Assembly: GCA_047635055.1 (NCBI GenBank)
Contig: JBLIIJ010000008.1
Coordinates: 1,540-65,539 of the forward strand
Source: Cyclobacteriaceae bacterium
Lineage (GTDB): Bacteria > Bacteroidota > Bacteroidia > Cytophagales > Cyclobacteriaceae
Length of the DNA: 64,000 nucleotides
Direction of reading: 5' to 3'
The notes under the pieces are model-generated. The model worked only from the letters and a program-made list of their open reading frames with translations. It made no database searches and was not told where the DNA came from. Each line of letters opens with the position of its first letter. Position 1 is the stretch's first letter. Positions 1 to 64,000 of the stretch are shown here, piece by piece. The translations under genes were made by a program, and so were the position numbers.

Positions 1-272
1 ACAAGTCTAAATTTATCCACCGACCAGTTTATGATCCTTTATTGGGGGAATGTCGTAGTTATTTGTTGAGTACTTGTGATCAGGAAATATACATAGAGTC
101 GTCAGACGATAATATTTCATTTGATAAATGGGAGCCTATATTCATGGAGGTTTCCAAAAAGTATTCTATAAAAGAACTAGAATCACTCGCAGATCAATGT
201 GGTTTTAGAGTAGTCAGGCACTTATTTGATAAAAGACATTATTATACTGATTCATTTTGGGAAGCAGTTTGA
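1..272 (+). CDS. C-terminal fragment of an EgtD-like (Methyltransf_33, histidine N-alpha-methyltransferase family) SAM-dependent methyltransferase; the 5' end lies outside the window
   Basis: Frame 3 is open from base 3 (KSKFIHRPVYDPLLGECRSYLLS...) to the TGA at 270-272. The start at 42 in the ORF track is only an internal TTG. The tail ...ISFDKWEPIFMEVSKKYSIKELESLADQCGFRVVRHLFD... resembles the C-terminal end of EgtD-type methyltransferases (recalled from memory, not searched). Confidence 0.45.
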   Translation, partial: KSKFIHRPVYDPLLGECRSYLLSTCDQEIYIESSDDNISFDKWEPIFMEVSKKYSIKELESLADQCGFRVVRHLFDKRHYYTDSFWEAV

Positions 273-292
273 ATATTACAGTACTGATGGCT

Positions 293-300
293 TACATTTG
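293..300 (+). promoter_or_regulatory. Bacteroidota sigma-A type -7 box (TAnnTTTG) for tRNA-Leu(GAG)
   Basis: TACATTTG at 293-300 is an exact match to TAnnTTTG and ends 12 nt upstream of the tRNA 5' end. Confidence 0.45.
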
Positions 301-312
301 CAACACTTCAAT

Positions 313-397
313 GCGCACGTGGCGGAATTGGTAGACGCGCCAGGTTGAGGGCCTGGTGACCGTTTTGGTCGTGGAAGTTCGACTCTTCTCGCGCGCA
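313..397 (+). tRNA. tRNA-Leu, anticodon GAG, class II with long variable arm; no encoded CCA
   Basis: Hand-folded: acceptor GCGCACG/CGCGCGC (one A5.C mismatch), D arm GCGG-AATTGGTAG-ACGC, anticodon stem CCAGG/CCTGG with loop TTGAGGG (GAG), 16-nt variable arm, T arm GGAAG-TTCGACT-CTTCT, discriminator A. Confidence 0.85.
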
Positions 398-408
398 CAT
401 TGTTAAAT

Positions 409-434
409 AATCCCGCCTAGTGCGGGATTTTTTG
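409..434 (+). terminator. Intrinsic terminator after tRNA-Leu(GAG)
   Basis: AATCCCGC-ctagt-GCGGGATT stem-loop followed by TTTTT. Confidence 0.7.
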
Positions 435-449
435 TTTAAATTAATCATT

Positions 450-1496
450 ATGCAAGTAGATATTAGTCTTTTAAAAGCAATCTGTGAAACGCCTGGGGCT
501 CCTGGGTTCGAGCAACCTATTCGTCAACTCATAGTTGAAGAAATCAAAAACCACGTGGACGATCTTAAAATAGACAACATGGGGAATATTATTGCTTTGA
601 AAAAAGGGAAAAGCGCAGAGAAAACCGTAATGGTGGCTGCTCATATGGATGAAATAGGCTTCATAGTCTCTCATATCGACGATAAAGGTTTTGTGAGATT
701 TCAAACGCTTGGCGGATTCGATCCCAAAACCTTAACAGCGCAAAGAGTAATTATTCATGGTAAAGAGAGTATTATTGGGGTGATGGGCTGTAAGCCTATT
801 CACGTTATGAAGCCAGAAGAGCGAAATAAACCGCCTAAAATTGATGAATATTTCATCGATTGCGGAATGTCAAAGGAAGAACTGGAGAAAGTGATTGAAA
901 TAGGTAGTCCGATCACCCGCGAGCGAGAATTAATCGAAATGGGTAACTGTGTCAATTGTAAGTCGATAGATAATAGAGTTTCGGTTTATATTTTGGTTGA
1001 AGCGCTCAAAGCGTTATCTCAACCGGCATACGACACGTATGGTGTGTTTACGGTTCAGGAAGAAGTAGGTATTCGAGGTGCCAACGTAGCAGCACATTCA
1101 TTAAATCCTGATTTTGGCATAGCCTTAGATACAACAATCGCGTACGATTTACCAGGAGCTCAACCTCATGAGCAAGTGACTGCTTTAGGTCAGGGAACGG
1201 CTGTAAAAATTATGGATGCCATGACGATTTGTGATACGCGAATGGTGGCTTTCTTAAAGAAAACGGCTGATGCTCATGGTATTAAATGGCAACCCGAAAT
1301 ATTGGCAGCAGGAGGAACAGATACTGCAGGTGTACAAAGAATGGGTAAAAATGGATCAATTGCTGGTGCTATTTCAATACCCACAAGGCATTTACATCAA
1401 GTAATTGAAATGGCCGATAAAGATGATATTATAGGGTCGATTAAGTTGCTTATGGCAGCATTGAATGATTTAGATCAACCAACATGGACTTATTGA
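450..1496 (+). CDS. M42 family metallo-aminopeptidase (FrvX/YsdC/PepA-like glutamyl aminopeptidase/endoglucanase family)
   Basis: MQVDISLLKAICETPGAPGFEQPIRQ..., metal-ligand motifs AAHMDEIGF and QEEVGIRGA, ...TDTAG.... The ORF-track start at 420 is a GTG inside the tRNA terminator hairpin, so ATG 450 is preferred. Confidence 0.85.
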   Translation: MQVDISLLKAICETPGAPGFEQPIRQLIVEEIKNHVDDLKIDNMGNIIALKKGKSAEKTVMVAAHMDEIGFIVSHIDDKGFVRFQTLGGFDPKTLTAQRVIIHGKESIIGVMGCKPIHVMKPEERNKPPKIDEYFIDCGMSKEELEKVIEIGSPITRERELIEMGNCVNCKSIDNRVSVYILVEALKALSQPAYDTYGVFTVQEEVGIRGANVAAHSLNPDFGIALDTTIAYDLPGAQPHEQVTALGQGTAVKIMDAMTICDTRMVAFLKKTADAHGIKWQPEILAAGGTDTAGVQRMGKNGSIAGAISIPTRHLHQVIEMADKDDIIGSIKLLMAALNDLDQPTWTY

Positions 1497-2092
1497 AATA
1501 TACTGTAACGGTTTGCCTTATAGCGATTTCATTCTTAGCTATTGCTCAGGATAATACGCTGGTCTTTACTGGCATAATACTCGATAATGATAAGTTGAAG
1601 CCAGTAGTAGGAAGTACTATACTTAATCAATCGCGGGGAGGGGGAGCAGTTTCTGATAGTGCTGGCTTATTTACAATTGAAGCAATGAAAGGCGATACCT
1701 TGCTCTTTAGCGATGTGAGATTTGTCAATACCACGCTTGTAGTCCCAGTTATTTTGACAGGATCTACCTATGGTATAATTCAAGTTTTAATTAATAAATC
1801 AGTCGTTCTTGACGCAGTAAATGTTTACTCTATGCCAAGTGAAGATAAGTTCAAGCAAGTATTTGTGTCTTTGGACTTAAAGCCCACTATAGATCAACGG
1901 GCTGTAGAAGCAAAGAAAAGTCTTAGAGCTACGCTTAGAGAAGCTTATAATGATGAAAAGTATTACTATGACATTTGGGCCAATCGAAGCATATACGAGT
2001 TGTCTCATGAGATCCCTCCGAACTACTTACTAGACCCCATTCGCTGGTCACAGTTTATAAGTGATTTCAGAGCGGAAGAGCGGAAGAAATAA
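1484..2092 (+). CDS. Secreted protein with a carboxypeptidase-regulatory-like (CarboxypepD_reg) beta-sandwich domain
   Basis: N-terminal signal peptide (VTVCLIAISFLAIAQ). FTGIILDNDKLKPVVGSTILNQSRGGGAVSDSAGLFTIEAMKGDTLLFSDVRF matches the CarboxypepD_reg pattern. Overlaps the M42 stop by 13 nt. Confidence 0.6.
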   Translation: MDLLKYTVTVCLIAISFLAIAQDNTLVFTGIILDNDKLKPVVGSTILNQSRGGGAVSDSAGLFTIEAMKGDTLLFSDVRFVNTTLVVPVILTGSTYGIIQVLINKSVVLDAVNVYSMPSEDKFKQVFVSLDLKPTIDQRAVEAKKSLRATLREAYNDEKYYYDIWANRSIYELSHEIPPNYLLDPIRWSQFISDFRAEERKK

Positions 2093-2127
2093 AAAAAAAT
2101 ACCGAGCTAGCTCGGTATTTTTTTTTA
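2092..2127. terminator. Bidirectional intrinsic terminator between convergent genes
   Basis: Perfect 16-nt palindrome ACCGAGCTAGCTCGGT (2101-2116), flanked by an A-run on the left and a T-run on the right. Confidence 0.8.
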
Positions 2128-2150
2128 TTTCAAAAGATAGTAATTGATTA

Positions 2151-2723
2151 TTATTCTTGTTCCTTAGGAGCTGTTTGAGCATGGTTTCCATGTCCATAGC
2201 TGTGAGTTATCTTTTCTGTTTGAGCTAGAAGTAACGCTGAGATAATGAAAACCATATGAATGACAATTTCGATAATGATACCTTCTGCACCTGCTTTTTC
2301 CTTCGCCTCTCGGTAATCTATAAATGTTTTAAGCAATTGTACACCAGATATTGAGGCTAGTGAAGTTGCCAGTTTGATTTTCAATTGACCAGCGTCTAAG
2401 TCTTCTAACCATAATGGTTTGTCATCGTGAGAGTCTACATCTATTCGGCTAGTGAATATAGAATAACCACCAATACTCACCATAACGATAAGATTCATAA
2501 CCATTGAAATATCAACAAGACCTAAGATTCTTAGCATCATCTCTGTTTCATGGAGATGAGCTGTTTCTTGAAATGTGATAAATAGTTCTTGGAAGAACTT
2601 AAAAAGATATAGGAATGAACCAATGATCAGTCCTGCGTAAAGTGGGGCCTGCACCCATCTACTCCAAAACATGAATCCTTCGAAGAAATTCTCGAATTTT
2701 TTAAGCCTGCTATTATTACCCAT
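2151..2723 (-). CDS. yqhA: YqhA/UPF0114 family inner-membrane protein
   Basis: FMFWSRWVQAPLYAGLIIGSFLYLFKFFQELF...LVDISMVMNLIVMVSIGGYSIF...LKIKLATSLASISGVQLLKTF is collinear with E. coli YqhA (SRWLLAPVYFGL...FFQE...LVDMTLVGGLL...). Confidence 0.8.
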   Translation of the reverse strand: MGNNSRLKKFENFFEGFMFWSRWVQAPLYAGLIIGSFLYLFKFFQELFITFQETAHLHETEMMLRILGLVDISMVMNLIVMVSIGGYSIFTSRIDVDSHDDKPLWLEDLDAGQLKIKLATSLASISGVQLLKTFIDYREAKEKAGAEGIIIEIVIHMVFIISALLLAQTEKITHSYGHGNHAQTAPKEQE

Positions 2724-2797
2724 AGTTAGTTAAGTCAGTTAATCCGGTGAAAGATAAAACAATAATAAGAAGGCTAGAAGTCCAAGACTGGAAAAGA

Positions 2798-3136
2798 TTA
2801 GATCAATTTTATCACACAGGTATTTAGCACTAAATCATGAAGCGCTTTTTTGTCATGAGTGAAAGCTACGGTTAAGTAGGAGATAAAAATTAAGGGGGCA
2901 AAAAGTGCTTTGAGCAATGATCGACTAATAATTCTAGACCAATGAAAAGTCTGATCTTGATTGTAAATAATTTTTAGGCCACAAAAATGTTTACCTATGG
3001 TTCCGTCCTTCTGCTTTTCTCCGCTTCCTGATATCAGACTCCACAGGGAGTCATAAATAATGAACGTGATAAAACAATATGAATACAATGAAGTGTCTTC
3101 CAGACTAAGCAAACGTCCTATATAAAAAAGAATCAC
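2798..3136 (-). CDS. RDD family membrane protein. The annotated GTG start is probably not the real N-terminus (see finding).
   Basis: DGTIGKHFCGLKIIYNQDQ...SRIISRSLLKALF fits the RDD family core. RDD-like sequence (YASLWERIIATNIDLTILVIL) continues in frame upstream to the stop at 3245-3247 without any ATG, GTG or TTG. Confidence 0.6.
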   Translation of the reverse strand: MILFYIGRLLSLEDTSLYSYCFITFIIYDSLWSLISGSGEKQKDGTIGKHFCGLKIIYNQDQTFHWSRIISRSLLKALFAPLIFISYLTVAFTHDKKALHDLVLNTCVIKLI

Positions 3137-3247
3137 AAGAATCGTTAAGTCAATGTTGGTAGCAATTATTCTTTCCCAAAGGGACGCATATTTGTACTTG
3201 TGATTTCCGATTGGTTCTATAGGTTTTGAAATTCCAATGGTAACTTA

Positions 3248-3434
3248 ATGTTTAAAAATGGATACCTTAAAGTCATCCGAACAATTATTTTTGAAAAGAA
3301 TAATCTTGGTTCAAAATTCATTAATGAGGAGATCGGAATAGTTAGTAAATCGATTAGACGATTCTTGCTTAAAAGGAGAAGTATATTTCACACTGGATGA
3401 ACTTTTTTCACTTTCAACAAATGTTATCTTCTAA
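3248..3434 (+). pseudogene. Frameshifted XRE/Cro-type helix-turn-helix gene remnant
   Basis: ATG 3248 opens MFKNGYLKVIRTIIFEKNNLGSKFINEEIGIVSKSIRRFLLK. After the A4 run at 3371-3374 the HTH-like sequence continues in the +1 frame as GEVYFTLDELFSLSTNVIF*, with the stop at 3432-3434. Joined, the two parts read like a 70-aa XRE HTH protein. As written, frame 1 stops at 3398-3400. Confidence 0.4.
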
Positions 3435-4329
3435 TCAGATGAACTTAGAGCATTAGATATTTTTATAAAGTACCCCACTTTATTTCTTTACGACGGTACG
3501 CTTTTTTTAGGTCAACTACTATATGCTTAAATTGTATGTGTCCTTTCATTACCAGAAATATTAATATGATAAAGGTTCCAGGTTTTTAATTAATAAAAGC
3601 TAACCTAAGTAGTTGTCTAGTAAGGCCAACTTTTTATGTCATTTACCTTATGCCTAAAGGCTCAGACAATAGCTAAAAATGAGTCGCTGAAATTTAAAAT
3701 GGAGATGCGCTGAAATTGATAAAGTATTTAATATTCGTGGTAAAGAAAGATGTAGGCAGGGGCTAATGCTACTAAGTGAAAATTTAAGTGCTAGGGTGCT
3801 GACGTAGGGACAATGCCGTATGAATATGAAAGACTTTTGATGAAAAAAATAATGCGTCAATACGACATGGAGCAAGGAGGTACGTAGAGTGAGGATGCAG
3901 GCTACTTTCTCACTCAAACATGTTGTAAGTAATGAGCTGGTGAAAACGAAAAGACTAAACAGACAAATATGATGATGATAGAGTTAAAATATTTTGTGGA
4001 TTATAATGCCATGTAAATCATTGAAAAATGGTGACTAGTTCAGATTTGTATTTTTTTATTGCTCTAGTGATTAGTGGAACCCGAGAAATAAATGGGTGCT
4101 AGGTACACTTATCTTGAAACGAGGAAGCTCACGGCCAGAGTAAGTTCCTTCGCTATTTCAATATATTTATAATTTGCCATCAATCTGGAAAACGTATATT
4201 TTCAGAATGGGATAAAGGTTTTCAGTGCACAGTATTCTAGGTATAATTCAATTATTATTGTCTTAAAATCTATTATTTTAGTAGTTTTAAAATCATTTTG
4301 CATTTTGTCAATTTGACTAACCCATTAAT

Positions 4330-5169
4330 ATGAAACGAATTCACCCTTTTCTCATTGCCTTTTTTGTGTTTTCTATCTCGGTAAACGCGCAAACTGTAAT
4401 GTCTGTAGATGCCGATATTGAAGACTTTGATTTAGTGGTGACATATAATGTCGCAGGTTTAGGGTCTGGTCAGCTATTCGATGTACAGCTTTATAGTAGC
4501 AAAGATAATTTTGGACAACCACTGTCAGGGGATAATATCCAAGGTGTAGTTGGATACGGTATTGTTATAGAATCTACGAATAAGATTGTGGTCAAGAATC
4601 CACTTGATGTTTTAGAAGGGATTTCAAATGTGAACTTTAAAGTCAAGTTGGAGATGGTTTATAATCCGGTTACGCTTCGTGAGCCTGCAGGTGTATCTTT
4701 TGTCCAGAAAAAAAAGAAACCTATGAAAGTGGTGTGGAGAGGAGGGCTGAAAAGTGAGTCCGTAAAGTTCGACTTATATCGTTATGATGAATTGGTGAAA
4801 AATGATTTCTACCTGACAAGGAATAGTGGTTCTGCAGAATTCAAAATGCCTAATGTTGATAAAGGAGCTGGTTATATTATGAAAATGGAATTTAATAGTA
4901 TGGATAGCCCAATTGAGCTGCCCCCTCTTACTGTTAAACCAAAAAAGTCAGCTGCAGCCCGAATATTTAATATCGCCTTGTTATTGGTTGTTGTTGATGC
5001 GGGGCTGTACTTCGGCGCAGACACGGGCTTTCTGTTCAAAAGTATCTTGGGTGAGGAGACGATTCCGACAGTCCTTCCTCCGACTACTACAGACGATCCG
5101 CTTCCCGATGCACCTGATGCACCTGGACGCGCTAGAGGCTTAGCCTTCACCATCCCCTTCCTTAATTAA
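4330..5169 (+). CDS. Hypothetical secreted protein, C-terminally membrane-anchored, with a Pro-rich tail
   Basis: Signal peptide MKRIHPFLIAFFVFSISVNAQ, about 190 aa of beta-rich sequence, a hydrophobic helix IFNIALLLVVVDAGLYF, then PTVLPPTTTDDPLPDAPDAPG. The stop is 21 nt before the giant ORF. Confidence 0.6.
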   Translation: MKRIHPFLIAFFVFSISVNAQTVMSVDADIEDFDLVVTYNVAGLGSGQLFDVQLYSSKDNFGQPLSGDNIQGVVGYGIVIESTNKIVVKNPLDVLEGISNVNFKVKLEMVYNPVTLREPAGVSFVQKKKKPMKVVWRGGLKSESVKFDLYRYDELVKNDFYLTRNSGSAEFKMPNVDKGAGYIMKMEFNSMDSPIELPPLTVKPKKSAAARIFNIALLLVVVDAGLYFGADTGFLFKSILGEETIPTVLPPTTTDDPLPDAPDAPGRARGLAFTIPFLN

Positions 5170-5190
5170 TTTTCACAGCCAGATTAACAA

Positions 5191-8100
5191 ATGATGAATT
5201 TATTAAATAAATCAATAAATATGAAGTTGATTGCTGCTTTAGGGTTTTCCTTGTTATTAGTAATCAATACTTTGTCTGCACAAGAAGATTGGCAGGAAAT
5301 AGGAGAGATACCTGGTCTTTCTGGTGCTGCGTTTTCTGGTTTGCATGTGGATATAAGTGGCGATGGTAATAGAGTTGTTGTGGGGGGGAATTATCAAACT
5401 AATTCAGCCTCAAGATCTCCTTACATAGCTGTTTATGAATATAATGGCACAAGTTGGAATTTGGTCAATTCCCTCATATCACTGCCAATTAGAGCAAACG
5501 ATGCTAAGATTTCTGAGGATGGTAAACGAATTGCTATTGCTGTTCCTGCGGAAACGGGTATTGACTTTGCATACGTTGCAGTGTATGAAGACACTGGTTC
5601 CAACTGGGTTCAGTTGGGGAGTAATATTTTTAGTGCTCAAACGGATGGATCATTTGGTAAAAAAATTAGCGCATCTTCAGATTGCCTACGAATTGCAATA
5701 GGATATCAATCTGACGATACCAATGCTAATAATGCTGGAAGTGTATTGGTGTATAGTTATGAAGGTTCAGATTGGGTTCAAGCGGGGCAAACGATTTTTG
5801 GAAGTCAGAGTAACTCAAATACGGGCATAGATGTTGCTTTATCCGGGGACGGGTTAAGCTTATTGGTGTCCGACAGGTTGGCTACCAATGAAGGTCAACT
5901 GACCATATTTGGTTTTGAAAATGAGCAGTGGATTCAAAAAGGAAATATAATAAAAAGTGGTGTAGCAGAATCTGGGTTCGGATCAACCTTGTCAATCAAT
6001 GATGATGGTTCAATTATCGCAGCGGGATCAAGTTTTGTTACGAACACATCAAGAGCTTCTCAGTACGTGCGCGTTTTTGAATTAATAGGTAGTTTTTGGG
6101 GTCAACGAGGGCAAGATTTAAAATCCAATATTAGAGAAGATTTATATGGGTCAAGCATTGCGCTAAACTCGAGTGGCTCTAGAGTTGTAGTTTCAGCTGG
6201 TCCCTTCGATTTAACAGAATCTCCTGTTCAGGGGCTTATATATGCTTACGAGTTTGAAAATGAATCATGGAAAGAATTAGGGAGTAATATTAAAATATCT
6301 TTGGGTTCCAGTGGAGGTCCGGATGTTGCAATTTCCTCAGATGGGTTGATGATTTGTGCGGGCGATCCTATAGGAATCGAATTCGCTGGAAGAACTGTTG
6401 TTTTTCAGGTTATAAGTGATTTATTAGCAAATTATTCTTTCACAGGAAGTTTCTTAGATAATTCGATCAATAGTAATATTGCGACAAATTCGGGTGGTGT
6501 TTTGACTACTGATAGATTTGGAAAGTCTGAATCTGCAATCTTCTTTGATGGAGTAAGTCAAGTCTCCTCTCCTCTCACAAGTCAACCAACGGCTATCTCT
6601 CTTTGGTATAAAGCAGATCAATCGGGAGGAACTATTTTTTCATGGGGCGAAGAAGAATCCCTTGGTTACCAGTATGGTTATCAATTGAGTTCAACCAATG
6701 CTGGTTTATTGTTTTATTTATCATTATTTGATGGTGCTAACTCTCCTTATAGTACTACTGTTTCATTGGCGTCAGTGAGTGATAATGATTGGCATCAATT
6801 TGTAATGACAAACGAATCAGGAGTCTTACGCTTTTACATTGACAATGTATTTGTTCAATCTTATACCCCTTCTTCGGATCAAATCTATTGGGAGGGAAGT
6901 AGCGGACAATTGGTCTTTGGCGAAAGCTTTCAAGGTACTATTGACGATATCACATTCTATTCTGAGGCTCTCACTAGCCTAGAAATAGAAGAAGCATTTG
7001 TTGATGCAGGTGGAGCTGTTCTTATTGCCGATTATGGTTTTACTGGGAATGTAAATGATAATTCTGGATTAAGTAATAATGGCGTAAATTTCGGCGCAAC
7101 ATTTACCACCGATCGTTTTGGTTTTGGATCGAGTGCATTAAGCTTTTTTAGCGATTATGTATCTGTTAATAACACAGAAAGTCTTGCAGACTTGTCGGGA
7201 TCTTATAGCGCTTCAATGTGGGTGAATATTCAATCGGCAACACCACCGGCTCAAATGACTATTATAAGTAAGGGGCTTAATCCTGATGATGATACCAATA
7301 CTAACTTGTCAGTTTATGTCAACACCGACCTTACTTTAACATTCTTTTGGGAGGACGAATTTGATCAAGATAATATTATAACCACGACTGAATCACTTGC
7401 GCCTTTCAGATATTATTTAATTTCTGTAACCGTAGACACTGAAAGCAATATATCTAGTGTGTATGTAGATAAAGAATTGGTTGCATTCGAGACTTTCCTA
7501 TCACCACCCTCATCAAATATTGATCCCCTTTATATAGGTGCGGCGTTTACAGAAAACACACGTGGTAATTTCTTTTTTGGAGTCATCGATGATATTAAAA
7601 TTTACAACAATAAAGTTTTAAGCCTAGAGGAGATTAGTACGGCATATGAAGTAAACGGATGGAACCCTGATCTATTAGGAGATTTTACTTTTAATGGAGG
7701 GGCTGGTGACGAATCAAATAATGCGAATATTGGGTCCACTATTGGTTCAGGCATATCTCTAGCCCAAAATCGATTTGGGAATGATAATAATGCATTTTTA
7801 TTTGGCGGTGCTGGTTATGTAGCTCACCCGCACATTGATTCATACACTTTAGGTCAGACCAGCGATTTCTCGATTTCCGGTTGGTTTAATAGTAGCAGTA
7901 CTAGCAATGGTGTCATGTTTGATAAATCGGACGGGTCAGTTGGTTATTTTGTCCAATTGAGTGCAAATGGTTCAATACAGTTTTCACTTAACTCTACGGA
8001 TGAGTCATTCAACCTTAATACAAATGCTGGGTACAACGACGGAAAATGGCATTACTTCGTGGCTCAAGCGGATAGAAATGCTAACATTTCCATAATTGTT

Positions 8101-11100
8101 GATGGATTTAATATTTTTTCTAATTCATTAATAACCGAGAATGTAGGCTTTGATACAAGTGAGGATCTTTTAATTGGAGCGAATGCTGGTGCAGGTAATG
8201 CGAATCCAAATTCACTATTTAGCGGTAGTCTAGATGATATTCAATTTTGGTCAAGATTACTTACCGCAAAGGAAGTAGGCGATGTGTATAATAATGGTGT
8301 AGCGTCTGTTTCAATTGTAGGATCAACATTGTCCACAAATATAGACTTGGAGTTGCAAGGTTCATTAGGACAGACATTCTCTGCTTGGAGTACAGTTATT
8401 GATGTGCTTGAACCAGGCCCAGTGAATTTTTACTATAACGGGACTAGTGAAAGTATATATGGTGATTCTGATTTGGATGGGCTACTCGAAGTGGGAGGGA
8501 CAGATATTTCGATATCTAAAGCAGGGCAGTATTACGTTTCTGTTCGGCCTTCAACAAATGAATATGTTATCTCGGAGATTACTTCTGTTGGGGTTTTAGG
8601 TGATGCCATCGGTGGGTCTGATGTAGATGATACAAATTTGATACATTTGGGTAGTGGTGTCTATTTAATAGAGTCTATTAATTTATCCGATGGAGAAATT
8701 AAGTTCCGAGCCAATGATACTTGGGACGTCAACTGGGGTGATGATGATCCAAATGGTATTGTCTCTGCGCAGCTTTTAGCAACTTTCGAGGAAGAATCCC
8801 CCGCTTTTGTGTCGTTTGGAGGGAATCAAACACAGGTAATTTCCAACCCTGATGCCTCAGGCATTAATACTTCAGGTAGTGTTGTAGAGACGGTAAGAGG
8901 GAGTGAGTTATTCGGAGGTACATTTTTTGATGTTGAAGAGAAATTAGAACTCACCACAGAAAGTACTATTACACTCAAGGTGTGGGCTCCAGAAGAGGGC
9001 TTTACTTTCCGAATTAAACTTGAAGACAAGTCTAATTCTAATATTTTTCAGGAATTTGATCTGCCAATACCAGTTTCTCAGGAATGGACAGTCTTGACGT
9101 TTTCTTTAAATAATGATGTACTTGGAATGCCTGCTGCTTCTCAAGCATACGATAGGATCGTATTTTTCCCGGGTTACGATGCGCCAACGGAAGGCAGTGT
9201 ATTTTACTTTGATGATGTTATTTTAGGTTACGAAAATGCTACTGTCTTCGGTGGAAATATTCCAATAACTGAGGGTAAATACGTCATCTTCTTCGACGTG
9301 GTGGAAAATGTTTATTCCATTTTTAATTCATCTAAATCCGGGATAAACTTATTAGATCAAGAAATAATTGCTTCGACTGGGTTATATACTGATTCTGGAG
9401 GTGCTGAAAATGATTACACATCTTACGAAGATTACTTAACAACCATTTACCCTGAAATAGGAGGAGAGGCCATTCAGCTAGAATTCACGGAATTCAATGT
9501 GGAGACCAATTATGATTTCCTTTATGTTTTTGATGGTACTGATATTGGCGCACCGCTCATTGGAGTATACAGTGGAAATATTAATGAGAGTGGATCAAAT
9601 GTGCCAGATATAATCACAGCTACGAATAACAATGGCGCATTAACCACGAGATTTGTTTCTGATCAATTGGTAAATACCTCTGGTTGGCAAGCCAACATTT
9701 CTACAGTTTTGCTTCCGGCACCTGAGATTGTTGCGGAGTATTTTTTTAATGACAATGTAGAAGATAATAGCGGCCTAGGAAATAACGGAGTAAATAATAA
9801 TGCCGTTTATGTCGAAGGTCGATTGCCAATAGACCTTTATGGTGGAGCGTATTCATTTGATGGATCCACGGCTTACTTGGCAGTTCAAGATAGCTGGAGT
9901 CTTAGCCGCGCCACAGAGAATGATTTTTCGGTTTCAGGTTGGTTTAAATCAAGTGATAATGGAATTTTGTTTGATAAATCAGATGGTTTTACAGGATACT
10001 TTGGAGCACTCCAATCAACAGGGTCCCTGTTTTTCTATATGGTTGAAGATGGTTTCGGTGTGGCTTCTGTTGAGACAACCTCTACATGGAATGATGGTAA
10101 TTGGCATTTTTTCACAATGGAAGCTGATAGAGACACAGGATTGGCTATTTACGTAGACAATAATCTTGATGCATCAAGTAATGGAGTATCTGATGCGTTC
10201 TCAGTGACAACTTCAGAAGATTTATTAATTGGAGTCGCTGGACAAGCGGGAAATACGAACCTCAATGGTTTTTTTAGTGGCGAGTTAGATGACTTTAGAC
10301 TTCATTCAAAAGTACTTACGCCTAGCGAAAAATTCGAATTGTATAATGTCGATAATTGGTTTGATTCTGTCAACCTTCTTTCCTATTTGAAGTATTCTGG
10401 AAATGATCTGGATGAGCAAAGTCCCGGAAATTCGGGAATAACATTTACCGGTACCTTGCAATCGGATAGATTTGAAAACGAAAGTAGCGCCCTATTCTTG
10501 GACGGCATCTCTCAATATAATGCGCACACTTCAGAAGTTTTCTTACAGGCATCCAAACCTAGCTTAGATCAGAGTGGGAGTATATCGGTTTGGATAAATC
10601 CAGAAAGTAATCCAACGGGAACATACACGATATACCAGTTCGTCAATCCAGGTACTTTTGCGCGGTTCATGACAGAATTGAATTTAGAATCTGATGGACG
10701 ATTAGGCGTTACTATGTGGGGTGTTAATAGTTCAAACCTAACAATGCCAAGTAATGCTCAAATAAAACTTCAAAGCTGGACGCATGTTGCGGCAACTTGG
10801 GATGTCCCTAATGGTGTTTTGGAAGTATATATAAATGGTGTTTTGGATAACAGTGTTGATATTTCAACGGTCGTGCCTGTTCCTCTAGAATCTGGGATGA
10901 ATTTTATTAAGGGTTATAATCTCACGTCATCAGCAAATTATTATCAAGGAGGTCTCGATGATATTAAAGTTTTTAAGAATAGATTAAATGGGCAACAAGT
11001 CCTTGAAATATTTAACGAGGGCGGCTGGCCATCGCAATTAGTTACAGATATCACCGCTATTATTAGTTCTGATACCGACTCCAGAGAGGTCACTCTAAGG

Positions 11101-14100
11101 CAAGAATCAGAAACAGGCGTATTGAATTGGTCGGAATCTTTATATCTCAATTCAGGTGAAAATTTAATTTTCAGACTGACGTCTAATGGGGAAGAGTTGT
11201 TTTATGGTGACATAGATGGGGCTGATAATATTGCTGACATAGATGGATCTCAAATAGTTGTTGATCAAAGCTCAGATCACTACATAAGATATAATGCATC
11301 AACAAATGAGTTCTTGGTTTATCCTATTAGTTCAATTGGCTTTCTAGGTTCCGCCCGAACAGGGGACGAAACGGGTTGGCAAGGTGATGATGATGATTTT
11401 CAAAATGAAGGTGAAGGAAATTATACATTAAGAAATATTTCTCTTTTTGATGGTGCATTTAAATTCAGAGCCAATAATGACTGGTCGATACTCAATTGGG
11501 GCGATGGCGATGCTGATGGAACCATGGAAATAGGAGGTATTGATACGGAAGTTATAGGAGGATCTTATGATATCACATTCAATGTTTACGATAGGACCTA
11601 TTTCGTTACACCTACTTTGAGCAATCCGATAATATCGTTTGCTTCACCGATTTCTAGTACAGAAATAAAACTTGTATGGGAAAATGCTGAAAACGAAACT
11701 GGTTATAATCTCTTTCGAGCACCAGACCTGCTTAACCGATCATTTGAGTTTGTTGCTCAAGTTGAAGCTGATATCACTGAGTTTACAGATTCAGGTTTAA
11801 TCCCAAATAATGGATACAGCTATATTATTCAAGTTTTCAACGACCAAATTAGCAATCAATCAGGAGAAGTTGTTACCTCAACATTCTCAAACAATATTGA
11901 AACTAATAATGAAAACATTACCCTCCTTGGAGGTTCAGGCAATGATTTTGGAAGAGATATCACTTTTGATGATCAAGGCAACTATTACGTTTTGGGTACA
12001 TTTAATGGGACAACACAAATAGCAGGAATTGGCATTGGTGCGCTTAACAATGGTCTTTTTGTGGCAAAGTATAACAGTGCACATGTAGTCCAATGGGTTT
12101 ATGACGTTGATCCTGCAGCGGGAAGTATCGATGGTGCAGACATTATCGCCAATGCAATAGGGATTGCTCCAAATGGGGAGATATACATTACAGGTTATTA
12201 CAGCGGTATTGTCAATAACGTAGCTTCTTATCAAGCAAGTACCAATAATTATGAGAATAATTTATTTCTTATTAAATTAAATCAAGAAGGAACATTATTA
12301 GATACGCGAATAATTTCAAGTCCTGGTTTTAGTTCGGGATATGACATTGATTTTGATAACGAGTCCAACGTATATGTATCAGGTATTTACAGTGGAGGCG
12401 CTACATTTTCAGGTACTAACTTATCAGGAGGAGGACCGATAGTATTGAAATGGGAGGCTGACGGATCCGAAAGCTGGGTGATTGAAGCAACTCAGTCTAC
12501 GCTTGACTTAATAGGACGCGCTTTCGGTATAGCATATGATAAGACCAATGAAAAATTATATGTAACAGGTATTAGTTACGGAGCTACAGACTTTAGCAAT
12601 AATGGCAGTGGGATTTGGAACGGTAGCGTATTGAATTACGATGCATTTTTAGCAAGCTATAATGCTGACGCATCTTTCAATTGGGTATCTGGACTAAATA
12701 GTGGTCGTACGGATGTTTCTTACGATGTGACATTGGATCCAGCAAATAACCCGATTATAGCTGGTTATTTTAATGGTGCTGCTTTAACAATAGGCTCAAA
12801 AAGTTACAATAACGAAAGTTTGTCAAATGAAATATTGATTGTTAAATATGATCAATCAGGTGAAGTGCTCAATAGTGTTGTCGCGACAAGTGGCCTGAGT
12901 GAGTACACACTTGGTATGTCTGGAAATGGAACTGATATTTTTATTACGGGATATAAAGATCCTGTAGCGACTGATTTTGCTGGGCTGATTGTTGAAAATG
13001 GTAAGGGTTTCTTAGCAAGTTTCGATGGTAATACGCTGGTGCCTAATTGGGTGGAAGTGGTTGAAGGAAACTCCATCGGTGTGAGTGTAGCCGCATCTCA
13101 AGATTACGTGTATCTAGCTGGAAGAGCGACCAATACGATTAATCTTGCTGGAAATGTCCTGTCATCGAACAATGAATCTGCGGATGCTATGTTTGGTGTT
13201 TTCGATATAAGTAGTGTAAGTACTGCGGGGCTGGTAGGCTATTATACATTTGATAATTCGTCAACAGAAGATTTTTCAGGAAACGGGAACAATGGTGTAG
13301 CTGTCAATAATCCTTTATTCTCAAAAGATAGGTTTGGAAAAAATGGGAGTTCATTTGAGCCTGAAAACAATCAAGCGTTCATTGAAATACCACATAACGG
13401 AGATTTTAATTTTACTTCTGAATTCTCTGTGGCGATGTGGGTGAGATTAAATGACTATTCTAATGAAGAGAGAGATGTCTTGTTCAAAGATGATGGTTTT
13501 GGATTGCTATCTATAAACAGAGACGGGCTTGTGGCCTATGACTGGCAAGACAGCAACAATGACAATATTGGTCTACTATCCACGGACTTGGTAGTATCAA
13601 GAAATGAATGGACATTCATCACATTGTCTATCGATGGAAATGGCAATGCAAGTATTTTTATAGACGGAGTGGCCCAAAAAAATCAATTTCAGCGTAACGC
13701 CACTAATATTGGAGCGCCGGCGACAACTTTAAATGTTTCCTTACCCGTGAATGTTGGAAATACTGCTTTCCTGTCTTCGAATGTGTTTAATGATTCTTTC
13801 CTAAGTGATGCCAATGGGGATATTGACGATGTTCGTATTTATTCTGGAGCTTCTTTAACCCAATCTGAAGTAATTGCTATTTATCAAAAAGAAATCCCTG
13901 GAGGAGCAAACAGACTGGTGGCACAATATGAATTTACGCTCGGCGACTTAAATGACATATCTGAAAATTCATTTGACGGGCTATTTAGAGATGTAAACAA
14001 TAACGCAATTGGCGCACAGTTAACTACTGGTTTAGATGGTGACTCTGATGGTGCGCTTGATTTTCAGGATAATGGAGATTATATGGAAGTATTCCATGAG

Positions 14101-17100
14101 CGTTCTATCAATTTGAGTAAAAATGTAACAGTTAATTTATGGGTTAGGCCCGACGCGGTTTCAAATGGTACCGTAGGGGATGTTCTTTTCTCAGATGCAG
14201 TAGGTACTAGGCTGATGTATGATCCGCAGAATCGAATATATTATCATTACGAAACTTCAGAAGGTGCTTTTCCAGAAATAAAGGAGACAGGCAATAGCTT
14301 AGAAATAGGAGCTTGGCAAATGATTACTTATTCTATTGATGAAAATGATAATCTAATAATTTACAAAAATGGGGTAGAGATATTAAGTAGTTTCATTAGT
14401 GATCAAGCCTATAAGCTCGCGGCAAACTTTACTGTTGCGCAAAATGATATAGCATCTCCTAGTGATTTAAGGTATATGGACGGTGCCATCGACAAGGTGT
14501 CGGTATATAAGCGAGTGTTATCTCAAGGAGAAATTGCACAAATCTTTAATGAGGATGATAAAAGGCTTTTAGCTTATTATCCTTTCGATGGAGATGTGCT
14601 TGACTATAGTGCTAATGAATATGATGGAACAGCTCAAGATCTTAGTCCTATCAATGATAGGTTCGGTGACGCGAATGATGCCTATTCCTTCAATGGATCG
14701 TCAAGTCAAGTGACCGCTGATCTGCTTAATCACCCGCAAGGCGAAGCTTCATTCACTTACATGGCTTGGATCAATCCTGCGGTGAGTTCTCAATCAGCCA
14801 CAATAATTAGCGTGGGGGAGGATATCGATAATGGAAGGTCAAGTCTTTTTATTAATGGAAATGCGCTTGCATATATTGGTAATAGCAATGATGTAACCAG
14901 TTCGATTACCATTCCCTCAGATCAATGGTCACATGTAGCCATTGCCAAAACGGGTACAAACATAGATTTCTTTTTGAATGGCAATTTTGTTGAAACACTC
15001 ACGACTAGCCCAGGACAGAACCTTCAAAGCACATCGGCAACAATAGGGTCGACCTTTGGGACACGCGAGTTCTTTAATGGTGGTATAGATGAAGTTAGAA
15101 TCTTCTCAATATTCCTTACGGGCGATGAAATAATGGCTATCTATAACGCAGAGGCACCTATTAGCTCTCTAGTCGCTGATTATCCATTATTTCAAAATGC
15201 CAATGATTTTGGTGGTAATGATTATCATGGAACAGAACTAGGAGGGGCGTTTTATAATGATGCGCTTGTGATTGGTGATAATGGTAATGACGCGGTGAGT
15301 CTTCCAAATGACGTAATGAGTGGTCTGAACGATTTTACAGTTATGACTGCCGTGAAATTTAATACCATTCATACTTCGGGCTCAGTTTCAAGTAATACCA
15401 TAATATCTGGTTCTAATGTGAATACGGATAATGCTTTCGTCTTAGGCTTAGAAACGGGTAATCAATGGTTGTTGTCTGTTGATAATAATTTTCAAAGAGT
15501 TGCAGCTAATTCCATTGAAGCTGATATGTGGTATCATATCGCTTTTGTACGGAAAGACGCGGAGATAGCTGTTTTTGTCGCCGGTCAAAATGTTGGTTCT
15601 GTATTTGTCAATAATACGCCTGTAGATGTTGGCATAGGAGGCCTGTTTTTAGGCCAAGAGCAGGATGTCTTTGGTGGAGGATTTCAGCAAGATCAAAGTC
15701 TAGCAGGTCAGTTATCAAATCTTAAATTTTTTAGTGAAGCTTTATCCACCTCTCAAATTTTGGAAATAAGTATTAAAGATACTCCTCAAGATTTGCCACC
15801 TTTAGCTCCGTCAAATGTTGTTGCGCAAGTGATTGCTCCTGGTATGGTGAGGGTTAATTGGTCAGACAATTCAGATAATGAGAGTGGCTTCTACGTAGAT
15901 TATAACGACGGATCGAGTTTCTTCACTTCGGACAGAACGAATGCGGATGTTACTAGTCTCCTTATTGAAAACTTGAGTAACGATGTTTCCTATACGTTTG
16001 ATGTACATGCGTTTAATGCAAATGGCGATGCTCAAGGAGAAAATTCGGCTACTGCCACACCAGTAGTATTAGGGGATCCTATTTCAGTTAACCCAGGCTT
16101 TCCATCACTTGATGATGAAATCACCATTACAGTTACAGTAGCAAATCTTTATCCCGTAGGTACATTGGGTACAGCAGATAAGATTTATCTACACTCTGGA
16201 CTTATTGAACCTGGAAACGAAAACGCTGGTGGTTGGGTAGCTAACGCTGAGTGGGGAGTAGATCATGGCGTAGGCTTAATGACCAATAATGGAGATGGGA
16301 CTTGGAGTATTATAATACCTGATCCGCGATCATACTACCAAGTGGCCGACGATTTTGTTGCGAGTCAAATCGCGCTTTTATTTAGAAATGCTGATGGAAC
16401 AGCATCGGGTAATGGTGCCTATAATACTGATATTGGAACCGGAGACATATTCATTGATTTGTATGATGATGTTTTATACCCGAAACCTGGTTCGGCTGTT
16501 GCAACCTTGGATGGAACGAATAACTTGTTCATAAATGATCCATATCCTAATGAAACGTCATTGATTGGTAATGCTCAGCTTACTTTGGAAGCGTGGGTCA
16601 ATACTAATCAACTTCCAGAATCAGATAACTTTTACAACATCTATACACGAGCAACGTCGGTTGGATTTCCAATAGATTTATATGTTTTGAACCAGAGTGG
16701 ATCATACTTTATCGTATTTTCTATTGAAAATGAAGATCGCACAGAAACTGGGTTTGTCAGCACGCCTATTTCAGCTGAGTTTGTTGGTCAGTGGCATCAT
16801 ATTTCTGCAACCTACGATGGGGTAGAAATGAGATTGTATGTAGATGGATATCTTGTTTCCCAGACTTCTAGTTCAGTTGTTTTACCTCTCACGACAAATT
16901 CAACTTCGGATGACATAATTGTTGGTAACTTAATGAAAGGACAAATTGATGATGTTCGTCTTTGGTCTTTTGCAAAGTCTTTAGATCAAATTCGTCGAGA
17001 AATATCATTTGAGTTAGGCGGGTCGGAGACTAATCTAGCGGCAAATTGGAATTTTAATACGATCACTGGATCCGGACCATTTTTTACTCCGGACATTACA

Positions 17101-19404
17101 GGAAATGGGAATGATCTCCGCTTAAGTACTGATGATATCCTTGGTAATCCTGATCTATCAGTAAGCGTTGTTAATAGCCCTTCAGCAGTAGTGGTCGGCG
17201 GTTCAAATTATGTAGTGACTGGAACAATAATAAATACAGATCAAGCTGAACTACCGATCAATGAACAGATGAGTTTAGTGCTATACTTATCTGAGGATAC
17301 GAATTTTGATGCTGGGGATCTAACATTAGCTACAAATTCTGAATCTGTTAATTTGGTTGTTAATTCAAGCCAATCGTATTCCATCAACTTTAATATGCCA
17401 TCGGGAATTGAGGCAAAAGGATATAACTTGATTGTGCGTGTAGATGATTCTGAACTGATAAGTGAAAGCAACGAAGCGAACAATATCAGCGTCACGCCTA
17501 TATCAGTGTTAAGTGTTTTAAATCAACCGACCAGCCTGGTATTGTCAAATGCTGATAATACAACGTTTGATTATTCTTGGAACGCTTTGGATGCGAGCGA
17601 TTGGCGATTCGATATTGCTTCTGATGATGCTTTCAATACAATTTTATCCGGGTATTCTAATATTGAAACGAATACAACAAGTGGGACAATAAGCAATCTT
17701 GATTTAGGAACGACCTATTATATGAGGGTAAGGGCTTTTGATCCAAATGTTGACCAACGAGAAAGTGGTTATTCAAATACCTCTCAAATAACAACGTTAA
17801 ATTTTGTGGATACGCAAGCACCGACAATTTCAATATCTGCTCCAGATAAATCAGAAGTCTCCTCACAGATAGTGACTATCTCAGTCTCAGATAATGTTGA
17901 GGTTGCGTATGTAGACTTTTATGTTCGTAGTGCATCAGAAAGTGCGGGTAGTGAAACAGTAAGGAGATTTGATTTTCCTTCAAATAGTTTTAACGCGGAT
18001 ATCTTGGTTAATGATTGGGATAACTTCGGAGTAACTTTTTACGCTATTGCGGGAGATGCCGAGAATAATACGACAACTTCAAACATCTTAACAATTGTCG
18101 CTGATATTCCTTCAAGCCAACAAGAAACCATTCCTGTAAATGCCACCGGATTAACTTCTGCTGATTATAAGATTTTTGCTTTCCCTTATGAGAATAAAGG
18201 AACAGCTGAGGTTGTCGACGGTGGGTTAAGTCCAATTGATTGGAGAATTCAACGATATAATGGAAACTCCAATTCTGATCAAACGACTCTTTCAGCAGGT
18301 GCGGGTTATTGGTTCTTAAAGCGAGCGAGTAGCACCAGTCTAACTTTTTCAAATGCAAGTCCGGTTTCATTAAACGGTGATCATTTTGAAATAAATTTAC
18401 GCGAAGGGTATACGCAGATAGGAAATCCATATTTAGGAGCAATTGATTGGAATGAAGTACTGATCTACAATAATCTGATTCAAGGACAGATTAGTCAAGA
18501 AATCCAAACATACTCTGGTGGCTATAGTACTGCTACCGAATTGAAAAAATACGAAGGAGGATTCGTGTTGTCAGATGCCGTAAGAAGTATTGAGATACCT
18601 ATATCTGCAATTAATAGATCTGCTCAAAATTCAGCACCACTCTTTGTACAAGATGGTGGTTGGGAGCTTCCCGTATATTTAACTGCACCGGATGAATACA
18701 ACTTTAGAGCTTCAGGCTTTGGTCAATATGATAAGGCACTAGATGGAAAGGATGGGTTTGACTTAAGAACGCCAATGCTTTTCGAGCAATACGTGAGAGC
18801 AGAGTTTGTAGAGAAGCCTACGTTGGAAGGAAAAAGAATATCTAAAAGCATCCATTCAAACAATGCGAATGATATTTGGATCATGAAAGTGTACAGTCAT
18901 TTCTTTGAAGGAGTAACCATGAATATTGAAATTGGTGATTTGCCTGAATTAGCTCACGGAGAAATAATAGCTATGCTTGATTTGCAAACTGGACATCATG
19001 AGATTCTCACTGATAAGTTCAATTATTCATTCAATTATGCTGACGGCTATGAGATCAAATTCATTAAAGGCTCTCCTGAATTTATTAAGCAGAATATCCT
19101 CTTGAATGAACTGGTATTTAGTGAGATTTATCCAAATCCATCTAATGGGGTTATAAACTTAGCATTAAACACACCAGCCTTCGAGAACGCCCAAAACGTA
19201 CACTTTAATCTATTTGATTTATCCGGTCAACTTGTTTTAAGCCAAGATATTTTATTGAATTCAGGCTATCAGGAAATTCAATTAAGTATGACCGAAAATG
19301 GATTATCTAATGGTCTTTATCTGTTGGAAATAGAAATATCACATAATTCTGTTCAGTTACTTGAAAATATCACGAAAAAGGTGTTTTTGAAGAGAAGTGA
19401 ATAA
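5191..19404 (+). CDS. Giant (4,737-aa) T9SS-secreted mosaic adhesin or lectin-like surface protein
   Basis: One uninterrupted 14.2-kb ORF. Signal peptide MKLIAALGFSLLLVINTLSAQ (likely true start ATG 5221). Seven FG-GAP-like blades at about nt 5290-6410 (ISGDGNRVVVGG, ISEDGKRIAIA, LSGDGLSLLVS, INDDGSIIAAGS...). Ten LamG/Laminin_G_3-like lectin modules each end in a G-x-[IL]-D-D-[IV]-x-[IVLF]-[YFWH]-type motif (GTIDDITFY, GVIDDIKIY, GSLDDIQFW, GELDDFRLH, GGLDDIKVF, GDIDDVRIY, GAIDKVSVY, GGIDEVRIF, GQLSNLKFF, GQIDDVRLW). Two SusE/F-like beta-sandwiches (KFRANDTWDVNWG about 8701-8740; KFRANNDWSILNWG about 11461-11505). Also CUB (about 9373-9705), SBBP-type propeller repeats (about 11920-13215), three FN3 (about 11620-11890, 15790-16070, 17520-17800), CARDB-like (about 17150-17510), Ig-like (about 17810-18110), and a type A T9SS C-terminal domain (about 19117-19401: IYPNPSNGVINL...GLYLLEIEI...). 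Confidence 0.9.
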   Translation: MMNLLNKSINMKLIAALGFSLLLVINTLSAQEDWQEIGEIPGLSGAAFSGLHVDISGDGNRVVVGGNYQTNSASRSPYIAVYEYNGTSWNLVNSLISLPIRANDAKISEDGKRIAIAVPAETGIDFAYVAVYEDTGSNWVQLGSNIFSAQTDGSFGKKISASSDCLRIAIGYQSDDTNANNAGSVLVYSYEGSDWVQAGQTIFGSQSNSNTGIDVALSGDGLSLLVSDRLATNEGQLTIFGFENEQWIQKGNIIKSGVAESGFGSTLSINDDGSIIAAGSSFVTNTSRASQYVRVFELIGSFWGQRGQDLKSNIREDLYGSSIALNSSGSRVVVSAGPFDLTESPVQGLIYAYEFENESWKELGSNIKISLGSSGGPDVAISSDGLMICAGDPIGIEFAGRTVVFQVISDLLANYSFTGSFLDNSINSNIATNSGGVLTTDRFGKSESAIFFDGVSQVSSPLTSQPTAISLWYKADQSGGTIFSWGEEESLGYQYGYQLSSTNAGLLFYLSLFDGANSPYSTTVSLASVSDNDWHQFVMTNESGVLRFYIDNVFVQSYTPSSDQIYWEGSSGQLVFGESFQGTIDDITFYSEALTSLEIEEAFVDAGGAVLIADYGFTGNVNDNSGLSNNGVNFGATFTTDRFGFGSSALSFFSDYVSVNNTESLADLSGSYSASMWVNIQSATPPAQMTIISKGLNPDDDTNTNLSVYVNTDLTLTFFWEDEFDQDNIITTTESLAPFRYYLISVTVDTESNISSVYVDKELVAFETFLSPPSSNIDPLYIGAAFTENTRGNFFFGVIDDIKIYNNKVLSLEEISTAYEVNGWNPDLLGDFTFNGGAGDESNNANIGSTIGSGISLAQNRFGNDNNAFLFGGAGYVAHPHIDSYTLGQTSDFSISGWFNSSSTSNGVMFDKSDGSVGYFVQLSANGSIQFSLNSTDESFNLNTNAGYNDGKWHYFVAQADRNANISIIVDGFNIFSNSLITENVGFDTSEDLLIGANAGAGNANPNSLFSGSLDDIQFWSRLLTAKEVGDVYNNGVASVSIVGSTLSTNIDLELQGSLGQTFSAWSTVIDVLEPGPVNFYYNGTSESIYGDSDLDGLLEVGGTDISISKAGQYYVSVRPSTNEYVISEITSVGVLGDAIGGSDVDDTNLIHLGSGVYLIESINLSDGEIKFRANDTWDVNWGDDDPNGIVSAQLLATFEEESPAFVSFGGNQTQVISNPDASGINTSGSVVETVRGSELFGGTFFDVEEKLELTTESTITLKVWAPEEGFTFRIKLEDKSNSNIFQEFDLPIPVSQEWTVLTFSLNNDVLGMPAASQAYDRIVFFPGYDAPTEGSVFYFDDVILGYENATVFGGNIPITEGKYVIFFDVVENVYSIFNSSKSGINLLDQEIIASTGLYTDSGGAENDYTSYEDYLTTIYPEIGGEAIQLEFTEFNVETNYDFLYVFDGTDIGAPLIGVYSGNINESGSNVPDIITATNNNGALTTRFVSDQLVNTSGWQANISTVLLPAPEIVAEYFFNDNVEDNSGLGNNGVNNNAVYVEGRLPIDLYGGAYSFDGSTAYLAVQDSWSLSRATENDFSVSGWFKSSDNGILFDKSDGFTGYFGALQSTGSLFFYMVEDGFGVASVETTSTWNDGNWHFFTMEADRDTGLAIYVDNNLDASSNGVSDAFSVTTSEDLLIGVAGQAGNTNLNGFFSGELDDFRLHSKVLTPSEKFELYNVDNWFDSVNLLSYLKYSGNDLDEQSPGNSGITFTGTLQSDRFENESSALFLDGISQYNAHTSEVFLQASKPSLDQSGSISVWINPESNPTGTYTIYQFVNPGTFARFMTELNLESDGRLGVTMWGVNSSNLTMPSNAQIKLQSWTHVAATWDVPNGVLEVYINGVLDNSVDISTVVPVPLESGMNFIKGYNLTSSANYYQGGLDDIKVFKNRLNGQQVLEIFNEGGWPSQLVTDITAIISSDTDSREVTLRQESETGVLNWSESLYLNSGENLIFRLTSNGEELFYGDIDGADNIADIDGSQIVVDQSSDHYIRYNASTNEFLVYPISSIGFLGSARTGDETGWQGDDDDFQNEGEGNYTLRNISLFDGAFKFRANNDWSILNWGDGDADGTMEIGGIDTEVIGGSYDITFNVYDRTYFVTPTLSNPIISFASPISSTEIKLVWENAENETGYNLFRAPDLLNRSFEFVAQVEADITEFTDSGLIPNNGYSYIIQVFNDQISNQSGEVVTSTFSNNIETNNENITLLGGSGNDFGRDITFDDQGNYYVLGTFNGTTQIAGIGIGALNNGLFVAKYNSAHVVQWVYDVDPAAGSIDGADIIANAIGIAPNGEIYITGYYSGIVNNVASYQASTNNYENNLFLIKLNQEGTLLDTRIISSPGFSSGYDIDFDNESNVYVSGIYSGGATFSGTNLSGGGPIVLKWEADGSESWVIEATQSTLDLIGRAFGIAYDKTNEKLYVTGISYGATDFSNNGSGIWNGSVLNYDAFLASYNADASFNWVSGLNSGRTDVSYDVTLDPANNPIIAGYFNGAALTIGSKSYNNESLSNEILIVKYDQSGEVLNSVVATSGLSEYTLGMSGNGTDIFITGYKDPVATDFAGLIVENGKGFLASFDGNTLVPNWVEVVEGNSIGVSVAASQDYVYLAGRATNTINLAGNVLSSNNESADAMFGVFDISSVSTAGLVGYYTFDNSSTEDFSGNGNNGVAVNNPLFSKDRFGKNGSSFEPENNQAFIEIPHNGDFNFTSEFSVAMWVRLNDYSNEERDVLFKDDGFGLLSINRDGLVAYDWQDSNNDNIGLLSTDLVVSRNEWTFITLSIDGNGNASIFIDGVAQKNQFQRNATNIGAPATTLNVSLPVNVGNTAFLSSNVFNDSFLSDANGDIDDVRIYSGASLTQSEVIAIYQKEIPGGANRLVAQYEFTLGDLNDISENSFDGLFRDVNNNAIGAQLTTGLDGDSDGALDFQDNGDYMEVFHERSINLSKNVTVNLWVRPDAVSNGTVGDVLFSDAVGTRLMYDPQNRIYYHYETSEGAFPEIKETGNSLEIGAWQMITYSIDENDNLIIYKNGVEILSSFISDQAYKLAANFTVAQNDIASPSDLRYMDGAIDKVSVYKRVLSQGEIAQIFNEDDKRLLAYYPFDGDVLDYSANEYDGTAQDLSPINDRFGDANDAYSFNGSSSQVTADLLNHPQGEASFTYMAWINPAVSSQSATIISVGEDIDNGRSSLFINGNALAYIGNSNDVTSSITIPSDQWSHVAIAKTGTNIDFFLNGNFVETLTTSPGQNLQSTSATIGSTFGTREFFNGGIDEVRIFSIFLTGDEIMAIYNAEAPISSLVADYPLFQNANDFGGNDYHGTELGGAFYNDALVIGDNGNDAVSLPNDVMSGLNDFTVMTAVKFNTIHTSGSVSSNTIISGSNVNTDNAFVLGLETGNQWLLSVDNNFQRVAANSIEADMWYHIAFVRKDAEIAVFVAGQNVGSVFVNNTPVDVGIGGLFLGQEQDVFGGGFQQDQSLAGQLSNLKFFSEALSTSQILEISIKDTPQDLPPLAPSNVVAQVIAPGMVRVNWSDNSDNESGFYVDYNDGSSFFTSDRTNADVTSLLIENLSNDVSYTFDVHAFNANGDAQGENSATATPVVLGDPISVNPGFPSLDDEITITVTVANLYPVGTLGTADKIYLHSGLIEPGNENAGGWVANAEWGVDHGVGLMTNNGDGTWSIIIPDPRSYYQVADDFVASQIALLFRNADGTASGNGAYNTDIGTGDIFIDLYDDVLYPKPGSAVATLDGTNNLFINDPYPNETSLIGNAQLTLEAWVNTNQLPESDNFYNIYTRATSVGFPIDLYVLNQSGSYFIVFSIENEDRTETGFVSTPISAEFVGQWHHISATYDGVEMRLYVDGYLVSQTSSSVVLPLTTNSTSDDIIVGNLMKGQIDDVRLWSFAKSLDQIRREISFELGGSETNLAANWNFNTITGSGPFFTPDITGNGNDLRLSTDDILGNPDLSVSVVNSPSAVVVGGSNYVVTGTIINTDQAELPINEQMSLVLYLSEDTNFDAGDLTLATNSESVNLVVNSSQSYSINFNMPSGIEAKGYNLIVRVDDSELISESNEANNISVTPISVLSVLNQPTSLVLSNADNTTFDYSWNALDASDWRFDIASDDAFNTILSGYSNIETNTTSGTISNLDLGTTYYMRVRAFDPNVDQRESGYSNTSQITTLNFVDTQAPTISISAPDKSEVSSQIVTISVSDNVEVAYVDFYVRSASESAGSETVRRFDFPSNSFNADILVNDWDNFGVTFYAIAGDAENNTTTSNILTIVADIPSSQQETIPVNATGLTSADYKIFAFPYENKGTAEVVDGGLSPIDWRIQRYNGNSNSDQTTLSAGAGYWFLKRASSTSLTFSNASPVSLNGDHFEINLREGYTQIGNPYLGAIDWNEVLIYNNLIQGQISQEIQTYSGGYSTATELKKYEGGFVLSDAVRSIEIPISAINRSAQNSAPLFVQDGGWELPVYLTAPDEYNFRASGFGQYDKALDGKDGFDLRTPMLFEQYVRAEFVEKPTLEGKRISKSIHSNNANDIWIMKVYSHFFEGVTMNIEIGDLPELAHGEIIAMLDLQTGHHEILTDKFNYSFNYADGYEIKFIKGSPEFIKQNILLNELVFSEIYPNPSNGVINLALNTPAFENAQNVHFNLFDLSGQLVLSQDILLNSGYQEIQLSMTENGLSNGLYLLEIEISHNSVQLLENITKKVFLKRSE
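8300..8760 (+). repeat. Intragenic paralogous module, copy A (Ig-like plus SusE/F-like beta-sandwich)
   Basis: ...YGDSDLDGLLEVGGTDISISKAGQYYVSVRPSTNEYVISEITSVGVLGDA...GEIKFRANDTWDVNWGDDDPNG is collinear with copy B at about 11040-11530. Confidence 0.5.
11040..11530 (+). repeat. Intragenic paralogous module, copy B
   Basis: ...YGDIDGADNIADIDGSQIVVDQSSDHYIRYNASTNEFLVYPISSIGFLGSA...GAFKFRANNDWSILNWGDGDADG is collinear with copy A. Protein-level similarity only; the DNA has diverged. Confidence 0.5.
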
Positions 19405-19409
19405 TTAGT

Positions 19410-19417
19410 TAAATTTG
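19410..19417 (+). promoter_or_regulatory. Candidate -7 box (TAnnTTTG) in front of the small caspase gene
   Basis: TAAATTTG at 19410-19417, within the 39-nt gap after the giant ORF and 27 nt upstream of ATG 19444. Confidence 0.35.
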
Positions 19418-19443
19418 TTACTTAACCACTAAAAATAAATGTC

Positions 19444-20454
19444 ATGAAAAATATATCTGCTTTATTAGCATTCATATTGATGAGCTTTGGCGCCTCGAGT
19501 CAAACCTCAGAGGCGACTAGTAATTCTGTTGATCTAGGACCATTGTTGTTCAAAATGTTAAATGCTAAATCAACCGTTTCTGAAACCCCGTTAGTAACAA
19601 AAAATACCTCTACTGAGAATTTCGTAGAAATAGTTCTAGGGTCTGATGTCGATACGGATATCCCAGTATTCCAAAACAAAAATCCTAATGCTTTCGCCGT
19701 TGTTATCGGTAACGCTCAGTACACACACACTGGGAATGTAGATTATGCCGTGCATGATGCACGAGCTATGAAACAGTATTTGGTAAACACCATGGGTTTT
19801 TATGAGGAAAATGTCTTCTTAGAAGAAAACGCAACCCAAAGGGATTTTCAAAAATGGTTCGGAAACGACAGAAGCCATAAAGGAAGGTTGTTCAATCTTG
19901 CTTATGAGAACATAGAAACCAACACTGATCTTTTTATATTCTATGCTGGTCACGGAGCGCCAGACCCTAATACGAAATCGGGGTATTTTTTACCGACCGA
20001 TTGTGATCCTAACTTCATTGATGTAACAGCATACCCGGCCGAACTTTTATTCGGAAACATAAATAAGATTGGTGCTAAATCTACCACCATCGTCATGGAT
20101 GCATGTTTTTCCGGAAGCGGAATAATAACAGGTCTGTCAGCAGTAGCGATTAAACCAAAAGATTTTGGAGATATAGAAAATGGTGTGGTCATCACATCAT
20201 CATCGGGAACCCAACCTTCAGCTTGGTATGAAGATAAAAATCATGGGTTATTTACCTACTATTTCCTGAAAGCGCTAAAAGAACCATCAACAGACGTTGA
20301 TGGTAATGGAGAAGTAACAGTAGATGAAATTTATTCTTATGTAGAGAATATGGTTCCAAGAAAGGCACGTGGACTAAGAAACTTGGATCAAAACCCAACA
20401 ATTCGTGGAATGGGAAGAGATAGAGTTTTATTTACAAGAGCGTCAGGAGAATAG
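19444..20454 (+). CDS. Secreted peptidase C14 (caspase/orthocaspase-like) protein
   Basis: Signal peptide MKNISALLAFILMSFGASSQ. p20-like core: AFAVVIGNAQY...AVHDARAMKQYL...FIFYAGHGAP (His170, CAC 19951-19953)...TIVMDACFSGSG (Cys221, TGT 20104-20106). Confidence 0.8.
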   Translation: MKNISALLAFILMSFGASSQTSEATSNSVDLGPLLFKMLNAKSTVSETPLVTKNTSTENFVEIVLGSDVDTDIPVFQNKNPNAFAVVIGNAQYTHTGNVDYAVHDARAMKQYLVNTMGFYEENVFLEENATQRDFQKWFGNDRSHKGRLFNLAYENIETNTDLFIFYAGHGAPDPNTKSGYFLPTDCDPNFIDVTAYPAELLFGNINKIGAKSTTIVMDACFSGSGIITGLSAVAIKPKDFGDIENGVVITSSSGTQPSAWYEDKNHGLFTYYFLKALKEPSTDVDGNGEVTVDEIYSYVENMVPRKARGLRNLDQNPTIRGMGRDRVLFTRASGE

Positions 20455-20475
20455 TCTAAAATATAAAGTTGTTTA

Positions 20476-20501
20476 AGCCCCATTTATTAATGGGGTTTTT
20501 T
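20476..20501 (+). terminator. Intrinsic terminator-like hairpin after the small caspase gene
   Basis: AGCCCCA-tttattaa-TGGGGTT followed by TTTTT, ending 9 nt before ATG 20510. Confidence 0.55.
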
Positions 20502-20509
20502 ATTTGCTT

Positions 20510-21376
20510 ATGAATTTAAAAATATTAATTGTTGGTTTTATTCTGATTTCATTAAACCTTAAGGCTCAGAAAATAAGAAGGGTTAGTGGTGACTATTCTA
20601 TGAAGATTGAGTCGAATATGTCGGAGAATGAAGCGGTGAGCCAAGTAGTGCAGCAAGCTAAAATCAATGCACTAGAAAATGAATTTGGTACACGGGTTGG
20701 AATGATGAATCAAATACGAATGGAAAATGCGAATGGACAAACGAATACCTCCTTTAGCAGTATTTCTAACAGTCTTATCAAAGGCATTTGGCTCAAAGAT
20801 TTGGAGGAACCAGATATTCAAAAGTTTGATCAAGACGGGGATAGGTGGATTAAAGCTAAGGTAGTTGGTCGAGCAAGAAGTTTAGAAAATGCAGGTGTTT
20901 CTTTAGAGGTTAAAACTTTAAAATGCCCCAATATAAACTGTGAATCTCAAGACTTCAATCAAAATGATGGTCTCATACTTTATTTTAGGAGTCCAGAAAG
21001 TGGCTACTTGAGTGCATATATTGATGATAAGTCTACCACTTTTATGACTATGCCATATATGTCTATGGATGGAGGAAGTGTTCCTATTGAAGCAGACAAG
21101 GAATATTATTTGTTTGTTGCGGATGAGAAGTACAATTATTTTAATCAAGACAAAGCCGAGATCGATGAGTACTATTTGTATACTCCACATCAATATGAAG
21201 TTGATTTGCTCTACGTTCTTTTTTCGAAGGAACAATTTAGTAAACCAATCTTAGAGAATAATGGTCCGGGGATACCAAAGACCACTACATCCAAGGCGTT
21301 TAATGATTGGTTGGCGGAGATTATGAGTTATGAAAATATGTTTATGGAGGTAATAGATATTAATATTTCGAATTAG
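20510..21376 (+). CDS. Secreted protein with an LPP20-like N-terminal part and a DUF4384-like C-terminal part
   Basis: Signal peptide MNLKILIVGFILISLNLKAQ (ATG 20510 preferred over TTG 20504). SENEAVSQVVQQAKINALENEFGTRV resembles LPP20/FlgT-N type lipoprotein domains. DGLILYFRSPESGYLSAYIDDKSTTFMTMPY...IEADKEYYLF...LLYVLFSKEQFSKP resembles DUF4384, a domain often found fused to bacterial caspases. Both calls are from memory. Confidence 0.5.
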   Translation: MNLKILIVGFILISLNLKAQKIRRVSGDYSMKIESNMSENEAVSQVVQQAKINALENEFGTRVGMMNQIRMENANGQTNTSFSSISNSLIKGIWLKDLEEPDIQKFDQDGDRWIKAKVVGRARSLENAGVSLEVKTLKCPNINCESQDFNQNDGLILYFRSPESGYLSAYIDDKSTTFMTMPYMSMDGGSVPIEADKEYYLFVADEKYNYFNQDKAEIDEYYLYTPHQYEVDLLYVLFSKEQFSKPILENNGPGIPKTTTSKAFNDWLAEIMSYENMFMEVIDINISN

Positions 21377-21381
21377 ATTTT

Positions 21382-24132
21382 ATGATAAAAACCGTTTCAT
21401 TTTGCATACTATTGTTATTTGGGACTGATATTTTAGCTCAATCTGACAAGAAGTTTCTCGTTGTTGAACCACAAGGGCATAATGCACTTGTCAATGACTT
21501 AGTATATAGTTCCTTAACTCGAGAGTTAATCTCTGTAAGTGATGATAAGACTGTCAGGTTATGGGACATTGAAGAGGATATATTGTCCCGTACCATTCGG
21601 TTAAAAGCAGATCCTTCTGGGCCGATAGGTATGTTGTATGCCGCAGCAATTTCCCCTGATGGCAGATATCTTGCAGTTGCAGGCTACAGCCAATTTAATG
21701 ATATCAAAATCATTGATTTGCAACGAAATGAAATAGTGGTAGTGCTGCCTAAGCATAAGAATATAATTACCGCTTTAGCGTTTTCCCCTGATGGAAAATA
21801 CTTAGCGAGTGCAAGTGCTGATGAGTCAATAGTGATATGGAAGAGTAGTACAAATTATCCTTATGAATTTGCGTACTCACTCTATCAACACCAAGCTAAA
21901 GTGAATGATTTGGCATTTTCACCCGATGGAAAATCTTTATTATCCGTGTCAGATGATGAAACCTGTAGAATGTGGAATGTAGCCAATTTCGAATCAGAGC
22001 CACAAATTTTTAAAGGTCATCTTGGGCCGATCAAAAGAGTGGCTGCCGGAAAGATGGGGTTTCTTACCGGAGGTGAAAAAGGAATAGTGAATTTATGGAG
22101 TTGGAATGGCGCTTTAACGAAACAGATTATACAATTTGGCAGTCCTGTTGTAGATATTTCAACTTCTTCACATGGGGATTATGCATTTGTAAGTGGGGAT
22201 AAACAAATATTGATAAACCTAAAAAGTACAGGTTACAAGCCTTTATTCTCTGACAATCAAAACGTTTCTGCATCGTATTTCACTAAAGATCTTAAACTTA
22301 TTCTCGCTCAAGGAGCTCAAGGAAATCTTTTAAAAATAGACTTGAAGACATTATCTCCAGAGGCAGTGCTTCGAGGGCAGGGGCTATCAATAAACAAGCT
22401 TTTCATTAAGGATCAGCAACTTGGTGCCACAATAGACTTAGGTGTGGATCCTTCGTTAATTTTTGATTTCCAACAATCAAAAACGATAAGAGATAAATCA
22501 AAAATGAAAGGGTTTACATCCGCTGTAAAAACAGATGGGACTTTCAGTTTTCAATTATTAGGAGAACAACAACTTAATTTCGGAGCTTCTTTTGGTATTA
22601 CCAATTCTGATCGTGATGGAAGAATATTAAGTTATACACTTTTATCCGATGGGAAGGTCATCGTTGGAAGCGACAGAACATTAAAAGTGTATAATGGGAA
22701 TGGGGAGTTACTGCAAGTGCTAGAAGGTCATAATGGTCAAGTGCTAGACATAGTGAGTAATGACGAATATGTCTTTACTAATGGCTCTGATCAGACAATA
22801 AAAGTGTGGTCAAAATCTGATTGGACTTTAAAATACACCCTGTTCATAACAAGAGATTATGATTGGATTTTATGGAGTAATGATGGAGCCTATACTGCCA
22901 GCGCTGGTGGGGAACAGTATTTGAACTGGCAAGTCAACAAAAATGAAAATGGATTGGCGGAGCATTTTGATGTTTCAACATACAATAAACAGTTTTTAAC
23001 GGAATCCATAAAAGATTTAAACAATAAAAGGGATAATACAATTACGGAAACAATCGTACTACCTGATAAACCAGAGGTAAGATGGACCAGTCATGAAGTG
23101 TTTCAAACAGAAACTGAGGAAGATAGAGTAAGAGTTAAAGCCTCAATATATAGTGATCAACCAATCGAAAAAGTAAGAATTTTAGTAAGTGGAACACCTT
23201 TGGCGGGTAAGAGATCGGTAAGTGATATTCGGTCAATTGATGAGGTGATTGAATTAAATAGCTATAAAACGACAGTTCAACTTTTCGTAAGTACCGCTGA
23301 CGCTAAAATTGTCTCTGAAAAACGGGTGTTTATTAACTCCAACTTCATAAATAGTACAACGTCAAGTACAGTAATTATAGATCCAGAAAATAAGCCGAAT
23401 CTGTATTTCGTAGGAATTGGTGTTAGTAAGTTTCAGAATAGTGAATTTGACTTGACATATGCTGACGATGATGCCGTGTCGATTCACGAGATATTTACAT
23501 CAGGTTCAAGTCCTGTTTATAACAAAGTTTCAAGTAAACTCTTACTGAATGAAGAGGCGACTAAAGATAATATCATGGCGCATTTCAGGTCTTTGGCTGA
23601 AGTTGTAACGCCGAAAGATCAAGTCATTTTATTTATAGCGAGTCATGGAATAAATGACGAAGGGTTTTATTACGTGCTTACTCATGAGGCAGATAAAAAT
23701 GATCTGACGGGTACCTGTTTGAATTGGAGTGAATTGGCTGAAGCGCTGAGCTTGCTGCCTTGTAGGGTACTTATGTTCTTGGATACGTGTCACAGCGGTG
23801 CACTAGGTAATAACCTAACTTCCAATGATAATTACTTGAAGAACACGGAAGCTCTGAGAGAATTAGGTTCGGTAGAAGTAGGTGTAGTGATTATGTCAGG
23901 GTCTACTGGCGATGAAAGTAGCCTAGAAAGTGCTGAATGGGAGCATGGTGTATTTACTTTGAGCCTTATAAAAGGACTAAAGGATAAGGAGGCAGATATA
24001 AGAGGAGATGGACTTATTTTTTTAAGAGAGTTAGACTTTTTCGTCTCAAACAATGTCTATGATCTCACGAAGGGTAAACAAAACCCGACAACACAAAAAC
24101 CTAGTACGATAAGTAAACTTTTAATATATTAA
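21382..24132 (+). CDS. Secreted WD40-repeat protein with a C-terminal peptidase C14 (caspase-like) domain
   Basis: Signal peptide MIKTVSFCILLLFGTDILAQ. Classical WD40 repeats across aa ~30-500 (DDKTVRLWDI, SPDGRYLAVAG, SPDGKYLASASADESIVIW, SPDGKSLLSVSDDETCRMWNV, GSDQTIKVWS). Beta-rich linker at aa ~560-660. Caspase core at aa ~672-916: LYFVGIGVSKF...DDDAVSIHEIF...ILFIASHG (His755, CAT 23644-23646)...LMFLDTCHSGALG (Cys803, TGT 23788-23790). Starts 5 nt after the previous gene. Confidence 0.85.
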   Translation: MIKTVSFCILLLFGTDILAQSDKKFLVVEPQGHNALVNDLVYSSLTRELISVSDDKTVRLWDIEEDILSRTIRLKADPSGPIGMLYAAAISPDGRYLAVAGYSQFNDIKIIDLQRNEIVVVLPKHKNIITALAFSPDGKYLASASADESIVIWKSSTNYPYEFAYSLYQHQAKVNDLAFSPDGKSLLSVSDDETCRMWNVANFESEPQIFKGHLGPIKRVAAGKMGFLTGGEKGIVNLWSWNGALTKQIIQFGSPVVDISTSSHGDYAFVSGDKQILINLKSTGYKPLFSDNQNVSASYFTKDLKLILAQGAQGNLLKIDLKTLSPEAVLRGQGLSINKLFIKDQQLGATIDLGVDPSLIFDFQQSKTIRDKSKMKGFTSAVKTDGTFSFQLLGEQQLNFGASFGITNSDRDGRILSYTLLSDGKVIVGSDRTLKVYNGNGELLQVLEGHNGQVLDIVSNDEYVFTNGSDQTIKVWSKSDWTLKYTLFITRDYDWILWSNDGAYTASAGGEQYLNWQVNKNENGLAEHFDVSTYNKQFLTESIKDLNNKRDNTITETIVLPDKPEVRWTSHEVFQTETEEDRVRVKASIYSDQPIEKVRILVSGTPLAGKRSVSDIRSIDEVIELNSYKTTVQLFVSTADAKIVSEKRVFINSNFINSTTSSTVIIDPENKPNLYFVGIGVSKFQNSEFDLTYADDDAVSIHEIFTSGSSPVYNKVSSKLLLNEEATKDNIMAHFRSLAEVVTPKDQVILFIASHGINDEGFYYVLTHEADKNDLTGTCLNWSELAEALSLLPCRVLMFLDTCHSGALGNNLTSNDNYLKNTEALRELGSVEVGVVIMSGSTGDESSLESAEWEHGVFTLSLIKGLKDKEADIRGDGLIFLRELDFFVSNNVYDLTKGKQNPTTQKPSTISKLLIY

Positions 24133-24150
24133 CATAAAAAAGCATAAGCA

Positions 24151-24789
24151 ATGAAGCAATACCTAAAATTTACCGCTGGATTTTTAATGCTGTTACTGTT
24201 TGTCACTACAGTACAAGGGCAAAAGATCAAAAATAAGGATTTTAAAACAAAACTAAAGCTTGCCAAAAAGGAAGGTAAAGAGCTGGAGAAAGATGATTGG
24301 TATGTATCCCCGGGTGATTTACCTTTAGAGAAGCAGCTTGAAAAAGCCTATCAAAAGGCACTGCAAGAGGACGAAAATGGATATCCTGAATACATCATTG
24401 CATCTGGAAATGCAGTGGCACAAACACAATCTGCTGCTAAAATGCAAGCACAGGAAATCGCTAAATTAGAAATCGCTAATCAACTCAGCTCTCAAATCGC
24501 TGCGACCATTGATAACCAGATAGCCAACAATCAACTGAACCAAGAAGATGCAGCTACATTACAAAAGATGGTTGCAGCGGCAAAGAATGTTATTTCACAA
24601 AAAATTGGGAGAACGGTAAAACTTGTGGAGATGTACAGAAAACTTAAGAACAAGAATGTGGAATGTCAAGTCCGTGTTGGTTATAGTATGGAATTGGCCC
24701 GACAAGCTGCAATATCTTCTATGAAGGAGCAACTACAAGCAGATGCAAGCATAGCGGCAGATAAACTTGATAAAATATTAGACTTTTAG
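24151..24789 (+). CDS. Secreted helical, coiled-coil-like protein, LPP20-like
   Basis: Signal peptide MKQYLKFTAGFLMLLLFVTTVQGQ. IIASGNAVAQTQSAAKMQAQEIAKLEIANQLSSQIAATIDNQI resembles LPP20-family lipoproteins. Starts 18 nt after the WD40-caspase gene. Confidence 0.5.
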   Translation: MKQYLKFTAGFLMLLLFVTTVQGQKIKNKDFKTKLKLAKKEGKELEKDDWYVSPGDLPLEKQLEKAYQKALQEDENGYPEYIIASGNAVAQTQSAAKMQAQEIAKLEIANQLSSQIAATIDNQIANNQLNQEDAATLQKMVAAAKNVISQKIGRTVKLVEMYRKLKNKNVECQVRVGYSMELARQAAISSMKEQLQADASIAADKLDKILDF

Positions 24790-24826
24790 GATATAGAAAT
24801 TTTTAATATTCAATTTAGGCTTTAAA

Positions 24827-24856
24827 ACGCTATCAATAATTTGATAGTGTTTTTTG
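24827..24856 (+). terminator. Intrinsic terminator closing the caspase gene cluster
   Basis: ACGCTATCAA-taat-TTGATAGTGT (9 of 10 bp) followed by TTTTT. Confidence 0.65.
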
Positions 24857-25025
24857 TTTTTATGAGGTTTGACCGATATGCCTTTGGGGGAACACCGGCA
24901 TTGTAAAAAAAGTATTAGGAAGGTTAGGGTTTACTGAGAAATGAAGAGGAACTGGTTAAGGTCCTTTTTTTTATAATTATTAAAATTCTCTTTGGTCTGT
25001 ATGTAAAGAATTGAAAGTATTTAAA

Positions 25026-25033
25026 TAGTTTTG
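25026..25033 (+). promoter_or_regulatory. -7 box (TAnnTTTG) for tRNA-Leu(CAA)
   Basis: TAGTTTTG at 25026-25033, ending 19 nt before the tRNA 5' end. A TTG lies about 20 nt further upstream (AATTGAAAG). Confidence 0.45.
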
Positions 25034-25052
25034 CGTTCCAATTCATCCAGAT

Positions 25053-25133
25053 GCCTGAGTGGCGGAACTGGTAGACGCGCACGACTCAAACTCGTGTTCC
25101 TTCGGAGTGCCGGTTCGATTCCGGCCTCAGGTA
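25053..25133 (+). tRNA. tRNA-Leu, anticodon CAA, class II; no encoded CCA
   Basis: Hand-folded: acceptor GCCTGAG/CTCAGGT (G1.U wobble), D arm GCGG-AACTGGTAG-ACGC, anticodon stem CACGA/TCGTG with loop CTCAAAC (CAA), variable arm with TCC-ttcg-GGA, T arm GCCGG-TTCGATT-CCGGC, discriminator A. Confidence 0.85.
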
Positions 25134-25137
25134 CAAG

Positions 25138-25167
25138 GCCCTTCTCATTTTGAGAAGGGCTTTTTTT
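25138..25167 (+). terminator. Intrinsic terminator after tRNA-Leu(CAA)
   Basis: GCCCTTCTC-atttt-GAGAAGGGC (9 bp, perfect) followed by TTTTTTT. Confidence 0.8.
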
Positions 25168-25729
25168 ATACCCTATATTTTCTTTCTCCATAAAACTATT
25201 ATAGCACGCTACCATGTATTGAGGATTGTAAAAGTGGACGTAGAAGCACTTGTATAGCGTCTAATTTGGAGACGACACTTTTTACCAACGCTAATGCTTT
25301 TCAGTTCATCTATTTGTGTAAACATCTCATGGATTCCATGGAATTAAAATATCAAGAAAGGGCTTACTCAGGTTCTTATTCTTGAATTCGGATTGTCAGT
25401 TATCATTCTTGGAATCAATGTTCAGTCAAAGAGGAAATACTATTTCTGGTTGAAAAATAGACACTACCGAACATAGGTAGACTGTGAATCAGTTGTTAAA
25501 ACGTAAGAAATAATTATTTGAAAATTATAACCACAATTATAAATCAGGATAGGGTCTTTTTGTTCTAGTTTCCGCTGTGAAAGACCAAGTCATTCCATTT
25601 TTCTAAGTCCAAAAGGAGTTCTTAAACCGGGTTTTATGGTTTGAGTAGTATTGTACAGAATTATATGGAGGTTTAAATTAACTTGATAATTAGTGACTTG
25701 AACAAGTCTTAATCAAGATATTATATTAA

Positions 25730-26026
25730 TCAAATAAGCTCTACCAATTGGTCAAGAGAATAGGCTTTTGGTTTTTCGCAAAATAAGACCTTTGTTTTCG
25801 CCCACGTTTCTTTGAAGAGTTTCGAACCTCTGTAAGTATTAAGTGCAGTCTCATTTGTCCATTTACTTAGTGTGAAATAGACCGATGGGTTCGAATGGTC
25901 TTTGTGTAAAGAGAGATATTCACAGCCTTCAAAACCTCTAATAAGTGCTTTTGAGGAATCAAATATTTCTTCAAAATCTTCAGTTTTATCTTTTTGAAAT
26001 TCCAATCTGACTATTCGTGTAAGCAT
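25730..26026 (-). CDS. Antibiotic-biosynthesis-monooxygenase (ABM/Dabb) fold protein
   Basis: 98 aa: VRLEFQKDKTEDFEEIFDSSKALIRGFEGCEYLSLHKDHSNPSVYFTLSKWTNETALNTYRGSKLFKETW has the typical ABM pattern and length. Confidence 0.6.
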   Translation of the reverse strand: MLTRIVRLEFQKDKTEDFEEIFDSSKALIRGFEGCEYLSLHKDHSNPSVYFTLSKWTNETALNTYRGSKLFKETWAKTKVLFCEKPKAYSLDQLVELI

Positions 26027-26028
26027 AA

Positions 26029-26802
26029 TTAAATCCCAAAGGTTATTAAGACTGGACTGTCATGTTTTAGCCCGATCAGTTTAGAGGCGTTACCATTATT
26101 TATGCCGATTTGTAAATTATCGTTTGAATTGAAAAATATAAAGCAATCTCCAGAATCCACATTAAAATAGGATTTTTTCACTGATTTTGAGCTTTCTTTT
26201 CCAAACCAAACAGTGTAGTCGTTATGGCTATGTAAACTAAGAATAGTCTCAAAGGCTTCTTTATTAATATTGGTAATAAGATTACCATAATTGTCTACTC
26301 TAATGACATTTCCAGCAATCTCTCTTTTTGTAACCTTAAGTTGCCTTGGAATCATTTTTTGGATGCTATCTAAATTTTCGCCAAAATTAAAGATGTTCTC
26401 TTCCTCGGATAATCCGACTGCAACAGGCGCAAACATATCTCGGGACACGAATGTCGAGTTGTTTTCGTGCAGTTCAACAATCTCCGATGGTTGTTTTGTC
26501 GAGATCAAGCTAAATAGCCCTGAATCATAACCTACGAAATAATGGTTTTCTAGTTTAATGGCAATTCGCTTATTGACTTTTTTGGCTATTCTATCAATGG
26601 CACATAGATGTACTGTTCCCTCCGGAAAATCCCTGAATACCTGATCTATGACGTAAGCAGCATGACCCAAATCACCTGCATCAATGTCGTGGGAAATATC
26701 AATAATGGTTGCAGAATGCTTTTTACTTACAATTGCTGCCTTAACAGCCGCAACATAGTGATCCCGGGTACCAAAATCTGAGAGAAAAGTGATCACAGCC
26801 AT
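26029..26802 (-). CDS. SAM hydrolase / SAM-dependent halogenase family protein (DUF62, S-adenosyl-L-methionine hydroxide adenosyltransferase)
   Basis: MAVITFLSDFGTRDHYVAAVKAAI...IIDISHDI...FPEGTVHLCAID... matches the N-terminal signature of the DUF62 family. Ends 2 nt before the ABM gene start. Confidence 0.7.
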   Translation of the reverse strand: MAVITFLSDFGTRDHYVAAVKAAIVSKKHSATIIDISHDIDAGDLGHAAYVIDQVFRDFPEGTVHLCAIDRIAKKVNKRIAIKLENHYFVGYDSGLFSLISTKQPSEIVELHENNSTFVSRDMFAPVAVGLSEEENIFNFGENLDSIQKMIPRQLKVTKREIAGNVIRVDNYGNLITNINKEAFETILSLHSHNDYTVWFGKESSKSVKKSYFNVDSGDCFIFFNSNDNLQIGINNGNASKLIGLKHDSPVLITFGI

Positions 26803-26890
26803 ACAAGCAATGGAATTATTATTTTACTTTGAGCAAACATAGATATTCTTTAAACAACAAAAATTTATCTCTACTCAAAACTCATAACAT

Positions 26891-27841
26891 TTGCTAGAAA
26901 AGGTAATTACACTCGACAACATATCCTTGGTTGACTTCCTAGGAGTACAAAATCAAAATATAAAGGAAATAGCTTCTGCCTTCCCAGAAAGCAAAGTTGT
27001 TTCAAGAGGAAATGAAGTTATGATTCAAGGCACAGCGCCTGAAATCCTAAAAATTAATGATATTCTTAATACACTTTTAGAACATTACCAGAAATATGGT
27101 ATTGTCACACAAGAGAATGTGATTTCCCTTATCAATGAGGAGCAGAACTCAAAGAGAAGCGCAAAAGGACTGGATGATGTATTGGTTTTTGGCACTAAGG
27201 GGATAAAAATTGCGCCTAAAACTAAGAATCAGGCGGAACTGGTTCAAAGTGTTTATCAAAATGATTTGGTTTTCGCTATGGGGCCAGCCGGAACAGGGAA
27301 AACGTATATTTCTGTAGCACTGGCAGTGAAAGCATTAAAAAACAAGGTTGTAAAAAAAATAATTATTACTAGACCTGCCGTGGAAGCAGGAGAAAATTTA
27401 GGATTTCTTCCAGGAGATTTGAAAGAAAAAATAGATCCTTATCTAAGGCCAATTTACGATGCATTGGGCGATATGATTCCTTCTGAAAAGTTGAAATACT
27501 ACATGGAGAATTCTATTATTGAAATTGCGCCATTGGCTTTCATGAGGGGGAGAACACTAGACAATGCATATATTCTGTTGGATGAAGCACAGAATACCAC
27601 GCCTATGCAGATAAAAATGTTTTTAACGCGAATGGGACCAGACTCTAAGGTGATTATCACAGGAGATCAATCCCAAATAGACTTGCCACGAAACCAGCAT
27701 TCGGGGTTCATACAGGCAATTCAAGTCCTCAAGGGTTTGGAGGGGATTGGGTTTGTTACACTTGATGAAACGGATGTTGTGCGTCATAAATTAGTCAAGA
27801 GTATTATCAAAGCTTACGCTAAATATGAAGAGTCAAAGTAA
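26891..27841 (+). CDS. phoH: PhoH family ATPase (PhoH/YbeZ)
   Basis: Walker A GPAGTGKTYISVA, ITRPAVEAGENLGFLPGDLKEK, LDEAQNTT, ITGDQSQIDLP. TTG start as in the ORF track. Confidence 0.85.
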   Translation: MLEKVITLDNISLVDFLGVQNQNIKEIASAFPESKVVSRGNEVMIQGTAPEILKINDILNTLLEHYQKYGIVTQENVISLINEEQNSKRSAKGLDDVLVFGTKGIKIAPKTKNQAELVQSVYQNDLVFAMGPAGTGKTYISVALAVKALKNKVVKKIIITRPAVEAGENLGFLPGDLKEKIDPYLRPIYDALGDMIPSEKLKYYMENSIIEIAPLAFMRGRTLDNAYILLDEAQNTTPMQIKMFLTRMGPDSKVIITGDQSQIDLPRNQHSGFIQAIQVLKGLEGIGFVTLDETDVVRHKLVKSIIKAYAKYEESK

Positions 27842-28274
27842 ATACCAAGTCAAAATCGCCAATAGCGAAGAATTAAAGACAAAGTCATTTCAAATTCGTC
27901 ATGAAGTGTTTGTCAAGGAGCAGTTGGTTTCTCATGAAGACGAGTTTGATGAGTTTGAAAATATTTCGAGGCATTTCGTTGCATTAGATAGCGAGGAGAG
28001 CCCTGTGGGTGCAGCAAGGTGGAGGAGAACCGATAAGGGAATTAAGCTTGAGCGGTTTGCAGTGGCTAAAGAGGCACGAGGAAAAGGCATTGGTTCTATG
28101 CTCGTTCAAGCTGTCCTTGATGATATTTTTGAGTTGCAAGGCGATGGACAATACCTTTATCTGCATGCCCAACTTTCGGCAATACCTTTGTATCAAAAAT
28201 TCAGTTTTAAAATCGTGGGGCCTCAATTTGAAGAGTGCGATATTCAGCATTTTAAGATGGAGCTACCGAGATAG
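27825..28274 (+). CDS. GNAT family N-acetyltransferase
   Basis: IRHEVFVKEQ...VGAARWR...LERFAVAKEARGKGIGSMLVQAVL carries the acetyl-CoA binding R-G-x-G-I-G motif. Overlaps phoH by 17 nt. Confidence 0.75.
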   Translation: MKSQSKYQVKIANSEELKTKSFQIRHEVFVKEQLVSHEDEFDEFENISRHFVALDSEESPVGAARWRRTDKGIKLERFAVAKEARGKGIGSMLVQAVLDDIFELQGDGQYLYLHAQLSAIPLYQKFSFKIVGPQFEECDIQHFKMELPR

Positions 28275-28981
28275 CCTCAAGTATAAAAGGAGTCAAGTGA
28301 ATGTTACTTTCAGTAGTTTAAAAAAAACATAAGTTCAAGTGTTTTAGATAACGAACATGTAAATGAGCCCATAATATTAATATCGTTTTCTAAGAGATTC
28401 AATAATCGCTGTTCTTGGGCTTATATGCTACAAGTGTCATGCTTAGTTTTTGGATTATTAAAGGCTATTTCTCATATGCTCTCTTGTACTTACTCTTCCG
28501 ATTATGCCAAAGCGAAATAGCTTATAATGATATCTTGTTAGATGAATGACTGTTGGAGCTGCCATTTTCTTCTTTGGCGAGCTTAGCACAAGGCTTAATG
28601 ATGATCAACTAAACTAGACTCATCATTCATGCTTCTGAGCTATAGCTACTGTGCAATTGAAGTAGTAAAAGACCATAATAACCCTATCAAATACTTAAAA
28701 TATTCTGCAATAGTTTGAAAATTCATTAACCCAGGTCAAAAGCAGGGTTTTGGGATGATACTCTTCTATGAATAGAATGATAGTATTGTTCTAGAAACCA
28801 TTCTGGTAGTATATCGAAATAACAATTGGTCGGCATTATTCAATAAAGTTATTATTGTACAACAGTAATGCAATTATTAGAAAAATAACTTAACGTTATG
28901 TGAAAATAAATAAATTGTTTTGGTTAGGATCTGAATTTCAAAAGAATAAGTGGGGAGGAGGATCTCACATGTTCTTTGATT

Positions 28982-29275
28982 CTAATCAGAAAGGAGAATG
29001 ATGAAATAATAAGAAAGCAGTTGTTTAAGAAGTTTAACAGCGTTAGATATCTTCTTCTTAGCTGGGGACTTTGGGTTTTTCTCCATTGCTAGCTGGATTC
29101 TAAAAATAGGGCTTTCAATACTTTGTGTCTCAACAATAACAAGCATGTTGATTATTTTACTACTGCCTTTTGCAATGACAATAGGATATACACTGAGTTT
29201 ATTAATTAGCGTCTGTCTATAAAGTCCACACTCTGCGTCATGTTCATCGAAAAAATACTCATTGCCACAACGCAA
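28982..29275 (-). CDS. Orphan 97-aa ORF, possibly the largest surviving fragment of a decayed gene
   Basis: The only ORF of 60 aa or more in a 1.46-kb gap. No recognisable motif. Shorter fragments in other frames lie just upstream on the same strand. Confidence 0.2.
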   Translation of the reverse strand: MRCGNEYFFDEHDAECGLYRQTLINKLSVYPIVIAKGSSKIINMLVIVETQSIESPIFRIQLAMEKNPKSPAKKKISNAVKLLKQLLSYYFIILLSD

Positions 29276-29685
29276 CTCCGCTTATATCTCTCTCACATGC
29301 CTTGATTGTGAAAATTCTAGATCAGGCTCTCACCTTATGGACAAGCGCTAATTATTAGCAATTATATTGAGAATTTGAGGGATGCCAAATTTGATATAAA
29401 TCCCGCCTTGTAGGTTTTAATCTCCAATGCTTGCATTGAATAAAAAGTAATCATCCGCCTTCTTACCTTGAAAACTTACTCCAAGATTCTTTATTGAAAT
29501 AAAAATTATGCTTGTTCAAGTCATGACGAAACTAAAAAAACATGTTTTGATGCGAACATATCAAAATTTGAATTTCAAAAATCAGCTTTGTAATTCGCAG
29601 AAAGTAATATCCAGCATTTCAAAATGAAATTATATTTTGAATCTTTTTTTTGAGGTATTCTCATATACTGTAATTAATTAGCAGT

Positions 29686-29733
29686 TCCGTTGCTTAAAAA
29701 GAGAAAATTGTTTACTTTTTACTAAGCAACGGA
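29686..29733 (+). promoter_or_regulatory. Long imperfect hairpin ending 7 nt before the comEC start codon
   Basis: TCCGTTGCTTA-AAAAAG (29686-29701) pairs with CTTTTTACTAAGCAACGGA (29715-29733): 17 bp with a 2-nt bulge and a 13-nt loop. ATG at 29741. Confidence 0.45.
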
Positions 29734-29740
29734 GTTACTT

Positions 29741-31810
29741 ATGAATATTTGGGCTCGATATCCATTTTTGAGATATTCCATTTTTCTCATTGCAGGAATA
29801 ATTACTTATAAAAATTATCCAGAATTCTTGGGTGACTCATCTTGGTGGATTTTCTTGTTTCCAATCATATGCACACCATTTTTATTTTTTCGCAGTATCA
29901 AAATTCGATATATTGTTCGTGGCTGCATTTTGCTATATGTCATTTTCATCACAGGTATTGCTGTAGCGAATTGGCACAGTGAAGAGGATATCAACACGCA
30001 TTATCATAATAAGTCGGGCATTAAATCTTATCAAATACGCATAGATTCCGATCATACAGAAAGGACCGATTATTTAAGGTATGAGGCCCAGGTATTAAAA
30101 TTATTCACTGACTCGGCCATTGTCGCGACTGGCAAGATTCTATTGTATATCAGAAAAGACTCAGCAATTATGGAGCTTGAATATGGAGATATTCTCAATG
30201 TGCATGGGGGGATTTATCAAGTACCTTCTCCTCAGAATCCATACGAATTTGATTATCGGGCATATTTAGGTGATCAAAATATATTTGGTCACAGCTTTAT
30301 AAGCGCTAATGATATTACAAAGGTGGACAATAGGCCATCAAATTTCATTTTTGCGTTTAGCTACAAAATCAGAAACTGGTCGCGCAGGGTTATCATTGAA
30401 AATATAAGCTGGAAGCGGGAGCAAGCAGTAATACTCGCATTGATTATAGGGATTAAGGATAATCTAGATAATGAACTGAAAGCGTCCTATTCTTCTGCGG
30501 GAGCTATGCATGTGTTGGCCGTCTCGGGATTGCATGTTGGGATTGTTTATCAAATGATCATCATCTTGTTTTCATTCCTTAAGAGAGTCAAATATGGAAC
30601 GATAGCGTTCATCTTGATTTCCCTTTTGGCCATATGGCTGTATGCACTTGTTACAGGATTTACACCTTCCGTTCTTCGCGCGTCAATCATGTTCTCCATT
30701 ATATTATTGAGCGAACATACTGGTCGAAAATCTAACATTTATAACTCATTAGGAATTGCCGCATTTATTCTGCTATTAATCGATCCAAATAATATTTATT
30801 CTGTTGGCTTCAGGCTGTCATTTATTGCGGTTTTTGGCATTGTATTTTTTCACCCGATACTCTACCGTCAATTATATTTTAGTTCAAAGTTGCCTGCCTA
30901 TCTGTGGTCAATTACGTGTGTGTCTTTGGCTGCTCAGGCGGCCACTTTTCCCCTTACAATTTTTTATTTCCATCAGTTTCCGACGTACTTTTTGATTTCA
31001 AATCTCCTTGTCATTCCCGCTGCTATGGTCATGCTTGTTCTTGGACTATGCATGCTTATTTCGTCAGCTATTTTGCCTTTTGTGGCGTATTACATTGGGC
31101 TCGTATTGACATGGATTGTTTGGGGGCTAAATGAATCTATTTATTTACTTCAAAGTTTGCCTAAGCCGATCATTGATTGGTTGTATTTCGATTCCTTAGA
31201 TACTGTGCTTGTCTATGGTGTATTGCTTTTTATTGCTTTGGGTTTATCTCAAGGTAATTTTCAGAAGCTGACGCTGGGGCTTCTATTGTTGCTTATTTTG
31301 AATTTGAAATGGGCGATTGATAATTGGCGTATTGTTGACCAGGAGAGATTGGTTTTTTATGAAATAAAGAGTCGGGTGGCTTTAGATGTCATTCAGGGAA
31401 TAAAATCGAAGTTATATATCGATCAATGGTCACAAAAAGGTGCTGAAAGAATTGGTTTTCAAATAAACCCCAACAGGTTGGCGAGTCGGTTGTCACCAGT
31501 GGAAGAAAACTGGAACATGATCGACAGTGCCAAGCAATTTAAAAGTACTGATTTGGGAAAGCTCTTCATTTGGAACGATGAGACAATACTTTTTTACGAT
31601 CCGAAAGAAAATATTGTGATAAAGGACACATTGGAAGTAGACGTGGTTTATTTAAATAAGATCGTGCTTTTAGATAAAAGAATATCTCCATCGATAATTT
31701 TATTAGGATCAGATTTAAAAAGCTGGTATCAACAGAAGTTGGTGAAGCAATATCCTAATATTCAGGTTCATAGTTTATCTGAGGATGGATACTATGAAAG
31801 TCAACGCTGA
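29741..31810 (+). CDS. comEC: ComEC/Rec2 family DNA internalization channel protein
   Basis: N-terminal TM segments plus a DUF4131-like part. The competence domain carries the signature ALIIGIKDNLDNELKASYSSAGAMHVLAVSGLHVGIV, followed by many TM helices. Confidence 0.85.
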   Translation: MNIWARYPFLRYSIFLIAGIITYKNYPEFLGDSSWWIFLFPIICTPFLFFRSIKIRYIVRGCILLYVIFITGIAVANWHSEEDINTHYHNKSGIKSYQIRIDSDHTERTDYLRYEAQVLKLFTDSAIVATGKILLYIRKDSAIMELEYGDILNVHGGIYQVPSPQNPYEFDYRAYLGDQNIFGHSFISANDITKVDNRPSNFIFAFSYKIRNWSRRVIIENISWKREQAVILALIIGIKDNLDNELKASYSSAGAMHVLAVSGLHVGIVYQMIIILFSFLKRVKYGTIAFILISLLAIWLYALVTGFTPSVLRASIMFSIILLSEHTGRKSNIYNSLGIAAFILLLIDPNNIYSVGFRLSFIAVFGIVFFHPILYRQLYFSSKLPAYLWSITCVSLAAQAATFPLTIFYFHQFPTYFLISNLLVIPAAMVMLVLGLCMLISSAILPFVAYYIGLVLTWIVWGLNESIYLLQSLPKPIIDWLYFDSLDTVLVYGVLLFIALGLSQGNFQKLTLGLLLLLILNLKWAIDNWRIVDQERLVFYEIKSRVALDVIQGIKSKLYIDQWSQKGAERIGFQINPNRLASRLSPVEENWNMIDSAKQFKSTDLGKLFIWNDETILFYDPKENIVIKDTLEVDVVYLNKIVLLDKRISPSIILLGSDLKSWYQQKLVKQYPNIQVHSLSEDGYYESQR

Positions 31811-33528
31811 ATGATGAGTTTTTTCCAACGATTATTGATTTCTAAAAAATACAGGCCTTTAGGTAATGACGATAAATCAAAAGTTGTTTCACTATTATTA
31901 TTAGGGTAGATGGTTATTTGTTGACCACTATTATTAATTACTGTCAACTCAGAAACCTTATCTTTTATACTTAAAAAGTGATTAACTGGATTTGGATAAA
32001 ACTCAATTAGATTTTTTTCAGACGCGTCTAATGTTGATAGACTTACGAGTGGTTGAGATGGGAATTGAGCGAGGTAATTATCAGGTTCAAATACGTTAGG
32101 ATCTTGGTCTTTCACAAGTAAGTAGGTTTGATTTGCCTCTAGCTGACCTATTTTCTGAATGTCTCCATTTGGCCAAGTAACCTTGATATTTTCCGCCACA
32201 TTCGCCACACCTAATCCAAAATGAAAAACATTACTACTTTGACTTGCATGGCCACTACCCGCGGTTAGTTGATCCATTTGATTGCTATTAAGCGATGTGA
32301 GTTGTACTTGAGCACCAACAGCATGCCAGTTTTCCTGAGGATCAAGCAGCTTTATTTTAATCCAATTGCCTGCTTCTGACTGATTAGCGAGTATTTGATA
32401 GACATAATTTGTGTTGGATATAAAAATGTCTTGCTTTCCATCTTGATTAAAATCGCTGATTGCAGATCCAAAACCACTGTAGGGACTTGATATAGCATCA
32501 TTTTCAATCTTATCAAAAGTCAGATTTCTCATGTTTTTGTAGAGCACATTTTTTTTAGGAGAGAACCCGTATTCGTTTGTCACGTAAATTTCGGGATAGC
32601 CGTCGTTATCGACATCTACGAAATTACAACCCCACCCCATTCCTAAGTCCGCTACTCCTGCAGCTTTTCCATTTTCAGAAAAAGTCAAATCACCATTTGA
32701 AGTCATCAAAAAGTTTTCATAGAGATTCGTTACGTAAATATCCATGAAACCATCCCCATTGATGTCAGCAATGTCTGCACCCATCCCAAAACCAGTAAGG
32801 TTGGTCTTCGTACGAAGAGATACATCAATGAATTGAGCTAGGCCATTATTTTCATAAAGCACAAAAGGTTGTCCATCAAAAGTTAAGAATATATCTTGGT
32901 CCGTATCATTGTCATAGTCAAAAATGACAATTCCCATGGCCCTTCCTTTGTGATTGACCCCAGAAATTTTCACCGATTCTGTAAACGTCTCGTCTCGGTT
33001 GTTCAAGTACAACTCATTGTCTTCACCGAAGTTGTTAAGATAAAGGTCTAGCCAACCATCCCCATTGAGGTCAGCAGCATTGACAGATTTTGTTTCTTTT
33101 TTTATGCCACCGACTCCCGCAGACTCAGTGACATCAGTAAAAGTCTCATCTCTATTGTTGCGCAGCAGTACATGTCCTTCCTGCACATTATTGGCAATCA
33201 GGAGGTCTTGCCAGCCGTCATTGTTATAGTCAAACCAAATAGCGGCGCTTGAGTGCTTAGACTGATTGTTTAAAATGCTCGATACATCAGAAAAAGTGCC
33301 ATCTCTATTATTTTCATATAGACTGTTGAAAGCATCTCCTGAGCGGCGTGTTATAAATAAGTCATCATATCCATCATTGTTGAAATCGCCAAGATAGCAG
33401 CCATAGTTTAATTGCTGCTCAGAAATGCCTGCCTGCTGTTGGGTCTCTTGGAACTTTATTTGTCCGAAACATTGGTGACTATGATATATTAATAGTCCAA
33501 TAGTGAATTTTGCTACAGTCCGAAACAT
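31801..33528 (-). CDS. CRTAC1/ASPIC-UnbV family FG-GAP (VCBS) repeat protein with a T9SS type A C-terminal domain
   Basis: Repeated FNNDGYDDLFI, YNNDGWQDLLI, LNGDGWLDLYL, INGDGFMDIYV, VDNDGYPEIYV, FNQDGKQDIFI. UnbV/ASPIC-like GSGHASQSSNVFHFGLG. C-terminus FYPNPVNHFLSI...GLYFLEINN. ATG 33528 preferred over TTG 33534. Overlaps the comEC stop by 10 nt (convergent). Confidence 0.8.
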   Translation of the reverse strand: MFRTVAKFTIGLLIYHSHQCFGQIKFQETQQQAGISEQQLNYGCYLGDFNNDGYDDLFITRRSGDAFNSLYENNRDGTFSDVSSILNNQSKHSSAAIWFDYNNDGWQDLLIANNVQEGHVLLRNNRDETFTDVTESAGVGGIKKETKSVNAADLNGDGWLDLYLNNFGEDNELYLNNRDETFTESVKISGVNHKGRAMGIVIFDYDNDTDQDIFLTFDGQPFVLYENNGLAQFIDVSLRTKTNLTGFGMGADIADINGDGFMDIYVTNLYENFLMTSNGDLTFSENGKAAGVADLGMGWGCNFVDVDNDGYPEIYVTNEYGFSPKKNVLYKNMRNLTFDKIENDAISSPYSGFGSAISDFNQDGKQDIFISNTNYVYQILANQSEAGNWIKIKLLDPQENWHAVGAQVQLTSLNSNQMDQLTAGSGHASQSSNVFHFGLGVANVAENIKVTWPNGDIQKIGQLEANQTYLLVKDQDPNVFEPDNYLAQFPSQPLVSLSTLDASEKNLIEFYPNPVNHFLSIKDKVSELTVINNSGQQITIYPNNNSETTFDLSSLPKGLYFLEINNRWKKLIIQR

Positions 33529-33722
33529 TGTCAAAAGTAAGGATTGGACCTTCTAATAAAATGGAATTGCATTTAAAACTTTATTTTCAACCTAATTCTC
33601 AGGATAGAATAGTGTTAATGGATGAGTTTAAGATTTCCTTTTTATTCCGATTATGGAAATAGTGTAATCATTATTGGTAGTTCGATTATCTAGCCCAAGT
33701 TAAGAACTTGCGGTAGCAAAAG

Positions 33723-33956
33723 TTAATAATTCTTTTGCGCTTCCTTGTCATTGGCAAATTGAGAGATTATTTGGGCGGCCAATTTTGCATTGCTTTCAAT
33801 CTCAGGAAAATTAATGACATCTTGCTCTGAAATTTTAATTTCAGTTTCTTGAATGGTGGTATCTTGACAAGCATAAAAAAGAAGACTAGTCAGCATACAT
33901 AAGTAGAATAAGGGACGATTATAACGCACATCAAATAATAGTATGTTAATAATCAT
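33723..33956 (-). CDS. Possible small lipoprotein
   Basis: Contains a lipobox-like LLFYAC followed by QD (an internal Met at MLTSLLFYAC is the likelier start). No family recognised. Confidence 0.3.
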   Translation of the reverse strand: MIINILLFDVRYNRPLFYLCMLTSLLFYACQDTTIQETEIKISEQDVINFPEIESNAKLAAQIISQFANDKEAQKNY

Positions 33957-34004
33957 AGTGAACGTAAGGTTTATTCGTAAAAAAACAAGACAGTTGTGAG
34001 GAAA

Positions 34005-34778
34005 ATGAAATTTATTGTTGAGGAGATAAAAAATAAGAGACTTATAATAACGCTCAATAGACCTGAAAAGCGGAATGCTTTACATCCAGATTTGGTTAGT
34101 GAGATGAAAACGGTACTCCATGAATCGGTCAGTAATGACGATGTTAAAGTAGTAATCATTCAAGCCGAGGGGAAGGCCTTTTGTGCTGGTGCTGATCTCG
34201 CATATTTGAAGGAATTGCAAAGCAATACCTATGAGGAGAATTTGGAAGACTCTAATCACCTACGCGCGCTTTTTGAATTGATTTATACTTTCCCCAAACC
34301 TGTAATAGCAAAAGTACAGGGACACGCGATTGCTGGTGGCTGTGGATTGGCTACTGTTTGTGATTTTGTATATGCAGCTGAGGAAGCTAAGTTTGGTTAT
34401 ACCGAAGTTAAAATAGGATTTGTTCCAGCCATGGTGCTCGTTTTTTTAATTAGAAAAATAGGAGAGGCCAGAGCCTCAGAATTATTGCTGTCAGGGGAGC
34501 TAATTGATACTACTCAAGCCGAGAAAATTGGGTTGATACATAAAGCATGTAGCTCAGATACGCTGGACGAAGAGGTAGAGCAGCTTGCCAATAGTCTGAT
34601 TAAAAATAATTCTGGAGAATCAATGAAATTGACTAAGCACCTGATAAAGTCAGTGCAGAATCTTTCTATGGATGACGCCATGAAACGAGCGTCAGAAACA
34701 AATGCGGATGCACGTGCAACAGAGGATTGCAAAAAAGGTATTGATGCCTTTTTAAATAAAAAACCTATTAGCTGGTAA
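34005..34778 (+). CDS. Enoyl-CoA hydratase/isomerase (crotonase) family protein
   Basis: ITLNRPEKRNAL, EGKAFCAGADL, AKVQGHAIAGGCGLATVCDF. ATG 34005 preferred over GTG 33996. Confidence 0.85.
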   Translation: MKFIVEEIKNKRLIITLNRPEKRNALHPDLVSEMKTVLHESVSNDDVKVVIIQAEGKAFCAGADLAYLKELQSNTYEENLEDSNHLRALFELIYTFPKPVIAKVQGHAIAGGCGLATVCDFVYAAEEAKFGYTEVKIGFVPAMVLVFLIRKIGEARASELLLSGELIDTTQAEKIGLIHKACSSDTLDEEVEQLANSLIKNNSGESMKLTKHLIKSVQNLSMDDAMKRASETNADARATEDCKKGIDAFLNKKPISW

Positions 34779-34780
34779 TC

Positions 34781-36673
34781 TTGTCAAGAATACATGAAAT
34801 ATTAAAGCAGTTCTGGGGCTATGATAGGTTTCGCCCTTTGCAGGAGGAAATAATAGTCTCTGTTCTTCAAGATCAAAAGACAGTCGCTTTACTGCCTACG
34901 GGAGGGGGTAAATCAGTATGCTTTCAAGTGCCTGCGATGTGTCTGGACGGAATATGCATTGTAGTATCTCCATTGATAGCCTTGATGAAAGATCAAGTAC
35001 AACAACTTAGAAATAAAGGAATCAGGGCTGAAGCTATTTATGCGGGCATGTCTAAGCGAGAAATTGACATCACTTTGGATAATTGTATTTATGGTGACAT
35101 CAAGTTTCTTTACATTTCGCCCGAGCGATTAAAGACTGATTTATTTCTAGCAAGAACGGCAAAGATGACGGTATCTATGCTCGCCATTGATGAGGCACAT
35201 TGCATTTCTCAGTGGGGCTATGATTTCAGGCCTCCCTATCTTGAGATTAAGGAGTTTATAGATTTTTTAAGTATTAAAAAAGTCATAGCCTTGACGGCAT
35301 CAGCGACAAATGCGGTGACCAAGGATATCACCGAAAAGCTGGGCTTTATTGATCCGAAAATATTTAGAAAAAGTTTCGCCCGTTTAAACCTGTCTTACTC
35401 GGTATTTCAACTAGAACAAAAGGAATCTAAACTATTAGATATTCTGAATAAGGTTCCTGGAAGCAGTGTTGTATATGTGAGAAGCCGTAAGAGAACTCGT
35501 GAAATTTCAAATTTTCTTAAAGCCAATAAAATTTCCTCAAATTTTTATCACGCGGGTCTTACCAATGATGAAAGAAGTCTTCGTCAGGAAGCGTGGATAG
35601 GTAATAAGATACGAGTGATTGTAGCAACCAATGCTTTTGGAATGGGCATTGATAAACCAGACGTGCGCACCGTGATGCACCTAGATTTGCCCAACTCGCT
35701 TGAAGCATATTATCAGGAAGCTGGGCGCGCAGGGCGAGATGAGCAGAAGGCCTATGCGGTCGCGCTATTCGGCCCAGCAGATGTGACAGACCTGCGAAAA
35801 TGGGTGGAAAAGTCAATAGTCGACGTAGCTTTTATAAAGCGTACTTATCAGGCGTTGGCTAATTTTTATAAGTTGGCGGTAGGTAGTCATCAACTTTCGA
35901 GTCACCCATTTCACTATGAGGCCTTTGTGAAAAATTTCAACCTACCAATGGTTGAGACATTCTATGCTTTGAAAAAGCTAGAGGAGGAGGGCTTCATTCA
36001 ACAAAATGAGGCCTCACGTGCCAAGTCAAAATTGATGATCATAGAGGATCAGTCAGCATTGTACAATTTCCAGGTATCTCATAAGAGTTTGGATTTTACT
36101 ATTAAAACCATGCTGCGCCTTTATGGAGGTGAGCTATTTAGCAACTATTTGACTATTGAGGAATCAGCAATCGCACAAGTCACCAAAAGATCAGTCACAG
36201 AAATTAAGCAGCACTTGAAATATATGCATGATGCTGATTTGGTGGATTACCAACCGGTAACAGATAAACCTTTATTGACTTTTCTCACTCCGCGTTATGA
36301 TGCCAGCAGTCTGCCAATTGATATTGCTCGATTAAACTGGCGAAAGAAAGTGGCATTAGAAAAACTTACAGCCGTGGAAGCGTATGTGCTGAACAAAAAT
36401 CAATGTAGAACAGAGATGATTCAGGCTTACTTTGATGAAGAAAACACAAATTCTTGTGGTATCTGCGATGTTTGTCTAAACAGGAATAAATCATCTGGCG
36501 AACTACCCTTGGAAAAATTACAACAAGAGCTGGCCAAGTCGCCTCAAAATTTAGAACAGTTGATTCAACGTCTTAAAGGATATCGTTCTGACTTAGTAAT
36601 AGAAGGGATAAGAGTGTTGCTCGATGAAGGTAAAATTGTCTCCCAGCAAGGTCTTCTTATGGTCAAAAAATAA
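34781..36673 (+). CDS. recQ: RecQ family ATP-dependent DNA helicase
   Basis: FRPLQEEII, LPTGGGKS, DEAHCISQWGYDFRPPY, VATNAFGMGIDKPDVR, YYQEAGRAGRD, and a Zn-finger CRTEMIQAYF...CGICDVC. TTG start 2 nt after the preceding stop. Confidence 0.85.
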   Translation: MSRIHEILKQFWGYDRFRPLQEEIIVSVLQDQKTVALLPTGGGKSVCFQVPAMCLDGICIVVSPLIALMKDQVQQLRNKGIRAEAIYAGMSKREIDITLDNCIYGDIKFLYISPERLKTDLFLARTAKMTVSMLAIDEAHCISQWGYDFRPPYLEIKEFIDFLSIKKVIALTASATNAVTKDITEKLGFIDPKIFRKSFARLNLSYSVFQLEQKESKLLDILNKVPGSSVVYVRSRKRTREISNFLKANKISSNFYHAGLTNDERSLRQEAWIGNKIRVIVATNAFGMGIDKPDVRTVMHLDLPNSLEAYYQEAGRAGRDEQKAYAVALFGPADVTDLRKWVEKSIVDVAFIKRTYQALANFYKLAVGSHQLSSHPFHYEAFVKNFNLPMVETFYALKKLEEEGFIQQNEASRAKSKLMIIEDQSALYNFQVSHKSLDFTIKTMLRLYGGELFSNYLTIEESAIAQVTKRSVTEIKQHLKYMHDADLVDYQPVTDKPLLTFLTPRYDASSLPIDIARLNWRKKVALEKLTAVEAYVLNKNQCRTEMIQAYFDEENTNSCGICDVCLNRNKSSGELPLEKLQQELAKSPQNLEQLIQRLKGYRSDLVIEGIRVLLDEGKIVSQQGLLMVKK

Positions 36674-36675
36674 AA

Positions 36676-36704
36676 ATGCCTCTAATCCATTTGATTAGAG
36701 GCAT
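36676..36704. terminator. Bidirectional terminator hairpin between recQ and pgk
   Basis: ATGCCTCTAATC-cattt-GATTAGAGGCAT: a 12-bp perfect stem, A-rich on the left and T-rich on the right. Confidence 0.7.
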
Positions 36705-36737
36705 TCAATGTTTTAACGATTGAGGTTTTTCGTTTTA

Positions 36738-37925
36738 TTATTCTTCAAGCGCCGCAACACCGGGCAAAGTTTTACCTTCCATGTATTCAAGTAGTGCACC
36801 ACCACCTGTAGACACGTAAGAAACCTTATCGCCATATCCCAGATTGTTTACAGCTGATGCAGAATCTCCACCCCCTATTAAGGAAAATCCTCCTGCTTCA
36901 GTGGCTTTTACAACTGAAGCCGCAATAGCTTCAGTACCAATAGCGAAAGCTGGAAATTCGAATACGCCCATCGGGCCATTCCATAAAATAGTTTTTGATT
37001 TTTCGATTGTCTCACTGAATAATTTCACTGTTTCAGGGCCAATATCTAAACCTTGCCAGTCATCCGGTATTTCGCCAGCAGGGACTATCTTAGTATTAGC
37101 GTCCTTGTCGAAATTATCGGCAATGACGGTATCTAGAGGCAGAATCAAGTTCACTCCCGCAGCTTTTGCTTTTTCTCTAAGTTCCTTAGTTAAAGGCATT
37201 TTATCTTCTTCTAGAAGAGATTTACCAATATTTCCACCTTCTGCTTTTGAAAAAGTATAAGACATTCCACCGCCAACAATAATATTATCTGCGACACCTA
37301 GTAATCTTTCAATGATAAGAATCTTATCTGAAACTTTAGCTCCACCCATGATAGCTGTAAAAGGTCTTGCAGCTTCTTCAAGCACTTTTTTGGCATTTGC
37401 CAATTCTTGTGACATCACATAACCACAGCACTTATCTTCAAAAAAATTCGCAGCAATGGTTGTTGAAGCGTGTGCTCGATGAGCGGTTCCAAAGGCATCA
37501 TTGACATAGATGTCTCCTAATGAAGCCAATTTCTTAGCGAACTCTTCATCACCAGCGGTCTCCTCTTTGTAAAATCTTACATTTTCTAAGAGTAGTACAT
37601 CTCCATTTCCGAGATTGGCTGCTTTTTCAGCTGCGTCAGAACCTATGCAGTCGTCAGCGAACTGCACTGTTACGCCAAGTTTTTCCGAAAGAGCGCTCAC
37701 AATATGTGAAAGAGAGAATTTATCCTCTGGGCCAGTTTTAGGCCTGCCTAAATGGCTCATTAAGATTACTGCTCCACCTTCTTCTATGATTTTCTTGAGG
37801 GTAGGTATGGCAGCTTTAATTCTAGTTTCGTCTGTTATCTCGTGTTGATCATTCAATGGTACATTAAAGTCCACGCGGATCAATGCTTTTCTATTTCTGA
37901 AATTGAAGTCGTCAATAGTTTTCAT
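36738..37925 (-). CDS. pgk: Phosphoglycerate kinase
   Basis: [24 protein letters not shown]..., [23 protein letters not shown]. The 34-codon N-terminal extension in the ORF track (to 38027) is not Pgk-like, so ATG 37925 is preferred. Confidence 0.9.
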
Positions 37926-38042
37926 ATGCGGTATTATTTTAAATTTTGCTCGTCGGCTGTAAATACTATAACTAAAAACAGCCTTGGCAGTATGTTTTTT
38001 CAATTTTAGCCGCGCTAAGGTAACCAAAAGATGGGGCTTTGA

Positions 38043-38999
38043 CTATGATACTGAGGCTCTTTTCAATCTGTCATTTATTGCAAGCCCAAGTCCTTCTTCT
38101 GGAACTAATTCCGTCAGAATTAGATCGATATCTAAATCATCCATTTTGCGTAAGGCACTGAATAAATTTGATGCTGCTTCATTTAGATTACCCGTTTTTG
38201 ATAGAATAATATTTTTATTCATATCCTCCATTTCGTACGCTTTCATGAAGCTAATAATGCCAAATTTATGTCCTTTATTTAAGGCTATCATTTCTGGTAT
38301 TTTACCAATTTTCAGTCTTTTTGCGGGAGCATAATGTGATTTAAGCATCCCAGGGGCTTTTGGATTAGAACTCTGATTGATATCCAGTTTTACAGTTCCA
38401 ACAATATCCTGAATATTTTCTAAACTCATTCCTCCAAGTCTATGTACATGCACCTCCTCATTTTCATAGCCTATTATTGTCGATTCCAATCCGATGTTAC
38501 AATTTCCTCCATCGAGGATATAATTAATTTTTTCACCTAATTGATTATCCACATGTTTTGCTGTGGTAGGAGAGACGTATCCAAATGGGTTAGCACTGGG
38601 CGCAGCTAATGGAAATGTTAATTTGCTTAACAGCGCCAATGTCAATGGATGATCGGGAATTCGAACAGCCACTCGGTCTAAACCAGAGGTCAATAAAAAT
38701 GGAACATGTTCTTTTTTTGGCAAGAGTAAGGTCAAGGGGCCAGGCCATATTAGCTCAGCGAGTCTTCTTAATGGAGTTGGGAAATTCTTCACTATGGTGT
38801 CCAGCTTATCAAAGCTGTCAACATGTGCAATTAATGGATCGAATGTCGGTCGCTTTTTAACACGGAATATTTTTGAGATAGCCGCTTCGCTTAATGCATT
38901 GCCGGCTAAACCATAGACGGTTTCTGTCGGTAAACCAATCACTTCATCTTCCAATATTAGTTGCCTAGCGAATTCAATATCAGTTCCGATTTTTGCCAT
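38043..38999 (-). CDS. tsaC: L-threonylcarbamoyladenylate synthase, long Sua5/YwlC type (YrdC domain plus Sua5 C-terminal domain)
   Basis: IGLPTETVYGLAGNA, FRVKKRPTFDPLI, RIPDHP, APSANPFG, and a C-terminal extension of about 110 aa. Confidence 0.8.
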   Translation of the reverse strand: MAKIGTDIEFARQLILEDEVIGLPTETVYGLAGNALSEAAISKIFRVKKRPTFDPLIAHVDSFDKLDTIVKNFPTPLRRLAELIWPGPLTLLLPKKEHVPFLLTSGLDRVAVRIPDHPLTLALLSKLTFPLAAPSANPFGYVSPTTAKHVDNQLGEKINYILDGGNCNIGLESTIIGYENEEVHVHRLGGMSLENIQDIVGTVKLDINQSSNPKAPGMLKSHYAPAKRLKIGKIPEMIALNKGHKFGIISFMKAYEMEDMNKNIILSKTGNLNEAASNLFSALRKMDDLDIDLILTELVPEEGLGLAINDRLKRASVS

Positions 39000-39074
39000 T
39001 AATTTTTTTTGTAAAATTCTTAAAAATTATTCACAACTTGTACGCCGTATCAACTTTACGCAAAAGCTCATTTG

Positions 39075-39233
39075 ATGAAAAATAGTACTAAAAGTGTTTT
39101 GAGAGTAATTTCCGTTTTATTGGCCTTAGCCTTAGTCCTTATGGAGCTTGGAATTATTCCAAATTTAATAAACTACAAATTTTGGTTTTTGGTTATGGCT
39201 TATGCTTTGGCTTTAATCACATTTAAAGCTTAG
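39075..39233 (+). CDS. Possible 52-aa two-helix membrane peptide (below the ORF-track cut-off)
   Basis: ATG 39075 to TAG 39231-39233: MKNSTKSVLRVISVLLALALVLMELGIIPNLINYKFWFLVMAYALALITFKA, two hydrophobic helices. Confidence 0.3.
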   Translation: MKNSTKSVLRVISVLLALALVLMELGIIPNLINYKFWFLVMAYALALITFKA

Positions 39234-39236
39234 ACG

Positions 39237-42041
39237 CTAGGGAAGAAAAAGTATTCTTTGGGTTTCTTCTGCGTTTGAGGTGATTATTTTACAAAAATAT
39301 AAACCATGATCTACCGCTAAGCCTGCAGCATTCGTTCCATCCCAGAAGGCGACATTTGTTCCAGAAAATTGATATCCCCAAAGTAAATCGCGAATGAACT
39401 TTCCAGAGCGATCATAAATTTCAATTTTTACAAAATCATCCTCTGTCAGTGTAAACTCAATGTTTGTTTTCTCACTGAAAGGATTTGGGAAGGCTTTTGC
39501 TTCGACTTTCAAGGCAATTTCACTCGTGATTTGCTTGAAATCCTCTAGGTATGTAGCAAAAGTGCCATTGCCGTGCGTTGCTACCAATAATCGACCATCC
39601 ATAGGTCTATAATTCAGCATCGTCACGACAGAGCTGCCAATTAAATCCTCAGACTCTTTTGTCCAGATACTTTCTTGAGTTAGCGGGGATGTTGCGGAAT
39701 ACAGCCCGGTGCTTGTTCCTACGAAATACTTGGTATTCATACCATTGGTTCCAGAAACGGGAATTATTTCAAGCCATCGAACACTAGGTCCGCTACCGCT
39801 ACCATCTTCATACTGTTCTAGGTTATTGCTGATATCCAAGAAGGATTCCCCACCATCGGTACTATAGAAAATGGATGGGATTTCGTAATTCGAAAATATA
39901 ACGGTGATTTCTTCTGCATTTATAGGGTTCACCGCAATGCAAGAAATGTGACCGCCCTCAGGGAAGCCCTCAGATTGTAGTACTTCTGTAGAATAGGATG
40001 CTGGACTAGAAGGGTTTTTAACCTTAACAATTCCAGGAAGTGGGGCGGAAAATCCAGCATAAAGAATATCAGCGTCAATAGGCTTACTAATTGCCGTGTA
40101 GATTCCTTGAGAGATACGGGTATTGTCTATTATTTCCCAGTTGATGGGGGTTTTGTTTTGGGAACCCCATGGAATTTGCATTAGGTTTAAATTACGCCAG
40201 ATTTCGTTTCCCCCCAGTAAATACATTTTATTTTGATTGTTAGGATCTAGTGTCCATGGGTTTATAAACAAGTAGCCTTGGCCTTCATCTTCACCACCCC
40301 CAACTGGATCTACTCTCGTAAATGTGCGTAGACTTGAGCCTTCAGTGAGGTTAAACCGATAAACTTGACCTTCTTGAAAAGAACCATAAACTAAATCGTC
40401 AAAATCAGTTAATGCGCCATAACCTCCGTCTCCACCAACGACTCTGTTCCATGATGGATCTTGACTTGAAGATGTACGAAGGTAAGTGCCATTGTCTTGC
40501 AGGCCACCTATTGAGTTACTAGATGTTGAGTTCTGCTTTTGGTGAATGCTGTAAAATTGGGAGGTCAAATACCCATTATTTAGATTACCCCACCTAACAC
40601 TGTCTTGAAGATTATTTGTTGTCTTAAATATACCGCCATCGTTTCCCGTGAGCATCTTTTGTGGGTTGGAAGGGTAAAATAGGACTTTGTGTTGATCAGG
40701 ATGATGCCCCGGATAACGCGCACTAGTAGATTGATATCCTCCGATCCAATCATAATTATTGGGTGATGAAAACCCATTGTTGGATCGATAGAGATTGGTC
40801 GCTCCCAAGAAAATCGTCATTGGATCATCCGGATGAACTTCAATTAACATGTTGTAACCAGATTGGGTGTCTAAACCTTCGATGGAAGAGGTTAATGGTG
40901 GGAGATTGGGGGAAAGGTTTGTCCATGTTCCTGACGGCACACCGTCTTCAATGGAAGCTAAGCTATACCTGAACAATGTGTTTTGCTCATCTCCTTCTGT
41001 GAAGAAATATAAAATATCATTGGTTTCATCTAATCCTATGACTGTTCTTTCGTGATAAGTAGGGAAGTTTCTGTTTTGTATAGCAAACCATTTTTCTCCA
41101 TTTTCCGAGAAATAGATACCAGCTTGAGGGTATAATTCGCCAGTAGAAGTAGCACTGGATAGTGTTGCGATGAGATATCCTTTTTCAGTTTGTCTGATAT
41201 TTGTGTAAAAAGGTGCGATTGAACCATTGAGGTTTGTTGTATCAGGAAGGTCAAATAATTTTTCACCCAGTGCAACGTCCCAATTTTCGCCTCCGTCATC
41301 AGATTTTAAAATAGCTCCATACGCCGCGAGATATACTTGATCGACATCAATATTTGACTTATAGACAAGTATCTCCCATGAATATTGAAATTGATTATTG
41401 AATCGGTCAGGCGTTGAGCTATTGGTGTTTCCCAAAGGAAACCACGTATCTCCATTATCTACAGACTTATAAAGCCCATCTCCTCTGAATGGAGCGCCTA
41501 GTGATCTAGCTGAATTACCCAATAACTCCCCTGTGCCGAAGTACCAGGTATTTTCTTTTCCTAACCTAGTGTCTTGAGTCAGGCAGCTGATACTATTTCT
41601 AAGAGAAGGTGATGACATTCTCTGCCATGATCTCCCCTCATTATTAGATTTCCATATCCCTCCGGAAACACCCCCCGCAATAATTGTGTTTTCGTTTGTA
41701 ATGTCAAGTGCGAGTCCCCTTGTTCTACCGCCAACATTGAATGGGCCTGTGGAAACCCATTTTTGTTGTGCTAATCGCAGACCATGAGCTTTATTAAAAG
41801 CTGCGACCGTGGGGATTTTCTTAGAAAACTGTAATTCTTTAAATGAAATATTCTTTGGTATCTCCTTAGTCTGAGGATTGACAAGCTGTTGATGCCAATA
41901 CGAAAATCGGCGATCAATTTTTTCTTGGATAGGAAGGCCTGAGCCTGGTTGATTAAATTTGACATTGAAGTCAATTTCTTGTTTGGGATTGATAGTTATC
42001 AAAACCAGTAAGGCCAACGGCCATATTTGCCTTCCTTTCAA
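39237..42041 (-). CDS. Sortilin/VPS10-like BNR (Asp-box) repeat beta-propeller protein with a T9SS type A C-terminal domain
   Basis: Asp-boxes WKSNNEGRSW, YKSVDNGDTW, LKSDDGGENW, YSTDGGESF. C-terminus AFPNPFSEKTNIEFTL...GLYFCKIIT. Confidence 0.75.
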   Translation of the reverse strand: MKGRQIWPLALLVLITINPKQEIDFNVKFNQPGSGLPIQEKIDRRFSYWHQQLVNPQTKEIPKNISFKELQFSKKIPTVAAFNKAHGLRLAQQKWVSTGPFNVGGRTRGLALDITNENTIIAGGVSGGIWKSNNEGRSWQRMSSPSLRNSISCLTQDTRLGKENTWYFGTGELLGNSARSLGAPFRGDGLYKSVDNGDTWFPLGNTNSSTPDRFNNQFQYSWEILVYKSNIDVDQVYLAAYGAILKSDDGGENWDVALGEKLFDLPDTTNLNGSIAPFYTNIRQTEKGYLIATLSSATSTGELYPQAGIYFSENGEKWFAIQNRNFPTYHERTVIGLDETNDILYFFTEGDEQNTLFRYSLASIEDGVPSGTWTNLSPNLPPLTSSIEGLDTQSGYNMLIEVHPDDPMTIFLGATNLYRSNNGFSSPNNYDWIGGYQSTSARYPGHHPDQHKVLFYPSNPQKMLTGNDGGIFKTTNNLQDSVRWGNLNNGYLTSQFYSIHQKQNSTSSNSIGGLQDNGTYLRTSSSQDPSWNRVVGGDGGYGALTDFDDLVYGSFQEGQVYRFNLTEGSSLRTFTRVDPVGGGEDEGQGYLFINPWTLDPNNQNKMYLLGGNEIWRNLNLMQIPWGSQNKTPINWEIIDNTRISQGIYTAISKPIDADILYAGFSAPLPGIVKVKNPSSPASYSTEVLQSEGFPEGGHISCIAVNPINAEEITVIFSNYEIPSIFYSTDGGESFLDISNNLEQYEDGSGSGPSVRWLEIIPVSGTNGMNTKYFVGTSTGLYSATSPLTQESIWTKESEDLIGSSVVTMLNYRPMDGRLLVATHGNGTFATYLEDFKQITSEIALKVEAKAFPNPFSEKTNIEFTLTEDDFVKIEIYDRSGKFIRDLLWGYQFSGTNVAFWDGTNAAGLAVDHGLYFCKIITSNAEETQRILFLP

Positions 42042-42050
42042 TTTGTTTAG

Positions 42051-42425
42051 CTATTCTATGATTGTATTGACCTTATTTACTCTGCCTTCAAGTAGAGGGA
42101 CTGTTTTTACACCTTCACCATTATTATTCATGTCTCCATTTCTAGCATCTATGAAATAAGAAATAGGTTTGAGGTCTTCAAATTTTATTCTCCCTTTACT
42201 ATCGGTGATGCCTTTTTTTACTGCATTTTCGGATGATCTATAATCGTCCTCGTTTTTAAACAAGCTAACAGTAGCGCCTTCGTTGGCATTACCCAAGCCA
42301 TCTAAAACAGTGATTTTCAGTTTGGTCGGAATGAATTTTTGTAAAGGACTTACTTCCTTAAAAGATAAAGTACTGACTGTCATTATTATAGCCGTAATTA
42401 ATAATAGGGTATTAGTTTTTTTCAT
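42051..42425 (-). CDS. Small secreted carboxypeptidase-regulatory-like beta-sandwich protein
   Basis: Signal peptide MKKTNTLLLITAIIMTVSTLS. TVLDGLGNANEGATVSLFKNEDD...GITDSKGRIKFEDLKPISYFIDA. Confidence 0.55.
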   Translation of the reverse strand: MKKTNTLLLITAIIMTVSTLSFKEVSPLQKFIPTKLKITVLDGLGNANEGATVSLFKNEDDYRSSENAVKKGITDSKGRIKFEDLKPISYFIDARNGDMNNNGEGVKTVPLLEGRVNKVNTIIE

Positions 42426-42427
42426 CT

Positions 42428-43012
42428 TTATGTTTTTTTGGATTCAAGCAAATATTCAGCCAATTTATTAAACGAAAATGCTTTTTGATAACTTCTGTCA
42501 ATGTAGTTATTTGCTAATACTTTTAGGTAGCTAGGGGAGTCGTTGATATAGGTTAATTCCAATAAGACATTTCCATATTGTTGATTGTATGGGGCGTCAC
42601 CTAATATTATCGGCTTCAAATAATATTTCTCTATCAGTTCTACATACTCCTCTCGTTCGATCATTGACTTATCTGCGTTGGCCTTCTTATATTGAAGTCC
42701 TAGCATTTGGTCTTTAAACCATTCTAATAAAAACTGCGCCTCGGAAGATTCGATTTGGTCTTTGCATGAAATAGCAAAGCCTGAGGAAGTTGGTGTACTT
42801 AAAATATGAACATCAGGCTCACCAATAATTTTGCGCAGTTTTAGTTCTCTGGAATCTCGTATTTCCTGTACTAGATCTATGCGTTGGAAAGATTTTTTCC
42901 AATGGCTGTAATCGTTAGAGAATTGTTCCGATCGAATAAGTACTTCTTGGTGATTAAAGTTACCAGTCTTATTGCCAAATATTTTGTCGTAGATTTCTTT
43001 AAATGCGCTCAT
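42428..43012 (-). CDS. Hypothetical protein with no signal peptide and no recognised family
   Basis: 194-aa ORF. Its ATG (43012-43010) directly abuts the TAA (43015-43013) of the upstream type B cargo gene. Confidence 0.6.
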   Translation of the reverse strand: MSAFKEIYDKIFGNKTGNFNHQEVLIRSEQFSNDYSHWKKSFQRIDLVQEIRDSRELKLRKIIGEPDVHILSTPTSSGFAISCKDQIESSEAQFLLEWFKDQMLGLQYKKANADKSMIEREEYVELIEKYYLKPIILGDAPYNQQYGNVLLELTYINDSPSYLKVLANNYIDRSYQKAFSFNKLAEYLLESKKT

Positions 43013-46000
43013 TTATCTAATAACAGTTACTGAGCCGTACTGTTCGATCAAACCCAATTCTGGTTCTAATTCACTTGAAAAAATTATTTTGTAGGCAAAT
43101 ACTCCAGGTCCAATAGGCTTGTTTTCTACATTTCCATCCCATTCGAAGTTAGGATCTTGTGAATAATAAATAACCCTACCCCAACGATTGTATATAAATA
43201 TTTCAAATCGATCGATGAAGTCATTGGCTATGATTGACCAATTATCATTAAGACCATTTTGATCACCTGGCGAGAACGCATTTGGCGCTTGAATCCTTCT
43301 AAAACATTGATCTGAAAGCGTTAATTGAACGGTATCAGTCTGAACGCAATTAGGTAAGTTTACTTCAGTGATCTGTACATAATATAGCCCTGTATCCAGA
43401 TCATTGACGACTAAGCCTCTTGAAACAGATTCCGAAAGGCTACTGTATACCCTTTCTCCGTCTCTGTTGAAGACTTCAAGGTCGACAAGAGATCCTACAA
43501 GATTTTGAATATTTATCGAGATATCTCCCGTATAAAAACAGTCGTCTTGGGCAGTTGCATCCATTGAATAGGCCGCTTCGTTTTCAAGTTGAAAAATTTC
43601 TGTATTTACACAGCCGGTGTTATTATTTGTGACTGTCGTAATGTAGCTCCCAGCTTCAAGACCGGTGAATGGATTAGGAGCACCAGGCCCGTCAAAATTG
43701 AATGGCCCAAGTGAGACAGGCCCATCAAGTTGATAGGTGAAATTTCCTTGTGATTCAATGGAAACCTCAAACTCACCATTAGCCAATCCACAATCTGGTT
43801 GGATTATATTGTTCTGTTCTAAAGTAGGCGAGGGCTGTATCAAAACTTCTACACTATCACTTTCTAAGCACCCAGTAACAGCATTTAAAACTTCTACTTT
43901 ATACATGAAGGTTCCAGATGATCTGGTGTCGACCACTTGAGACTGTGCTGTACCCACTTTTACATCGTCCAAAAACCAAGTGTAATTGGGCCCTGGCACT
44001 TGAGCCGTCAATGTTGGTCCAGCGCCTCGTTGGCAAGCTATTTGATCTTCCCCAAGGTCTATAATCCCAAATCCGTCTCCAACGACGAAGGATAACGTGT
44101 CTGAACTACAGCCATCGGAATTTATGATTGCTACAGCTAACGGCAATACAGTAATGTCCTCGAAGAGATCTGCCGTCAAGGTTATCGTTCGTGTCGTGTC
44201 GCCTGTGGACCAATAATAACGGAAGTTATCTCTGTCAACATCCCATGCAGACAAAGTGACTTGTCCTTCACAAATCGAAGTGTCACCAACCATTGGCGCT
44301 TCTGGAATGTTAAAAACGGATACTGTATCTCTGAGGATCATGGCGGTATCACATCTATTTGTGAGCGTTAGCGTGACGAAGTATTCACCGGGAGCATCGT
44401 AAGTGTGATCTACGTTTTGCTCAGTGGAGCCAAGGCCGTCACCAAACTCCCAGGTATATTCTTCTATACTCGTGTCTCTTCCTTGGCCAGTGAAGGTAGT
44501 TGGTAATCCAACACAACCTACTGTAGTAGCAATAGAAGGCGTAAGGCCTTGATTGGCTGATTGTAGTGAAAAGTTTGGTAAACCAAGCCGTGATAACCTT
44601 CCGTCTCCTTCAGGATCGATATCAATGGATGCTTCATTGAAGCCAGCCTGTGCATCATCACCAGCCGGAGATGCTATTTCCCCGATAGTTGTGGCATTGT
44701 CTACTGCCAAGTAGATTAATCCGTCAGAGCCTCTTTGCAATGCGCCATAATTCCCAATGTTTACAGGATATCCAGCATATTTAGTTGCTGATATATCTGT
44801 GACTGGATCCTCTGAAAAAAGACTATCAAGATCGTATTGGATCAATTTCGAAAAAGCCCCAGATGTTGTAATATATAATTTTAAACCATCGCCAGAATAT
44901 TCTAAACCATAGGCTCTAGCTCCCCCGTATTCTTCAATATCAATAAGCCTCGGATTACTGACCGCACCCGAAGCAAAATTGTAATCAAAAATTTCAACGT
45001 AGTTGGTATCTCCAGGAATGAGCATAGCTAATGACTGTCCACCAGGACTGAATTTAGTATATCCTGAAGCAGCAGATTCATTTTGAAAGCTATGCGACTC
45101 ACCTATTCCGGAATGTTGCGCTGGGCCAATACCATTTCTGCTGAGGAAATAGCTCCTAAAGTGTGGATTACCATATTCATGGGTTAATAGGTATGGATTG
45201 CCAGTAAAACCTGTTGAAGTAACCCTTTCAGTACTTTGATTTACAAGAGAGAAGTTTTTCAATGTTACTTTGCCATAAGCGGAATCAAATTTCATATCCA
45301 CAATGGCATATTTTAATCGAAATTCGAAATCTCCGTAAACTTGTTCTGTTATAAATACATAAAACATCGTGTTGTCGTCTTGAAACGGGAGGATTAATGC
45401 AGCTTGGGTTGACGAACTATCGCCTCCAATATTGGTTCCGTTGATCATGATTTCATGCTTACGGTTCCATATGGTAGCGCCATTTGTATAGAACACTAAC
45501 TGCCCATTTATATCTGAAACGGAGGCACATCCCTCAGGTGAAGACATAAGATTATCATCTACAATTACTTGGGGAGTTCCATTTATAAAATCCAAACCAG
45601 CATTTTCGCCAAAATACCATTTTGCCCCGAATTGTCTCGATGCACCATATTCGGTCACTATTATTTCGTCATAGGAGGTACACCCTGCTGTTCCCGCAAC
45701 TTCTACCCAGTAAGTGCCTGCTGTGTCTACCTCTATTGTTGCAGTACTGGCACCTGTATTCCATAAATATTGTGTTCCGTCACCAGCATCAAGGGTCAAG
45801 ATTTCATCAACGCAGATGGTGGTATCGTTACCCAAATTAAGCGTTGTGTCAGCGACAAATATTTCAACAGGGTTGTTCCTAATGCCTATTCGACCGTTTA
45901 ATTCAGTAATGAGGGTTACAAAGTACGGGCCTTCATTCTCATAGGTGTGAATTGGAGCTACTGCACTAGAGATGTTACCATCGCCAAAATCCCATAAGTA

Positions 46001-47281
46001 GTTGTTTGGCTCTGGCGAAACATTGGCAAAAAATTTTGTTGCTTGCGCCTGGCAGCTATCTCGATAGGTGAATTCTACTGTGGAGAAGTTGTTGAAGTTT
46101 GGGGAAGCAAATTGAGGAAACTGTTTTGCTTTAAAATCTCCTTCGAAGGCTATGCTGTCATAAAAAGTTCTAAGCCCGACACTGTCCGGGTCTAATATTC
46201 GACCAATAGAATATTCACCTCCGTCTGCTAATTGATATAAATGATAGATCCGATCATCAATTCCTCTTTCAAGGCCATAACTTCTGGCCACATTAAAGTT
46301 CATTATTGGGATAACGGGGCTGGGTACGTTGACTGTGTCAGAAAAGTCAACTTGATATACTCCAGCTTCCAAATCCGTATTTGTCGATTTAGAGAAGAAA
46401 AGTTTTTGACCATCGGGCGACCATTCTACATCGTGAATTGCTGTGCCTGTTCCATTAATAACAGCCGTATTTAGTACCTGTCTGTTAAAACTGAGCAACT
46501 GAGCCGTGTCAAGACTGATACCTAGGTTGACATCAAAAATCAGAATATTTCGATTGTTTTCTTTTGGTGCCAAAGCGAGTTGCGAAGAATCGGCGTTAAA
46601 AGCCATTTGAACCACCTCAAAATCAGGTAATGCACTTGGAATGACATCTTCGTTATGATTAGTCAACCCGCTTGATGATACCACAATGATATTAAAACTG
46701 TAATCGTTAGGGTCTTGAGTGATGACGAAGAATCTATTTCCATCAGCCGCGGGCAGTACTTTCATCCCTTCGGATTGTCCGGGAAGCCCAGTGGCTAAAT
46801 TGTAGGAGGAAACTTCTCCCAGCGGGAATTCTGGAATTGCCGAATTCCCAGCTATAGATGCGTCTATGAGTGAGTACTGTAATTCATTCTGACTATTGGT
46901 AAAAAGATAGTATTGGTTGTTGTTATTCGGATTAGGGGAGACTACCACAGGTTGATTATAACTTGTGTCTCCAGACAGTATACTTCCTGAAATGATACTG
47001 GGTAATAATTTTTGACTCGCATCATAAATTACTTGTCCATCTGTATAGAACAATAAGTTTCCAGTAAATTGATCATTGATCACTACGGAACCATTTTTGG
47101 AAAAACGAACATTTTGTTTTGTTTCCAAAACAGCTTGTCTTCCATTCTTATCAAAAAGCAAATTCAAATCTGAATTCCCAAAATACCAGTTGGTTCTGGT
47201 TATATCTTGCGCCTTCGATGAATGCAACCCGAAAAGGAGTACAACTCCTAAATAAATAAATAACTTGTTCAAATCTGACAT
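43013..47281 (-). CDS. Large T9SS type B cargo: PKD-domain protein with a gliding-motility-associated C-terminal domain (CHU_C/TIGR04131 type)
   Basis: Signal peptide. PKD motifs (YLWDFGDGNISSAVAPIHTYENEGPYFVTL; YTWEFGDGLGSTEQNVDHTYDAPGEYFVTLT). C-terminus APNAFSPGDQNGLNDNWSI...FEIFIYNRWGRVIYYS...FEWDG...GVFAYKIIF. Confidence 0.85.
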   Translation of the reverse strand: MSDLNKLFIYLGVVLLFGLHSSKAQDITRTNWYFGNSDLNLLFDKNGRQAVLETKQNVRFSKNGSVVINDQFTGNLLFYTDGQVIYDASQKLLPSIISGSILSGDTSYNQPVVVSPNPNNNNQYYLFTNSQNELQYSLIDASIAGNSAIPEFPLGEVSSYNLATGLPGQSEGMKVLPAADGNRFFVITQDPNDYSFNIIVVSSSGLTNHNEDVIPSALPDFEVVQMAFNADSSQLALAPKENNRNILIFDVNLGISLDTAQLLSFNRQVLNTAVINGTGTAIHDVEWSPDGQKLFFSKSTNTDLEAGVYQVDFSDTVNVPSPVIPIMNFNVARSYGLERGIDDRIYHLYQLADGGEYSIGRILDPDSVGLRTFYDSIAFEGDFKAKQFPQFASPNFNNFSTVEFTYRDSCQAQATKFFANVSPEPNNYLWDFGDGNISSAVAPIHTYENEGPYFVTLITELNGRIGIRNNPVEIFVADTTLNLGNDTTICVDEILTLDAGDGTQYLWNTGASTATIEVDTAGTYWVEVAGTAGCTSYDEIIVTEYGASRQFGAKWYFGENAGLDFINGTPQVIVDDNLMSSPEGCASVSDINGQLVFYTNGATIWNRKHEIMINGTNIGGDSSSTQAALILPFQDDNTMFYVFITEQVYGDFEFRLKYAIVDMKFDSAYGKVTLKNFSLVNQSTERVTSTGFTGNPYLLTHEYGNPHFRSYFLSRNGIGPAQHSGIGESHSFQNESAASGYTKFSPGGQSLAMLIPGDTNYVEIFDYNFASGAVSNPRLIDIEEYGGARAYGLEYSGDGLKLYITTSGAFSKLIQYDLDSLFSEDPVTDISATKYAGYPVNIGNYGALQRGSDGLIYLAVDNATTIGEIASPAGDDAQAGFNEASIDIDPEGDGRLSRLGLPNFSLQSANQGLTPSIATTVGCVGLPTTFTGQGRDTSIEEYTWEFGDGLGSTEQNVDHTYDAPGEYFVTLTLTNRCDTAMILRDTVSVFNIPEAPMVGDTSICEGQVTLSAWDVDRDNFRYYWSTGDTTRTITLTADLFEDITVLPLAVAIINSDGCSSDTLSFVVGDGFGIIDLGEDQIACQRGAGPTLTAQVPGPNYTWFLDDVKVGTAQSQVVDTRSSGTFMYKVEVLNAVTGCLESDSVEVLIQPSPTLEQNNIIQPDCGLANGEFEVSIESQGNFTYQLDGPVSLGPFNFDGPGAPNPFTGLEAGSYITTVTNNNTGCVNTEIFQLENEAAYSMDATAQDDCFYTGDISINIQNLVGSLVDLEVFNRDGERVYSSLSESVSRGLVVNDLDTGLYYVQITEVNLPNCVQTDTVQLTLSDQCFRRIQAPNAFSPGDQNGLNDNWSIIANDFIDRFEIFIYNRWGRVIYYSQDPNFEWDGNVENKPIGPGVFAYKIIFSSELEPELGLIEQYGSVTVIR

Positions 47282-47394
47282 ATAATAAGGGTGTCCTAGC
47301 TAGGAAATGTCCTTAGTTTCATAACACTAGCAAATTAACATAAAATATCAACGCAAGACTTACCGTTACATTACGTAGTTTAGCAACTTTGACA

Positions 47395-48489
47395 ATGAAT
47401 TTTCGATTTGATCATTTGAATTTAGCATTAACATATAAAACGCGTGTAAAACTGTTGGTGATTTTCCAATTTGTGACAGCTATTAGTTTGTCTTCGATTT
47501 GGAACACGGCTAATGCCCAAGACCCTCAGTTTTCTCAGTATTATGCCGCGCCTATGTTCCTCAATCCAGGATTGGTAGGTTTAAACCAGAGAGGGCAAGT
47601 CGGTATAAATTATAGAAATCAATGGCCAAGCATTGATGCAAGTTTTGAAACGTATTCCTTTTACGCGAGTTATAACTGGGAGGATGTGTATAGTTCCGCA
47701 GGAATTATTGTTAATACGGACCGAGAAGGTCTAGCTGGCCTCCAGTCGACGAATGTTGGATTACAGTATGCTTATCAAGTGGGGCTGAATTACAATTGGA
47801 CATTTAGGCCGGGTGTTGAAGTTTCTTATTATTTCCGTGATATTAATTTTGATCAGCTCACTTTCGGTGATCAATTTGATCAAAATGGCTTGGTTCGGTC
47901 AACTTCTGCTGAAAGTTTTAATACTGGATTAAACGCTCGATTCCTTGATTTGTCTTTCGGAGGCATATTATTTTCTAAAAATGTGTGGTTGGGTTCGGCA
48001 CTACATCATGTAACAGAACCAAATCAATCAATAGCCGGAGGCAATGCTCCATTGCCGAAAAAATTCTCGATACATGGTGGATATAAAATTCTTTTTTCTG
48101 ACATAAGCCCAAGAGCATCTACACCTTCGAAAGGGAGGGAAAGAAGCTTAACCCCATCTTTCAATTACAAACAGCAAGGGGATTATAGACAGCTAGATTT
48201 AGGTCTTTATTTTACATTAGAGCCTATTTTGATTGGAACGTGGTATAGAGGTTTACCAATTGGAGGACTCGAAAATACAAAAAATGCTGAATCTGTGATT
48301 TTCATGGTTGGCATGAACAAAAATGACGTGACTATAGGATATAGTTTTGATTATACGATATCCGACTTAGGCATTGCGAGCGGAGGGGCTCATGAAATTT
48401 CTATTTCCTATTCTTTCAGCCTTGCAGATCCACGCAAGCCACCACGTGAAGTGCGCGAACTAAGATGTCCTGTGCCATTTATTTTCTAG
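47395..48489 (+). CDS. PorP/SprF family T9SS outer-membrane beta-barrel protein
   Basis: Hallmark N-terminus AQDPQFSQYYAAPMFLNPGLVG, ...NYRNQWP..., and C-terminal HEISISY. ATG 47395 preferred over TTG 47389. Divergent from the type B cargo gene. Confidence 0.85.
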   Translation: MNFRFDHLNLALTYKTRVKLLVIFQFVTAISLSSIWNTANAQDPQFSQYYAAPMFLNPGLVGLNQRGQVGINYRNQWPSIDASFETYSFYASYNWEDVYSSAGIIVNTDREGLAGLQSTNVGLQYAYQVGLNYNWTFRPGVEVSYYFRDINFDQLTFGDQFDQNGLVRSTSAESFNTGLNARFLDLSFGGILFSKNVWLGSALHHVTEPNQSIAGGNAPLPKKFSIHGGYKILFSDISPRASTPSKGRERSLTPSFNYKQQGDYRQLDLGLYFTLEPILIGTWYRGLPIGGLENTKNAESVIFMVGMNKNDVTIGYSFDYTISDLGIASGGAHEISISYSFSLADPRKPPREVRELRCPVPFIF

Positions 48490-48523
48490 ACCGATCCAAG
48501 TGAAGAAATATTACCTTCGTTAA

Positions 48524-49765
48524 ATGATTTCCGAACAATCCATTTACATAACCTTATTATTAATAATCAGTGCTGATTTTATTCTCGAAAGAGTATTGAC
48601 TTTTCTAAATAACAAGAGTGCAAATTCAGCAATACCAAGTGAGCTTGAAGGTATTTACGACGAAGAGAAATACGCTAAATCTCAAGAATACAATCAAGAG
48701 TCTGATCGTTTTGGACTGTGGAGCGCTTCTTTGAGCTTTTCGCTCACTTTTCTTGCGATATATTTTGGATGGTTCGGCGCTTTGGACGGGTGGTTAAGGA
48801 ATTTCTCCCCATTTGAACCTGTGACCACCTTAATGTTTTTTGGTGTATTATTTGTTTTATCGGACTTAATAGGCATCCCTTTTTCTTTATACAAAACATT
48901 TGTAATTGAAGAAAAATATGGGTTCAACAAAATGACCGTAAAAACTTTTATAATAGATAAAATAAAAGGCTATTTGCTCACTTTAATCATTGGAGGCGTA
49001 TTACTATCTGTACTTATCTACTTGATAATGATATGGGGAAGTGGTTTTTGGGTTTATTTCTGGGTGGTGATTTCGGTATTCATGCTTTTCATGAATATGT
49101 TTTATGCCAGTGTACTTCTTCCTCTTTTTAATAAGTTAGTGCCCATGGAGTCTGGGGATTTGAAAAATGCGATCCAGAATTATTCTGAGAAGGTAAATTT
49201 CCCGCTAAAAAATATTTTTGTCATTGATGGCTCGAAAAGGTCGAGTAAAGGCAATGCCTTTTTTTCGGGATTGGGAAAGCAAAAGAAAGTAGTACTTTAT
49301 GATACTTTGATTGAAAATCATACAGTCGAGGAATTGACCGCCATTTTTGCCCACGAGGTAGGGCACTACAAGAAAAAACATATTGTACAAGGAGTTGTGA
49401 TAAGTGTTTTAAGTATTGGTTTTACGCTTTTTCTTTTATCTAAAATGATCCTTAATAGTGAAGTGAGTTGGGCAATGGGTGGAGAAATATCAGCCATACA
49501 TTTAAACATGCTTGCATTTGGGGTTTTATATTCACCATTGAGTCATATTATTGGGTTGTTCTCGAATATTCTAAGTCGAAAGAATGAATATGAGGCTGAT
49601 GCTTTTGCTGTGATAACTTTTGGCGGTCAGCCACTAATAGATGCATTAAAAAAATTGAGCACAGATCATCTGTCAAATCTAACACCTCATCCAGCGTATG
49701 TTTTTTTCAACTACTCTCATCCGCCGCTTATTCAAAGGGTGAAGGCTATGAAAAGTCTGATGTAG
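48524..49765 (+). CDS. M48 family (Ste24/CAAX prenyl protease-like) integral membrane zinc metalloprotease
   Basis: Multiple TM helices, HEVGHYKKKH (HExxH) and a downstream NEYEADAFA motif. Confidence 0.85.
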   Translation: MISEQSIYITLLLIISADFILERVLTFLNNKSANSAIPSELEGIYDEEKYAKSQEYNQESDRFGLWSASLSFSLTFLAIYFGWFGALDGWLRNFSPFEPVTTLMFFGVLFVLSDLIGIPFSLYKTFVIEEKYGFNKMTVKTFIIDKIKGYLLTLIIGGVLLSVLIYLIMIWGSGFWVYFWVVISVFMLFMNMFYASVLLPLFNKLVPMESGDLKNAIQNYSEKVNFPLKNIFVIDGSKRSSKGNAFFSGLGKQKKVVLYDTLIENHTVEELTAIFAHEVGHYKKKHIVQGVVISVLSIGFTLFLLSKMILNSEVSWAMGGEISAIHLNMLAFGVLYSPLSHIIGLFSNILSRKNEYEADAFAVITFGGQPLIDALKKLSTDHLSNLTPHPAYVFFNYSHPPLIQRVKAMKSLM

Positions 49766-50046
49766 ACAATCACTTTTGGAATATGCGTTGGTTCAAGATC
49801 ACCAAATGTCACATTCCTAAGCGTAAGTTTTAGTCAATGTGTCAAGGAGTGAAGTTTGAAAATGTCTTCTGCTGAAGAATTCAGGAAATGTCAGATCGAT
49901 CATTCTTTTGATTTCAGATCTATTGCAGTTTCACGAGCTTTATGGTCGGACAGAGGATATTAAATTTCTGGGTTGTGTAGATTCCAAACGAGTTGTTGAA
50001 CGAAAGAACCAAACTTTAACAAGATTGGAAATAGATAGAAAATCAA

Positions 50047-51111
50047 TTAGATGAAATCAATTTCTGCTCTAAACGGAAATTTCATTAAATATTTGTGAGC
50101 ATCGTTTACAGTCATTTCTTTATTGATAATTCTGTAAAGGGTCTCCGTAATAGGGCATCTCACTTTATAAGTTTTAGAGAGTTTATTTATGATATTGATG
50201 GTCTTGACTCCCTCAGCGACTTCCTCCATAGAATCAATGATATCTGAAATAACTTCACCTTGAGCAAGACGAAACCCAACAGTATAATTTCTGCTTAAGC
50301 TACTCGCACTAGTGGCTATAAGGTCACCCACTCCTGCAAGCCCTAAGAATGCTTGTGCATTTCCTCCGAGCGCTTTGCCAATGTGCACCATTTCTACCAG
50401 CCCACGGCTAATAAACAAAGCTCTTGCATTATCCCCTAATTTGAGCCCAGCTATCGTTCCTGCGCCTACAGCAATGATGTTTTTGAGTATTCCGCACAGT
50501 TCTATACCTATAAGATCATTACTTCCATAAATCAGAAAACGGTCACTTCTTAGCAAGCTTTGGCCTACTCTGATTACTTCATCGAAATGACTTGCCACGA
50601 CTGTGGCAGCAGGTTTTCGTTCACTTATTTCGGTTGCAAGGTTCGGTCCCGCTAAGCAACCTACTCTTACCACTGAGCTCTCTTCCAAAATCACTTCACT
50701 CATCGTGCGAACATGGTCTCTGGAAAGTGGATTCTGAGCATCAATCTTTGATGGATCAGTGACATTAAGGTCAAAGCCTTTTGTACCGTGAATTAAAATG
50801 TGATAAGGTTTTAGAAAAGGACTTAGCCCTTTAATCATTGTCCTAAAATTAGCGGAAGGTACGATAGGGAATATTACTTCACAGTTGTTTCCTATTTCTT
50901 CAAAACTATTCGTGAGGAGGATGTTGTCTTGTAGTTTTTGTCCGCCACTACTGCGTGTTTCTCCCATCGCTTTGACACGTTCTGGTCTATGAGAATACAA
51001 AATAACAGACTGGTTATTTTCTGCAAGAATATTAGCCATGGCTGTACCGAAGCTCCCAGCTCCAATAACTCCAATTGGTTTTTTAGAGGTGTTTTTCGAG
51101 CTCATAACCAT
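50047..51111 (-). CDS. gpsA: NAD(P)H-dependent glycerol-3-phosphate dehydrogenase
   Basis: IGVIGAGSFGTAMANIL Rossmann motif, GILKNIIAVGAG, LGDNARALFISRGLVEM. Confidence 0.85.
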   Translation of the reverse strand: MVMSSKNTSKKPIGVIGAGSFGTAMANILAENNQSVILYSHRPERVKAMGETRSSGGQKLQDNILLTNSFEEIGNNCEVIFPIVPSANFRTMIKGLSPFLKPYHILIHGTKGFDLNVTDPSKIDAQNPLSRDHVRTMSEVILEESSVVRVGCLAGPNLATEISERKPAATVVASHFDEVIRVGQSLLRSDRFLIYGSNDLIGIELCGILKNIIAVGAGTIAGLKLGDNARALFISRGLVEMVHIGKALGGNAQAFLGLAGVGDLIATSASSLSRNYTVGFRLAQGEVISDIIDSMEEVAEGVKTINIINKLSKTYKVRCPITETLYRIINKEMTVNDAHKYLMKFPFRAEIDFI

Positions 51112-52765
51112 CCATTCTGTTGTGGTAATAGTACAATGTGTTCATGTCCTGAACAATGATTTTATTTCCGTCCTTACTTTTGATCAATGGACGTTGTGCA
51201 TGGTACATGCCGACGTTTTTAACGCCAAGTTCAATACTTTCGTCAGCCTTATATTTCATATGGCCAGCGACATCTACTTTCTGTTTTCTATAAAGCTTCA
51301 TAAGCCGTTTTCGTAGCTTTTTATAGTCTTTTTTAAACTCTAGGTAATCTATTTCTAAATCTTCATCGTGGAGCCTGAGTAGACTATACAGATCGAGTTT
51401 CGGATTCTTTCTTTGAAGAATTTTGAATGCTACGAATGCTACCAAATGACTGGCGAAGACCCTGTTGTGTTTATGAAACTCTTCAACAATTCGCTTGGCA
51501 AGAATTCTAACGTATTCTTGCTCTCGTTGCTTGTCAAAAGTAATTTTCCCTGCGCTTACGAAATAGTCTCTGGAATCTATCGCATTGCCATTGGCATCTA
51601 GACTGACTCCTTCATCAGTGACATAATTACCAAGAATATCCATTCCTTTACCAATAGTCACAGATATGTCAGATCCCTTGGTGAAAAATTTAAAAAGAAA
51701 TGTCGCGATGCGATAAGAAGTGGTGAACTCGTCATTCTCTTTATAATACCTTTCTTGGCCTGTTGCTTTTAAGTGATCATTGATTAGTGAAGGAGCTTCG
51801 AGCGTGAAGTGGTAATTCAAAACGACAGGAACTACAAATATTTTCCGTGCAGGCTTGTCGCTAGATTCTTCCTGAAAAGCTATTCTTTGTGCTTCGACTG
51901 TTGTTCCTAGTAGGCCGAGTTTTAGAGATTTTTCAATATGCCCGGACCTGGATCTTGTACCTCCTGGAAAAAAAAGACTATGACAACCTTTTCTTAATGC
52001 GAGGCTTGAGTAAGTCTTTAATGCTTCTAAGTAAACTGGATTTTTCTTTCTTCTGTCGACTTTGTAAGCTCCCAGGCTGTTCATGAAATAAGCGAACACT
52101 TTTAAATTGAACAGGTTTAGTCCCGCGCCATAAAGGAAAGCAGGTAGCCCAAGAAATTGAATAACCCATCCAATGAGGATGGAGTCCAGATTGCTGAAAT
52201 GCGTAGGAACCATTACGACAGTTCCTATTTTGGCCAATTTCCTTATATGCTCAGGCTGGCCTTGGATATGAATTTTATCATCAAGATCTAATTGTCGACT
52301 AAATAAAGAAGTAAAGCCTTTGACTCTGGCGGCATTTAGGAGCCTGGCAAAGCCAAAAGTGATAAATTTCTTTGCAAAACGGTACGAATTCCGCCTGAAG
52401 CTACCAGCTATTTCATCGGTATATCGATAAATAATTTCTTTGAGAATTTTTTCTTCAACCTCCTTTGATTCCTCTTTCGGAAGCTGATGACTATCTAGTA
52501 ATCTCTTTTGGATATTTAACCAGAACGGCTTATCATCTTTTGGGTCAACTCGCCAAGGGTTGGATTTAACCCTCAACTTTTCCCTATAGACGGTCATTTC
52601 GAGTTCCTCTCGAAGGGACCTTCCTCTCGTTATTTTTTGGAGATTATTGAACGTTTCTGCTGAAGCCTCTTCAATAAACTCTTTTCTATGTTTCGCGAGT
52701 TGAACAATTGGCCATTGCTGTGTTCTAGGAATAATCTCCGGATATTTGACCTTTTTTCTGCTCAT
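51083..52765 (-). CDS. Large glycerolipid acyltransferase (GPAT/PlsB-like or 1-acyl-sn-glycerol-3-phosphate acyltransferase family)
   Basis: HxxxxD acyltransferase motif PTHFSNLDSIL, and FFPGGTRSRSG (block III). Overlaps the gpsA start by 29 nt, consistent with an operon. Confidence 0.7.
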   Translation of the reverse strand: MSRKKVKYPEIIPRTQQWPIVQLAKHRKEFIEEASAETFNNLQKITRGRSLREELEMTVYREKLRVKSNPWRVDPKDDKPFWLNIQKRLLDSHQLPKEESKEVEEKILKEIIYRYTDEIAGSFRRNSYRFAKKFITFGFARLLNAARVKGFTSLFSRQLDLDDKIHIQGQPEHIRKLAKIGTVVMVPTHFSNLDSILIGWVIQFLGLPAFLYGAGLNLFNLKVFAYFMNSLGAYKVDRRKKNPVYLEALKTYSSLALRKGCHSLFFPGGTRSRSGHIEKSLKLGLLGTTVEAQRIAFQEESSDKPARKIFVVPVVLNYHFTLEAPSLINDHLKATGQERYYKENDEFTTSYRIATFLFKFFTKGSDISVTIGKGMDILGNYVTDEGVSLDANGNAIDSRDYFVSAGKITFDKQREQEYVRILAKRIVEEFHKHNRVFASHLVAFVAFKILQRKNPKLDLYSLLRLHDEDLEIDYLEFKKDYKKLRKRLMKLYRKQKVDVAGHMKYKADESIELGVKNVGMYHAQRPLIKSKDGNKIIVQDMNTLYYYHNRMDGYELEKHL

Positions 52766-53072
52766 TCAACCAGTTATTGGATTGCAAAGTAGCAGATATT
52801 TTCATTCAAAATCTAAATAAATCAATCGTTTACAAGTATCCGTCAAATTACCGTTAAGCCTCACATCCTTCTCGCTCAACTTATCTGCCTGTTAAATACA
52901 ACTAAAAGCGCGGCAAAGTCATCTTCTTAAGTATTTGATGGTTGCTCTAGCCGCAGATTTTGGTGATTTGAGAGTAACAGTCATGACATTCATAGTGAAC
53001 AAATACGATCCACGGAGGGTATTGATGTTTGTTATGATGATTCTTCGGACTAATATTGTGTACTGAAAATTA

Positions 53073-54047
53073 ATGAGCCTGAATCTTAACGATATACAAG
53101 AACCTGTCGCAACTGAAATGCGAAATTTTGAAAAGAAATTTCGTGGATCAATGAAAAGTAATGTGATGCTCCTCGATAAGATCACGAACTATATCGTGCG
53201 TCGGAAAGGGAAGCAGATGCGACCTTTATTCGTTTTTCTCAGTGCGGGTGCTACAAATGGCATACAAGAATCTACTTTTCGTGGAGCAGCGCTTATTGAA
53301 TTATTACATACTGCAACATTGGTTCACGATGATGTCGTTGATGATTCTCATTATAGACGAGGTTTTTTTTCGATAAACGCGCTTTGGAAAAACAAGATAG
53401 CGGTACTTGTTGGTGATTTTCTATTATCTAGAGGGCTGTTACTCTCTTTAGAAAATAATGATTATGATTTATTGAAAATCGTTTCACTTGCCGTAAAAGA
53501 AATGAGTGAAGGTGAACTTCTTCAGATGGAGAAAGCACGAAAGCTTGATATCACCGAATCAATTTATTACGAAATCATCCAACAGAAAACGGCAAGCCTG
53601 ATAACCTCATGCTGTAGAGTAGGTGCAACCTCGGCAGGAGCTAGTGAAGATGTTATTGATAAAATGACAGAGTTCGGTAGAAACGTTGGGATGGCTTTTC
53701 AGATAAAAGATGACCTTTTCGACTATGGAACTTACGCTATAGGTAAGCCTACCGGTATTGATATCAAAGAAAAGAAAATGACGCTTCCTTTAATCTACGC
53801 ATTGAATCATAGTGATCGATCAGAAAAGAAGCGTATTATGAAACTTATCAAACGTGGTGAAAACGATGATAAGGCAGTTTCTGAAGTAATTAGTTACGTA
53901 AAGGCTTCTGGTGGAATTACTTATGCGATAGAAGTGATGAACGAATATCACAACAAAGCCAAAGAGGCCTTGGAAGGGCTTCCAGAGTCTGCTTATAAAA
54001 CCTCACTCAATCAATTGGTACAATTCACCATTGATAGATCGAAATAA
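53073..54047 (+). CDS. Polyprenyl diphosphate synthase (IspB/octaprenyl-diphosphate synthase-like)
   Basis: First and second Asp-rich motifs LVHDDVVDDS and QIKDDLFDY; GKPTGIDIKEKKMTLPLI. Confidence 0.85.
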   Translation: MSLNLNDIQEPVATEMRNFEKKFRGSMKSNVMLLDKITNYIVRRKGKQMRPLFVFLSAGATNGIQESTFRGAALIELLHTATLVHDDVVDDSHYRRGFFSINALWKNKIAVLVGDFLLSRGLLLSLENNDYDLLKIVSLAVKEMSEGELLQMEKARKLDITESIYYEIIQQKTASLITSCCRVGATSAGASEDVIDKMTEFGRNVGMAFQIKDDLFDYGTYAIGKPTGIDIKEKKMTLPLIYALNHSDRSEKKRIMKLIKRGENDDKAVSEVISYVKASGGITYAIEVMNEYHNKAKEALEGLPESAYKTSLNQLVQFTIDRSK

Positions 54048-55229
54048 TCAATTCAGCTCCTGAATTGTTTTCTGAAAGGCTATTTTAAAATCCTCAAAGT
54101 AATGTCCAGTTCCAGGACCTGTAAAACCTGTATGTATTCTTTTGATGTCGTGTGTCTTGTCTAAAAAAATCAATGTTGGGAAAGAAATAACGGCGTTAAG
54201 CATCGGTAAAGTCTTAGCAGCTTCAAGTTTATCATAGGCGCCAGCATACACGATTGGATAAGGGACCTGAAGTTTCGATTTTAACTTGTTGATCCTTTTA
54301 TAAGCATATGAAGGACTGTCACCATATTCATAAGCCAAACCAATGACATTGATATTCTTATCTGGGTTTTCGGCTAACCACTCAACTAAAAACTTCGTCT
54401 CATCCATACAGTTGGGACACCAGGTGCCAAGAAGCTGTATTATGGTAGGTCGACCGATGAGGTCAGCTAGTTTCATTGAATCACCCTCCTCGTTGAGAAA
54501 GGTAAAGTCTACTTTTTTGAAACCATCTTTTAGAAATGTGAGTGAATCTGCCGAGCGCAAACTGTAATAATCATCTCTGACCCCCGACCAACTGGCATAG
54601 TAATGGTTCCCCGACCAAAATCCACCGCTTAAAGTGTCATTCACAAGTTCGGCTTCAAATAGGAATGCGTGACTTCCGTCAAAAGTAGAGAGCTGTAGGA
54701 ATTTCTCGTTTGCGACTCCTTCCAAATATCGGTAATCTCCAGTTTCAGTGATAAAAGTTCCGGTGATTGTAGTGTCATTAGATTTAAAAATACCGATGGC
54801 CGGAAATGAACCATCCTCATCGGTAAAAGTTACTTTCCACCGACCAGTGAATTCACCATTAGAAGTGTTGGCGTTTTCAAATCGCTTTGTTGATTTTATG
54901 GCTTTAAAAGGGATTTGATAATTTGATTCATAATTCCTTAGGTAGGTTCCTGACAATATGCCATTTAGTTTCCTGAGGCGAAATTGGGTGTCGAATATTT
55001 CCATATTAATGAACAGCGAATCTTCAGTTTCATTAATGTCTGTAATATGAATTACTTCCTTTGAATTGATAAATGAGGCGTCCCATTTTCCGTCTCTTTT
55101 GTCTAAGTGAAAAGTGAAGGGGATGTTATTTTTTTCTAACTGAAGTAAACCTTGCCAAGCCCCAGAGTAATCAATATTGGTTCCACATCCGAAGAGAATG
55201 GTAAAAGCTAGCATACAATGAATTTTCAA
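54048..55229 (-). CDS. TlpA-like thiol-disulfide oxidoreductase with a large N-terminal lipocalin-like or unknown domain
   Basis: C-terminal thioredoxin fold with LLGTWCPNCMDE (CxxC). Lipoprotein-like N-terminus MLAFTILFGCG. Its stop codon directly abuts the stop of the convergent polyprenyl synthase gene. Confidence 0.7.
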   Translation of the reverse strand: MKIHCMLAFTILFGCGTNIDYSGAWQGLLQLEKNNIPFTFHLDKRDGKWDASFINSKEVIHITDINETEDSLFINMEIFDTQFRLRKLNGILSGTYLRNYESNYQIPFKAIKSTKRFENANTSNGEFTGRWKVTFTDEDGSFPAIGIFKSNDTTITGTFITETGDYRYLEGVANEKFLQLSTFDGSHAFLFEAELVNDTLSGGFWSGNHYYASWSGVRDDYYSLRSADSLTFLKDGFKKVDFTFLNEEGDSMKLADLIGRPTIIQLLGTWCPNCMDETKFLVEWLAENPDKNINVIGLAYEYGDSPSYAYKRINKLKSKLQVPYPIVYAGAYDKLEAAKTLPMLNAVISFPTLIFLDKTHDIKRIHTGFTGPGTGHYFEDFKIAFQKTIQELN

Positions 55230-55383
55230 GAGACTTTATTTTAATAGTACTAATTATTTTGTTTTTTCGGTTAACGAGCAATATAGCCTCTTTAACGAGC
55301 TTAAATGCTTACCATCAGGATCATACTGTATCGGAGAATAAAAAAGAACGATATTTCTTATATACGGCATTAAATTCAGTCTT

Positions 55384-56649
55384 ATGTACAAGTTCTTCTT
55401 AGTTCTTTTATTATTTGGGTTTCTATGTAATAGTTCGGTGCTTGGCCAATGTCCGCCTTCTGGAGGAGGCACTTGGGGAGGAGGGACCATCACAACTTAT
55501 TGTACAGTGACTGGAGATTTACATATTAATGGAGGATCAATAACTATAGCATCAGGTGGTAGTCTTACAATCAATGGTAGTTTTTTTAACATCGGTAATG
55601 GTGCTTTTACGGTGACTGGCGGTGGGGAGTTAGAAGTTACCGGATCATTCACGAATGGAAAAAACGGAGATGTGCAGTTTCTCGATGGGACTATTTCAAT
55701 TGGTGGGGATTTTGTGAATAGCGGACAAGGTACCATTGCATCAGCAGGCGTTGTAAATATAGCAGGGGATTTTACGAGTACAAGTAATCAATCTATTACA
55801 GTTTCAGGTGGACTAGCTATTGGAGGCACGGCAGATGTACAAGGAAACACTACGATAGAAATACTATCAGGAGGTGTGGTTAAAGCGGACTCATTCAGCG
55901 GAACAGCTCCAGTTACAATAGCCAATGGAGGTACTATATATGTGGTAAATGGGATTCCTGATGGTACAGTAACCACCAATGATAATGCAATGGCTGATAC
56001 CGACTGTTCTAATAATTGCTGTGGAGCGCAGTGTACCCCAGTGGTTGGTGGTTCTGGCGGAGATGCATTAAATGAAACAGGCAATGAGGCTTTACCCGTT
56101 GAGCTTCTCGCGTTTAATGTTGTCTTGTTAGATAATGAAATTGAAATCAGCTGGACTTCTGCATCAGAATTGAATAACGATTTTTATGAGATAGAAAGAG
56201 CGCTAACTGCTTCAAGTTTTGAGACTATCGCCAAGATAGACGGTGCTGGGACAAGTGACGAGCTGTTGAAGTATACTTATAGAGATTATATGAGGTGGGA
56301 TGGGATCGTCTATTACAGATTGAAACAAACCGATTGTGATGGTAAGTTTGAATATTTTAAGATAAAATCAATTGATGCTTCAAGCCTTGCTCAGCAACGC
56401 ATTAAAGTTTTTCCTAATAAGGCAAAGTCAGGAACTAACATCATTGTAATGGGTTTGCCGGTTTCTGAGGATAAGGTTGGACTGATGTTTAATGACATGT
56501 CTGGTAAGTCCTCCATTTACATTGAATTGGAAAGTACATGTGGCGTAAGGGCTTTCATCTTACCGAACATTCCTGATGGTATTTATTTGTTGGTTGGGGA
56601 ACTTCACGGAACGATAATACGTGAACTACTAATTGTTTCGAACAAGTAA
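55384..56649 (+). CDS. Secreted Gly/Thr-rich beta-helix-like repeat protein with a probable T9SS C-terminal domain
   Basis: Signal peptide. About 190 aa of imperfect ~20-aa repeats (INGGSITIASGGSLTINGSF, VTGGGELEVTGSFTNG, ISIGGDFVNSGQGTI, NIAGDFTSTSNQSI...). Cys clusters at both ends of the repeats. LPVELLAFNV...ISWTSASELNNDFYEIER module. C-terminus KVFPNKAKSG...GIYLLVGELHG. Confidence 0.6.
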   Translation: MYKFFLVLLLFGFLCNSSVLGQCPPSGGGTWGGGTITTYCTVTGDLHINGGSITIASGGSLTINGSFFNIGNGAFTVTGGGELEVTGSFTNGKNGDVQFLDGTISIGGDFVNSGQGTIASAGVVNIAGDFTSTSNQSITVSGGLAIGGTADVQGNTTIEILSGGVVKADSFSGTAPVTIANGGTIYVVNGIPDGTVTTNDNAMADTDCSNNCCGAQCTPVVGGSGGDALNETGNEALPVELLAFNVVLLDNEIEISWTSASELNNDFYEIERALTASSFETIAKIDGAGTSDELLKYTYRDYMRWDGIVYYRLKQTDCDGKFEYFKIKSIDASSLAQQRIKVFPNKAKSGTNIIVMGLPVSEDKVGLMFNDMSGKSSIYIELESTCGVRAFILPNIPDGIYLLVGELHGTIIRELLIVSNK

Positions 56650-57000
56650 GCGTGGGTTTTCCGTCTTTATACGATGAAAACTGTACTATATTCTTTTAAA
56701 GAGGTTTTTTCGGATGAATCAGTTTTCTTCTGAGAAATGTTGTTCTTTAAAAAAAGAACAACGTAAAAAGGAAGACAGCCAATACTGCTACATCTAAGAT
56801 TCGGGCTATATTTTTTCTTCTTTGGTCTGACATTTTAATTATCGAGGCGATATTTTTTAATATTATTTTAACTGTATTAAATTATACTATTCAAAGTTAA
56901 TAAACTTATTTCGGTACGATAATGTTTTTTGATTAAACCAGCTTTTTTATAGACGGATTTCAATTAAGGCTTGTTTAAAGTGATTTTGAAAAAATTGATT

Positions 57001-57008
57001 TAAATTTG
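57001..57008 (+). promoter_or_regulatory. Candidate -7 box (TAnnTTTG) for the FKBP gene
   Basis: TAAATTTG at 57001-57008, 33 nt upstream of ATG 57041. Confidence 0.35.
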
Positions 57009-57040
57009 TAGCTTTAGTTGAATAGGAATAAAAAGTAAGC

Positions 57041-57469
57041 ATGAGCATAGCAAAGTCAAAAGATACCGTAAAAGTACATTACACAGGCAAGTTAGAAGGT
57101 GGTCAGATTTTCGACTCATCTGTTGAAAGAGATCCATTGCAATTTGTGATCGATGAAGGACAGATGATCAAAGGATTCAATGATGCAGTAATAGGAATGT
57201 CCATAGAAGAGGAGAAATCAGTGACTATACCCAAGGCTGAGGCTTATGGGGAATACAATGAGCAACTTATCCAAGACGTTAGTCGTGGTGAGTTACCTGA
57301 AGATATGCAACCAGAAGTGGGGCAAACATTGGTAGCTTCTAGTTCCGAAGGACAGCAGCAGCATGTTGTTATTAAAGAAGTAACTGCTGAGTCGATTAAG
57401 ATTGATGCAAATCACCCTTTAGCAGGGAAAGATTTGATTTTCGATATCCAATTGCTGGAAATCGTTTAG
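57041..57469 (+). CDS. FKBP-type peptidyl-prolyl cis-trans isomerase, SlyD-like (with an insert-in-flap domain)
   Basis: VKVHYTGKLEGGQIFDSS...PLQFVIDEGQMIKGFNDAVIGM...AEAYGEY...HPLAGKDLIFDIQLLEI. Confidence 0.85.
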   Translation: MSIAKSKDTVKVHYTGKLEGGQIFDSSVERDPLQFVIDEGQMIKGFNDAVIGMSIEEEKSVTIPKAEAYGEYNEQLIQDVSRGELPEDMQPEVGQTLVASSSEGQQQHVVIKEVTAESIKIDANHPLAGKDLIFDIQLLEIV

Positions 57470-57490
57470 TAAAAACAAAATAAGATCATA

Positions 57491-57517
57491 AAAAGGCTGA
57501 ATTATTCAGCCTTTTTT
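57491..57517. terminator. Bidirectional terminator between the FKBP gene and the histidine kinase gene
   Basis: AAAA-GGCTGA-attat-TCAGCC-TTTTTT. The T-run reaches the stop codon of the convergent kinase gene. Confidence 0.65.
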
Positions 57518-59240
57518 ATTTTGCAGCAGCGTAGGCTAGCATCACAGATTCAATATTAGTGAAAATATCTTTTTTAGTAAAAGGCTTTTTGATGTGCGAA
57601 TTCATGCCTGAGGAGATACATTTATCAATTTGTTCTTGATAGGTATTAGCGGATAATGCGAAGATTGGCGTGTGGTATCCTTGAGACCGCAAAGACTGTG
57701 TCGCTTCATAACCGTCTAATACGGGCATTTGAATATCCATGAGAATTAGATCGTAGGAGTTTGCAAGAGCCATATTGACGGCTTCTTCGCCATTTTTGGC
57801 TAATTCTACTTCCGCACCTAGGTTTTCCAAGACTTTTTTACACAAGGTAAGATTTATATCATTGTCATCAACAACGAGAATATTATACGCTCGTGAAAAT
57901 TGCATTTTTTCTGGTAAAAGAGGCTCCTCTTGCAGATCAGAAACTTTACCCTTGTCAAGCCTAACTCTAAAAGTAAATGCAGTCCCCGAAGTTCGACCGA
58001 TATCGCGCGGTGGACTTTGTACACTTACTTGTCCACTCATGAGCTCCGTCAAGTGGCTAATAATAGAAAGACCAAGACCTGTGCCTCCATATTTTCTTGT
58101 GGTAGAATCATCCGCTTGGGTAAAACTTTCGAAAATAAGTTTCTGTTTTTCCTTAGGAATCCCCAAACCAGTATCAATAACACGACCCTGTAATATGAAC
58201 TGTCGAGAATTTTGTTTTAGACATTTAAATTCAACGGCTATTTCGCCAGATTCTGTAAATTTTAAGGCATTGGCCAAGAGGTTTCGAATGATTTGATTGA
58301 ATCTTGAAGGATCACCGACGACTACTCTGGGGAGGTCATCATCAAACTTGACTCTGAAGTTGATGCCTTTTTCTTCTATAATAAATTTGAATGGATTGAT
58401 CGTTTCTAATACGCTCTTTTGGAAGTTGAATGGAATACGCTCTAAAACAAGTTTACCTTGCTCGACTTTATTAAGATCTAATATATCGTTCAATAGCTTA
58501 CTGAGGGATTCTCCAGAGCCTTTGATGAGATTTAAGTATTGATTTTGTGTGCTATCAGTCTTTGTCTCCATCAATAAGTAGATGAATCCCATAATCCCAT
58601 TGAGTGGCGTTCTGATTTCATGACTCATATTGGCAAGAAAACTGGTTTTTGATTTATTCGCCAATTCTGCGTTTTCTTTAGCCTGAAGTAATTCTGTTGC
58701 CGTATTCTTTAATTCAGAGATATCCTTGGCAATGACCAACGTACCCATATTGTTTCGCTGATTGTCGTAAAGCGTTGACAGAGAAGCAGAAGTTTCAAGA
58801 CGCTGACCATTTCTTTTGATTAATGTCAGCTCTACATTATGCAAAGTATTATGAATCAATACTTTCTTTCGAAGCTCCTTCACTACTTGATAGTCTTTTA
58901 CTTTAACAATACTTTGAAAAGGTTGTCCGAGTAGTTCTAGCTGCGTGTATTTTAGATCTTTTTCCACGGCATCATTGATACGACTGATTTTGAAATCAGG
59001 TGTAAGCACGAACAAAAGATCAACAACACCTTTGTACACACTTTCCATGAAGTCTTTTGAAACTGTGGAGGACTTAAGGCGATCTCCAAGTTTATTGATG
59101 CCATCGACTAGCCCATCGAGCTCATCTCCTTGATTTGGAAGTTTGTGGGTGAAATCTCCGTTTGCAATTTCATTAACGAGGTGAACGATTCGATCTATCT
59201 TGTCCCCAATAGGGGATATGGATGGTTTCTGCGTAGGCAT
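57516..59240 (-). CDS. Soluble hybrid sensor histidine kinase/response regulator (HAMP-like, PAS, HisKA, HATPase_c, REC)
   Basis: HAMP-like PIGDKIDRIVHLVNEIANGDFTHKL...DELDGLVDGINKLGDRL, H-box SHEIRTPLNG, N/G boxes NLLANALKFT and DTGLGI...GGTGLGLSI, and a receiver ILVVDDNDINL...DLILMDIQMPVLDG. No TM segment. Confidence 0.85.
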   Translation of the reverse strand: MPTQKPSISPIGDKIDRIVHLVNEIANGDFTHKLPNQGDELDGLVDGINKLGDRLKSSTVSKDFMESVYKGVVDLLFVLTPDFKISRINDAVEKDLKYTQLELLGQPFQSIVKVKDYQVVKELRKKVLIHNTLHNVELTLIKRNGQRLETSASLSTLYDNQRNNMGTLVIAKDISELKNTATELLQAKENAELANKSKTSFLANMSHEIRTPLNGIMGFIYLLMETKTDSTQNQYLNLIKGSGESLSKLLNDILDLNKVEQGKLVLERIPFNFQKSVLETINPFKFIIEEKGINFRVKFDDDLPRVVVGDPSRFNQIIRNLLANALKFTESGEIAVEFKCLKQNSRQFILQGRVIDTGLGIPKEKQKLIFESFTQADDSTTRKYGGTGLGLSIISHLTELMSGQVSVQSPPRDIGRTSGTAFTFRVRLDKGKVSDLQEEPLLPEKMQFSRAYNILVVDDNDINLTLCKKVLENLGAEVELAKNGEEAVNMALANSYDLILMDIQMPVLDGYEATQSLRSQGYHTPIFALSANTYQEQIDKCISSGMNSHIKKPFTKKDIFTNIESVMLAYAAAK

Positions 59241-59732
59241 GTTCAGAATGTGATTACTCGAAAATATTAAGATTCTGTGTTAATCAGGATCAAATTGGGG
59301 AATATGTTTCAAAGAATTGTCACAAAACTTAAAATGTTGTTAAACCTAATTGGTCAATGGTAGCACTGGTTTTCAATAAAAGGGATTGACATCAAATAAA
59401 AGAAGTTTTAAAAGATAATTATGCGTGAATTCAAATTATGCCAAGGTACGTTATGGGGACGAGAGGGTCTTGAGTCGACGAAAATAGGAGTCTTCGGCTA
59501 TTAAAGGTTTATAGCTCATCAATAGAATAGCGCGTCAATCGAGCTATGGGTTGAGTAATAAATAGATGGTCGTTTTTAAGTCAGGTCAAACTTTATTGCT
59601 AAAGCAGTCTTGACGATGAGGGGGTGATTTCTTCTTTAGCTTAAAAAATCAGTTGTATATTTTCACAATCAAACTTGGAGACTCTGAGATTCGATATATC
59701 TTTAAAATTGTCCTGACCAAATAAACCTCACA

Positions 59733-60707
59733 TTGCTTAAATTAATACAATACAACAACTCAGATAATTATTCAAAAGAAGGGCTGACGCCAAACGAAGC
59801 ATCAGAAATGATCAAAAAAGGTCATGTAAACTGGATAGATGTGGAGGTGATAGAAAAGGCGTTTGTTAGTGAGTTTGTTAGGCTTTTCAATATTCATCAC
59901 TTGATAGAAGAGGATATTTTAAATATTGATCAGCTGCCCAAATTCGAGCTTTTTGATCGACATTTATTCTTCACGACCAAAATGTTGAATTTCAATCAAG
60001 AGGAAGGCCTCATCGTAAAAGAGCATTTGAGTGTTGTCATGTGTAAAGGACTCCTCATTACTTTTCAAGAGGGCATGCCTGGTGACGATTTTGAAGAACT
60101 GAGAAAGAAAATCATGCTGGGTATGGGAATGATCAGAAAGTATGGTGAAGACTTCCTGTTCTACAATATTCTTGACGCTATAGTAGGACATTACGTGAAG
60201 ATTATGGAGAAGCTGCGAGCCAAGATTGATCACTTGGAATCGGTCTCCTTGGCAGATCCAACATTTGATGTGATGCAGTCTGTTATGGATATCAAAAAGG
60301 AAGTTAATCTACTCAGGAAATACACGATTCCGATGCGGGATGCGTTGAGCAAAATGCGCGTTGATGCAGACCATTTTATAAAGGACTCGTCGGTGAATTA
60401 CTTTCAAGATATTGCAGATCAGATTAATTACCTGATCACCTCCTTCGAAACTTCTCGTGAAATGCTCCGTGATTTAATGGACTTGCACCATTCCAATCAA
60501 AACAATGAAATGAATAGGGTGATGAAGACATTGACAGTGGTGTCAGCTATTTTTATTCCTCTGACTTTTTTGGCAGGCGTCTACGGTATGAATTTTCATT
60601 ATATGCCAGAGTTAGACTCTCGTTGGGGCTATCCGCTTACCGTAGGGGTAATGTTAACTGTTGCTACTTTTCTCGGCTATTATATGCGTCGAAAAAAATG
60701 GTTCTAA
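59733..60707 (+). CDS. corA: CorA family Mg2+/Co2+ transporter
   Basis: C-terminal TM pair with the GVYGMNF signature. TTG start as in the ORF track (first ATG at 59808). Confidence 0.85.
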   Translation: MLKLIQYNNSDNYSKEGLTPNEASEMIKKGHVNWIDVEVIEKAFVSEFVRLFNIHHLIEEDILNIDQLPKFELFDRHLFFTTKMLNFNQEEGLIVKEHLSVVMCKGLLITFQEGMPGDDFEELRKKIMLGMGMIRKYGEDFLFYNILDAIVGHYVKIMEKLRAKIDHLESVSLADPTFDVMQSVMDIKKEVNLLRKYTIPMRDALSKMRVDADHFIKDSSVNYFQDIADQINYLITSFETSREMLRDLMDLHHSNQNNEMNRVMKTLTVVSAIFIPLTFLAGVYGMNFHYMPELDSRWGYPLTVGVMLTVATFLGYYMRRKKWF

Positions 60708-60818
60708 GTCAAAAGAGGTAAAACCATTTTTTAAAGTTGCTATAAAGTAGATGCCATATGTTAGAGAGTCATTGAATTTTGGGATAAAAAAATCCCTGTC
60801 TAGTTGGCCTGCTTCATT

Positions 60819-60968
60819 TTACTTGGATAAGAGTTTGACTATCCAGAGGATGAAATAAAGGCCAATACCGACACCAAATATCAAAACGCCGATAACAAAG
60901 GCGATTCTCACATGACTTTCTTTCATGCCTATTTTCTTACTCAACCATCCTGAAACTCCTAATATCAT
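60819..60968 (-). CDS. 49-aa PspC-domain membrane protein (below the ORF-track cut-off)
   Basis: Reverse strand, ATG 60968 to TAA 60821-60819: MILGVSGWLSKKIGMKESHVRIAFVIGVLIFGVGIGLYFILWIVKLLSK matches the PspC domain pattern (G-V-x-G-x-L...VR..FV......G....Y...W). Confidence 0.5.
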   Translation of the reverse strand: MILGVSGWLSKKIGMKESHVRIAFVIGVLIFGVGIGLYFILWIVKLLSK

Positions 60969-61301
60969 AATTTTCTATTTTTAATTTAAGATAGTAAAAA
61001 ATGTACTGCCTCCTAATTAAAATGGGGGAGTTACCTCATTTTCCTACCGGAATATCGATATTAAACACTCCCTGCCTAATGATTGGAGAAAAAAAGGACT
61101 TGATTTTCATAAAGGATAAAGGCAACAAAAATTATTGATCTAAGCTGAAATTCGCCTGTTTGAGAATCAAATCGCATTGCTTACCTTATAGAATCTCGCT
61201 ATTCTTTTTAATTACAACTAAATTAAAAACAGCACGTGTAAAATAATGATCAATGTTGATTCGAGGTGTAGTTTGGCATTAGATAGGGGAACGAAGTTTG
61301 C

Positions 61302-61354
61302 AAAAAAAAAGAATCTCCACCAATCACTTTTTTTAAAGTGTTTGATGGAGATTC
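61302..61354 (-). terminator. Intrinsic terminator of the YceI-like gene
   Basis: About 20-bp imperfect stem (GAATCTCCACCAATCACTTT / AAAGTGTTTGATGGAGATTC, 18 of 20 paired) with a 4-nt loop. On the minus strand it is followed by a T9 run (A-run 61302-61310 on plus). Confidence 0.75.
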
Positions 61355-61378
61355 CCTAGGACTTAATCTTGTAATAAA

Positions 61379-62116
61379 TTAAAGCTGAGCTTTAGTCGCT
61401 GTTACTTCTAGGCCAATATTCACGGTATTGTATATGAACTTGTCTTTTGCCTTGTCGACTACATTTGCTTCATCTCCATAAGAAAGATTCCATTCAGTTC
61501 TGTCTATGTTGAATTTCGCTTTTGCAGAAAGTTCACCATCCATCATGCTCACAGCTGCGGGAAAAGTGATGTTTTTAGTTACGTCTTTCAGCGTAAGGTT
61601 ACCGCTGATGCTATGTGTAGGGTTTTCTACCATAAATTCACTTGCTTTCGCTGGTGCATATTCAGTTTCGAATTCGTCTTTGTCAGTTACTGCGTTTTTA
61701 TCAAATGGCTTTACCGCTGTAATTTCAAATTTGGCAGTTGGATATGTTTCTGCATCGAAAAAGTCGCCTGATTTGAGGTGACCTTTCAGTTTTCCGTATC
61801 CTTCCTCTTCTTTGGGTATGTCAGTGACATCCAATCCACTAATATCCATTGTGAAGTTACCGCCGACCAGATTATCTTCCTCAAGAGCAAAAGAGCCTTC
61901 TTTAATTGGGATAATGCCAGTATGCTGACCTGTAGGCTTGCTTCCTATCCATGTTGTAGTCGACGCGCTTGGCGTCAGCGCATAGCTCACGGAGGACGCA
62001 ACTACTGCCACTTCTTCAGCTTCCGATGTTGCTACGGTTTGTCCTTTAGGAGTATTACAAGATGTGATAAATACAGCTGTTGCAACTGTAAGTAGACCGA
62101 TTGTTTTTTTGTACAT
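61379..62116 (-). CDS. YceI-like (polyisoprenoid-binding) lipoprotein
   Basis: Lipobox VFITSC. STTTWIGSKPTGQHTGIIPIKEGSF...GGNFTMDISGLDV...LKGHLKSGDFFDAETYPTAKF is typical of the YceI domain. Confidence 0.75.
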   Translation of the reverse strand: MYKKTIGLLTVATAVFITSCNTPKGQTVATSEAEEVAVVASSVSYALTPSASTTTWIGSKPTGQHTGIIPIKEGSFALEEDNLVGGNFTMDISGLDVTDIPKEEEGYGKLKGHLKSGDFFDAETYPTAKFEITAVKPFDKNAVTDKDEFETEYAPAKASEFMVENPTHSISGNLTLKDVTKNITFPAAVSMMDGELSAKAKFNIDRTEWNLSYGDEANVVDKAKDKFIYNTVNIGLEVTATKAQL

Positions 62117-62322
62117 GATTAAAATTGGTTTAGGTTTTGATTTAATTATTTAGAAACCAAGGAGTCTTGTGAATGTTCGATCCAAAGAGGAATGGTTTCA
62201 AAAGGTTTGATGAAGTCTGGAAAATAATGGTTTAAAATCATTCGTATTATAGCGAAGCATGATTTCATTTTTTGTTGATATCAATAAAATTAATATTTAA
62301 AGATCGCTCAAACTATGATGCG

Positions 62323-63384
62323 CTATGGCTTGAGACGCGCAGCTAATGGCGGTCTGCTATGTCCCGATATGAGTTCTGCGATAATTTTTGTATTAGGAAA
62401 TTGCTCCAATATTATTTTGATGAATACAGTTAGAGGTATAGCCATGATCAACCCTGCAATGCCCCATATATATCCCCAAAGCATGAGCATAACTAGAACG
62501 GTGATGATATTTACAGAGAAAGTTTTCCCCATAAATACGGGTTCTAAAACAGCGCCAAACAGCGCTTGAACAGCTGTGATCGTGAGAATAAAAAATAGCA
62601 ATGTGCCTGTTGGTTCGATTTCGACAAATGCAAAAAGGGATAATAATACAACAGAAACAATCGACCCGATCATTTGAACGAAATTGATCAAAAAGGCGAA
62701 TATCCCCCAGAAAATAGGAAAGCTAACATCGAAGAGCAAGCAGGCAATACTAAAGCCAACTCCAGTCAATAGGCTGATGATAAATTTTACAATGACGAAT
62801 TTTATAATCTCTTTTTCAATCTTCATGAACGTCTTTACTGAAGCGTATTTTTGCTTGAACAGCGTAGAGTTCATTAATTTCTCAAAATTGATAGATTCCG
62901 AAAGAAGAAGGACAACAAAAAACACAGTCATTAGCGTCGTTGATAATGTTCGTTGGACAAAACTGAGCGTTGGCGCAAACTTTGTGAGAAGATCGCTACT
63001 CTGGAAATAATATTTTAACACATTGTCTCCTTGCGATCGCTCAATATGAAAGAAGCTTTCAACAGAGACAATCAAGTCTACCAATTTGGCTTTGGCTTTT
63101 TCAAAGAAGAAGCTATCTGCGGATAATATCTCGTTACTTGAAAGCTGAATTAACTCTCCACATACTTTGAGTATGCCAGTGATAATCAGAATGATAATGA
63201 GAATGCTAACAGGTTTAGGGAATTTTTTCTGACTTAACCAGCGCATCAGTGGTAAAAGCAACAATGCGATAAACATGGCGGCTATAAGTGGAATAAATAT
63301 GAAAGAAAGGATCTTTAGCAAATAGAAAATCAAAGGTATGACAATAATCAATAATAATGTATTGGTAGTTTTCGTGTCTTTCAT
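62323..63384 (-). CDS. AI-2E family transporter (PerM/UPF0118)
   Basis: Multi-TM protein with C-terminal ...LEPVFMGKTFSVNIITVLVMLMLWGYIWGIAGLIMAIPLTVFIKII..., characteristic of the family. Confidence 0.75.
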   Translation of the reverse strand: MKDTKTTNTLLLIIVIPLIFYLLKILSFIFIPLIAAMFIALLLLPLMRWLSQKKFPKPVSILIIILIITGILKVCGELIQLSSNEILSADSFFFEKAKAKLVDLIVSVESFFHIERSQGDNVLKYYFQSSDLLTKFAPTLSFVQRTLSTTLMTVFFVVLLLSESINFEKLMNSTLFKQKYASVKTFMKIEKEIIKFVIVKFIISLLTGVGFSIACLLFDVSFPIFWGIFAFLINFVQMIGSIVSVVLLSLFAFVEIEPTGTLLFFILTITAVQALFGAVLEPVFMGKTFSVNIITVLVMLMLWGYIWGIAGLIMAIPLTVFIKIILEQFPNTKIIAELISGHSRPPLAARLKP

Positions 63385-64000
63385 TGCTTGGTTAAAATAT
63401 TGTTCGCTTTCATCGAAGAATATATTGAGAACAAAGATAGCTGTCTAATGAATCAAACTGTTATTAATATTATAGCTCTTCCTTACCTTTTTGAAATAAA
63501 AATTCTTTCACTTCTCGATGAAATCATATCGCTTTACCATGGACGTTTTTTAACCCTGCATTGTTTTAGGAAATTTGGAGAATTCATGAAAATTGTAACG
63601 AAGCGGCGAATACTCCTACACATGACCAATCATGCTTATTGTACGTATTATCAGAAAATGGATTTGATAAAAAATAGATGTTTGCTTCAAGTAGGAGTTG
63701 TCAATGATCTAAGCTATTCATTGCCCTAGATTTAGTTGGGTTTGAACAAGACCAAGCATAAGTAAAATCTTAATAGTACAGACTATTTTTTATGGCCGTC
63801 ATTCCTGCGCATGCAGACATCACATAAAAATGACTTTGGCATGTCGTTTCCTACTATCTGCGTAAGGCCTATGTTTTGCTTCAGGTCAGTGTTGTCACCG
63901 ATCTAGATACGTCACTGTCCTGATCCTAAAGATGATCAAATGAGGAAGGATTACCCATTTGATCATTTCCTGTTTCGTGAAACTTGGAGGAGGAAAACTG

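Follow-up and report, generated by a model that had tools for sequence, protein, structure and literature searches.

Four open reading frames on the + strand of a marine Cyclobacteriaceae genome, encoding two C14 caspase-type proteases and two small partners, very probably constitute an exported and conserved module with predicted proteolytic activity. The widely conserved core of this module is an ORF4-like gene together with a caspase carrying a swappable sensor domain, often joined by an ORF2-like partner. The full proposal, mechanism included, is that the locus represents a proteolysis module which is conserved among Bacteroidota, chromosomal, and periplasmic, and as a whole statement it falls a little short of an even chance. 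Its functional part, that is, substrate-selective processing of envelope proteins, is put forward tentatively.

Organization of the Locus

The window is the whole stretch of DNA analyzed (64,000 nucleotides). The coordinates originally given for the four ORFs were reproduced in the ORF recheck, and the locus consists of the following features:

5191..19404, + strand: giant T9SS cargo/adhesin gene (4,737 aa), directly upstream of the quartet (Pfam)
19444..20454, + strand: ORF1 (336 aa), small C14 caspase-type protease, predicted exported (Pfam, motifs, leader pattern)
20475..20498, + strand: terminator-like hairpin between ORF1 and ORF2, 10-bp stem followed by a T run (consensus match only)
20510..21376, + strand: ORF2 (288 aa), partner, predicted exported (family-level Pfam, AF2 model)
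21382..24132, + strand: ORF3 (916 aa), WD40-caspase, predicted exported (Pfam, motifs, leader pattern)
24151..24789, + strand: ORF4 (212 aa), partner and module marker, predicted exported (linkage, AF2 model)
24824..24853, + strand: terminator-like hairpin closing the ORF2–ORF4 unit (consensus match)

From the giant gene through ORF4 the intergenic gaps are, in order, 39, 55, 5, and 18 nt, and the last two agree with the spacing originally described for ORF2–ORF3–ORF4. An alternative start of ORF2 (TTG) lies at position 20504. No terminator was found in the gap between the giant gene and ORF1, and one terminator-like hairpin is present 3′ of ORF1. The quartet is probably composed of two transcription units, split by this hairpin: ORF1 accompanies the giant adhesin gene, and ORF2–4 form a tight unit. 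The GC content of the locus is not anomalous.

The giant protein contains a Por_Secre_tail domain (aa 4646-4721), at least 10 Laminin_G_3 stretches, and Pentaxin, fn3, CUB, and CARDB domains according to Pfam. Its sorting domain and the 39-nt gap bear out the claim that a T9SS cargo of 4,737 aa is the immediate upstream neighbor. A homolog of the giant gene ends just 5′ of the ORF1 ortholog in loci L001, L006, L010, L011, and L086. The link between adhesin and ORF1 persists down to 48% ORF1 identity, even beside a differently built adhesin.

The Two Caspase-Type Proteases

Peptidase_C14 was detected by Pfam in ORF1 (E 3.5e-16, 60 bits) and in ORF3 (E 7.3e-13, 49.2 bits), against a cut-off of 21.4, and WD40 in ORF3 (E 2.8e-42), in agreement with the prediction of C14 domains in two products and a WD40 platform in the second of them. 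Their domains and residues are as follows:

19693-20409, + strand: ORF1 caspase domain (aa 84-322)
19756-19758, + strand: ORF1 S1-pocket Asp105
19951-19953, + strand: ORF1 His170, YAGHG motif
20098-20100, + strand: ORF1 S1-pocket Asp219
20104-20106, + strand: ORF1 Cys221, DACFSG motif
20293-20328, + strand: ORF1 EF-hand-like loop, DVDGNGEVTVDE
21466-23016, + strand: ORF3 WD40 beta-propeller region (approximately aa 29-545)
23017-23391, + strand: ORF3 linker domain (aa 546-670)
23416-24105, + strand: ORF3 C14 domain (aa 679-908)
23644-23646, + strand: ORF3 His755, IASHG motif
23782-23784, + strand: ORF3 Asp801 (DTC)
23788-23790, + strand: ORF3 Cys803, DTCHSG motif

His170 and Cys221 of ORF1 align with the catalytic positions of Arabidopsis metacaspase-9 (PDB 8a53) and with the dyad of ORF3. 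Both dyads were thus placed correctly at the outset and correspond to C14 catalytic positions. In the unique linked caspase domains, the catalytic His is found in 74/74 and the Cys in 72/74, and the residues equivalent to Asp105 and Asp219 in 73/74 each. The closest solved structures are those of the metacaspases AtMC4, Yca1, and AtMC9, and of Geobacter GSU0716. Since the two acidic S1 residues are kept, one Asp following the first strand and the other two positions ahead of the catalytic Cys, specificity for Arg/Lys is predicted, as in the characterized metacaspases. ORF1 and ORF3 are therefore predicted to be active C14 proteases of the metacaspase/orthocaspase type with Arg/Lys specificity. 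A conserved stretch (ARG..IKPK) C-terminal to the catalytic Cys hints at a putative processing linker.

The Partner Proteins

The following regions were distinguished in the two partners:

20573-20875, + strand: ORF2 LPP20/SHS2-like N-domain (approximately aa 22-122)
20924-20941, + strand: ORF2 Cys139/Cys144 pair, conserved
20957-21229, + strand: ORF2 DUF4384-like beta domain (approximately aa 150-240)
24220-24291, + strand: ORF4 Lys-rich helix (aa 24-47)
24391-24687, + strand: ORF4 SHS2/LPP20-like core (aa 81-179)

The first description of ORF2 as LPP20/DUF4384-like is weakly supported at the level of its family (n=15), in which LPP20 is matched by 9 members (best E 7.6e-4) and DUF4384 by 10 (best E 6e-5) in Pfam. 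ORF2 itself, however, matches LPP20 (PF02169) only with E 0.18 and 12.7 bits, under the gathering score of 25.9, and has no Pfam match to DUF4384 (PF14326). Distant ORF2-like genes match DUF4384 at 1.6e-3, a split version of 158 aa does so at 6.6e-7, above the cut-off, and an ORF2 homolog with 53% identity is labeled "DUF4384 domain-containing" by NCBI. The AF2 model of ORF2 is of low confidence (pLDDT 61), and its N-domain resembles Tip-alpha with a Foldseek probability of 0.97-0.99. The Cys pair is invariant among close relatives; in a wider set (n=48) at least 95% of the sequences retain the first Cys and at least 80% the second. The block GTRVGMMNQ..TNTSF is striking in the close relatives of ORF2 and is not kept in the wider family.

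For ORF4, likewise called LPP20-like, the possible resemblance concerns the predicted fold and not Pfam. No Pfam or NCBIfam family was assigned to it, and of 31 members of its family one matches the LPP20 model (E 0.037). The AlphaFold model (pLDDT 81.7) is closest in Foldseek to Tip-alpha, Lpp20, and HP1454 of H. pylori (probability ~0.9), and the scores of the LPP20-type matches of both partners are weak (E ~1e-2, TM 0.28-0.52). In the models, the order of secondary-structure elements in ORF2 and ORF4 fits an SHS2-like beta-alpha-beta-beta fold. A PDB sequence search with the profiles of both partners returned no match even at E 10.

The ORF4 family comprises 967 clusters at 50% identity, and its members are "hypothetical protein" wherever a source gives a name. 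Kinship between the ORF2 and ORF4 families was also considered, and the profile comparison gave nothing outside the leader; nor did profile comparisons join a 621-aa neighbor family with either of them. The idea that the partners share a universal basic "bait" or cleavage site was rejected, as none is found family-wide.

Export Signals and Predicted Compartment

The N-termini of ORF1–4 consist of a basic residue, an uncharged hydrophobic core, and then A, G, or S followed by Q. The predicted +1 residues are Gln20, Gln21, Gln20, and Gln24, respectively, and the predicted signal peptides are:

19444-19500, + strand: ORF1 (..FGASS, then Q)
20510-20569, + strand: ORF2 (..NLKA, then Q)
21382-21438, + strand: ORF3 (..DILA, then Q)
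24151-24219, + strand: ORF4 (..TVQG, then Q)

Leaders were judged by a home-made strict heuristic for the n-h-c pattern, not by SignalP. In the window, 10 of the 29 ORFs with 200 aa or more show this pattern, and 0 of the obviously cytoplasmic ones do; the giant protein passes it, like ORF1–4. An earlier permissive heuristic, to which roughly every second background ORF was positive, was dropped. Among homologs, the pattern is found in 78/80 linked caspases (68 with Q at +1), 50/53 ORF2-like, and 84/87 ORF4-like proteins, and it persists although the leader sequences themselves vary. Signal peptides, as originally proposed for all four products, are inferred from this N-terminal pattern and its conservation in homologs. 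Gln at +1 of signal-peptidase-I leaders is known as the "Q-rule" of Bacteroidetes (PMC5837995, PMC10653852).

A T9SS sorting domain (Por_Secre_tail or type-B CTD) is absent from ORF1–4 in Pfam, NCBIfam, and jackhmmer searches. All four products also lack a lipobox, their leaders being of the signal-peptidase-I type; no Cys is found around the predicted cleavage sites of ORF2 and ORF4, and neither protein has a transmembrane segment other than the leader. With neither a sorting domain nor a lipobox, the periplasm is the expected compartment, and for ORF1–4 it is likelier than the cell surface. Of the two locations initially offered, periplasm or cell surface, the former is thus preferred. The Cys pair of ORF2, given its conservation, suits an oxidizing compartment.

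Conservation and Genomic Context

The genome scan revealed 534 stretches with an ORF4 relative. Of the 47 well-flanked loci, 43 have a C14 gene at most 6 kb from the ORF4-like gene (on the same strand in 39), and 32 have an ORF2-like gene. Wide conservation as a set applies to the two- or three-gene core of the quartet; the double caspase and the adhesin do not recur outside one subclade, to which the exact quartet with a giant T9SS adhesin is limited. Since no adhesin is found near the module elsewhere, adhesin processing cannot be its general role. The jackhmmer search for sorting domains near other modules recovered only close relatives of the CTD of the giant protein itself, a result without bearing on any enrichment of T9SS cargo near the modules.

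The N-terminal part of the linked caspases is variable: WG repeats were found in 31, WD40 in 24, and other domains in 10, TPR and CARDB being among the N-terminal domains, and a further 10 of the caspases are short. The partner type follows the caspase type. For instance, ORF2-like genes accompany WG caspases, and the 621-aa family accompanies another WD40 clade. Some MAGs carry two modules, each of a different type. Cultured carriers are Reichenbachiella agariperforans and R. versicolor (L030, L072).

The recurrent neighbors of the module are housekeeping genes. The search for the module on plasmids gave no match, and the sole "phage" match, an unverified 4-kb fecal contig which looks bacterial, was discarded. 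Repeated neighbors of the modules in Bacteroidales are secreted proteins carrying C-type-lectin-like domains (FGE-sulfatase, Fib_succ_major). An "FGE-sulfatase" match of the window ORF 4330-5169 was rejected, because it is due to a shared N-terminal domain only; Pfam detects no domain in this ORF. ORF1 also has many exported caspase relatives that stand alone, with no ORF2- or ORF4-like neighbors (L087, L088).

Possible Functions of the Module

In the proposed mechanism, the exchangeable repeat domain N-terminal to the caspase would select the protein to be cut or sense a ligand, and the ORF4-like and ORF2-like partners, with their putative SHS2/LPP20 fold, would position, gate, or restrain the protease. 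The same fold serves the periplasmic scaffolds FlgP, FlgT, and Lpp20 (PMC12222027). In the subclade, the minimal second caspase ORF1, encoded 3′ of the adhesin gene, may trim or release the adhesin during its transit through the envelope, a LapG-like role suggested by the analogy with the action of LapG on LapA.

Sensor swapping and the several paralogous modules per genome would suit a role in recognition or an arms race at least equally.

Envelope surveillance or conflict is a rather unlikely alternative. The repeat domain would recognize a foreign molecule in the periplasm (phage proteins, predator or T6SS effectors, or bacteriocins) and turn on the caspase; either the invader would be destroyed or the cell's own envelope damaged in an abortive response, and the SHS2 partners would act as inhibitors, baits, or effectors. 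The swapping of WG, WD40, TPR, and CARDB sensors ahead of a conserved protease is consistent with such a role, as are the MAGs with two different modules and the lectin-like secreted proteins of Bacteroidales. Furthermore, some Csx30 proteins, on which the caspase-like Csx29 of CRISPR systems acts, carry DUF4384 at their C-terminus (bioRxiv 10.1101/2022.08.17.504292). Both caspases also match, weakly, the generic "caspase" profile of PADLOC-DB 2.0 (2.5e-11 and 9e-7), which apart from this yields only a WD40-driven HEAT-ARM match; no complete known anti-phage defense system was detected at the locus with this database, and ORF2 and ORF4 have no match in it. The best NCBIfam model, caspase_w_EACC1 (NF047832), scores 81.7 and 58.4 bits, below its cut-off of 140. 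The context likewise argues against surveillance, being chromosomal, stable, and housekeeping, with no defense island and no occurrence on plasmids, and the module contains no NTPase, gasdermin, nuclease, or other known effector.

A related reading, which we consider unlikely, regards the module as a periplasmic counterpart of the cytoplasmic caspase pathways of immunity and death. A receptor would detect a foreign or damaged-self molecule and release the Arg/Lys-specific caspase, the SHS2-fold partners would be its gatekeepers or targets, and the subclade would have coupled this to adhesin release. If true, a caspase would for the first time be seen to drive a surveillance or cell-fate device outside the bacterial cytoplasm.

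Bacteroidota are rich in exported peptidases, and stand-alone exported relatives of ORF1 are common, as expected if the caspases were general periplasmic or nutritional peptidases degrading imported or misfolded proteins beside unrelated envelope proteins. This is quite improbable in view of the very tight linkage with ORF4-like genes (gaps of 5-18 nt; 43/47 loci), the fusion of the protease to protein-binding repeat domains, and the joint variation of caspase type and partner type.

Very doubtful is a role in envelope signaling, in which the periplasmic caspase would cut a membrane-anchored regulator, for example, an anti-sigma factor, upon a periplasmic cue, in the manner of DegS/RseA or Csx29/Csx30. 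A gene for a sigma factor of the ECF type and a neighbor of 225 aa do recur in 6 loci, and DUF4384 occurs in RseA-like proteins of the Csx30 type and forms an extracytoplasmic domain in Ser/Thr kinases. Nevertheless, the sigma association concerns a small minority of loci, no sigma/anti-sigma pair is located at the module in the window, and ORF2 and ORF4 have no transmembrane segment past the leader.

Finally, it is hardly credible that the N-terminal stretches stay uncleaved and the proteins are cytoplasmic, or membrane-anchored and facing inward, like other bacterial caspases: N-terminal TM helices and signal peptides were not separable in the 2012 survey of prokaryotic metacaspases (PMC3501461), but the n-h-c pattern with small residues at -3/-1 and Gln at +1 is canonical and persists in very divergent homologs, the conserved Cys pair of the ORF2 family speaks against the cytoplasm, and members of the LPP20 and DUF4384 families usually reside outside the cytoplasm.

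Previous Reports and Significance

The original prediction treated bacterial caspases with described roles as cytoplasmic. This needs qualification, because the 2012 survey already included N-terminal TM/signal peptides and "extracellular" members (PMC3501461), and WD40-metacaspases with signal peptides were flagged in Psychroflexus torquis (PMC3914696). The whole set is a different matter: full-text searches of the literature on caspases in the periplasm, LPP20, and type IX secretion gave no description of the module, in agreement with the original statement that no described function is known for such a set. Bacteroidota hold about one-eighth of all bacterial orthocaspases (PMC6426788), and no functional study of Bacteroidota orthocaspases was found in the literature.

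Bacterial caspase homologs have been studied almost solely as cytoplasmic proteases of death and defense, and the module marks this gap. It defines a compact, widely conserved, and genetically tractable gene set with predicted active periplasmic caspases and two partner families, and opens questions on caspase-fold enzymes in the envelope, namely adhesin maturation or release, quality control, and surveillance.

Comparison with Known Systems

The prokaryotic orthocaspases (MEROPS C14B; e.g., MaOC1 of Microcystis and GSU0716 of Geobacter) share with ORF1 and ORF3 the catalytic domain, the dyad, and the two acidic S1 residues. Fusions to WD40/TPR, paralogs, and multi-caspase operons are frequent among them and are also seen here. 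However, orthocaspases with described biochemistry are treated as cytosolic, whereas the proteases of the module have a predicted cleavable Sec leader. In their typical WD40 fusions the caspase is N-terminal, often with a NACHT NTPase, whereas in ORF3 it is C-terminal and no NTPase is present. Dedicated partners with a putative SHS2 fold are a feature of the module and not of orthocaspases.

Gingipains and PorU (clan CD, C25) are caspase-fold cysteine proteases that act in the envelope of Bacteroidota; the former have Arg/Lys specificity and the latter processes T9SS cargo. Being T9SS cargo, they carry a sorting domain at the C-terminus, whereas ORF1 and ORF3 belong to C14 and have none.

In Csx29/Craspase (type III-E) and in the gasdermin-activating and EACC1-associated caspases, a caspase-fold protease is likewise coupled to a sensor. 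The CRISPR, gasdermin, NTPase, or EACC1 partners of these cytoplasmic effectors are absent here, and the predicted compartment differs.

LapG of Pseudomonas is a periplasmic Ca-dependent cysteine protease which cleaves the giant adhesin LapA. The likeness concerns only the pair of ORF1 and the adhesin, in which the gene of a predicted periplasmic cysteine protease is associated with a giant adhesin, and it may extend to calcium dependence, given the EF-hand-like loop of ORF1. On the contrary, LapG is transglutaminase-like (BTLCP) and ORF1 is C14; LapA is a T1SS substrate under the control of LapD and c-di-GMP, whereas the adhesin here is a T9SS cargo with no LapD-like gene.

The top structural matches of the ORF4 and ORF2 N-domain models include Lpp20 (HP1456), HP1454, Tip-alpha, and FlgP/FlgT. 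Proteins of the Lpp20/FlgP type are small, exported, and the products of small operons, and they form oligomers close to the outer membrane (PMC12222027). Unlike Lpp20, which is a lipoprotein, ORF2 and ORF4 lack a lipobox, and their sequence similarity is under Pfam thresholds. For Lpp20 and FlgP no link to a protease is known, whereas the ORF2 and ORF4 families are linked with caspases.

Gene Organization in the Window

The four co-directional ORFs were found at exactly the predicted positions, with gaps of 39, 55, 5, and 18 nt ahead of ORF1, ORF2, ORF3, and ORF4, respectively. The expected giant protein directly upstream of ORF1 (4,737 aa) was also confirmed to be a T9SS cargo, with Por_Secre_tail and numerous domains of LamG type. 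Identical or near-identical proteins found in MAGs point to an uncultured marine member of the Cyclobacteriaceae (Cytophagales) as the source.

Features of the module region (window coordinates)
4330-5169, + strand, 279-aa ORF immediately preceding the giant adhesin gene
5191-19404, + strand, giant adhesin gene
19444-20454, + strand, ORF1, small caspase (336 aa)
20475-20498, 3′ of ORF1, terminator-like hairpin (consensus match only)
20510-21376, + strand, ORF2, small partner (288 aa); TTG at 20504 is an alternative start
21382-24132, + strand, ORF3, WD40-caspase (916 aa)
24151-24789, + strand, ORF4, small partner (212 aa)
24824-24853, 3′ of ORF4, terminator-like hairpin (consensus match only)
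25053-25134, + strand, tRNA-Leu(CAA) gene, directly downstream of the module
25135-25163, strong terminator-like hairpin with a 13-bp stem, following the tRNA gene

The consensus search found no terminator-like hairpin between the giant gene and ORF1. The placement of the hairpins and the gaps of 5 and 18 nt suggest a grouping of ORF1 with the giant gene and a core operon of ORF2, ORF3, and ORF4, a division which agrees with the comparative picture of the loci.

Caspase Domains and Catalytic Residues

Pfam assigned Peptidase_C14 to aa 84-322 of ORF1 (E 3.5e-16) and to aa 679-908 of ORF3 (E 7.3e-13), in the latter following WD40 repeats (E 2.8e-42). The motifs and codon coordinates of the two dyads, His170/Cys221 and His755/Cys803, were correct as originally proposed. 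The His and Cys of ORF1 align to the catalytic positions of Arabidopsis metacaspase-9 and also to the ORF3 dyad, with 25% identity between the two caspase domains. The nearest solved structures to a profile of the module caspase domains are the metacaspases AtMC4, Yca1, and AtMC9, and Geobacter GSU0716. All 74 distinct domains of linked caspases retain the catalytic His and 72 the Cys; Asp105 and Asp219 (ORF1 numbering; Asp219 stands two residues before the Cys) are found in 73 each. In characterized metacaspases, the two Asp positions make up the acidic S1 pocket which confers Arg/Lys specificity (cf. PMC6426788). With scores above threshold, the dyad, and the S1 pocket, ORF1 and ORF3 are, judged by sequence, members of family C14.

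Within the caspase domain of ORF1, aa 284-295 (20293-20328) form a canonical EF-hand-like loop, DVDGNGEVTVDE, of which ORF3 carries a degenerate version (aa 872-883, 23995-24030); the loop is absent from the WG-type module caspases. Together with weak matches of the caspase profile to the EF-hand calcium-binding proteins 1jfj and 2m7n of the PDB (E ~6e-4), it suggests calcium control. Most module caspases keep a basic stretch, ARG..IKPK, 10-20 residues past the catalytic Cys (alignment A3, columns ~175-200; IKPK of ORF1 at 20149-20160). Its location corresponds to the inter-subunit linker of caspases, and it could be an autoprocessing linker. Both features would fit a regulated enzyme.

Predicted Export Signals and Probable Compartment

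Sec signal peptide-like N-termini had been predicted for all four products, and all four were retained under a strict leader rule (a basic residue in positions 1-9, an uncharged 9-residue hydrophobic core, a small residue at -1, and Gln at +1). Among the 29 ORFs of 200 aa or more in the window, the rule selected 10; seven of these lie side by side between 1484 and 24789, ORF1-4 and the giant protein among them. The clearly cytoplasmic genes were rejected. For substrates of signal peptidase I in Bacteroidetes, Gln at +1 is documented as the "Q-rule" (PMC5837995, PMC10653852). By a first heuristic, permissive on background ORFs, the leader pattern recurs in 78 of 80 linked caspases, 68 of which have the Gln, in 50 of 53 ORF2-like proteins, and in 84 of 87 ORF4-like proteins, although the leader sequences are otherwise unconserved.

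Sequence inspection of ORF1-4 revealed no lipobox Cys and no further transmembrane segment, and Pfam, NCBIfam, and profile searches no T9SS sorting domain. The ORF2 family retains a Cys pair (Cys139/Cys144), and such pairs are typical of an oxidizing compartment. Because of the leaders, the Cys pair, and the lack of any anchoring or sorting element, ORF1-4 are most likely periplasmic; thus, of the two locations originally considered, the periplasm is favored and the cell surface is not.

The Small Partners ORF2 and ORF4

ORF2 by itself gave no significant Pfam match. Among 15 close relatives, DUF4384 was matched in ten (best 6e-5) and LPP20, in the N-terminal part, in nine (best 7.6e-4); more distant ORF2-like genes also matched DUF4384, and one homologue is so named by NCBI. 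The low-confidence ORF2 model (pLDDT 61) has an N-domain resembling Helicobacter pylori Tip-alpha (probability 0.97-0.99) and a C-terminal half of beta sandwich-like appearance. ORF4 matched no Pfam or NCBIfam family; the top Foldseek matches of its AlphaFold model (pLDDT 81.7) were Tip-alpha, Lpp20 (HP1456), and HP1454 (probability ~0.9, E ~1e-2, TM 0.3-0.5). Both models show the order strand-helix-strand-strand, compatible with an SHS2-like fold, a fold known from Lpp20, FlgP, and FlgT, scaffolds that lie in the periplasm by the outer membrane (PMC12222027). The label "LPP20/DUF4384-like" is therefore plausible from the family-level and predicted-fold matches, but formal family thresholds were not reached.

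Profile comparison detected no relationship between the ORF2 and ORF4 families. The ORF4-like family comprises 967 clusters at 50% identity (E up to 1e-3), or 719 (E up to 1e-10), and is compact, nearly all members being stand-alone proteins of 200-230 aa, called "hypothetical protein" wherever the source names them.

Conservation across Bacteroidota

Scanning one genome per species yielded 534 stretches encoding an ORF4 relative; individual loci are numbered with L below. The best 80 stretches, whose ORFs were labeled by iterative profile searches, belong to Cytophagales (Cyclobacteriaceae, Roseivirgaceae, Reichenbachiella, Flammeovirgaceae, and Ohtaekwangia), Bacteroidales, Prolixibacteraceae, Lentimicrobium, and others. 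Linkage was counted in the 47 loci where the ORF4-like gene is flanked on either side by 4 kb or more. A C14 gene lies within 6 kb in 43 of them (same strand in 39), an ORF2-like gene is present in 32, and both occur in 31. Conservation of the set well exceeds chance expectation.

The most frequent layout consists of an ORF4-like gene, an ORF2-like gene, and a ~750-aa caspase with seven N-terminal WG-beta repeats, with WD40-, TPR-, or CARDB-caspases in other loci (linked types: WG 31, WD40 24, short 10, other 10). The second partner co-varies with the caspase type: ORF2-like genes accompany WG caspases and the WD40 clade of the window, and next to a different WD40 clade their place is taken by a family of unrelated exported ~621-aa proteins lacking a Pfam assignment (L002 10350-12215, - strand; L051 10558-12393; 18 further ORFs), for which profile comparison showed no similarity to the ORF2 and ORF4 families. 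The exact order of giant adhesin, small caspase, ORF2, WD40-caspase, and ORF4 is kept in L001, L006, L010, L011, and L086, the last with an ORF1 identity of just 48% and an adhesin of different domains. The proposed co-conservation stands for the widespread partner-caspase linkage, but the exact quartet with the adhesin is confined to the window's subclade.

Recurrent neighbors of the modules are housekeeping genes, no plasmid copies were found, and the GC content of the region is not anomalous. Some genomes have two copies, as an ORF4-like gene occurs in each locus of the same-MAG pairs L038/L058, L025/L053, and L017/L018. In the first two pairs, one locus has a WG caspase and an ORF2-like gene and the other the 621-aa family without adjacent caspase; the contigs of L017 and L018 are too short to show a caspase.

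Other Recurrent Neighbors

The 279-aa product of 4330-5169, which Pfam does not match, combines a Q-rule signal peptide with a hydrophobic stretch at the C-terminal end and a tail rich in Pro. Its ~110-aa N-terminal domain is common to secreted neighbors of Bacteroidales caspase modules, with C-terminal ends of FGE-sulfatase (L041 6281-7273, L077 11711-12775) or Fib_succ_major type (L085, L065, L073, L078, L068, L046, and L084). A ~500-aa exported family, absent from the window, includes 15 ORFs in 14 loci (e.g., L016 12060-13571, L089 2036-3583); its Cys..His..Asp pattern (YCDCEDRA ... NHIASAV ... CDPTY) resembles a transglutaminase-like cysteine protease core, and the one member scanned (L016) had no Pfam match. 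L089 (MT839828.1, 4,003 bp, "UNVERIFIED Bacteriophage sp.", human faeces) holds this gene with a truncated ORF4-like gene and an ORF2-like gene beside an integrase fragment, and is probably a misfiled bacterial (Bacteroidales) fragment. In six loci, among them L016 (10759-12040), the ORF4-like and ORF2-like genes are separated by a gene for an ECF-type sigma factor and a 225-aa gene.

Proposed Function and Relation to Known Systems

Directly supported are the predicted export signals on all parts, the intact catalytic and S1 residues, the tight and widespread partner linkage, the exchangeable N-terminal repeat domain, and the stable chromosomal context. On these we propose that the repeat domain may pick a substrate or ligand, that the C14 domain would cleave after Arg or Lys, and that the SHS2-fold partners may hold or restrain the enzyme close to the outer membrane. 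Because its pairing with the giant T9SS adhesin persists, ORF1 may be dedicated to the trimming or release of this protein. By analogy, the pair would resemble that of Pseudomonas, where the periplasmic LapG acts in this way on LapA, and ORF1 may likewise be compared with the clan CD enzymes PorU and gingipains, whose substrates in Bacteroidota include T9SS cargo and pilins.

The chief alternative is that the module serves as a surveillance system in the envelope. In its favor are the swapped sensor domains, the several paralogous modules per genome, and the adjoining secreted proteins, whose domains (FGE-sulfatase, Fib_succ_major) are C-type-lectin-like. A further point in its favor is that DUF4384 occurs in Csx30, on which a CRISPR-linked caspase-like protease acts. 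Against it, the synteny is of housekeeping type, the module contains no known effector or NTPase, and PADLOC gives a generic caspase profile only. Signaling via an anti-sigma factor is suggested by the ECF sigma genes, in six loci only. Partners so tightly linked and co-varying would be difficult to explain for non-specific peptidases, and with predicted leaders on all products a cytoplasmic location is unlikely.

As anticipated, no characterized family fits the whole set: ORF1 and ORF3 score under the cut-off of the NCBIfam EACC1-associated caspase model, and none of the PADLOC systems is matched. The predicted module proteases are C14 enzymes but lie outside any characterized caspase system. 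In the open-access papers found, neither the ORF4-like family nor the LPP20-fold partners nor the conserved module is described; a description elsewhere may exist. Exported metacaspases were already noted in earlier surveys: some prokaryotic metacaspases have N-terminal transmembrane helices or signal peptides, multi-metacaspase operons occur in Bacteroidetes, and fusions to WD40, TPR, and FGE-sulfatase are common (PMC3501461). WD40-metacaspases with signal peptides were also flagged in Psychroflexus torquis (PMC3914696). Fusions of DUF4384 to proteases and kinases are likewise known. The double caspase with adhesin is a local elaboration, and the function of the module as a whole is inferential. 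The module, classified as exported, sensor-fused orthocaspases with dedicated SHS2-fold partners, offers a well-defined, testable way into extracytoplasmic caspase biology.
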